Part shown: positions 1-29,984 of the stretch, one piece after another
Layout of the letters: the number at the start of each line of letters is the position of its first letter
Position numbering within the stretch: position 1 is the stretch's first letter
From: a virus
Taxonomy: Duplodnaviria; Caudoviricetes
Direction: 5' to 3' (one strand)
Length of the DNA stretch: 29,984 bases
IMG/VR virus record: IMGVR_UViG_3300025534_000029
Location: 1-29,984 of that record
Translations under genes and position numbers: made by a program
The notes under the pieces: model-generated
The model's database searches: none
The model's input: the letters and a program-made list of their open reading frames with translations, nothing else
What the model was told of the DNA's origin: nothing

Positions 1-51
1 CCTTCGTTTGCAACGCGGATAATTTTTTCATGAAAGGGGGGTAACGAAAGA

Positions 52-366
52 ATGGCAGTTCCAACGGAAAAATTAATACGTGAGTATCTTGGAGACTCTT
101 ATCAGGAATCTGATGAGCAATTAATAAAATTGTACGTTGAGACTCATCAGTTTTATAGACGTTTAAGAAATGAAATCAAAAAATCTGACTTGTTGATGGA
201 GCATACAAATAAGGCTGGAGCAACCAATTTGGTGAAAAATCCATTGGCTATCGAGCTTACAAAAACTGTTCAGACATTGAACAATTTGTTAAAATCACTC
301 GGTTTGACGCCTGCTCAGCGTAAGAAAGTAGTGAATGAAGATGAAGATGACTTCGAAGACTTCTAA
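52..366 (+). CDS. terS: Terminase small subunit (P27-like family)
   Basis: RBS AAAGGGGG; NKAGATNLVKNP and LGLTPAQR motifs; overlaps terL. Confidence 0.9.
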   Translation: MAVPTEKLIREYLGDSYQESDEQLIKLYVETHQFYRRLRNEIKKSDLLMEHTNKAGATNLVKNPLAIELTKTVQTLNNLLKSLGLTPAQRKKVVNEDEDDFEDF

Positions 367-2071
367 TGGAGTAATTCACGTACTTTCAAAACCTTCACCG
401 ACTTTACTTACAACTTGGTATGCTGAACAGGTAGTTAAGGGGAAAATTATTGCTTCTAAAAACGTAATTTTGGCTTGTAAACGCCATTTAAATGACCTAA
501 AAAGAGCGGGAACGGATGAATTTCCTTATGTTTTTGATGAAGAATTAGGGCACAGACCGATACGCTTTATAGAAAAGTTTTGCCGTCCGTCTAAAGGGAA
601 TTATAAGCAACTGATCCTTCAGCCATGGCAGCATTTCATATTAGGCAGCCTGTTTGGATGGGTTCATAAAGAAACAAGATTAAGGCGCTTTAAAGAGGGC
701 CTTATTTTTGTTGGCCGAAAAAACGGAAAAACTACTAAAATTTCAGGTGTTGCATTGTATGGAGTAAGCAAAGATGGGGAAAATGGTGCTGAGATACCGT
801 TGCTTGCAAACTCAATGAAACAAGCTCGGATTTTATTTGATGAAGCAAAAGCAATGGTGAAATCTTCTCCGAAACTAAAAAAACATTTTCGAACATTGCG
901 GGATGCTATTCATTATGATAAAACTTTTTCCAAAATTGAACCGCAGGCTTCTGATTCAGAAAAATTGGATGGTTTAAATACACATATCGGGATATTTGAC
1001 GAAATTCACGAGTATAAAGACTATAAATTGATCAACGTCATTAAAAATTCGCGCGGGTCCAGGGAACAACCGTTGCTCATTTATATTACGACAGCCGGAT
1101 ATCAGCTTGACGGCCCGTTGGTGGATTATTATGAACTGGGTAGTGACGTTTTAAATGGTGCCGTGACGGATGAAAGAACATTTTATTACCTGGCTGAATT
1201 GGATGATCCAAGTGAATTTGATAAACCGGAAATGTGGGTGAAGGCGAATCCTAACCTTGGCGTTTCAATTAAGCTGGAAGATATGATCGAGGAATGGGAA
1301 AAGGCGAAAAGAATTCCGGCTGAAAGAAATGACTTTATTACGAAGCGCTTTAATATTTTTGTTCAGTCAGATGAACAATCCTTTTTGGATTTTGAAACAA
1401 TAAAACGTAATGATAAGGTCCTGGATTTAAAGAAATTAGAGGGGAAACCTTGTATTGGCGGATTTGATTTATCTCAAACAGAGGATTTTACAAGCGCATG
1501 CCTTGAATTTCCGTTAGATACAGGTGAAGTTTTTGTGTTATCTCACTCATGGATTCCGAAGAAAAAAGTTTTGAGCTCTAATGAAAAAATCCCATATCGA
1601 GAGTGGGAAGAAGAAGGACTTCTTTCAATATGTAAAGGTGATTACGTTGATTATCAATCTATTTTTGATTGGTTTGTGGAGCAATCAAAGAAATATACAA
1701 TCGAATTAATCACGTTTGACCCTGCAAATGCTTATCGACTTGTGGAAGATTTAAAGTCTTATGGGTTTAATACGTTGGCTGTTCGTCAAGGATATCTCAC
1801 ATTAAGCCCAGCATTAAAAGATGCGAAAGAACTTTTCTTGGACAGAAAAGTTATTTTCAATAAAAACAAATTATTTCGTTGGTATATCAATAATGTTAAG
1901 TTAGTTGAAGACAGAAACGGAAACTGGCTACCAACAAAACAAGGTCGCTACCGTAAAATTGACGGGTTCGCGGCTTTTTTAAATGCTCATACAGAAGTAA
2001 TGAAAAAAATGGTTACACCGCATGGTAATGGGAACATCGAATTTGTTTCAGTTAATGATTTATTTAGATAA
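335..2071 (+). CDS. terL: Terminase large subunit
   Basis: LQPWQ, Walker A GRKNGKT, Walker B IFDE, ITTAG coupling motif, nuclease GGFDLS and KIDG; exact start ATG (335/341/347) uncertain. Confidence 0.97.
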   Translation: MKMKMTSKTSNGVIHVLSKPSPTLLTTWYAEQVVKGKIIASKNVILACKRHLNDLKRAGTDEFPYVFDEELGHRPIRFIEKFCRPSKGNYKQLILQPWQHFILGSLFGWVHKETRLRRFKEGLIFVGRKNGKTTKISGVALYGVSKDGENGAEIPLLANSMKQARILFDEAKAMVKSSPKLKKHFRTLRDAIHYDKTFSKIEPQASDSEKLDGLNTHIGIFDEIHEYKDYKLINVIKNSRGSREQPLLIYITTAGYQLDGPLVDYYELGSDVLNGAVTDERTFYYLAELDDPSEFDKPEMWVKANPNLGVSIKLEDMIEEWEKAKRIPAERNDFITKRFNIFVQSDEQSFLDFETIKRNDKVLDLKKLEGKPCIGGFDLSQTEDFTSACLEFPLDTGEVFVLSHSWIPKKKVLSSNEKIPYREWEEEGLLSICKGDYVDYQSIFDWFVEQSKKYTIELITFDPANAYRLVEDLKSYGFNTLAVRQGYLTLSPALKDAKELFLDRKVIFNKNKLFRWYINNVKLVEDRNGNWLPTKQGRYRKIDGFAAFLNAHTEVMKKMVTPHGNGNIEFVSVNDLFR

Positions 2072-2090
2072 TGAAAGGCGGGTTTTTGTC

Positions 2091-2450
2091 TTGAATTTAG
2101 AGTTAGCAAACAGAAGTATTTTAAATTGTTTGGAATTGGCGGCAGAAAAGGGAGAATTTATTTATACGAGGCGTGATCAGCGCAGATTAGGAAAATCAAA
2201 AGCTCTTATTCAATTTGCTAAAGAGCATGGATATGTAGTGTTGGTGCATAGCCAGATCGTTGCTCGAGAATTTCAAAAACGATATGAATATCAGTTTATT
2301 AAGGGAATTGATTATCCCAACAGATACCTTGATGGTCTTGGACCGTTTGTGTTTGATGAGGGATGTAGCCCAGCGCATATCAACGAATTGACTAGACGCG
2401 GTTTCAAAATTATTACAGGCTTCATGAGTGAAGGTCCCATAACGGATTGA
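2091..2450 (+). CDS. Small protein with P-loop NTPase-like motifs, inserted between terL and portal
   Basis: RBS GAAAGGCGG before TTG 2091 (track start 2022 lies inside terL); RRLGKS and FVFDE motifs. Confidence 0.75.
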   Translation: MNLELANRSILNCLELAAEKGEFIYTRRDQRRLGKSKALIQFAKEHGYVVLVHSQIVAREFQKRYEYQFIKGIDYPNRYLDGLGPFVFDEGCSPAHINELTRRGFKIITGFMSEGPITD

Positions 2451-2490
2451 TTACGGAAGTAGTGAAACAGATGAGAAAGGTGGTGAGAAC

Positions 2491-3732
2491 TTGAAATGGT
2501 ATGGAAGATTTAAACATGCTGTAAAAGCAGCTATAACAGGATGGAAAAATTATACATCAACTTTTGACTTATCAAACTGGTTTGGTCGTCGATTTTGGGG
2601 CATAGACAACTCAAAATTAGCCACAAATGAAACAATTTTTAGCGTGATAAGCCGTTTAGCAAACACTTTGTCATCGTTACCATTAAAATTGTATAAAGAA
2701 TACGATGTTGTTATTAATCAAGCTGCCGATGTTGTGATTAATAATCCGAATCCTAATATGTCTGGGTTCGATTTGATAAACAAGTTAGAGGTATCCAGGA
2801 ATGAAACTGGTAATGGTTACGCAGTCATTATGAGGGACATTCGATTGCAACCAGAACAAATCGTCCCCATTGATTCGGCTTATGTCACTCCTTTCATAAA
2901 CACGGATGACAATAATTTGTGGTATGAAGTGAGAGGGACTGATGGAACTTACTATTTTCATAACATGAATATGCTTCATGTTAAACATATTACAGGTGCA
3001 TCTCGTTGGGTGGGTATCAATCCCCTGAATGTATTAAAGAATACTCTCGATTATGATAAAGCTGTCCAGGAATTTAGTTTGTCTGAAATGCAAAAGAAGG
3101 ATAGTTTTATCCTTGAATATGGGGCAAATGTGGATACTGATAAAAGACAGCGAATTATAGATGATTTTAGGCGTTTTTATCAGGAAAATGGCGGGATATT
3201 GTTTCAAGAACCCGGTGTAACAGTAAAAGATATTGAGCGAAAATATTTTGCTTCTGATACATTGGCTTCTGAACGAATAACACGTTCAAGAGTAGCCAAC
3301 GTTTTTAATGTGCCGGTATCTTTCTTAAATGATACAGAAGGTCAAAGTTATTCTTCAAATGAACAAATGATGATTCAGTTTGTTCAAATGACTTTAACGC
3401 CTATTGTTAGGCAATATGAACAAGAATTGAACCGAAAATTGCTTACTCCAGAGGAAAGAAAAGCTGGTTATTACTTTAAATTTAACCTTGGAGGTCTTTT
3501 ACGCGGTGATACTTCCGCAAGAACACAGTTTTATCAAGCAATGTTACGGAGCGGAGTACTATCACCTGATGAAGTAAGACGACTAGAAGACGTTCAGCCT
3601 CGAGGAGGTGCAGCGGATCAATTATGGATTAGTGGAGACTTGTACCCAATTGAAATGGATCCAAGAGACCGTAAAGGAGGTGATAAAGGTGTCAAAGGGA
3701 GCGAAACAAAAGAAAAAATATTGGGAAATTAA
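2491..3732 (+). CDS. Portal protein, HK97 family
   Basis: RBS AAAGGTGGTG; LSSLPLKLY, GNGY, VANVFNVP, LLRGD, SPDEVR motifs. Confidence 0.97.
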   Translation: MKWYGRFKHAVKAAITGWKNYTSTFDLSNWFGRRFWGIDNSKLATNETIFSVISRLANTLSSLPLKLYKEYDVVINQAADVVINNPNPNMSGFDLINKLEVSRNETGNGYAVIMRDIRLQPEQIVPIDSAYVTPFINTDDNNLWYEVRGTDGTYYFHNMNMLHVKHITGASRWVGINPLNVLKNTLDYDKAVQEFSLSEMQKKDSFILEYGANVDTDKRQRIIDDFRRFYQENGGILFQEPGVTVKDIERKYFASDTLASERITRSRVANVFNVPVSFLNDTEGQSYSSNEQMMIQFVQMTLTPIVRQYEQELNRKLLTPEERKAGYYFKFNLGGLLRGDTSARTQFYQAMLRSGVLSPDEVRRLEDVQPRGGAADQLWISGDLYPIEMDPRDRKGGDKGVKGSETKEKILGN

Positions 3733-4462
3733 GATGTCTGCTGATAGTGATAATACGGCGGACATTTTTATTTATGGTGACATTGTGAGATATGAACGGG
3801 ATGAAACAGAAATATCGGCTGCAAGTTTTAAAAAAGACTTAGATGCGGTTGGTGATGTAAATACCATAAATCTTTACATTAATTCACCTGGCGGCAGCGT
3901 GTTTGAAGGCATTGCCATTCATAACATGTTGAAGCGTCATAAAGCGAAAATCAATGTATATGTAGATGCATTAGCAGCTTCGATTGCAAGTGTCATCGCT
4001 ATGACTGGTGACACCATCTATATGTATAAAAATTCGATGATGATGATCCACAATCCGTGGAGTGTAGCGGTTGGAAATTCATCAGAATTACGAAAAATTG
4101 CTGATGATTTAGACCGAATTGGCCATTCCAGCAAGCAATCTTACCTTCAGAAAGCCGGTGATAAGCTTACTGATGAAAAACTTCAAGAAATGTTAGACGC
4201 TGAAACTTGGTTGTCGGCTGATGAAGCTTATGGGTTTGGACTTTGTGACGTCGTACTAGAAGCAAATCAAATGGTTGCATCTATTAGTGACGAATTGCTT
4301 TCTAGATATAAAAATGTTCCAAAAGAGTTAAAAAATCAGGGAAAAAATCAGCAAAAATCGGCTATTTTAGCTGAAGAAATGGCCAAAAGACAGCAAATTT
4401 TAGAGGAATCAAAAGCAAATTTAGCTTATATTAATACAATTTTAGGAGGTATGTATTCATGA
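3689..4462 (+). CDS. Prohead maturation protease, ClpP family
   Basis: RBS AAAGGAGGTGA before GTG 3689; INSPGGSV, LAASIASVI, MMIHNP, ETWLSA motifs. Confidence 0.96.
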   Translation: MSKGAKQKKKYWEIKMSADSDNTADIFIYGDIVRYERDETEISAASFKKDLDAVGDVNTINLYINSPGGSVFEGIAIHNMLKRHKAKINVYVDALAASIASVIAMTGDTIYMYKNSMMMIHNPWSVAVGNSSELRKIADDLDRIGHSSKQSYLQKAGDKLTDEKLQEMLDAETWLSADEAYGFGLCDVVLEANQMVASISDELLSRYKNVPKELKNQGKNQQKSAILAEEMAKRQQILEESKANLAYINTILGGMYS

Positions 4463-5589
4463 AAACACTTTATGAATTGAAACAAAATTTAGCGACAATT
4501 GGACAACAACTTCAAAAAGTAGAATCTCAATTAGCAGAGAAGGCAGTAGATCCAAATGCCTCGATGGAAGAAATTCAAGAACTCCAAAAGTCACGAGATG
4601 ACTTAAAAATGCGTTTTGACGTTATAAAAGAGCAACATGACGCGTTAGAAGCGGAGCAAAAAGCGAAATTTGAAGCAAAAAACGGCATTAATTCTGTTGA
4701 TGATCCTGAACAAAAAGTGATTAAAGCGAAAGCAGAATTGATTCGGGCAACAATTAACAAACGTCCTGTTTCTGTTGATGTTCGCCAAGCGCTTGGAGAT
4801 AATGACACAACAGGCGGTAATAAATTCTTACCAAAAACCGTATCGACTGAAATTTTATCAGAGCCATTTGTGAAAAACCCATTGCGCGAACTATCTACAT
4901 TTACTCAAATTACGAATCTCGAAGTACCGAAAATTGATTTTACGCTGGATGATGATGATTTTATTGCTGATACCGAAACAGCAAAAGAATTGAAAGCTAC
5001 TGGTTCTAATGTGCAATTCGGGCGTCATAAGTTTAAAGTGTTTGCTGGGGTATCTGAAACGGTATTGAATGGAACAGATGCAAACTTAGTAGCAAAAGTT
5101 GAACAAGCTCTCCAGTCCGGTGTTGCTGCAAAAGAAAAGAAAGTTGCTTTTGCTACTAGTCCAAAATCAGGTGAAGAACATATGTCATTTTATGCTAGTG
5201 GTATTAAAGAAGTAAGTGGAGATGATTTATATAAAGCAATTAAAGCAGCTATTGCTGACTTACATGAAGATTATCGTGAAAATGCAAAAATTGTCATGAC
5301 TTACCAAGATTACTCTGATATCATTGAAACTCTAGCGAATGGTAATGCTACATTATATACAGCCCAACCAGAACAAATTTTAGGGAAACCTGTTGTATTC
5401 TGTGATGCAGCTGTTAATCCAATTATTGGAGATTTTTCCTATTCGCATTTTAATTATGATTTAAATGCTCTATATGAAACGGATAAAGATGTCAAAACAG
5501 GAGTTCAGGCGTTTGTTGTAACTGCTTGGTTTGATCATCAAATTAAATTAAAATCAGCATTTCGTATAGCAAAAGTTAATACTCCCTAA
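4459..5589 (+). CDS. Major capsid protein, HK97 fold with N-terminal coiled-coil scaffold
   Basis: RBS AGGAGG; position after protease; GGNKFLP and IIGDFS motifs; ends CCC TAA. Confidence 0.96.
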   Translation: MKTLYELKQNLATIGQQLQKVESQLAEKAVDPNASMEEIQELQKSRDDLKMRFDVIKEQHDALEAEQKAKFEAKNGINSVDDPEQKVIKAKAELIRATINKRPVSVDVRQALGDNDTTGGNKFLPKTVSTEILSEPFVKNPLRELSTFTQITNLEVPKIDFTLDDDDFIADTETAKELKATGSNVQFGRHKFKVFAGVSETVLNGTDANLVAKVEQALQSGVAAKEKKVAFATSPKSGEEHMSFYASGIKEVSGDDLYKAIKAAIADLHEDYRENAKIVMTYQDYSDIIETLANGNATLYTAQPEQILGKPVVFCDAAVNPIIGDFSYSHFNYDLNALYETDKDVKTGVQAFVVTAWFDHQIKLKSAFRIAKVNTP

Positions 5590-5854
5590 TGCGCCGCAGG
5601 GCTTGACAGCTACTAACGTTACGGATACATCTGTTTCAATTTCTTGGGATGCTGTTGAGTATCCTGCGGGAATCAAAGAATATGAAATTTATAGAGATGG
5701 AGTGAAAGTGGGCACACGAGTAGGAACAACATTCACGGAAAGTGGTCTAGATGCTTCTACAACATATAAATATCAAGTAAAAGCAATTGGAAATAATAAT
5801 TTGGAATCGTCGTTAAGTGATGAATTGACCGTTACGACAACTGGCGGTGAATAA
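5585..5854 (+). CDS. Fibronectin type III domain, probable +1 frameshift extension of the capsid protein
   Basis: +1 frame reads PNAPQGLTATNVTDTSVSISW...YEIYRDG...GLDASTTYKYQVKA; no RBS before TTG 5603. Confidence 0.88.
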   Translation, partial: PNAPQGLTATNVTDTSVSISWDAVEYPAGIKEYEIYRDGVKVGTRVGTTFTESGLDASTTYKYQVKAIGNNNLESSLSDELTVTTTGGE

Positions 5855-5856
5855 AA

Positions 5857-6132
5857 TTGGATTTAGACAGATTAAAGCAATATTTACGCATTGATGGAAC
5901 CGAGGAAGATGACTTCCTCGGTTTTCTTATGGAGACAGCAAAAGAATTCCTAAAGGGAGCAGGAGTAGAAGAGTCAGAAAGCAATCGATATGAACTAGCA
6001 GTGATGATACTAGTATCACATTGGTATGAGAACCGAGAAGCAATAGGTAAAGTAACTTCACAGATAGAATATAGCTTACAGAGCTTAATTTTACAGCTAA
6101 AATACAGTGATACTGGAAGTGAGTCAATGTGA
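5857..6132 (+). CDS. Head-tail connector (gp6/gp15-like)
   Basis: LKQYLRIDGTEED and LVSHWYENRE motifs. Confidence 0.93.
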   Translation: MDLDRLKQYLRIDGTEEDDFLGFLMETAKEFLKGAGVEESESNRYELAVMILVSHWYENREAIGKVTSQIEYSLQSLILQLKYSDTGSESM

Positions 6133-6449
6133 ATCCAGGAAGACTGAAACACCGAATTGAGATTCAAGAAAAGAAAACCGTAAAGGATCCAGTGACAAAA
6201 CTTCCCAAAGAAACATTGGTTACTATTCACGAATGCTGGGCTGAAATTGAACAGCCAACAGGGAGAAAATTTTTCGAGGCAGCTGTGGCTCATCTTGAAT
6301 ATGCCGTCTTTTTTAATATTCGCTATAAAGAAGGTATAAAACCTGGAATGGTTGTTTCATTTAAGGAAAAGACGTACGAAATTGAGCAAGTGAAACCGGA
6401 TTTACAGTTTAAAAGGTGGACTACCCTCCAATGTAAGGAGGTGGTCTGA
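6129..6449 (+). CDS. Head closure / head-tail adaptor
   Basis: MNPGRLKHRI, WAEI, FNIRY, YEIEQV motifs. Confidence 0.92.
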   Translation: MNPGRLKHRIEIQEKKTVKDPVTKLPKETLVTIHECWAEIEQPTGRKFFEAAVAHLEYAVFFNIRYKEGIKPGMVVSFKEKTYEIEQVKPDLQFKRWTTLQCKEVV

Positions 6450-6835
6450 TGGGCGCTTCAATGGAATTAGAAGGATTCGTTGAACTTCAAAAAAGACTAA
6501 ATGAATTAGGTAAAAAGGGAAAAAAGGTAGAAAACAGAGCAATTCAGGCAGGCGCTAAAATACTAGCTGACACTATAAGGAAAGAAGTTCCGGTTTCAAA
6601 CATTGACCATCTCCACATACGGGATGATATTCAAGTTTCTAGAACAAAACGGAAAAACGGTATAGCTTTCGCTGATGTTGGTCCTGGTAAAGAAACAGCA
6701 TGGCGTGCGAAATTCCTTGAATTTGGTACTGTGAAAATGCCGCCGAATCCTTTTATGTCTCGTGCAGAAAAAAAGTCACAAAATGAAGTGTTAGCTACAA
6801 TCAAACAAGAGATACGGAAGGAGTTGGACATATGA
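6449..6835 (+). CDS. HK97 gp10-like neck/tail morphogenesis protein
   Basis: FLEFGTVKMPPNPFM motif. Confidence 0.92.
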   Translation: MGASMELEGFVELQKRLNELGKKGKKVENRAIQAGAKILADTIRKEVPVSNIDHLHIRDDIQVSRTKRKNGIAFADVGPGKETAWRAKFLEFGTVKMPPNPFMSRAEKKSQNEVLATIKQEIRKELDI

Positions 6836-7200
6836 TTGATATGGAAGTGCCTGTTATATCGGCATTAGAAAATGATCCAACTCTTTCTTCTCTTGTTGGA
6901 GATAAAATTTTTCGCTTGATTGTTCCGGATGAATATGCAGATCAATATCCGTATATTCGTGTAATCGAAATTGATAATACTGACAACGACTATCGAGACA
7001 ACAAAGCGAAAGCAAGTGATATTGACGTTCAAATTGATTTTTGGACAAAAGACGATCCAGCAAGTTTACAAAATGCAATAGATAATGTAATGAAGTCGCT
7101 TCAATGGAAACGCATTGGGGTGGCTTCTTTTTATGAAGAAAATACCGGAGCAATCCGGAAAGCTATGCGTTACAAAACAAAAATTAGATTGGAGGAATAA
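6832..7200 (+). CDS. Tail completion/terminator protein
   Basis: Position before major tail gene; YPYI and VQIDFW motifs. Confidence 0.8.
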   Translation: MIDMEVPVISALENDPTLSSLVGDKIFRLIVPDEYADQYPYIRVIEIDNTDNDYRDNKAKASDIDVQIDFWTKDDPASLQNAIDNVMKSLQWKRIGVASFYEENTGAIRKAMRYKTKIRLEE

Positions 7201-7203
7201 TAT

Positions 7204-7779
7204 ATGGCAATTGTAGGTTTAGAAAATATTGTTTATGCAAAGGTGATTCAAGATGATAAAACAGGTGTTCAATATGATGAGGTAAAACCTTTTGCACCTG
7301 CTATTACCGCACAAGTTGAAACGGCACAAGAAAGTGCAACGCAATATGCAGATAATGGACCAATTAGTGTTATCACACAAACAGGAGAAACAACATTGAC
7401 CTTAACAGTTGATGAAATTCCTCTTGAAGTATTAGCTGATATTTTGGGATTAGAACTCAAAAAAGGTGTTCTTATTTATAAACAAGATGCTGTTCCTCCT
7501 TACATTGCATTAGGATTCACAGGAAATAAGGACAATGGGGAAAAGCGTTTAGTATGGCTAACAAAAGGGCGTTTCTCAATTCCAAGTGATGAATGGAATA
7601 CAAAAACAGATTCACCGGAATTTCAAAACCAAGAGATTGAGGGAACGTTTATCCGCAGAGAATTCGATAAAGTTTTCAAAATCGTTGGGGATACAGATAT
7701 TCCGGATTTTGCGCCGTACGTAGACACGTTCTTTGATTCTGTATTTGACTTGTCTGTGTTAGATGGCACAGGATCGTAA
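7204..7779 (+). CDS. Major tail (tube) protein, phi13-like family
   Basis: IVGLENIVYA, YADNG, PPYIALGF, VWLTKGRF motifs. Confidence 0.93.
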   Translation: MAIVGLENIVYAKVIQDDKTGVQYDEVKPFAPAITAQVETAQESATQYADNGPISVITQTGETTLTLTVDEIPLEVLADILGLELKKGVLIYKQDAVPPYIALGFTGNKDNGEKRLVWLTKGRFSIPSDEWNTKTDSPEFQNQEIEGTFIRREFDKVFKIVGDTDIPDFAPYVDTFFDSVFDLSVLDGTGS

Positions 7780-7781
7780 TG

Positions 7782-7808
7782 AGCCGGATTTTTATCCGGC
7801 TTTTTTTT
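7782..7808 (+). terminator. Intrinsic terminator after major tail gene
   Basis: AGCCGGAT-TTTT-ATCCGGCT then T-run. Confidence 0.9.
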
Positions 7809-7834
7809 ACATAAAACATTAGGAGGGAAAGATA

Positions 7835-8191
7835 ATGGAAATCACTTTGAAGATTAATGGTGATGATAAAACGTTTGTTCAAGAGTTTATCCCATTGAAG
7901 ATGTACCGAAAGGCACTAGAGGTGGAAAAATACGCACAATCCAAAAATGTAGACGAGGAAAAATTGTTTGATAAACGCCTCAATTTGATTGTGGAGGCGT
8001 TCGGCAAACAATTTACGAAGGATGAATTAGAAAATGGCTTAAATGCCATTGATCATCAGAAAGTATTCTATAACATTATTGGCGTTGGTATTTTAGGTTA
8101 TCGTCCTCTTGAAGAACAAGAAGACTTGGGAAAGTATCTAAAGGAACTCGTGGAAAACGAGTCACAATCGACGAACGAATCGACCAAATAA
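7835..8191 (+). CDS. Tail assembly chaperone (gpG-like)
   Basis: Between tail tube and tape measure; FGKQFTKDELENG motif; GGGAAAG slippery site at 8128-8134. Confidence 0.9.
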   Translation: MEITLKINGDDKTFVQEFIPLKMYRKALEVEKYAQSKNVDEEKLFDKRLNLIVEAFGKQFTKDELENGLNAIDHQKVFYNIIGVGILGYRPLEEQEDLGKYLKELVENESQSTNESTK

Positions 8192-8370
8192 AAGAGATTT
8201 ATTTACATCTCATGAACACTAGAGATTGGACGCCGGCTCAAATAGATGAAATTGATGTCCATTATTATTTTGAATTGTTAACACACCAAGAAAAAATGAA
8301 CGATCCGAAAGAAAAACGAAAAAGAAAATGGAGAAATCAAAAGGTTGTTCCGATCGATGCTGTTTTCTAG
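8128..8370 (+). CDS. Tail assembly chaperone gpT part, reached by -1 frameshift (fusion about 178 aa)
   Basis: -1 frame open from G GGA AAG to TAG 8368-8370: GKVSKGTRGK...IKEIYLHLMNTRDWTPAQIDEIDVHYYFELL...PIDAVF. Confidence 0.88.
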   Translation, partial: GKVSKGTRGKRVTIDERIDQIKEIYLHLMNTRDWTPAQIDEIDVHYYFELLTHQEKMNDPKEKRKRKWRNQKVVPIDAVF

Positions 8371-8385
8371 AAGGAGGTGGGGTAG

Positions 8386-11300
8386 ATGGCGGAAGAAACA
8401 CTTGGAAATCTCATTGTTCGTGTTGGGTTAGATGGAGCGAGTTTTGATAAGGGGCTTAAAAATATTAATGCTCGCATGCAATTAGTTAGAAGTGAATTAA
8501 AAGCTTCATCTTCATCTTTTGATAATTTTGGGAAAACAGTTGATAGCTTACGCGCAAAGCAAGACAACTTGGCAAAAATTTATCAACTGCAAGGTCAGCG
8601 CGTTCAACAGCTAAAGAAACAATATGACGAATTAGTGAAAGCGCACGGGGCTGAATCTGATGCGGCATTAAATGCCGGAAAACGTTTAAATAATGCAATT
8701 GCTTACTATAATAAACTAGGCAAGGAATTAGATAGTGTAAAGCAAGAATTACAAGAATTAGAGAAAAAAACAGCCTATCAGTCATCTGTTTGGGGAAAAG
8801 CAGAAAAGGCTTTATCGTCTTTTCAGCAAAAAGCGAATAGAACGAGCGAGACGCTAAAAACAATCGGAGAAAATTTAACAGCGAAAGTATCAGCTCCATT
8901 GGCTACACTCGGTGGATTTGCTCTAAAAACAGCTGTTGATTTTCAAAAGTCTCAAGGAAAGATGCAAGCAGCTCTTGGATTGACAGCTGAACAAACAAAA
9001 GAATTGAACGAAGTGGCTAAAAATGTATGGCGTGAAGGCTTTGGCGAAAGCCTAGATGATGTAACAAATGCTATTACTAGAGTATACCAGACAATGGGTA
9101 ATCTTCCAAAAAAAGAAATGGAAGAGGTTACAAAAGCTGCGTTTACGCTATCAGAGGTTTTTGATGCAGATGTAAATGAATCAACGAGAGCTGCGGCGCA
9201 ACTAATGCAACAATTCGGAGTATCCGGCACAGAAGCAATGGATATGATTACCGTAGCGTTTCAACGTGGCGGGAACTATTCTGATGAACTTTTGGATACC
9301 ATCAGCGAATATTCTACTCAATTCGCTAATATGGGATTTTCCGCAGAACAGATGATGGGAATGCTTATCTCAGGTGCCGAAAGTGGCATCTGGTCAATGG
9401 ATAAGCTTGCAGATTCTGTGAAAGAAAGCTTCTTACAAATTACAGACGGTTCTGAAAATACGAAAGAAGCATTGAAAGAATTAGGTCTTGATTACAATCA
9501 AATAACATCTGACATTCAATCCGGCGGAGATAAAGCGAACGCTGCGTTTATGGCTGTCATGACAGCTCTATCTAAAGTTAGCGATGAAGCTGATAGGAAT
9601 AGATTAGCTATTGAATTGATGGGAACTCCACTTGAAGATTTGGGGCCTCAGTATCAAGAATTTTTTGCACAAGCCGGAGAAGGAATGACAGATTTTCAAG
9701 GTGCGGCAAAAGATGCAGGAAAAGCTATTCGTGATAATTTAGGAACAAGAGTCCAAAAAGATTTACGAAAATTATCAGAAGCATTACTACCACTAGGTGA
9801 AGTAATGCTTAATGAAATTGAGCCTGCATTGGATAAGGGTATTAATTATATAGAACGCTTTACTGAGTGGTTGGAAAATCTATCTCCAGCAAGCAGAAAA
9901 GCGATAGTAGCTCTGCTTGGCATTGTTGCGGCAGCAGGACCATTAGGCATTGCGTTTAGTTTTATTTCAAAAGGTATTGGTTCCATCACTAAATTAATAG
10001 CAGGCGGTATTAAATATTTCGGTAATTTTAAAACAAATTTAACAACGACAACTAAGAATGCTGACCTATTAGGTAAAAGCGCAAATACAACTGGTAAAGC
10101 ACTACAAACTATAGGCACTAGTTCAGTTAAAACAACAGGAAAAATAATGAATTTTGGTGGGAAAATTTTAGGGTTAACTAAAAATATTAGTGGTCTATCT
10201 AAGATAGCTGGTATCGCTCGGTTTGGTTTGGGCGCTCTAGGTGGTCCATTGGGATTACTAGCAACTACAGCTATCCCACTTTTGATTCAAGGTGGCACAA
10301 AACTATATAAACATTTAAAAGAAGAAAACATACCAGCTATCAAAGACTTTGGAGATAAAGTTTCAGAATCTACTACTAAATCAGTTTTGGCATACAAAGA
10401 TTTAAATGATCAAGCAACAGCACAATTAAATCAATTAAGTTGGTCAGGACAAACTGTTTCAAAAGAAATTTACAATAATTTGACAAGTACTTTTAGTCAA
10501 ATGGGGAATCAAATTGCGGATAGTTTGAAGCAAGGATTTGATAAAAGTTATCAAAATTTAAGTTCATTTTTGTCAAATAGCAAAACATTATCACAGCAGG
10601 AACAGCAAGAGATTCTAAATAATGTAAAAAGCAAATATAACGAACAACAGCAGGCAGTTCAGGAAGCGCAAAATAGAATCAAACAAATTTTAGAAACAGC
10701 AAAAAATGAAAAGCGTGCATTGACCGAGCAAGAAAAGAACGAAATCAACCGAATTCAGCAACAAATGATGAATGTTGCTGTCCAAACCATGTCAAAGAGT
10801 GAACAGGAACAAAAAGTGATTTTGGAACGCCTGCGGCAAGAATCAGGGAATATTACTGCCAGACAAGCGGCAGAAACTGTCCAAAATAGCTTAAAAGCCA
10901 AAAATGGAGCGGTTAAAGAGGCGAATGATAAATATAACAAAACAGTTGCAGCTATTATCCGTGAACGTGATCAAACAGGATCCATTTCAAAGCAACAAGC
11001 CGACAAACTAATTAAAGAGGCAAAAAGACAGCGTGATGAAGCAATCAAAAGAGCAGAAGAAATGCATCAAAACGTTGTAGACCGAGCAAAGAAACAAGCA
11101 AAAGGGCAAGTTGATGAAATTGATTGGAGTACCGGACAAGTATTGACCAAGTGGGACAAAATGGTTCGTGGCGTTGCAAAAGCAGTTAATACAATTAGTG
11201 GTGGCATCAATTGGGTACTTGATAAAATCGGTCTAGATAAATATAAAATTCCAACATGGAAACCAAAAGGATATGCTAAAGGAACTCCATCCAGCGGACA

Positions 11301-12465
11301 TCCAGGTGGACCAGCTATTGTTGGTGAGAAAGGTCCAGAATTAGCATATATACCAGGAAAAGGAACAACTTTACTCGGAACTCAAGGAGCTGAATTTCAC
11401 CCCAATCTACCACGTGGTACAGCCGTGTTGCCGAATAAGGAGACAGAAAAAGTCCTAAAATCATATGGTTTTCCTGGTTATGCGAATGGGATTGGCGATT
11501 TCTTTAGCTTGGCATTGTCTGGTGCTGGCAAACTAATGGATAAAGTTTGGAAGATGTTTAAGCCATCCATTTCAGGTGTAGGTGGAACTTTAAAAACCTT
11601 AGGTGATGGGATTATCTCACTTTTAAAAGATAAGTCTCTTGATTTTATTAAGAAAAAGATTGATGATTTTTTCTCTTTTGACGGTTTGTCCGGTAATAAA
11701 AATGTTCAAGCATGGATTGCATCGGCTGTTAGAATTACAGGTGTTCCAACATCTTGGATTAAACCATTAGTAACTATTGCGATGAAAGAGTCAGGAGGGA
11801 ATCCCAGAGCAATTAACCTCTGGGATTCTAATGCGAAAGCAGGTAGAGCATCAAGAGGACTGATGCAAACTATTCCATCCACATTTAATGCTTATAAACT
11901 TCCGGGATTGGACGATATCTGGAATCCTATTCATAATGCAGTTGCGGCAATTCGATATATCAAAGCTCGTTATGGAACGGTATTCAATGTACCTGGAATC
12001 AAGAATTTAGCAAAAGGATTGCGCTACGTTGGGTATGCAAAAGGAACTAACTACCATCCTGGTGGATTAGCAATGGTTGGTGAAGAAGGGGAAGAACTTG
12101 CCTACATCCCGCGGAAAGGATTGGCTTTGGTTGGTGTAGGCGGACCAACATTGATGCGTCTGCCAGCCGGAACGTCTATTCTACCGCATGACGAAACAAA
12201 AGAATTTTTGAGATTTTGGGTTCCGGGTTATGCGGATGGAGTTGGCGATTACTTTAGAAGCAGTTCATTTACCAACCAAAACACAAACATTGCGGAAGCG
12301 ATCGCCCAAAGTATTGTAAAAGCATTGTCTGAATCACCACTTCAAATTTTGATCGAAAACATAACCAATTTAGATAGTCGGACAATCGCAAGAGAAACTC
12401 ATGAAATAGTCACTGAATTCCAAGAGTTTACGCGGCAGAGGAAGAATCGGTTTAAAAAGGGGTGA
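8386..12465 (+). CDS. Tape measure protein with C-terminal lytic transglycosylase (SLT) domain
   Basis: 1359 aa, helical; ESGGNPRAIN...GLMQ...NP..NAVAAIRY. Confidence 0.96.
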   Translation: MAEETLGNLIVRVGLDGASFDKGLKNINARMQLVRSELKASSSSFDNFGKTVDSLRAKQDNLAKIYQLQGQRVQQLKKQYDELVKAHGAESDAALNAGKRLNNAIAYYNKLGKELDSVKQELQELEKKTAYQSSVWGKAEKALSSFQQKANRTSETLKTIGENLTAKVSAPLATLGGFALKTAVDFQKSQGKMQAALGLTAEQTKELNEVAKNVWREGFGESLDDVTNAITRVYQTMGNLPKKEMEEVTKAAFTLSEVFDADVNESTRAAAQLMQQFGVSGTEAMDMITVAFQRGGNYSDELLDTISEYSTQFANMGFSAEQMMGMLISGAESGIWSMDKLADSVKESFLQITDGSENTKEALKELGLDYNQITSDIQSGGDKANAAFMAVMTALSKVSDEADRNRLAIELMGTPLEDLGPQYQEFFAQAGEGMTDFQGAAKDAGKAIRDNLGTRVQKDLRKLSEALLPLGEVMLNEIEPALDKGINYIERFTEWLENLSPASRKAIVALLGIVAAAGPLGIAFSFISKGIGSITKLIAGGIKYFGNFKTNLTTTTKNADLLGKSANTTGKALQTIGTSSVKTTGKIMNFGGKILGLTKNISGLSKIAGIARFGLGALGGPLGLLATTAIPLLIQGGTKLYKHLKEENIPAIKDFGDKVSESTTKSVLAYKDLNDQATAQLNQLSWSGQTVSKEIYNNLTSTFSQMGNQIADSLKQGFDKSYQNLSSFLSNSKTLSQQEQQEILNNVKSKYNEQQQAVQEAQNRIKQILETAKNEKRALTEQEKNEINRIQQQMMNVAVQTMSKSEQEQKVILERLRQESGNITARQAAETVQNSLKAKNGAVKEANDKYNKTVAAIIRERDQTGSISKQQADKLIKEAKRQRDEAIKRAEEMHQNVVDRAKKQAKGQVDEIDWSTGQVLTKWDKMVRGVAKAVNTISGGINWVLDKIGLDKYKIPTWKPKGYAKGTPSSGHPGGPAIVGEKGPELAYIPGKGTTLLGTQGAEFHPNLPRGTAVLPNKETEKVLKSYGFPGYANGIGDFFSLALSGAGKLMDKVWKMFKPSISGVGGTLKTLGDGIISLLKDKSLDFIKKKIDDFFSFDGLSGNKNVQAWIASAVRITGVPTSWIKPLVTIAMKESGGNPRAINLWDSNAKAGRASRGLMQTIPSTFNAYKLPGLDDIWNPIHNAVAAIRYIKARYGTVFNVPGIKNLAKGLRYVGYAKGTNYHPGGLAMVGEEGEELAYIPRKGLALVGVGGPTLMRLPAGTSILPHDETKEFLRFWVPGYADGVGDYFRSSSFTNQNTNIAEAIAQSIVKALSESPLQILIENITNLDSRTIARETHEIVTEFQEFTRQRKNRFKKG
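11269..12255 (+). repeat. Two copies of a ~75-aa module flanking the SLT domain (11269-11505 and 12031-12255)
   Basis: GYAKGT..HPGG.A.VGE.G.ELAYIP.KG..L.G..G....LP.GT..LP..ET...PGYA.G.GD.F occurs twice. Confidence 0.85.
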
Positions 12466-12469
12466 GTGA

Positions 12470-13924
12470 ATGAGTTTTTCTTTTAACGGTGAAACGAGAG
12501 ACTATTTAACAGTGTTACGTGGAAGAAAACGCAGTGCGTGGGCACCGAGAAGTTTGAACCTCCTAACCGTCCCGCGCAAACCGGGTGCCTACCTGCAAGG
12601 AGTGGAAACATCTGTACGTGAAATTGAAGTGCCGATCGGATTGGTTGCGAAAAATATCGGTGACTTACAAAAGTTAAAGGAAGACTTAGCAGGGTGGTTA
12701 GTGACCGATGAGCCGAAAGAACTGATCTTTGAAGATGAGCCTGACCGCGTGTATTATGCGATTGTTGACGAAACGCCCGATTTTGAGGAGATCGTGCGGA
12801 TTGGACAAGGAACCATTCGGTTTATCTGCCCCGACCCTTATAAATACGGAACTGAAAAAGAAGCCATTTTCCCGTCAGACGTTGTTTCGTTGAATTATAA
12901 CGGAACAGCGCCGGGTGATCCGGTTTTTGAGCTGGAAGCAACACAACCGGTCACTTTCGCAATGATTCAAAACCAAAACGAAGAGTACATGATGATCGGG
13001 AAGCCGGCAGATGCGGAACAAACAACCGTCAACACACGAACGCTTATTTTAGATGAGAGAGGCGAAACGCTTGACACGTGGTCAAGTTCACCAACACAAA
13101 TTGACGCAGTAGACGCAGTAGTCACAGGGTCATTTGGCACTGATGGTGTCGGAATTACTGTCGCCAGTTATGGAACAGGCGAGAATTGGCACGGTCCGGC
13201 ACTAATTAAAGAAGTGCCTGTTACGCAAGATTTTGAGGTAGAAATGCTCTGCGAGGCTCAAACAAATCGCGTTAATGAGACGTTTCGTATTGAATTTTAT
13301 CTATTCGACGAATCAATGAATGTTATAGGAAAAATGAATATTTGGGATAATAGCATAGATTTATATCGAATTGAAGCAGAGGGTCGATACGGGCCTTTTG
13401 TCGATACTTTTGTTCACTATGTAATAAGTGGAAAAAACTATCAATTTAGAAATTGGGATTACTATCGTGGAGTTATTCGGATGAGGCGAGAAGGGAATAC
13501 ATTCGAATTTTATACCGCACGAATCAACGACAAAGGAACCCATTATTACACATTGAAGTTGCCTTACGTCGATTCGGCGGGGGAATATTTAGGGCGACTG
13601 AAATACGTTCAAATTCACATTGGTACGTTCGGTTCGACTGGGTACCCCGGTCAATTGGGAGGTTCTTTTGCGCGAATTAATCGCATCCGGGCATACGCTT
13701 TACAAAAAGCAACGGCCGATCAAACCCCGTATATCGCTTATCCCGGAGACGTTATCACGTTTGATCATATAACAAAAGATATCTTGATCAACGGAGAAAG
13801 TCGAAAAGATTTGAAAGATTTTGGGGCAAGGTTTTTCAAATTACAAAAGGGTCAAAACACATTTGTTGTTATGCCTTCAAACTCACTCGCTGTTCGGACT
13901 AGATTCCGAGAACGTTTCTTATAG
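12470..13924 (+). CDS. Distal tail protein (Dit), enlarged form with inserted beta-rich domain
   Basis: SFSFNG, ELIFEDEPDRVYYA, FICPDPYKYG; 484 aa. Confidence 0.88.
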   Translation: MSFSFNGETRDYLTVLRGRKRSAWAPRSLNLLTVPRKPGAYLQGVETSVREIEVPIGLVAKNIGDLQKLKEDLAGWLVTDEPKELIFEDEPDRVYYAIVDETPDFEEIVRIGQGTIRFICPDPYKYGTEKEAIFPSDVVSLNYNGTAPGDPVFELEATQPVTFAMIQNQNEEYMMIGKPADAEQTTVNTRTLILDERGETLDTWSSSPTQIDAVDAVVTGSFGTDGVGITVASYGTGENWHGPALIKEVPVTQDFEVEMLCEAQTNRVNETFRIEFYLFDESMNVIGKMNIWDNSIDLYRIEAEGRYGPFVDTFVHYVISGKNYQFRNWDYYRGVIRMRREGNTFEFYTARINDKGTHYYTLKLPYVDSAGEYLGRLKYVQIHIGTFGSTGYPGQLGGSFARINRIRAYALQKATADQTPYIAYPGDVITFDHITKDILINGESRKDLKDFGARFFKLQKGQNTFVVMPSNSLAVRTRFRERFL

Positions 13925-13935
13925 GGGGTGATATT

Positions 13936-16900
13936 TTGATACACATTACCGATTCGCAAACAGACAGGATTCTTGATGTTATAGACGAAGATGAATTTTG
14001 GGAAGACAAGCATTACAAGTCTTTGAAAGATACCCTTGAAACGTTCGATTTTGTAACGTTTGCTGATAAGCGATTTTCTGAACATCTAGCAAAGAGAAAT
14101 CGTATCATCATTCCCGATGAGGACGGAAAATATGTTGAATTTGTGATCGAGAACACACGGAAATACCGTGATTCGAACGGTGGTTTGTATATCGAAGTCT
14201 ACACAAGTGCAACATACATTGAGCTGACAAAAGCGAAAGTCATCAAACCGCAAACATTGTCAGACCAAACCGTTTCAACTGCCGTCAGTCACGCTATTGG
14301 CGGAACTGAATGGGAAGCCGGCACAATAGCGAATGTTGGAACGAGAACATTTGTTATAGAAGAACACACGAACCCTTATTCGTTTTTGAAACGTATTGCA
14401 AGCGAATTTGATCTTGAACTGCATTTCCGTGTAGAAGTGGACGGAAACAAAGTCGTTCGTCGTTATGTTGATCTTGTCGAACGTGTCGGCATGTGGCGCG
14501 GACGTGAGGTTGAATTCGGGAAAGACCTGATCGGTATTGAACGAAAAGAAGACTTCTCGAATATTGTCACTGCATTGATCGGACTTGGTCCCGAAAGAGA
14601 GAACGGCACACGACTAGAGGTTTTCGTCGAGGACAAAGACGCACTCGCACGTTGGGGTCGAAACGGACAACACCTTATCGAAGTGTATGAACCGGAATCA
14701 ACCGACCAAACCATGACGGAAGAACGATTGCGTGAACTGACGCAAAACGAACTTGAAAAGCGCATAAACTCGATAGTTGAGTACACAGCCGACATTGCCG
14801 ACTTGGAAAAAGTGCCGGGCTTGGAGCATGAAAAGATAAGGTTCGGAGATACGATCAAGATTAAGGACACGGGATTCAACCCACCGCTATATCTTGAAGC
14901 CCGTGTTCATACAATCGAAAGAAGCATCAAAAAGAACGGCTATAAAACCGTCACACTCGGTGACTATATCGAGTACACGGAAGAGCAAGTTTTCGCAATT
15001 TGGAAGTCGCTAAAAGCTGAGATCGCGAAAAAAGTTTCGTTATCCGACGTGATGGAAGTTACGTACACCAAAACGGAGATTGACGACAAAGACGCGGGTG
15101 TGTACCAAGACAGCACGCAATATTCAGACGTCATATCGGAGACGAAAAAACAGGAAGCAATTCAAGTTGCTGCGGAGGATGCGACAGAAAAGGCAAATCA
15201 AGCCAAACAGGAAGCAGTTGAGCAGGCTGAATCCATTGCGGAACAAAAAAAGCAGCTGGCGATTCAAGCGGCTATTGCGGATGCTGAGACAAAGATAAAT
15301 GCAGCAAAAACAGCACTTGAAGCTGATATTGCAACTAAGGTTGATGCGCAGTGGGTAAACGGCCAGCTTGTGTTAAAAGAAAACGCAATTACAAAATCCA
15401 ACACAGCGCCGGTAAACCCAACGGTAGGTCAATTGTGGGTAGACACATCTATAACGCCAAACGTTTTGAAGCGTTGGAGCGGAAGCGCATGGGTGAAAGC
15501 AAGCCCAACAAGTGCGGGAGAGGTTGGAGCATACACAAAAACAGAAGTGGATAATGCGCTAAACTCGAAAGTCTCGGTAACTCAATATAACACGGACATG
15601 AACGGTGTAATCACGAGACTAGACAGCGCAGAAAGCCGTATAACTCAAACAGAAAATGAAATTGCAACAAAAGTCAGCAACACGACATATCAGCAAGATA
15701 AAGCGGCTTTAGAAAACGACATTTCTGCGCTAGAAACCCGCATGACAAACGCTGAAACATCCATCACGCAAAACGCTAATCAGATTGCTCTAAAGGCTAA
15801 CAAAACAGACGTTTATACAAAGACCGAGATTGACGGTCAGTTTAGCACCGTCAATCAGCAAATCTCTCAATTGAATGCAGAATTGAGTGTGCAAGCTGGG
15901 GAGATTGCGACGAAAGTTTCAAAGACAGAGTTTGAGAGTTTGCAGATTGGTGGTAGAAACTTACTAAGAAATACCGACTTTAGAAGCGGTTCGTCCTACT
16001 GGATATTAAATAACGCTACAATTACTCCTAATTTATATAAAGGTTATACAGGATTGACTAAACCTGTGCCCACGTCAGGTGTGAATGACACATATGCAGA
16101 TTTCTTAGCCGAACCTAACGTTCAATATACGCTTAGTTTTTATGCGAAAGGTAAATTTCAAGCCTTTTTGATTCCTATGAAGAGTGAGGCTCCAGGATGG
16201 AATCCAACAGACAATTATCATGACAATCGTATTTTTGTTGATTCTCAAACAGATTTTACCTTAATAACTAAAACTACACTTGTTACTCCTCCTGACACTA
16301 AGCGTATAAGAGTGATTTTTAGAACAGAGGCAGGAAATCCATCTATTGTTTATATTGCTTTACCTAAAGTTGAAAAAGGCAACCGCGCCACAGACTGGAC
16401 GCCAGCGACGGAAGACGTGCAAGGTCAAATCGACAGTCTCGGAACACGCGTGAACAGTGCCGAAACCTCCATCACGCAATTGTCAAATCAAATACAACTC
16501 AAAGCGAACCAGTCGACTGTTGATACGTTGGCGAATCGTATTAGCAGCGCTGAATCGACACTAACGATCCATACGAATCAGATTGCAAGTAAAGTAAGCC
16601 AAACTGATTTTAACGGCAATACAATAGCATCACTCATCAACCAAACCGCAACTACTATAAAGCTTCTGGCTGAACGAATAGAATTTGCCGGTCATGTTTT
16701 TGGAGAAGATGCAACATTCAGCGGAAACATAGAGGTTAGGAAAACAGTCGATAATCAAGTGTTTGACAATATGTTTAATGGTGATGAATTTCGATTTGTA
16801 AAATTTAAAAAAGGTATAACGAACCCAAATACTAAAAACATCGATTTATCTCAAGTTGAAAATATGGCAAAAATCTTTTATGACGGTGTCGCTTTCGCAA

Positions 16901-17712
16901 ATTCAAGTCAGTCTATGGGTTTAGGATTGAGCGGCATTACTCATAGTGGTCTTCTGAACGTGTATGCGAATCGGATTGCGATGAGCGCAGTTTCAGCGGT
17001 AGAAATTACGTCGCCTGTTAGTATTTGGGGAAATACAGATGTTTGGGGATCGCTTACAGCCGACACTCTGAAATCCAGAGATACTATTGAGTTCGGGGCA
17101 GACGGTAGGTTGGTGAATGATGGGGTAACGTCATGGATTCAAGGCAATGAAATAAGGGCTACGAAATACAAAACATCGGCAGACTATGTAAATTTTAGAG
17201 CAAACTGGGTATACGCGGAGTCTTTGGATATAAATACTGGGGTAAATTTGTATATCAGACCCACAAGTAGCGGGAATTTGAGAGTGACCGCTACAGGAAC
17301 AACTAACAATTGGAGACCAGTTGAAGCGGGGGGATTTGAAAACAGATCGCAGGCAAGTATTAAACAGGATATTGAGTTATGGACCGGATCGGCGCTAAAC
17401 ATAATTAATCGGGCGCAGATTTACCAATATAGATTAAAAACAGATGTTGCAAACGGCATTGATAAGTTAAAATATAGCCTAGTCATCGGAGATGGATTTA
17501 ATACACCTGAAGAGTTTCTATCAGTGAGTGGTGAGTCTATAGATGTATATGTACAAACAAATATCAATACAAAAGCAATTCAAGAACTAGACTATAAAAT
17601 CAATGATAACAAAGACGAGATTGAATGGCTTAAACTCGAAAATCAATATCTCAAGCAAAAAGTTTCTTTATTAGAATCAAGAATTCAAGAACTGGAGGCG
17701 AAAATGGCATGA
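13936..17712 (+). CDS. Tal-like tail spike/fibre: N-terminal hub, coiled-coil repeats, carbohydrate-binding-like module, C-terminal S74-like chaperone
   Basis: IVTALIGLG, FGDTI; YTKTE(I/V)D and R..SAE..ITQ repeats; IGGRNLL...KVEKGNRATDWTPA; SQASIKQDI followed by coiled coil. Confidence 0.88.
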   Translation: MIHITDSQTDRILDVIDEDEFWEDKHYKSLKDTLETFDFVTFADKRFSEHLAKRNRIIIPDEDGKYVEFVIENTRKYRDSNGGLYIEVYTSATYIELTKAKVIKPQTLSDQTVSTAVSHAIGGTEWEAGTIANVGTRTFVIEEHTNPYSFLKRIASEFDLELHFRVEVDGNKVVRRYVDLVERVGMWRGREVEFGKDLIGIERKEDFSNIVTALIGLGPERENGTRLEVFVEDKDALARWGRNGQHLIEVYEPESTDQTMTEERLRELTQNELEKRINSIVEYTADIADLEKVPGLEHEKIRFGDTIKIKDTGFNPPLYLEARVHTIERSIKKNGYKTVTLGDYIEYTEEQVFAIWKSLKAEIAKKVSLSDVMEVTYTKTEIDDKDAGVYQDSTQYSDVISETKKQEAIQVAAEDATEKANQAKQEAVEQAESIAEQKKQLAIQAAIADAETKINAAKTALEADIATKVDAQWVNGQLVLKENAITKSNTAPVNPTVGQLWVDTSITPNVLKRWSGSAWVKASPTSAGEVGAYTKTEVDNALNSKVSVTQYNTDMNGVITRLDSAESRITQTENEIATKVSNTTYQQDKAALENDISALETRMTNAETSITQNANQIALKANKTDVYTKTEIDGQFSTVNQQISQLNAELSVQAGEIATKVSKTEFESLQIGGRNLLRNTDFRSGSSYWILNNATITPNLYKGYTGLTKPVPTSGVNDTYADFLAEPNVQYTLSFYAKGKFQAFLIPMKSEAPGWNPTDNYHDNRIFVDSQTDFTLITKTTLVTPPDTKRIRVIFRTEAGNPSIVYIALPKVEKGNRATDWTPATEDVQGQIDSLGTRVNSAETSITQLSNQIQLKANQSTVDTLANRISSAESTLTIHTNQIASKVSQTDFNGNTIASLINQTATTIKLLAERIEFAGHVFGEDATFSGNIEVRKTVDNQVFDNMFNGDEFRFVKFKKGITNPNTKNIDLSQVENMAKIFYDGVAFANSSQSMGLGLSGITHSGLLNVYANRIAMSAVSAVEITSPVSIWGNTDVWGSLTADTLKSRDTIEFGADGRLVNDGVTSWIQGNEIRATKYKTSADYVNFRANWVYAESLDINTGVNLYIRPTSSGNLRVTATGTTNNWRPVEAGGFENRSQASIKQDIELWTGSALNIINRAQIYQYRLKTDVANGIDKLKYSLVIGDGFNTPEEFLSVSGESIDVYVQTNINTKAIQELDYKINDNKDEIEWLKLENQYLKQKVSLLESRIQELEAKMA

Positions 17713-18143
17713 TTGTACGAATCGAAAATGGAAAATTAGCACAAGTTATTAATCTTCTATATGATTTACCTTTACGGGGGAAACAATCACGTTACCGTAC
17801 TAAATTTATAAAATTATTGAATGCTCAACTTGAAGAATATCGGCAAGATTTCGAGCAGCTGCTTAAGGAACATTGTCATCTGGATGAAAACGGTGAACCA
17901 ATTGTAAAAGACGACAACACATATGATGTCAAGGACGTCGAGGCATACCTCAAAGACAAAAAGGAACTGGATGAAGAGGTGTTTGTTATTGAGAGTGTAA
18001 GTAAACAAGACATGCTTAAGACGGTAAAAGAGATTTTGATGAACTGTGACCGCGAGTTCAGCGGACAAGAAGCAATGATATACGATTATATTTGTGAAAA
18101 ATTTGAGGAAGCTGAAAAAGAGGAAAAGAAGGGAGATAAATGA
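17709..18143 (+). CDS. Conserved phage protein after tail fibre (DUF1617-like)
   Basis: LRGKQSRYRTKFIKLL motif; ATGA overlap. Confidence 0.7.
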   Translation: MIVRIENGKLAQVINLLYDLPLRGKQSRYRTKFIKLLNAQLEEYRQDFEQLLKEHCHLDENGEPIVKDDNTYDVKDVEAYLKDKKELDEEVFVIESVSKQDMLKTVKEILMNCDREFSGQEAMIYDYICEKFEEAEKEEKKGDK

Positions 18144-18361
18144 TCATGAACATTCAAATTACCAACATTAATATTCATTATCAAGATGGCAATGTTGCTG
18201 GTGTACAAGTGTATTTCACGGGTAATGATGAGGAAAGAGCAATCAACTTGAATGGATATGTCCCGCTCACAGCAGAAGAATATGTCGGAAATGAAGCAAT
18301 CACAGAGTTATCGAAAATCGTAAGACAAAAAATTAATGAAAAATTAAACCCTGCTGAATAG
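18140..18361 (+). CDS. Small hypothetical phage protein
   Basis: RBS GGGAG, ATGA overlap, INLNGYVPLT. Confidence 0.75.
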   Translation: MIMNIQITNINIHYQDGNVAGVQVYFTGNDEERAINLNGYVPLTAEEYVGNEAITELSKIVRQKINEKLNPAE

Positions 18362-18376
18362 GTAGGGTTTTGTTTT
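18346..18376 (+). terminator. Probable terminator before the lysis cassette
   Basis: AAACCCTGC...GTAGGGTTT then TGTTTT. Confidence 0.6.
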
Positions 18377-18397
18377 GACTAAGAAAGGAGTATAAAA

Positions 18398-18802
18398 ATG
18401 GAGAACATCATTAAATATGCTTCAGCCGGAATCGGAGCAGTGATCTCATTTGCGTTTGGGGGATGGCATACATTGTTAAGTATCTTACTAGCATTCGTCG
18501 TAATAGATTACGTATCAGGATTTTTTGCAGCAGGAATTGAAGGAAAATTAAACAGCAGCACTGGAATGAAAGGGATCGCCAAAAAAGTGGCGGTCTTTTT
18601 TGTTGTTGCTGTTGCCCACATGATGGACGTTGCGCTAGGTTATGACGGCCATATTTTGCGTGATGCTACAATCTTTTTCTTTTTGGCAAACGAAGCGCTG
18701 TCTATCCTCGAAAACGCCGGGAGAATCGGTGTTCCGGTTCCGGGAGTGCTCAAAAAAGCTATCAACATTTTGAACGAAAAAAGCGAAGGAGAGGGTAAAT
18801 GA
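18398..18802 (+). CDS. Holin (toxin secretion/phage lysis holin family)
   Basis: FGGW, IDYVSG, LANEALSILEN.GRIGVPVP; transmembrane segments. Confidence 0.95.
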   Translation: MENIIKYASAGIGAVISFAFGGWHTLLSILLAFVVIDYVSGFFAAGIEGKLNSSTGMKGIAKKVAVFFVVAVAHMMDVALGYDGHILRDATIFFFLANEALSILENAGRIGVPVPGVLKKAINILNEKSEGEGK

Positions 18803-19668
18803 TGGTGAAAATCAAAAAACAACTGGTCTCAAGCCGTAAGAATACCTATGACGGCATAAATGGACGTAAATATATAACCATTCATGAAACAGACAATACG
18901 AATAAGGGCGCAAATGCTCAAGCACATGCAAACTTGCAGTCGAGAGGAAATTCAAGATCAGCTTCTTGGCATTGGACAGTTGATGACAAAGAAGCCATAC
19001 AATCTTTTCCGCATACGGTGCGCTGTTGGGCTGCTGGAGACGGGAAAGGCGACGGAAACTATAACTCTATTCATATTGAAATATGTGTCAACAGTGATGG
19101 TGATTTTAATAAAGCTGTTGAAAATGCGGCAGAACTAACAAGAATGATTATGGAACAAGAAAATATTCCACTATCGAATGTGGTTCAGCACAACCATTGG
19201 AGTGGAAAAAACTGCCCGCGCAATTTGAGATCTGGTTCAAAAGGTATTACGTGGAATGATTTTTTAAATATGGTTGTTGGGAAAAAGGTTGATACACCGA
19301 AAAAAGAAGTTAAGCCTGCACAAACAAAAAATAAAGCGAATCTCGTAGTTGACGGAAAATGGGGAAGTGAAACGACAAAGGCGCTACAAAAAGCGTTAGG
19401 AACAGTAGTAGACGGAGTTATTAGCAGCCAACCAAGGAACCACGTTACAGAAGCTATTTACAACGGAATTACGTTTGGAGACAAAGGCAGCATGGTAATT
19501 CGAGCGTTGCAGAAAAAAATTGGCGCTAAGGTTGACGGGAAATTGGGTCCGGAGACAGTGCGAAAATTACAAAAATATCTCGGTACGCCGGTTGATGGGA
19601 AAATCAGCAGACCAGAATCTTTGATGGTGAAAGAATTACAGAGAAGATTGAATGAAGGTACATTTTAA
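18799..19668 (+). CDS. Endolysin: N-acetylmuramoyl-L-alanine amidase (Amidase_2) with peptidoglycan-binding repeats
   Basis: ITIHET, SWHWTVDD, IHIEIC, QHNHWSGKNCP; VDGKWG.ET.KALQ repeats. Confidence 0.96.
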   Translation: MMVKIKKQLVSSRKNTYDGINGRKYITIHETDNTNKGANAQAHANLQSRGNSRSASWHWTVDDKEAIQSFPHTVRCWAAGDGKGDGNYNSIHIEICVNSDGDFNKAVENAAELTRMIMEQENIPLSNVVQHNHWSGKNCPRNLRSGSKGITWNDFLNMVVGKKVDTPKKEVKPAQTKNKANLVVDGKWGSETTKALQKALGTVVDGVISSQPRNHVTEAIYNGITFGDKGSMVIRALQKKIGAKVDGKLGPETVRKLQKYLGTPVDGKISRPESLMVKELQRRLNEGTF

Positions 19669-19673
19669 TGCAT

Positions 19674-19706
19674 AAAAAAAGCACGGTCATCAAGCCGTGC
19701 TTTTTT
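19674..19706. terminator. Bidirectional terminator between convergent genes
   Basis: AAAAAAAGCACGG-N8-CCGTGCTTTTTT. Confidence 0.88.
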
Positions 19707-20295
19707 GTTTTTTGGCCAACTCCAGCACCTCTTGTGCTGAAATCGGCTCTGTAACAAATGTTTCATGATTGACACACTGACATATGCCCAATCCGAGCGA
19801 TTCGGAAGAGGCACATGCTAATGTGTTTCTGTAAAACCCTCCTTCTATGCTTCCGTCAATATAATCGGAAGCAATTTCTCTTCCAAATTGATTTTCTATT
19901 TCTTGAATCACGAGATAATTCAAGTTTTCTAACAATTTTCTTTCTTCTTCTGTGATGGAAGAAAGAAATTTTTTTGTTTTGTTTAATTCCTCCTTCCATT
20001 CTTTCATTTTATAATATTCATCTCCGTCTATGACCTGGAACGGCTCTTTGATGTAATCGTGCTGTATATAGAACCGTTCCTCCTTTCCGAGGTTAATTTC
20101 ATTACCAGTAAGTTTCTCGTTGAAATAATGCTCAACGAAAACCGGAACTGGTAATGCATTTAAATCTGTTTCTGTTTCTAAAACAATTAGGTCATAGTAT
20201 ACATGGCCTCTCTCTACATAGTAGAGATTTTTGTAATTTTTTTCTTCAAATTTTTTAAACCATTTTCTGTTTTTAACCATTCGACTTTGATTCAT
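19690..20295 (-). CDS. Hypothetical protein, 201 aa
   Basis: Strong RBS AAGGAGG; no family recognised. Confidence 0.8.
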   Translation of the reverse strand: MNQSRMVKNRKWFKKFEEKNYKNLYYVERGHVYYDLIVLETETDLNALPVPVFVEHYFNEKLTGNEINLGKEERFYIQHDYIKEPFQVIDGDEYYKMKEWKEELNKTKKFLSSITEEERKLLENLNYLVIQEIENQFGREIASDYIDGSIEGGFYRNTLACASSESLGLGICQCVNHETFVTEPISAQEVLELAKKQKSTA

Positions 20296-20318
20296 TTTAA
20301 TTCCTCCTTGAGTTTTTT

Positions 20319-20374
20319 ATTAATCCTTCCATCGCACCGCCGACCATAGGTCAGCGATACTAGCAAGGATTAAT
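20319..20374 (-). other. Long intergenic RNA stem-loop with internal loop
   Basis: 10-bp outer stem ATTAATCCTT/AAGGATTAAT; 12-bp inner stem with three G-U pairs that form only on the minus strand. Confidence 0.65.
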
Positions 20375-20618
20375 CTTGCGGTCTCCCCAGCTCTTCCCAG
20401 AGCTGGAGAACGCCTTCGTAATCATCCTCGATGGCCGGGAAGTTTCCCGGGTCTCGGTCAATTTCGCTGACTGCATCCGGATTGTACCAGATATAGTCAG
20501 CCTTCTTATTTTTAAAGTCGATGGTGACTAAGCATACATCACCATCTTTGACTTTTTCGAGGCGATCAGCGTCCGCCTCGAAATATTTTTTTGCCGGAAC
20601 AATAAATTGTACTTCATT
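20370..20618 (-). pseudogene. Start-less 82-codon reading frame (gene remnant or read-through extension)
   Basis: In frame directly after the TAA of the 70-aa gene: NEVQFIVPAKKYFEADADRLEKV...GVLQLWEELGRPQD*. Confidence 0.55.
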
Positions 20619-20831
20619 TTAGGGAATCACAATGGTATTCCCCATTCCGTCCTCCCATCCGTCAACCTCTTCCCCGGCATCTAGAGCAGAAATAATTCTG
20701 TTCATATCTTCGATGTCTGCTGGAGTGATACTAGCGATCACTTCTCCATCTTTCACGATCTCAAATTCATGCAGATCATAATCAAATTCTACTTCCCGCA
20801 CTTCATATCCTTTTCTTTCCCATTTTCTCAT
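20619..20831 (-). CDS. Small acidic hypothetical protein, 70 aa
   Basis: RBS AAGGAGG, own sigmaA promoter, D/E-rich. Confidence 0.85.
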   Translation of the reverse strand: MRKWERKGYEVREVEFDYDLHEFEIVKDGEVIASITPADIEDMNRIISALDAGEEVDGWEDGMGNTIVIP

Positions 20832-20877
20832 TTGTGATTCCTCCTTGTTTTTTGTTCCTCATCAACCTTACATCTTC

Positions 20878-20906
20878 ATTATACAATTATATAATTATAT
20901 GGTCAA
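20878..20906 (-). promoter_or_regulatory. SigmaA promoter with palindromic operator
   Basis: TTGACC-17-TATAAT; ATACAATTATATAATTATAT at 20881-20900. Confidence 0.85.
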
Positions 20907-21112
20907 CTATTTTTTATAAAACTTTTTAGTCTTTCTAAATCTTCTTTCCAAAACAACTGTACTTTCCCTTTTCCAGTACCATACTCTTTGCAAGGGGTTA
21001 TCCGACCTTCTCTGATGTGATGCTGGAAAGCTACATTGGATAGACCAACATATCTTTCAGCTTCCCTCCTGGTCATGATTTGCTGCAAAAATTCTTCTTT
21101 AGTCATTTTCAT
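20903..21112 (-). CDS. Small MerR/excisionase-like helix-turn-helix protein
   Basis: IMTRREAERYVGLS...HIREGRITP...LFWKEDLE pattern. Confidence 0.8.
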   Translation of the reverse strand: MKMTKEEFLQQIMTRREAERYVGLSNVAFQHHIREGRITPCKEYGTGKGKVQLFWKEDLERLKSFIKNS

Positions 21113-21584
21113 CTTGCTTGTCCTCCAGAATTGGATTGAAATATTTTTCTTCTGCTTCTTTTCTAGCTTTTATAGCATCATCTTTATTATCAAAATATCC
21201 TAAAGTAATCTGTTTACCCTTAAACCCGATGTATGCCCGCCATTTTTGGCGACTCTCCATCCAACTTACGCCTTTATGACCACTTTTATTATGTTTGTGT
21301 AGTTTAGCTTTTAACGCTGTTTTTCTTGTCCCATCCAAACGATCTTGATTTATATGACGTTTAACCCCAGCATCTCTTTTACTAACTCGTTTACAACCGC
21401 AACTCTTGTAATGACCTGCCCGTAGCGACGCCCCTGTTACAAAAATTGTGTTCCCACAAGCGCACCGGCACTCCCAAAGTAACGTATTATTTTGGCCGCG
21501 TTTCTCGCTTAATTTAACGACAGATAAATCACCAAACCGTTTACCCGTTAAATCAATACGTCTTGAGTCTACACGTTTAACCAT
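21099..21584 (-). CDS. AP2-domain DNA-binding protein with Cys-rich N-terminus; no HNH domain seen
   Basis: DLTGKRFG..WECRCACG..SCGC; NKSGHKGVSW..KWRAYI..LGYF..AIKARKEAE. Confidence 0.88.
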   Translation of the reverse strand: MVKRVDSRRIDLTGKRFGDLSVVKLSEKRGQNNTLLWECRCACGNTIFVTGASLRAGHYKSCGCKRVSKRDAGVKRHINQDRLDGTRKTALKAKLHKHNKSGHKGVSWMESRQKWRAYIGFKGKQITLGYFDNKDDAIKARKEAEEKYFNPILEDKQDEND

Positions 21585-21593
21585 ATTATCACC

Positions 21594-21953
21594 TTAAACA
21601 CATACGCTTTTTGGGGCCCAAAATTCATTTTTAACCTCTATTTTTCCGTTTTCAAAAGTTGCGATCGCTTCAATTAAGTAAGCTTTTTCAGTTTCCTTTT
21701 TAATTTTGTAAATTGACTCATGTTGGATTTGGTGCACAAGGCTTGGATGTTCGAATGTTTTCTTGATAAACCAAGGAGCAATACCGGCAATGCGTCCACC
21801 TTTTTTATCGCGGATTTGTTTGTACATTTTCCACGCCAATTTCAATGCTTCTGCAAAATATTCTTTAGGTCTTCCTCCGAATCTTTTAACACCATTTCGA
21901 GCAATTTTCCAAGCGTTGTTCATAACCGATCTCTTGGTTAATTTCATTTCCAT
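21594..21953 (-). CDS. Hypothetical phage protein, 119 aa
   Basis: RBS GAGGAGG; VMNNAWKIAR...YFAEALKLAW N-terminus; ETEKAYL...WAPKS C-terminus. Confidence 0.85.
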   Translation of the reverse strand: MEMKLTKRSVMNNAWKIARNGVKRFGGRPKEYFAEALKLAWKMYKQIRDKKGGRIAGIAPWFIKKTFEHPSLVHQIQHESIYKIKKETEKAYLIEAIATFENGKIEVKNEFWAPKSVCV

Positions 21954-21976
21954 TACCTCCTCTTGTTTGTACTTTA

Positions 21977-22005
21977 ATTATATAATTATAAAATTGTATA
22001 GTCAA
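21977..22005 (-). promoter_or_regulatory. SigmaA promoter with palindromic operator
   Basis: TTGACT-17-TATAAT; ATATAATTATAAAATTGTAT at 21980-21999. Confidence 0.85.
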
Positions 22006-22030
22006 CACCTTTTTTAAAATTTTTTTGCAT

Positions 22031-22066
22031 AAAAAATCCCACTATCTTTAAACGATAGAGGGATTT
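22031..22066 (-). terminator. Terminator after the PemK-like gene
   Basis: Minus strand AAATCCCTCTATC...GATAGTGGGATTTTTT. Confidence 0.75.
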
Positions 22067-22532
22067 ATACATCTTCATTCAATTTATTTATATATTCTTT
22101 TAAAACTTCATTTACTGTATGTTCAATTTGTTTTGATATATATTCTTTTAGTGTGTCTTGCATTTGCAAAATTTCAATTAATTTTAAGTGTAATGAAACT
22201 TTATCAGTAGCATTTAAATGATCTATTTTGTTATTAGTGTTTAGTTTATTTCGAGAAAATGTCATTATTTGATCAAGTTTTGCGTATGAATCATTGATTA
22301 AATTAGGATAATCTGCTTTATATAATGGAAGATGAAAAGATTTTAGATTTTTTTTATTCCCTTTTTTGTCATATAATGAAGTAATTGGGCATAGGATTAC
22401 AGTTTTATTTGGAGTCTCATTATCGTGTAGTATTAAGGCTGGATGCTCACCTTTTATAGTATATTGAGGTTGTGTCTTTTCTTTTGGAAAATAGAACCAA
22501 ACTATATCTCCTTGTTGGAACTCTCTAGACAA
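22065..22532 (-). CDS. PemK/MazF-family endoribonuclease toxin-like protein
   Basis: QGDIVW..FP, KGEHPALIL, VILCPITS, DSYAKLDQIMTF. Confidence 0.85.
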   Translation of the reverse strand: MSREFQQGDIVWFYFPKEKTQPQYTIKGEHPALILHDNETPNKTVILCPITSLYDKKGNKKNLKSFHLPLYKADYPNLINDSYAKLDQIMTFSRNKLNTNNKIDHLNATDKVSLHLKLIEILQMQDTLKEYISKQIEHTVNEVLKEYINKLNEDV

Positions 22533-22555
22533 CTATTAGTCACCTGCCAATTTCT

Positions 22556-22867
22556 TCACTCACCTTGCTCATCTTGATATTTTTCTAAAAAATCATCATC
22601 GTCATAGTCAGGTTTTTGCATTTGTTTTAACTTATGTTTTTGTCTGATTTTTGAATTTTCAATCATTTCCTGAAAACTATATCCATTTTCATCTTTGAAT
22701 CTTTGTAAAGCGATTTCTAGTGGGGAAAGTTCTTTTCTTTCTTTGGGCGTTTTGTTACGAATCAACTCCTTTACCGTTAACATATCATTTTTCTCCTTTC
22801 CATTTTGTGCATTGCCTGTTTTCTGCTTACATTCTTGATTGTTGTCCTTATTGTTGTTCTTTTTCAT
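22556..22867 (-). CDS. Charged low-complexity protein, putative antitoxin
   Basis: Directly upstream of toxin; acidic C-tail DYDDDDFLEKY; RBS GGGGTGA. Confidence 0.6.
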   Translation of the reverse strand: MKKNNNKDNNQECKQKTGNAQNGKEKNDMLTVKELIRNKTPKERKELSPLEIALQRFKDENGYSFQEMIENSKIRQKHKLKQMQKPDYDDDDFLEKYQDEQGE

Positions 22868-23065
22868 GATCTCACCCCATACTATTTATATTCAACAGTA
22901 TGGGGAACTTTTGTATTTTTTATTATATCAAATTGACTTTTTGAAAAATAAACCCTAATTTTGGCGTAATATTGCGTTTTTAAAAGTAAAAATCGGGAAA
23001 AAGCTTGTCAAGCAAAAAATTTCGTATTTGAGAATTTTTTTGCATTATTTGCATAAAAAATCCCC

Positions 23066-23254
23066 TCACTCGAGTGGATAGGAAAACAGATGTATGTCTG
23101 GAACATCGGTGAGCCAGCACATACCTTTTAAATTCGGTAGATACTCTCTATTCTTTTCAAAACATGAAATATGATAGAAGACATTGTTTTGATCGAAATA
23201 AAGCACTTGAAATTTCTCAAACGCTTCTCTACATATGGGGCAGCGCTTATTCAT
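23066..23254 (-). CDS. Small putative zinc-binding protein
   Basis: CPIC...YHISC; RBS GAGGTGA. Confidence 0.7.
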   Translation of the reverse strand: MNKRCPICREAFEKFQVLYFDQNNVFYHISCFEKNREYLPNLKGMCWLTDVPDIHLFSYPLE

Positions 23255-23409
23255 GTGATCACCTCTGTTTTTGCCAATATTTTAAAATAGAAGTGATGAA
23301 TTTGAAAAATCACGATAATTGAATTATCTGAGCTAGATCATGCAGAAAAATTTAATTTTCTATAGAAGAAAATGAAATTATTTGTGAAGAAAAATAAAAA
23401 ATCCCCCTT

Positions 23410-23661
23410 TTAAAAATTAGGAGGATATTTTTTCATATTCGCCGGTCTTCTATAATCCCATTTACCTTCATTTATATCCTTTTCAATTGTTTTAATATAT
23501 TTCTTTAGTTCAACGGGCATCTCATCACTTTCCAGCTCATCCATTGTAAAAGTAATCATTTGAGCGCCTGCAAAGTCCATCACCTGAACGTGTCTTTTGG
23601 TGCCTTTGAAATATGTAAGCATAATGTGATATCTACCTTGATATTGACCATATCTGCCCAT
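23410..23661 (-). CDS. Hypothetical protein, 83 aa
   Basis: RBS GGGTGA; directly follows the WYL-like gene. Confidence 0.75.
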   Translation of the reverse strand: MGRYGQYQGRYHIMLTYFKGTKRHVQVMDFAGAQMITFTMDELESDEMPVELKKYIKTIEKDINEGKWDYRRPANMKKYPPNF

Positions 23662-23666
23662 TCATT

Positions 23667-23882
23667 TCACCCTACTTTTCGTTTCTTTATTGGACCAATT
23701 GAAAGGATGTTCGATCGCTTAAACGTTCGAAAAGTTTTTCGAAAATGACAGTAAGCACGAATGTATTTATCATTAAAGTCTTTAACCGTAATGAATCTTT
23801 CTGTTATTACCCCTTGATCGTTCATGTAGATCATCCTTAAAGCAAAACCGCACTTTTTGGCATTCAGCAGCAAACCGTTCAT
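23667..23882 (-). CDS. Small stand-alone WYL/YolD-like domain protein
   Basis: MIYM...G.ITERFI.V......IRAYCHFRKTFRTFKRSNILS; RBS GAGGTG supports ATG 23882. Confidence 0.75.
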   Translation of the reverse strand: MNGLLLNAKKCGFALRMIYMNDQGVITERFITVKDFNDKYIRAYCHFRKTFRTFKRSNILSIGPIKKRKVG

Positions 23883-23901
23883 GAATTTCACCTCGAAAAA
23901 A

Positions 23902-23944
23902 GAACATTTGTTCTTATTATAACCGAATATACGTTCTGTGTTAA
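23902..23944 (-). promoter_or_regulatory. SigmaA promoter with two LexA/DinR (SOS) boxes
   Basis: GAAC-ATTT-GTTC 23902-23913; GAAT-ATAC-GTTC 23925-23936; TTAACA-17-TATAAT. Confidence 0.85.
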
Positions 23945-23973
23945 TAATTAAAATTAGGAATTAGAAATGAAAT

Positions 23974-23999
23974 ATGGACAAACAATATTTTCATATCCT
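23974..23999 (+). promoter_or_regulatory. Putative mother-cell promoter: SpoIIID-type box and sigmaE/sigmaK-type -10
   Basis: ATGGACAAAC fits WWRRACARNY; CATATCCT fits CATAnnnT. Confidence 0.6.
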
Positions 24000-24022
24000 C
24001 CTATAGGGAGGATTGATATTTC

Positions 24023-24193
24023 ATGAAAATTATCGTTATTAGAGGAAAGAATATTTCTAAAAACATACAAAATTGCTATGATTATATATTGAAAATGTAC
24101 GGAGGGGGATGCAGTAATAATGATTGCAATCTATGCAAGAGTGAGTACCGAAGAACAAGCGTTAAAAGGGAGCAGCATAGAAAGTCAGATTGA
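24023..24193 (+). CDS. Unannotated 56-aa ORF overlapping integrase start, putative recombination directionality factor (Skr-like)
   Basis: RBS GGGAGG 24006-24011; MKIIVIRGKNISKNIQNCYDYILKMYGGG... Confidence 0.6.
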   Translation: MKIIVIRGKNISKNIQNCYDYILKMYGGGCSNNDCNLCKSEYRRTSVKREQHRKSD

Positions 24194-25607
24194 GGCATGC
24201 ATCAATAAAGCAGGGACAACCGATGTTCTGCGATATATAGATGATGGATATTCAGGAGAATTGTTGGAACGTCCTGGATTGAACAAGCTTCGTGAAGATG
24301 TTGAAAAAGGATTAATCGATAAAGTCATTTGTTATGATCCTGATCGATTATCAAGAAAACTCATGAATCAATTGCTTATTGATGATGAATTTCGGAAAAA
24401 AGGAGTAGAATTGGTATTTGTAAACGGAGAATACGCAAATACTCCTGAAGGACAGCTTTTCTTTTCTATGAGGGGAGCAATAGCTGAATTTGAAAAAGCA
24501 AAAATTAAAGAACGGACAATGGGAGGGAGGAGACAAAAAGCTAAAAAAGGTATCATCATTAAAAATAGTGGATTATACGGATATACATATAATAAGGAAA
24601 AAAGAACATATGAAATCAATGAAGATGAAGCAAAAATTGTACGAATGATTTTTGACTATTACACAGAACAAAGATTCCATGGAATTAATAGTCTTGCAAA
24701 ACATCTGACCAAAATCGGTGTTCCAACCAAAAATGGAGCCAAAGAATGGCATAGACAAGTCGTTAGACAAATCTTAATGAATGAATCATATACGGGTAGA
24801 TATTATCAAAACAAATGGAATACTGAAGGGGCATATGTGAGAAAGCAAGCCGGAAAAGTCGGAGGAATGCATTTGCGAGAAAAAGATGAATGGATAGAAA
24901 CGAAAATACCGGCTATTATATCAGAAGAGCAATTTGCAAGAGCGCAGGAATTGCTAAAATACGCAAGGAGAAGAACCGAAAGTTATGGTCGTCATCAATA
25001 TCTTTTGTCAGGTTTGGTCCGTTGTGGTCGATGTGGAGCGACGATGAACGGAAAAAAGACGGTCAGAAGAGGAAAAGCAAAATATGATTATGTTTGTAGA
25101 AAAAATTATGCAGGGGCAAAAAACAAAGGCTGCGGAAGACAAATGAGTGAACAAAAGCTTGATCATATTGTTTGGAATCAGGTTTTAGAATGGCTAAATG
25201 ATCCTGAAGAATTAAGCAAATATAAACCGAGCGACAATAAACAATATATATATGAAGAAATAAAACAAATAGAAACAGAGATTGAGAAAACAAGAAAAGG
25301 CCGAAAACGGCTTTTGAAGCTTGCAAGCCTTGATGAGGAACTAGAACTTGAAGAGATCAAAGAACAATTGAGAGAACTCCAAGAGAAAGAAAAAACACTA
25401 ACGGAACAGTATAGCGAATTGCAGAGGGAATTGGAAGAACAAAAGAGCAACAATAACAATAATGAAATACTTTTAAAAGAGGCTCTTGAATACTTTCTTA
25501 AAAACAAAGACGATATAACTTTTGATAAAAAGCAACATATAATAAGAAAGTTAATTAAAGAAATTGTAGTTGTGGATGCTGAAACAGTTTATATTTACAC
25601 GTACTAG
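24120..25607 (+). CDS. spoIVCA: Large serine recombinase, SpoIVCA/CisA (skin recombinase) homolog
   Basis: YARVST catalytic motif, YDPDRLSRKLMNQL, WHRQVVRQILMN, zinc ribbon LLSGLVRCGRCG...CRKNY.GAK..GC; matches my recollection of CisA along its length. Confidence 0.93.
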   Translation: MIAIYARVSTEEQALKGSSIESQIEACINKAGTTDVLRYIDDGYSGELLERPGLNKLREDVEKGLIDKVICYDPDRLSRKLMNQLLIDDEFRKKGVELVFVNGEYANTPEGQLFFSMRGAIAEFEKAKIKERTMGGRRQKAKKGIIIKNSGLYGYTYNKEKRTYEINEDEAKIVRMIFDYYTEQRFHGINSLAKHLTKIGVPTKNGAKEWHRQVVRQILMNESYTGRYYQNKWNTEGAYVRKQAGKVGGMHLREKDEWIETKIPAIISEEQFARAQELLKYARRRTESYGRHQYLLSGLVRCGRCGATMNGKKTVRRGKAKYDYVCRKNYAGAKNKGCGRQMSEQKLDHIVWNQVLEWLNDPEELSKYKPSDNKQYIYEEIKQIETEIEKTRKGRKRLLKLASLDEELELEEIKEQLRELQEKEKTLTEQYSELQRELEEQKSNNNNNEILLKEALEYFLKNKDDITFDKKQHIIRKLIKEIVVVDAETVYIYTY

Positions 25608-25630
25608 GTCGCCGTATGGGGCGACCTTTT
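25606..25630 (+). terminator. Terminator after integrase
   Basis: AGGTCGCC-N6-GGCGACCT-TTT. Confidence 0.75.
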
Positions 25631-25662
25631 GACATCAAAATTTCGTTTTTGATATCAAAAGG
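25625..25662. other. attP site (predicted target sigK)
   Basis: CCTTTTGACATCAAAA-TTTCGT-TTTTGATATCAAAAGG, 16-bp arms with one mismatch; minus strand reads AAC GAA ATT TTG ATG. Confidence 0.8.
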
Positions 25663-25705
25663 GTACGTCATGGAGTTATTTAGGAACGAATGTTTGGTTT
25701 GGCAA

Positions 25706-25730
25706 TAAAAAGAAAAGCCCAAAAGGGCTA
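25706..25730 (-). terminator. Terminator of leftward immunity operon
   Basis: Minus strand AGCCC-TTTT-GGGCT then TTTCTTTTT. Confidence 0.7.
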
Positions 25731-25731
25731 T

Positions 25732-26664
25732 TTATTTAACAATTTTAACATCTGATGGTTCAGCACTCATGCCAGGAATGGTAATATTTGCGCCAATTGT
25801 ACTTTCATAAGAAAAATTACCTGTTATGGTACCAAATACTTCTACAATATCATCTTCAACTGCATCAGTTGTACCATTAACCAATACTGCCATTGTATCA
25901 TCATAAAATCCATAACCTTTATTTGTAATATTCACTCTTAATAAAGTTGTTCCGTTTTCCTCTAACGCTTGAATCACTTGTCCTTTGATAAAATACGGTT
26001 CTCCTTTATAGTTATCAGCATTTTTCTTCAAATGATTGTATGAAATTTGTTTGGCATTTTCTTTTCCTTTGTTGATTTCCTCTTGTTTCTTCTTCTCTTC
26101 TTGTTGTTTTATGTATTCTTGCGCAGCTTTAGAGTGTTTCACACTAACAGTCACTTCATTATCGTCTTTTCCTTCTTTGGAAGCATAAAAACTATAGTCT
26201 GTTGCCAAATTAACATCTACTGAAAATGTTCCGTCATCATTTACTTTTATATCTTTCTTTTCCGTATCTTCTGGATTTCCTAGCCCAACTGTATCAAATG
26301 TCATGACAAGTTGAGTTCCAGGTTCAGTTTTTCCTGTGATGGTTGCAACTGCTTTTTCATTTGTTTCATATTCTGTTTTGTCTGTTGATAGAGAAACTTT
26401 TGGAAGCTCTTGCTTGTCTTGCTCCTCTTGTTCTGATTGATCATTATTTGTACTAGCCGTTTCGCTATCACCAGAAGATACACTAATTGAAAAAAGAACC
26501 ATACCTATACATAGACTTACCACTGGATAGAGAAACATTTTTTTCAATGATGCAATAGGTTTGTGTTTAATTTTTTTAACAAAGAATAAAATAGAAGAAA
26601 CAATAAGATAAATAATCGATACAACAATGGCGAAAAATCCCAACAATCCTAAAATAGCAAACAT
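25732..26664 (-). CDS. Membrane-anchored extracellular protein, candidate superinfection exclusion factor
   Basis: Two N-terminal TM helices, Ig-like middle, C-terminal OB-fold-like GQVIQ...EDDIVEVFG...TIP; lies in the lysogeny module. Confidence 0.75.
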   Translation of the reverse strand: MFAILGLLGFFAIVVSIIYLIVSSILFFVKKIKHKPIASLKKMFLYPVVSLCIGMVLFSISVSSGDSETASTNNDQSEQEEQDKQELPKVSLSTDKTEYETNEKAVATITGKTEPGTQLVMTFDTVGLGNPEDTEKKDIKVNDDGTFSVDVNLATDYSFYASKEGKDDNEVTVSVKHSKAAQEYIKQQEEKKKQEEINKGKENAKQISYNHLKKNADNYKGEPYFIKGQVIQALEENGTTLLRVNITNKGYGFYDDTMAVLVNGTTDAVEDDIVEVFGTITGNFSYESTIGANITIPGMSAEPSDVKIVK

Positions 26665-26749
26665 AAAGATCCTCCTTAATAACTTATATCATTTGAATAT
26701 CAATTCTAATATATATTAATATTTTCCAATTTTACTCCTAATAATAACT

Positions 26750-27163
26750 TTATATATACCTCTCCATCTCCAAAGGAATCCCATTTTCTCGCAAAATATC
26801 ATATTTGGTTTCATAATCTTCTAAATTTTCTCCGTGTAAGAGGAGATGGACAGCGAATTCATTTGCCTCACGTTCGATTTTGTCTTTTGAGAATAAAGTA
26901 TTCTTATGTAAAAAAGGTGTATTCTCATCTTTGTGAAGAATAGCGTGTCCAAGTTCATGAGCACAAACAAATTTTTTTAAATAGTCTTCTATATCGGAAT
27001 TAATAGTAATAACTTGATGACGAACATTTTTCATATAGAACCCCAATGTTTGACCAAGAGGAAAATATCTAATAATGATATTTCTGTTTTTTGCAATTTC
27101 AAAAGGATTATTTGTCCGGTGTTTTTTAATCTCTCTATCTAATGTCCGTATAATCCAATTCAA
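26750..27163 (-). CDS. immA: ImmA/IrrE-family metalloprotease (anti-repressor)
   Basis: TNNPFEIA, CAHELGHA (HExxH), EREANEFA; likely TTG start at 27163. Confidence 0.93.
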   Translation of the reverse strand: MNWIIRTLDREIKKHRTNNPFEIAKNRNIIIRYFPLGQTLGFYMKNVRHQVITINSDIEDYLKKFVCAHELGHAILHKDENTPFLHKNTLFSKDKIEREANEFAVHLLLHGENLEDYETKYDILRENGIPLEMERYI

Positions 27164-27174
27164 GAAACTCACTC

Positions 27175-27624
27175 CTAATCTTTACGGTATTTTTTGGGAG
27201 TGAATTTTTTCTTAGCGAGTTGTTTTGTAAGTCTTAAGTTACTTTCGATCGCTGCCTTAACCAATTCTTTTGTTTCCTCGTCCATTGGCTCACCGTCAAA
27301 GGCTAGAGCTGTATCTGAATCCATGCTTTCGAGTATTTTTTCAAGTTGCTTAGCAATGTCTCGTTCGTCTTTTGCCGTTAACCTAGGAAGATTATCTTTA
27401 TGGTTTGATGGGTTATTAGATCTTGGGTTATCAGATCTTCCAAGTAAATAATCTGTTGATGTTTCGAGCACATCAGCCAGTAGAGCTAACATTTCATTCG
27501 AGGGCGTGCTATACCCGTTTTCATAATTACTAATTGTTCCTTTTGTAGTATTCACTTTTTTTGCTAGTTCTTCCTGAGTATACTTTCTAAGTTTTCTCAT
27601 ATGTTTAAGCCTTTGGGATAGCAT
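27175..27624 (-). CDS. XRE-family immunity repressor (ImmR/CI-like)
   Basis: TQEELA...TISNYENG..STDYLLGR; RBS AAGGGTGA supports ATG 27624. Confidence 0.93.
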   Translation of the reverse strand: MLSQRLKHMRKLRKYTQEELAKKVNTTKGTISNYENGYSTPSNEMLALLADVLETSTDYLLGRSDNPRSNNPSNHKDNLPRLTAKDERDIAKQLEKILESMDSDTALAFDGEPMDEETKELVKAAIESNLRLTKQLAKKKFTPKKYRKD

Positions 27625-27644
27625 ATCATCACCCTTTTTTAAAT

Positions 27645-27761
27645 GTACAAGTTTATTGTACATAAATTAAATTAAATTTAAACAATAGTACAAAAAAATT
27701 GTACTTTTGTATTGACATACAAGTTTCTTGTACATATAATAAAAGTACAAGATATTCATAC
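27645..27761. promoter_or_regulatory. Genetic switch: four 17-bp operators and consensus rightward promoter
   Basis: GTACAAG-N3-(C/A)TTGTAC-like sites at 27645, 27688, 27717, 27745; TTGACA(27712)-17-TATAAT(27735). Confidence 0.9.
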
Positions 27762-27778
27762 AACAAGGTGGTGAGACA

Positions 27779-28003
27779 TTGAAAAATACCAATTTAATTA
27801 ACTCACGTAAATCCAAAGGATTAACACAAGAGCAATTGGCCCATATAGTAGGATGCAAGGGTAGACAAGCCGTTTCTAACTGGGAGAATGGCTATTCAAC
27901 TCCTCCGTTAGCAATTGCTCTAAAGGTTGCAGAAGTATTAGAAAAAGATGTTGCTTTTTTATTTGGACATAAAGTACAAGAAACTCATACAAATTCAGCC
28001 TAA
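27779..28003 (+). CDS. Cro-like XRE regulator
   Basis: GLTQEQLA...AVSNWENG; divergent from repressor; RBS AAGGTGGTG. Confidence 0.92.
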   Translation: MKNTNLINSRKSKGLTQEQLAHIVGCKGRQAVSNWENGYSTPPLAIALKVAEVLEKDVAFLFGHKVQETHTNSA

Positions 28004-28054
28004 GATAAAAAGCCGCAACTATTTTCTAACTTCATCCTTGCGGGAGGTGATCTA

Positions 28055-28183
28055 ATGAAAAAACACTCATCGATGAAAGTCATAGTCGTAAAAGGCGAAA
28101 ACTTTGAAAAAGTCGTCAAAGAAGCGCAAAACCATTTTTTTGATTTCTTGACACAATACACAAAAGAAAAGGAGGCGTCTTGA
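28055..28183 (+). CDS. Unannotated 42-aa ORF, paralog of the ORF upstream of the integrase
   Basis: RBS GGGAGGTGA; MKKHSSMKVIVVKGENFEKVVKEAQNHFFDFLTQYTKEKEAS; TGATG coupling to next gene. Confidence 0.75.
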   Translation: MKKHSSMKVIVVKGENFEKVVKEAQNHFFDFLTQYTKEKEAS

Positions 28184-28917
28184 TGAATCAGTTGCAACCA
28201 GTTCAACAAAAACTTGTTGATTTTAATGGTACTGAGATTATGGCTATTCAAACTAATGATAAAAAGATTTTTGCTGGCGTTAAATCAATTTGCCAAGGAT
28301 TGAAATTAGATCCACGTCGTCAAAAAGAAAAATTACAATCTCACTTAACGCTTTCAAAGGGAGTGGCAACCCTGACACTACCTACGAATGGTGGTATGCA
28401 AGAAACATTAGTTATTGATATTGATTTTCTTCCACTTTGGTTGGCTTCTATCAATCCGGCTTTAGTTAGTGAAGAAGTGAGAGAAAACTTACTCGACTTT
28501 CAACTTAAAGCAAAAGATGTTCTTGCTTCTGCTTTTATTAAAAAAGAAAATGTAACTCCACTTTCAAAGGATCAAGCCCTTGTTACAGTGCTGCGGACAA
28601 CAGCTGATTTAGTCGAAAAACAAGATTCAATTATCAAAGAGCAGCATGAAATTAGAAAGTTAGTTTCGCAGATTGATAACAAAGTGGAAGAACAAATTAC
28701 TCTTGATCATGGTGAACAACGCCGGATTCAAAAATGTGTTGCCACGAGAGTATATGAACTTGCTGATGATCGCGAAACAAGATCCAAGCTTTTCAGAGAG
28801 TTGTATCGAGAAATCAAAGATAGATTTGCTGTTGCAAGTTACCGGGATCTAAAACGTCGAGATTTATTTCAAGCTATCTGCTATATAGAGAACTGGATCC
28901 CGAAAAAGGTTTCATGA
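28183..28917 (+). CDS. Antirepressor-family protein (P22 Ant-like N-terminus, ORF6C-like C-terminus)
   Basis: VDFNG, LPTNGGMQE, FLPLWLASI; LYREIKDRFAVASYRDL...YIENW. Confidence 0.88.
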   Translation: MNQLQPVQQKLVDFNGTEIMAIQTNDKKIFAGVKSICQGLKLDPRRQKEKLQSHLTLSKGVATLTLPTNGGMQETLVIDIDFLPLWLASINPALVSEEVRENLLDFQLKAKDVLASAFIKKENVTPLSKDQALVTVLRTTADLVEKQDSIIKEQHEIRKLVSQIDNKVEEQITLDHGEQRRIQKCVATRVYELADDRETRSKLFRELYREIKDRFAVASYRDLKRRDLFQAICYIENWIPKKVS

Positions 28918-28979
28918 TTATCTTAACTCTTATTCGTGTATAGAAAAATATACCAATTAATACAAAAGGGGGAATTTAT

Positions 28980-29501
28980 TTGCAAGCGCAATATGTCGGT
29001 GAAGCCGTCGGCCGGCTTCTTGAAGATGAAGAAATTCCAGGTGTTCAGCTGGCATGGGATTTGAACATATCTGAGCAACTGGTTTCCCATTACAAAAACA
29101 ATCGACGAAAGATGCAACCAGACATAGCAGAACATTCAATAAGAAAACTAGATAACCCTTTTTACATCATGGAGATACTACATAAATTCTCGGATCATTG
29201 TTCACCCCCGGTGTTTCGAGGGAAGTCAGTAGAAGAACATCGATTAGCCTTTGAGGAAGTGACAATAACAGAGGCTTATGAAGCAATCAAAACCCTTGAG
29301 GAAGTAAGTCTTGTTAAGTCACCAGCACTTGTGACACCGGAAGAAAGGCAACGTATCAAAGATACAATAGGAGAGTTGTTAGATGTTGAAGCCTGGGCGA
29401 GGAATTTAGCAGCAATTCTTTGCTCAGAGTACAAAATATCATGGAAAGAAGCATATAAAAGCAGGATACCAACTTGGAAAGCGAAAGGGTGGATGGAATG
29501 A
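28980..29501 (+). CDS. HTH-containing early regulatory protein
   Basis: QLAWDLNISEQLVSHYKNNRRKM; RBS AAGGGGG, TTG start. Confidence 0.8.
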   Translation: MQAQYVGEAVGRLLEDEEIPGVQLAWDLNISEQLVSHYKNNRRKMQPDIAEHSIRKLDNPFYIMEILHKFSDHCSPPVFRGKSVEEHRLAFEEVTITEAYEAIKTLEEVSLVKSPALVTPEERQRIKDTIGELLDVEAWARNLAAILCSEYKISWKEAYKSRIPTWKAKGWME

Positions 29502-29728
29502 ACTCATACGAAAAACGCTACTACAAACAGATGACAAAAGAAATGGAATGTGTACGTGATCTCCTTATTGAAATTGAAGGAAAAATGATTAATCAAAATT
29601 ATGATTTAGCGATATCACGCTGCTACGACATGATTCGGTCATTAGAGACTATGAAAAAAATTCATACGGAAAAACAATTCTTGGATGCATTGGTATCAGC
29701 AGGTTTCAGGGTCTTAGGGGGTCGATGA
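29498..29728 (+). CDS. Hypothetical early protein
   Basis: ATGA overlap with previous gene, RBS GGGTGG. Confidence 0.75.
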   Translation: MNSYEKRYYKQMTKEMECVRDLLIEIEGKMINQNYDLAISRCYDMIRSLETMKKIHTEKQFLDALVSAGFRVLGGR

Positions 29729-29817
29729 TGATGGAACTCCATCACATCTTGGCTTATGGCGGTTTGTTGTTTGTGATATTTGGAAGTTTCATTGTTTGGA
29801 AAGAAACTGAGAAATAA
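29725..29817 (+). CDS. Single-TM peptide of about 30 aa
   Basis: RBS AGGGGG; MMMELHHILAYGGLLFVIFGSFIVWKETEK. Confidence 0.6.
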   Translation: MMMELHHILAYGGLLFVIFGSFIVWKETEK

Positions 29818-29891
29818 AAAAAGCAGCAAGCAAAAGCTTACTGCAAATACAGTCTACTTTCATTGTATGACAGGGCTTTTGCCCCTGTCAA
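29816..29891 (-). ncRNA. Leftward promoter-terminator unit predicting a ~40-nt RNA
   Basis: TTGACA(29891-29886)-18-TACAAT(29867-29862); terminator GCAGTAAGC-TTTT-GCTTGCTGC-TTTTTTT. Confidence 0.5.
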
Positions 29892-29973
29892 TATGGTCGG
29901 GAAGAAAAACCCCCTATTCCGCACATCTCCCACTCCCCACTTCCTGGCCATATTGATGCGGGCAACTGCATCA
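29868..29973 (+). ncRNA. Three-hairpin structured RNA candidate with C-rich loop
   Basis: TGACAGGG/CCCTGTCA; 17-bp stem with G-U pairs; TGATGCGG-GCAA-CTGCATCA. Confidence 0.55.
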
Positions 29974-29984
29974 GGGTAGTGGCG

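Follow-up and report, generated by a model that had tools for sequence, protein, structure and literature searches.

A skin-type skr-integrase-attP cassette in a temperate siphovirus, likely of Aeribacillus

The stretch of DNA analysed here (the window) is a whole record, a single virus contig of 29,984 bp, and very probably derives from a temperate siphovirus, likely of Aeribacillus, that carries a skin-type cassette of skr, integrase and attP. Close copies of this cassette are joined to both halves of sigK. With the gene split in this way, a lysogen could complete its spore only if the virus were excised in the mother cell. For decades, skin has been a textbook case of developmental DNA rearrangement, known only as a dead prophage. 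Infectious sigK phages have already been published (phiS63 and MMB025), and the lifestyle as such is known; these live phages are clostridial or a distant 105-kb myovirus, whereas the present case comes with an identified, likely host genus that has skin-free strains. New, in turn, are a B. subtilis-type unit in an apparently live phage and a second Skr-family gene. Two questions become accessible to experiment with this system: how a phage may interrupt a gene essential for sporulation and still not leave its host sterile, and how a single integrase could serve two excision signals.

The contig likely comprises the left two thirds of the phage genome. Its genes are arranged in the order terminase, head, tail and lysis, followed by a reverse-strand accessory block, the recombinase, a membrane-protein gene, an ImmA/ImmR/Cro-type switch and the first early genes (Table 1). 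A preliminary description of the window had considered the structural and lysis genes unbroken, and this assessment holds: all 21 late ORFs from terS to the lysin gene are open and closely packed, and the head proteins align with their relatives over nearly the full length at 76-99% identity. The late module is that of an HK97-type siphovirus, without breaks. As likewise foreseen, replication genes lie elsewhere; neither these nor late-regulator genes were found on the 29,984-bp record, which ends in the early operon. A 43,392-bp contig carries the same integrase and terminase clusters as the window.

Table 1. Features of the window, with coordinates in window positions.
Feature	Position	Strand	Remarks
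Late module, cos-type siphovirus	1..19668	+	Terminase, portal, ClpP protease, capsid, connector, tail, tape measure, Dit, tail fibre, holin, amidase
Excisionase-like HTH gene	20903-21112		
Small ORF	23667..23944	-	Strong leftward sigma-A-type promoter; two LexA-like boxes (23902, 23925)
Predicted skr-integrase promoter	23974..23999	+	Predicted SpoIIID box 23974-23983 and sigma-E -10 element 23992-23999
Hairpin	23995..24013	+	Pairs the -10 region with the skr ribosome-binding site
skr homolog	24023..24193	+	56 aa; read in a different frame from the integrase, whose start it overlaps by 74 nt; predicted directionality factor for excision during sporulation
SpoIVCA-type large serine integrase	24120..25607	+	495 aa; Resolvase, Recombinase and Zn-ribbon domains
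attP	25625..25662		38-bp inverted repeat, 16-bp arms, 6-nt centre, 1 mismatch
Immunity switch	26750..28003		ImmA-like protease and ImmR-like repressor (-), Cro-like gene with perfect sigma-A-type promoter (+)
Stand-alone Skr homolog	28073..28183	+	36 aa, or 42 aa if started at the upstream ATG (28055); follows cro as the second early-operon gene; candidate lytic directionality factor

Three minor features of the contig can be recorded here. Within the accessory block, a PemK/MazF-like gene and the 103-aa ORF upstream of it (window 22065-22867) form a possible toxin-antitoxin pair. The interval between terL and the portal gene holds a 142-aa ORF (window 2022-2450), which is missing at that position in the close relative L047. 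Finally, the contig ends in a GC-rich, tRNA-looking stretch (29960-29984) that runs on in contig L027 (14775-14890); ARAGORN detected no tRNA in L027 or L281, and Rfam gave no match in the window or L027.

The beginning of the contig bears on the state of the DNA. In relatives, the base corresponding to window position 1 directly follows a GC-rich, cos-like 9-mer about 330 bp before terL, and approximately this base is also the first in 11 of the 50 related contigs whose beginning falls within 10 kb of terL (8 metagenomic, 3 resembling curated phage genomes). The start of terS at position 52, that is 51 bases after the contig beginning, is close to the layout described for P. larvae cos phages, whose terS lies 50 bp from base 1 and whose 3' overhangs comprise 9 bases (PMC6070908). 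Given that the contig opens directly behind the cos-like site, we take it to be packaged or lytically replicating DNA and not a sporulation circle; terminase-cut DNA is the simplest reading and would favour an active phage. The attP configuration noted in the earlier proposal stands, while its view that the phage was caught in excised form is better replaced by this reading.

Evidence on the host comes mainly from one genome, G116, whose SigK is identical to a protein filed under Aeribacillus. G116 holds three CRISPR spacers to the window with 100, 97 and 94% identity; the perfect one covers 35/35 bases and belongs to a 24-repeat array, and two of the three protospacers are flanked by TTC. G116 has no SpoIVCA match, its sigK is intact, and no close integrase was found in this genome or in the 30 genomes drawn as its relatives. 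At 90% clustering, the terminase and lysin of the window group with proteins of Aeribacillus, and the terminase additionally with a protein from Anoxybacillus. These similarities point to Aeribacillus as the likely host genus. Together with the cos-like end and the intact late genes, the spacers bear indirectly on whether the phage would form infectious particles.

At the centre of the cassette lies a large serine recombinase, followed by the 38-bp inverted repeat with AAA AAC GAA ATT TTG ATG at its minus-strand centre, both located as first described (Table 1). The preliminary description had proposed an end-to-end likeness to SpoIVCA, and the comparison, now run against P0034 (a B. subtilis cluster source-named SpoIVCA), gave 289/501 identical residues end to end (58%). 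Searching genomes with the integrase yielded 26 loci, nine of which have a convergent 5' sigK just downstream that ends in the ENEI codons. In an even sample of 401 Bacillales genomes, a threshold of E 1e-90 or better gave 22 SpoIVCA-like matches: seven show the B. subtilis geometry, eight have a downstream 3' sigK in the same direction, one is in attP form and six lack sigK within 900 bp. In other words, 15/22 abut a sigK half, and in all 15 matches located next to a sigma half, this half is sigK. No vegetative promoter for the integrase was identified in the window sequence.

Two side observations concern the wider recombinase family. In eight of the 22 elements (L203, L204, L205, L208, L209, L212, L216, L217), the sigK site is the same but used in reverse orientation, the integrase lying beside 3' sigK. 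A further set of loci (L017-L023, L128, L129, L213-L215) carries recombinases with 47-50% identity and longer skr-like ORFs, with no sigK downstream.

The ORF overlapping the integrase start matches an HMM of 26 non-self Skr N-termini with E 1.6e-12. Upstream of skr, the motif GGACAA, 10-12 bases, CATA recurs in 33/44 distinct regions and occurs twice in the whole window; going by consensus sequences, we predict its two elements to be a SpoIIID and a sigma-E site, respectively. In B. subtilis, sigma-E and SpoIIID are both reported to control spoIVCA (PMC517825), and Skr is described as a 64-aa directionality factor with a sigma-E and SpoIIID promoter, whose gene overlaps spoIVCA by 101 nt (PMC6957869), compared to 74 nt in this phage. 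The promoter region also contains a hairpin (z about -4 in the window). A transcript from the sigma-E promoter would lose this structure, and by hiding the ribosome-binding site, the hairpin could let upstream transcripts yield integrase without Skr; since z falls below -1.5 in only 17/33 homologs, we treat this as a side idea. The small leftward ORF further upstream, with two boxes that we assume to be LexA-like from their consensus, is placed just outside the cassette because phages with other integrases share it.

The cassette appears to move between phages. The segment 23695-25729 is 93% identical in L028, a myovirus that has baseplate genes and whose holin differs. Phage AP45 and a G116 prophage, in turn, follow the window up to about 23955-23961; the AP45 integrase is unrelated (26% identity) and AP45 lacks skr. 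Occurrence in both a siphovirus and a myovirus provides a natural example of the swapping of such units suggested in PMC6957869.

Phage genes lie on both sides of the inverted repeat, which confirms its initial reading as attP rather than attL or attR. It was the only inverted repeat of such quality in the window by direct scan, with none in five shuffles; a seeded repeat search had overlooked it because the mismatch interrupts a 9-nt seed. Near relatives have perfect arms (L028/L120), a difference also present in all four runs aligned to 25480-25760. The centre dinucleotide (25643-25644) is positioned as in B. spizizenii skin junctions, and the stretch common to attP and the host sigK spans 25633-25649.

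Similarity alone is indecisive about the target, because attP matches G116 sigE at 21 and G116 sigK at 20 of 38 positions. The core string is likewise uninformative by itself, being present in 9/401 genomes (4 in sigK, 4 in sigE, 1 elsewhere). We therefore rely on junctions, obtained by aligning contigs of four runs (X2, X4, X7, X16) to 25480-25760. A contig from X2 follows the phage through 25649 and continues with 17 foreign bases, corresponding to the 5' sigK junction, while X4 and X7 each provided one 47-nt contig with 13 foreign bases followed by phage sequence from 25633, corresponding to the 3' junction; X16 contained attP only. Both foreign flanks match the ENEILM-codon flanks in the intact G116 sigK with 0 mismatches, as compared to 3-6 and 3-9 mismatches at 16 other sigK and sigE sites. 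Such contigs need real junction reads, because the shared stretch is shorter than the 31-base word of the Logan assembly. The related contig L119 also ends at the repeat centre.

At about 47 nt and one per run, the junction contigs are short; they stem from relatives that differ by a few percent, and X2, X4 and X7 may belong to one campaign. None of the four runs contained both junctions, and the possible source run of the window contained attP only. As the myovirus L028 carries the same cassette, the contigs need not come from this siphovirus. An att site with inverted arms within the ENEILM codons of sigK is hence established, at the level of sequence, for the cassette and not necessarily for the phage itself. 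The expectation that attP arms would be found joined to sigK halves was borne out in short contigs of relatives, but not in any genome with this prophage integrated; no integrated copy of the phage was found, the best match in the genome search being 61% identical.

If sigma-E drives skr and the integrase, this promoter cannot explain excision on induction. The ORF right after cro was the second-best Skr-HMM match among 624 window segments (E 7e-4), and profile-profile comparison of its family with Skr gave a probability of 97% (E 1e-10 over 29 columns). A stand-alone homolog is present in the early operon of all four phage-form cassettes with a readable region (window, L032, L125 and PK1). 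Among 14 integrated elements, taken from 13 of the 22 sampled SpoIVCA genomes plus G003, nine have the homolog (8/14 with a four-sequence HMM, 5 of them at E < 0.015, the ninth being added by the Skr HMM). All nine copies lie in the early or replication region, and two pairs are close relatives. Of the five elements without it, one is a truncated contig, the far end of another was not reached, a third is a minimal element of 9 kb, a fourth has a different layout and the fifth case is unexplained. A bridging form (L238/L243) retains the Skr Cys-Tyr motif, and B. spizizenii skin has a 46-aa copy, presumably yqdA, after its cro-like gene.

The 36-aa ORF family is enriched in, yet not confined to, elements with the cognate integrase. 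Across 379 sampled genomes without SpoIVCA, four had a stand-alone homolog, one had skr beside a truncated integrase and one gave a spurious partial match; no stand-alone homolog was found in the nine SpoIVCA genomes outside the fetched element set. As the positives in 9/22 SpoIVCA genomes are HMM training rows, the corresponding Fisher test (p 5e-10) is circular for positives and carries no support. AP45 carries an ORF 100% identical to the 36-aa ORF, and the family has 92 representatives at 50% clustering. On three viral records with the ORF (L285-L287), no integrase was reached, and no resolvase domain was present in the two searched. The Skr-like small ORFs found in genomes without SpoIVCA (L264, L265, L266 and L271) include three whose neighbours are HTH or tyrosine-recombinase genes belonging to small mobile elements.

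These data suggest the following course of events. Upon infection, the integrase alone would recombine attP with the site in sigK codons 111-112, splitting the gene. In the mother cell, sigma-E and SpoIIID would switch on skr and the integrase, the prophage would be excised and sigK restored, while the forespore would keep the prophage. After DNA damage, an ImmA-like protease would remove the repressor and turn on the early operon, leading to excision, replication and cos cutting for packaging; the most likely helper for this induction-time excision would be the 36-aa Skr homolog, to which we assign, from its sequence and with somewhat less than an even chance, the role of lytic directionality factor. 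Both excision steps are modelled on what is described for B. subtilis (PMC6957869) and C. difficile (PMC5025042). Extending this, natural skin phages may possess two Skr-family factors per integrase, with the overlapping skr acting in sporulation from a mother-cell promoter and the stand-alone copy acting in lytic induction from the repressor-controlled early operon. The skin of the B. subtilis group could then be a phage in which both factors persist, while the virion and vegetative expression of the integrase have been lost, and the Aeribacillus phage a live model of the skin ancestor. We consider this broader scheme possible, with rather less than an even chance of being correct. If true, integrase engineering would gain a very small switch in a directionality factor of 36 aa.

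Other readings of the same data have to be weighed. The contig could represent the circle that a skin-like, non-infectious prophage releases in sporulating mother cells. An attP form is what such a circle would look like, no replication genes were seen, and attP and junction contigs occur in the same runs. A circle, however, has no cos end, whereas the contig starts right after a cos-like site; moreover, none of the 21 late ORFs is interrupted, spacers against the phage occur in a host whose sigK is intact, and the cassette resides in two unrelated virion types, which together render this explanation improbable. Integration in sigE, an ambiguity raised in the preliminary description, or in both sigE and sigK, would agree with the slightly better match of attP to G116 sigE and with the core string in sigE of four other genomes. 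The junction flanks, in turn, are exact to G116 sigK and show 5 and 8 mismatches to G116 sigE, and the integrated homologs beside a sigma half are in sigK in 15/15 cases. This excludes sigE as the source of the junctions and makes a sigE target extremely improbable.

For the 36-aa ORF, the balance is different. It might be a small protein of the early operon, from a wider family out of which Skr was recruited, in which case lytic excision would rely on skr itself, from another promoter, or on another gene. We give this reading an even chance. It accords with the identical ORF of AP45 next to an unrelated integrase, with homologs in four genomes lacking SpoIVCA and with the breadth of the family, and SPbeta is described as having one RDF gene with a stress and a mother-cell promoter (PMC6957869), jobs that this phage may divide between two genes. 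Arguing for a directionality factor are the clear homology to the conserved N-terminal part of Skr, with the bridging form and its Cys-Tyr motif, and the rarity of the ORF outside SpoIVCA genomes (4/379). AP45, too, can be explained differently: it tracks the window to 23955, just before the cassette, and may have swapped integrases while keeping the ORF.

Compared with B. subtilis skin, the phage with its 58% identical integrase shares the overlapping skr in a shifted frame, the promoter motif, the sigK site with its centre dinucleotide, an integrase convergent with 5' sigK, and a repressor and cro-like gene at the far end. Skin, which is defective, is described as not being excised by mitomycin C (PMC6957869), whereas here the late module is unbroken, one end is cos-like and a host genome carries spacers against the phage. 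The Aeribacillus element would thus work like skin but, judging from its open late ORFs and cos-like start, is not classed as a defective skin. An engineered SPbeta-skin chimera is reported to be infectious, indicating that the skin unit can run an infectious phage (PMC6957869); that chimera is artificial, while the Aeribacillus phage is a natural carrier. SPbeta itself, inserted in spsM, is described in the same source as an active prophage that is excised both on induction and in the mother cell.

Among published sigK phages, phiS63 of Clostridium perfringens is, by its description, the first functional example (PMC3442830). It is an inducible cos siphovirus with its integrase opposite to sigK, and the phage studied here is likewise predicted to be of cos type; phiS63 differs in its clostridial host and in using another region of sigK than the B. 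subtilis site, and the text covered mentions no directionality factor for it. MMB025 is reported to form plaques and to be integrated in Alicyclobacillus sigK (PMC13141910). Its integrase belongs to the SpoIVCA family (51% over 359 aa), but it is a 105-kb, contractile-tailed phage with headful packaging, unlike this cos siphovirus; no second Skr copy was found in 30 kb of its 105 kb. A survey of 15 skin elements reports the recombinase as their sole common gene (10.1101/2022.02.25.481979). The literature covered, mainly open-access main texts and including passages of 10.1101/2020.11.18.388090, contains no natural infectious phage with the skin unit in Aeribacillus and no mention of a second Skr copy.

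Several related elements merit mention in their own right. MMB025 (L283) has an unannotated skr-like ORF before its integrase at about 12394-12500 on the minus strand (E 6e-6), with a similar promoter motif. The isolated Bacillus phage PK1 (L034, OM112209.1; 5907-7540 and 9198-9308) has both skr and a second Skr copy, together with a SpoIVCA-type integrase (49%) and an attP-like repeat in the opposite orientation; its annotation reads only 'recombinase family protein', and PK1 is probably an unrecognised sigK phage. Remnants and reduced forms were also observed. At the far end of the B. spizizenii skin (G001), a truncated second skr-spoIVCA copy lies beside the 3' sigK half (L223, 15492-15870). 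In G334, an intact sigK is followed by convergent skr and an 82-codon integrase stub (L267, 357-1600), the scar of a lost skin. G003 contains a minimal skin of approximately 9 kb (L254, 12026-20000), in which neither a second Skr copy nor a match to the tested phage proteins was present. In the myovirus L028, finally, a gene with an FGE-sulfatase fold precedes an Avd gene (2525-5061), as in diversity-generating retroelements; the Avd gene is followed by a LAGLIDADG-type gene, however, and no reverse transcriptase was seen in the locus.

Follow-up and report, generated by a model that had tools for sequence, protein, structure and literature searches.

Introduction

The skin rearrangement is a classic example of DNA excision in development, for which the skr-int unit has been reported to be under mother-cell control alone. 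In Bacillus subtilis, the small protein Skr is needed for skin excision and is controlled by sigmaE; its gene encodes 64 aa, overlaps the integrase gene by 101 nt and has a promoter marked as PE plus SpoIIID (PMC6957869, the promoter in its Fig. S3), and excision is reported to take place only during sporulation, with none after mitomycin C (legend of its Fig. 3). The accessible text of that paper names skr as the sole directionality factor (RDF) and mentions no Skr paralogue in a repressor-controlled early operon. Control by the mother cell alone leaves a puzzle, as an active skin phage would need to enter the chromosome upon infection and leave it again for its lytic growth.

In the SPbeta prophage, the integrase SprA is constitutive and the timing is set by the RDF SprB, according to the available parts of PMC4191935, and RDFs are described as binding the junction between DBD2 and the coiled-coil of their integrase in those of PMC12286644. 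Here, a phage with a skin-type integrase was analysed, for which an initial annotation had proposed that the phage itself duplicated its RDF, one copy serving excision in sporulation and the other lytic induction. What that annotation stated about the position of Skr and the dual control of SprB agrees with the accessible text of PMC6957869 and PMC4191935.

Results

A skin-type phage with a sigK attachment site

The stretch of DNA analysed (the window) is a 29,984-base virus contig, an attP-joined siphovirus record. The presence of head, tail and lysis genes around its integration unit sets it apart from the B. subtilis skin, with which it shares the same sigK site (as described in PMC6957869) and, at about 58% identity to the B. 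subtilis-group proteins, the integrase. Two elements of this unit are:

24120..25607, + strand: SpoIVCA-type large serine integrase with the Pfam domains Resolvase, Recombinase and Zn ribbon
25625..25662, + strand: attP, an inverted repeat with its core at 25642-25647, aligned to the junctions of relatives

The integrase is 57-61% identical to integrases that have sigK fragments on their flanks. At the junctions of these relatives, the attP core is in register with the Asn-Glu codons of sigK, and arms and core together match 18 junctions of related elements (13 right and 5 left); a near-perfect repeat of the attP type is present in locus L028 too. Both defining features of a skin (sigK-intervening) element were found, namely an att core located in the Asn-Glu codons of sigK and a SpoIVCA-type integrase, and on these features the window phage is a skin-type phage whose attP matches the sigK insertion site. 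L028 and a second record, L037, may be one phage, because a dataset number is common to both record names; their sequences do not overlap.

An Skr orthologue upstream of the integrase

24023..24193, + strand: ORF1, 56 aa, Skr orthologue (RDF of the skin-type integrase) by profile and position

ORF1 starts 97 nt upstream of the integrase gene and, as initially annotated, overlaps its start at 24120; the overlap measures 74 nt and is in the +1 frame. Its RBS, read from the sequence, is of the GGAGG type. An ORF this small that immediately precedes a SpoIVCA-type integrase gene, with a +1 overlap, is the arrangement described for B. subtilis skr, as is a promoter motif of the sigmaE/SpoIIID type (PMC6957869, in its accessible text). 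The B. subtilis-group copies start 94 nt upstream of the integrase with an overlap of 101 nt, and the 64-aa layout with this overlap was seen in four loci (L005, L006, L008 and L024). An ORF of the Skr type in the +1 frame was present at 32 of 33 related integrase loci, L026 having a broken copy.

The conserved core of ORF1 comprises about residues 1-30, and these are the only ones of its own, the sequence beyond them overlying the integrase gene; L031 and L032 encode 40-aa forms of Skr that end before the integrase. With an Skr profile made without rows from the window, ORF1 scored 39.7 bits (E 2.6e-10 among 31,625 segments), and its similarity to Skr extends to G8 and C18-Y19. By profile and position, ORF1 is identified as the orthologue of Skr, the known skin RDF.

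Predicted control signals of the skr-int unit

23974..23999, + strand: SpoIIID-like box (23974-23983) and CATA-type -10 (23992-23999), by motif only
23995..24013, + strand: predicted hairpin with an 8-bp stem over the skr RBS (z -3.5 relative to shuffled versions of the 5' part)
24054..24082, + strand: candidate sigmaA-type int promoter inside skr, deduced from codon usage

The region 23974..23999 is a predicted mother-cell sigmaE/SpoIIID promoter of skr-int, so named after the consensus of each factor. The motif [AG][GT]ACA..CATA was found upstream of 22 of the 26 dereplicated skr copies, compared to none of 12 copies of the paralogue described below. Leader hairpins at p<=0.05 were likewise confined to skr (12/26 skr leaders versus 0/12 paralogue leaders). 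Only transcripts that begin upstream of the sporulation promoter are predicted to form the hairpin over the skr RBS, and the function of this hairpin is presumptive.

The putative int promoter was noticed through the codon for Asp12 of the Skr family, which is GAC in 17 of 18 clusters as compared to 31% in integrase genes (p 3e-8), and which gives a yTGACA box 17 nt ahead of a -10-like hexamer. In the window phage, the candidate has an extended -10 at 24074-24082 and a -35 that matches at just three of six positions. Two of the three codon tests, for Tyr19 and residue 20 in the skr family, were not significant, and the promoter scan gave no entry for 24054..24082. The poor -35 and these two null tests count against the proposed internal int promoter.

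A paralogue of Skr in the early lytic operon

26750..27172, - strand: ImmA-type metallopeptidase (Pfam Peptidase_M78)
27175..27663, - strand: cI/ImmR-type repressor (Pfam HTH_3, PHROG 8)
27712..27740, + strand: promoter of the sigmaA type for the early lytic operon (cro, ORF2 and antirepressor), 12/12 consensus match
27779..28003, + strand: cro-like gene (Pfam HTH_3)
28055..28183, + strand: ORF2, 42 aa, Skr paralogue in the early lytic operon by profile homology
28180..28917, + strand: antirepressor (Pfam P22_AR_N and ORF6C)

ORF2 begins 51 nt past cro, also has a GGAGG-type RBS read from the sequence, and its stop overlaps the start of the antirepressor gene; no terminator-like site was found on the + strand between the promoter at 27712..27740 and ORF2. 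The coordinates, strand and RBS type given initially for both micro-ORFs, and the placement of ORF2 right after cro, proved right. The promoter motifs also agree with the sporulation-type control then assigned to ORF1 and the early-lytic control assigned to ORF2.

The conserved core of ORF2 starts at the ATG at 28073 and comprises 36 aa. In the AlphaFold2 monomer model (pLDDT 92), an extended N-terminus is followed by a helix at 11-35; a fold search with the 36-aa model was uninformative, returning generic helices with a best Z of 4.2, and no PDB sequence matched the ORF2 profile at an E below 0.26. Scans of Pfam, PHROG and NCBIfam found no meaningful family for ORF1 or ORF2. Just two near-identical proteins were retrieved by a single-sequence search with ORF2 and profiles were needed for more; a profile search of 1.84 billion proteins yielded a family of 111 representatives at 50% identity, which are unannotated.

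When ORF1 and ORF2 were compared directly, a BLOSUM62 score of 47 was obtained (p 5e-5 in 20,000 shuffles, unchanged without the Met). Correctly aligned, the two run without gaps from the ORF2 second ATG (28073) and have 7 identities in 26 positions (M, K, I, V, G, N and K), so that the shared pattern MK.IV..G.N..K reported initially holds, whereas the QN and L..Y matches are out of register and were discarded. At the family level, hhalign of the ORF2 family against Skr gave 97.6% and an E of 2.7e-12 over 28 ungapped columns, and the ORF2-family profile retrieved P0116, a true Skr with an overlap tail, at E 4.6e-4 among the 1.84 billion proteins. The K/E-rich ends of both families overlie the RBS of the next gene and were therefore rejected as evidence of homology.

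The CY motif is nearly invariant in Skr and is replaced by Ala-Gln in ORF2; a bridging form located after cro (G436/G269) carries CY, and in G436 the helix of the paralogue is near-identical to that of Skr. Skr and the paralogue resembled each other more within cognate pairs than across non-cognate ones (permutation p 4e-5 for 12 pairs), with the cognate Skr ranking only 4th-7th for 4 of the 12 paralogues. The comparison of both peptides with Skr by profile, as the initial annotation had proposed, bore out its claim of paralogy: judged from sequence, the ORF2 family is homologous to Skr and ORF2 is a true paralogue. It is not skr itself, as it sits after cro and has Ala-Gln where Skr has Cys-Tyr.

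Distribution of the gene pair in Bacillales

Among 401 genomes of the order Bacillales, 21 had a skin-type integrase, and matches to the ORF2 family were found in 6 of these 21 versus 3 of the 380 others (Fisher p 7e-7, for genomes that share descent and are not independent). All 10 sampled elements with a cI/cro switch had an early ORF resembling Skr, which was detected by profile in 8 and was weak in 2, compared to none of the 6 fully seen elements lacking the switch. In the genus of G003, the post-cro ORF was present in 6 of 49 genomes, all 6 with skr. Both ORFs were also found in phage PK1 and in three of five skin proviruses from IMG/VR, the other two having divergent candidates by eye, and the skins of the B. 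subtilis group carry the paralogue.

As expected of an RDF, ORF2 travels with the cognate integrase and belongs to an early lytic unit; the exceptions are three family members (G054, G114 and G473) in elements without a skin-type integrase, not located after cro, one of which adjoins a gene resembling a tyrosine recombinase. Among 95 loci anchored on the cI or antirepressor of the window phage, no ORF2-type gene was found at the 54 with a tyrosine integrase or the 10 with another serine integrase. The antirepressor of L039 and L115 is 100% identical to that of the window, yet they lack an ORF2-type gene, and this gene is kept while the adjoining cI and cro are exchanged. Three further records (L037, L047 and L116/G497) have an ORF2-type gene and no integrase within them; a second micro-ORF shared by L037 and G497 was found in L039 beside a different integrase. 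As the genes for Int and cro lie <4 kb apart in the circular genome, part of the co-occurrence and of the cognate similarity can be put down to linkage and shared descent.

The similarity between the two ORFs is conserved in related phages, and the pair recurs in skin prophages across Bacillales. A duplication specific to the window phage, as first supposed, was therefore rejected; by its distribution, the duplication is old and common to skin-type elements across the order.

Discussion

A proposed role for the two proteins

It is likely, from the homology, position and distribution of the genes, that Skr and the ORF2 paralogue are alternative RDFs for one integrase, the former for excision in the mother cell and the latter for lytic excision. 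Int without Skr would come from a weak promoter that skr contains and/or from transcripts begun further upstream, where the hairpin hides the skr RBS, and the incoming phage would thereby integrate into sigK. In the mother cell, the sigmaE/SpoIIID transcript would start inside the hairpin sequence, so that both Skr and Int would be made and would rejoin sigK, with cI meanwhile keeping the lytic genes off. Upon induction, ImmA would remove cI, the cro operon would supply the paralogue, and this protein with the same Int would excise the prophage for replication. Elements that have lost the lytic switch would retain skr alone. The fuller proposal, that skin-type prophages across Bacillales have two paralogous, co-evolving RDFs for one integrase together with a skr gene doubling as a control element (an int promoter, and an RBS locked unless the transcript starts at the sporulation promoter), has in our opinion about even chances of being right.

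Several observations count against a lytic RDF: the family members in elements without a skin-type integrase (G054, G114 and G473), the loss of CY in ORF2, the records with an ORF2-type gene and no integrase (L037, L047 and L116/G497), the low rank of the cognate Skr for 4 of the 12 paralogues, and the B. subtilis skin, which is reported to excise in sporulation alone although skins of the B. subtilis group bear the paralogue, this element being defective.

The first of these would also suit an early peptide of phages in general with a different function, for instance host interference like that of YqaH from the same operon, in which case Skr would have been recruited from the ORF2 family and the co-occurrence would reflect module linkage only. 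The family is large, as its 111 representatives at 50% identity indicate, host-targeting small proteins are encoded in the skin early operon (bioRxiv 2020.11.18.388090, in the part available), and a published title (PMC11795197) refers to serine integrases using scavenged phage proteins as cofactors. Such a role is nevertheless unlikely, given the absence of the ORF2 type from 64 close phage loci with other integrases, its survival through cI/cro exchanges and the cognate resemblance to Skr, the near-identical helix of G436 included. The loss of CY, together with the lack of excision of the B. subtilis 168 skin after mitomycin C, would fit an ORF2 that binds Int chiefly to block re-integration (attP x attB) in lytic replication, or to tune Skr, and does not trigger excision. 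We hold this for quite improbable, because a single binding site serves the known RDFs for both tasks (available text of PMC12286644), bridging paralogues retain CY, and CY in Skr may be kept by the overlapping promoter-like box and not by the protein.

Very improbable, in our view, is that Skr serves both exits through DNA-damage-induced read-through, with ORF2 as a vestige. Two sites 80-120 nt upstream of skr (23901 and 23924) resemble the LexA-box consensus, but the promoter overlapping them faces away from skr, the genes upstream of skr are on the opposite strand, longer transcripts are predicted to have a masked skr RBS, and ORF2 has stayed intact and is conserved throughout the order. 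The precedent for this scheme is SprB, a single RDF with two controls (PMC4191935, in the text accessible).

If Skr and ORF2 are indeed alternative RDFs, the excision half of the puzzle would be solved by a conserved second RDF encoded in the cro operon, a function would be assigned to an unannotated family of at least 111 small proteins, and natural integrase/RDF pairs with two interchangeable switches would be at hand. It would also offer a rationale for the presence of two RDFs in one phage, a duplication that Shin et al. termed surprising for Int30, with no regulatory reason given in the available text (PMC12286644). The B. subtilis group carries the paralogue, which makes the model testable in a laboratory strain; in the skin of B. 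subtilis 168, the candidate is a 46-codon gene that follows the cro-like gene. As a second skin RDF, the cro-operon paralogue has likely gone unrecognised: none was found in the literature searched, to which subscription journals mostly did not belong, and matches for yqdA were unrelated papers only.

Comparison with known systems

The Clostridium perfringens phage PhiS63 is also inducible and integrates into sigK, at an insertion site unlike that of the B. subtilis skin; no RDF is named in the accessible main text, where 'directionality' and 'excisionase' have no occurrences (PMC3442830). The C. difficile skinCd, compared with the window by its description only, is likewise a sigK element, whose integrase is driven by sigmaA and whose RDF is driven by sigmaE/SpoIIID (CD1231/CD1234), but one RDF is reported in the part of PMC5025042 available and, according to PMC6957869, it occupies another site in sigK. 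The Int30 phage has one serine integrase and two similar small RDFs, as proposed here, both of them proven active there, although its integrase and RDF families are other than skin-type (PMC12286644, as far as accessible). SPbeta resembles the skin-type phages as a prophage in a mother-cell gene that is excised in sporulation and on DNA damage (PMC4191935, available parts); whereas SPbeta expresses a single RDF gene from two promoters, the skin-type phages seem to possess two RDF genes, each with a single control.

The phage record and its attachment site

The sequence is one virus contig, 29,984 bases long, in which terminase, portal, capsid, tail and lysis genes are followed by accessory genes, a serine integrase (Int), an ImmA-type protease, a cI-type repressor, cro and an antirepressor. 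Because the lysis and immunity modules are contiguous, this is the attP-joined form. The relevant features are:

20903-21584 (-), excisionase-like HTH gene (phrog_4691, E 2e-5) and HNH/AP2 endonuclease, accessory genes
22065-22867 (-), PemK/MazF-like gene with a 103-aa gene upstream
23667-23944 (-), 74-aa gene (phrog_6785), divergent from skr
24023-24193 (+), ORF1
24120-25607, serine integrase
25625-25662, attP inverted repeat, core 25642-25647, aligned with the junctions of relatives
28055-28183 (+), ORF2, after cro

The integrase shared 57-61% identity with integrases encoded in Bacillus and Peribacillus genomes. The majority of these lie next to the 5' part of sigK, the gene interrupted by the skin element. 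The left arm and core of attP matched 13 right junctions at the sigK Asn-Glu codons, and the right arm matched five left junctions at these codons.

The phrog_6785 gene has a sigmaA promoter (11/12 match) overlapped by two LexA-box-like sites (23901 and 23924). The excisionase-like and endonuclease genes are probably unrelated to the serine integrase, and the PemK/MazF-like and 103-aa genes are a possible toxin-antitoxin pair.

ORF1 is very probably Skr

Both micro-ORFs proposed in the initial annotation were confirmed in place. In B. subtilis, skr, which encodes the recombination directionality factor (RDF) of skin, is described as a 64-codon ORF that skin excision requires and that shares a 101-nt overlap, in the +1 frame, with the integrase gene spoIVCA (Suzuki et al., PMC6957869). 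An ORF of exactly this size and overlap was seen in B. subtilis-group loci L005, L006, L008 and L024, and a +1-frame homologue at 32 of 33 integrase loci, with the L026 copy broken. ORF1 scored 39.7 bits against a Skr-core profile made without window rows, and 22 of 26 dereplicated skr copies had, upstream, a SpoIIID-like box and then a CATA hexamer. We consider it very probable that ORF1 is Skr.

In four genomes (G003, C3:385000-462000; also G010, G015 and G028), one region held several extra skr copies, partly broken ones among them, together with 3' fragments of sigK, which suggests that skin insertions were stacked or repeated there.

ORF2 is a Skr paralogue

The similarity claimed between the two peptides was genuine (shuffle p 5e-5): the alignment is ungapped, begins at the second ATG of ORF2 (28073) and holds 7/26 identities. 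The proposed QN and L..Y matches fell out of register. AlphaFold2 predicted for each peptide an extended N-terminus and then one helix. The CY motif of Skr is absent from ORF2.

When 31,625 six-frame segments from 115 loci were searched with the Skr profile, four post-cro ORFs (phage PK1, L037, the window and L047) ranked just under the true skr genes, with scores of 11.5-18.9 bits that are weak taken singly. Whole-genome searches placed this same post-cro ORF at the distal end of the Peribacillus acanthi and Bacillus spizizenii skin prophages. The ORF2-family profile recovered 111 representatives from a set of 1.84 billion proteins; a true Skr with the integrase-overlap tail was one of them. 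Compared profile to profile, the family and Skr matched at 97.6% (E 2.7e-12, 28 ungapped columns), with one window row in each alignment and a CY-bearing member within alignment A8. A bridging form, its helix almost identical to that of the element's own Skr, was found in G436 and G269. Family member P0011 is labelled in its source as a B. subtilis hypothetical protein; the equivalent place in strain 168 is presumably that of yqdA, a 46-codon gene in the SknR-repressed operon. Homology of ORF2 to Skr is almost certain, and this paralogue is conserved in its position.

A different micro-ORF was seen at L039:4390-4521 (-), L037:9389-9514 (-) and L313:39071-39196 (record coordinates). In the sibling phage L039, whose serine integrase is another one, it fills the same slot and is a candidate RDF for that integrase; in L037 and G497 it adjoins ORF2, and P0091 resembles a fusion of the two peptides. 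The post-cro ORF of phage contig L040 (3380-3607 (-)) resembles by eye both validated Int30 RDFs of PMC12286644, which suggests that Bacillus phages commonly place an RDF gene just after cro. The deposited Bacillus phage PK1 (L114, OM112209.1) has an integrase of the skin type, and its record annotates none of skr, cro and the paralogue; it offers a ready system for a deletion test.

Association with the integrase and the lytic switch

Across 401 Bacillales genomes, 21 carried a skin-type integrase, and the family profile gave 12 matches: six post-cro ORFs sharing both contig and strand with such an integrase, skr itself once, three members elsewhere and two discarded as judged noise. Members were present in 6/21 genomes with the integrase versus 3/380 without (p 7e-7, genomes not being independent). 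A cI/cro switch was found in 10 of the 21 elements, all ten with a Skr-like early ORF (eight profile-supported; G447 and G154 weak, E about 0.5). Among the other 11, five were viewed in part only; the six viewed from sigK half to sigK half had neither a cI/cro match nor a paralogue.

In the genus of G003, the six of 49 genomes with a post-cro ORF all had skr, and the ORF adjoined differing cI and cro genes. Three of five IMG/VR skin proviruses held both ORFs by profile and two held divergent candidates by eye. Among 95 phage loci anchored on the window phage's cI or antirepressor, the ORF was absent from all 54 tyrosine-integrase and all 10 other-serine-integrase loci. Over 12 element pairs, paralogues were closer to their own Skr than to others (mean score 44 versus 35, permutation p 4e-5); the cognate Skr ranked top for six, or eight once the RBS-driven tail was removed. 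The distribution of the paralogue thus tracks that of the integrase and of the lytic switch.

Skin-type elements have at least three layouts. In G377, G136, G333, G445 and G307 (L242, L246, L250, L251 and L254), skr-int is immediately preceded by the 5' part of sigK, which has the same orientation; those viewed whole (G377, G136, G333 and G307) carry non-phage cargo or are minimal.

Proposed roles of Skr and its paralogue

ORF2 is preceded by a sigmaA promoter (12/12 consensus match) with no terminator-like site between them, and its expression is therefore predicted only after removal of cI. The sporulation promoter motif was found in none of 12 paralogues. Int would be present at a low level; Skr would be supplied in mother cells, and induction would bring in the paralogue.

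Two features of skr suggest ways of making Int without Skr. The Asp12 codon is GAC in 17/18 clusters versus 31% in integrases. This choice creates a -35-like box, and 17 nt further on the CY codons coincide with a -10-like box that is TG-extended. Neither of the other two codon tests reached significance, and the window phage has a poor -35. A hypothetical internal promoter here would explain why paralogues need no CY. The skr RBS also pairs with the -10 hexamer region and sequence upstream of it in 12/26 skr leaders (p<=0.05) versus 0/12 paralogue leaders, so that only sporulation-promoter transcripts would expose it.

Against a lytic RDF role for ORF2, clear family members occur in elements without a skin-type integrase (G054, G114 and G473). 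ORF2 also lacks the CY motif of Skr. The records of L037, L047 and G497 contain an ORF2-type ORF but no integrase of any kind, and two of them hold the micro-ORF found with a different integrase in L039; G498, rated complete, has an ORF2-type ORF but no serine integrase; its close relative G499 starts with the 5' part of sigK. Linkage across attP could account for part of the co-occurrence, and B. subtilis skin reportedly does not excise after mitomycin C (PMC6957869). On balance, ORF2 is likely to be the lytic RDF. The suggestion that the phage duplicated its RDF, one copy for sporulation and one for lytic induction, is supported in part, and its scope widens beyond this single phage to the skin prophages of Bacillales in general.

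Comparison with known systems

A second skin RDF was not found in the literature searched, which was mainly open-access papers. The Int30 phage has two similar RDFs, both functional, for which the text consulted gives no reason (PMC12286644), and an inducible sigK phage is known in C. perfringens, with no RDF named in the text consulted (PMC3442830). SPbeta is described as using a single RDF under two promoters (PMC4191935), and C. difficile skin as combining a constitutive integrase with one sporulation RDF (PMC5025042).
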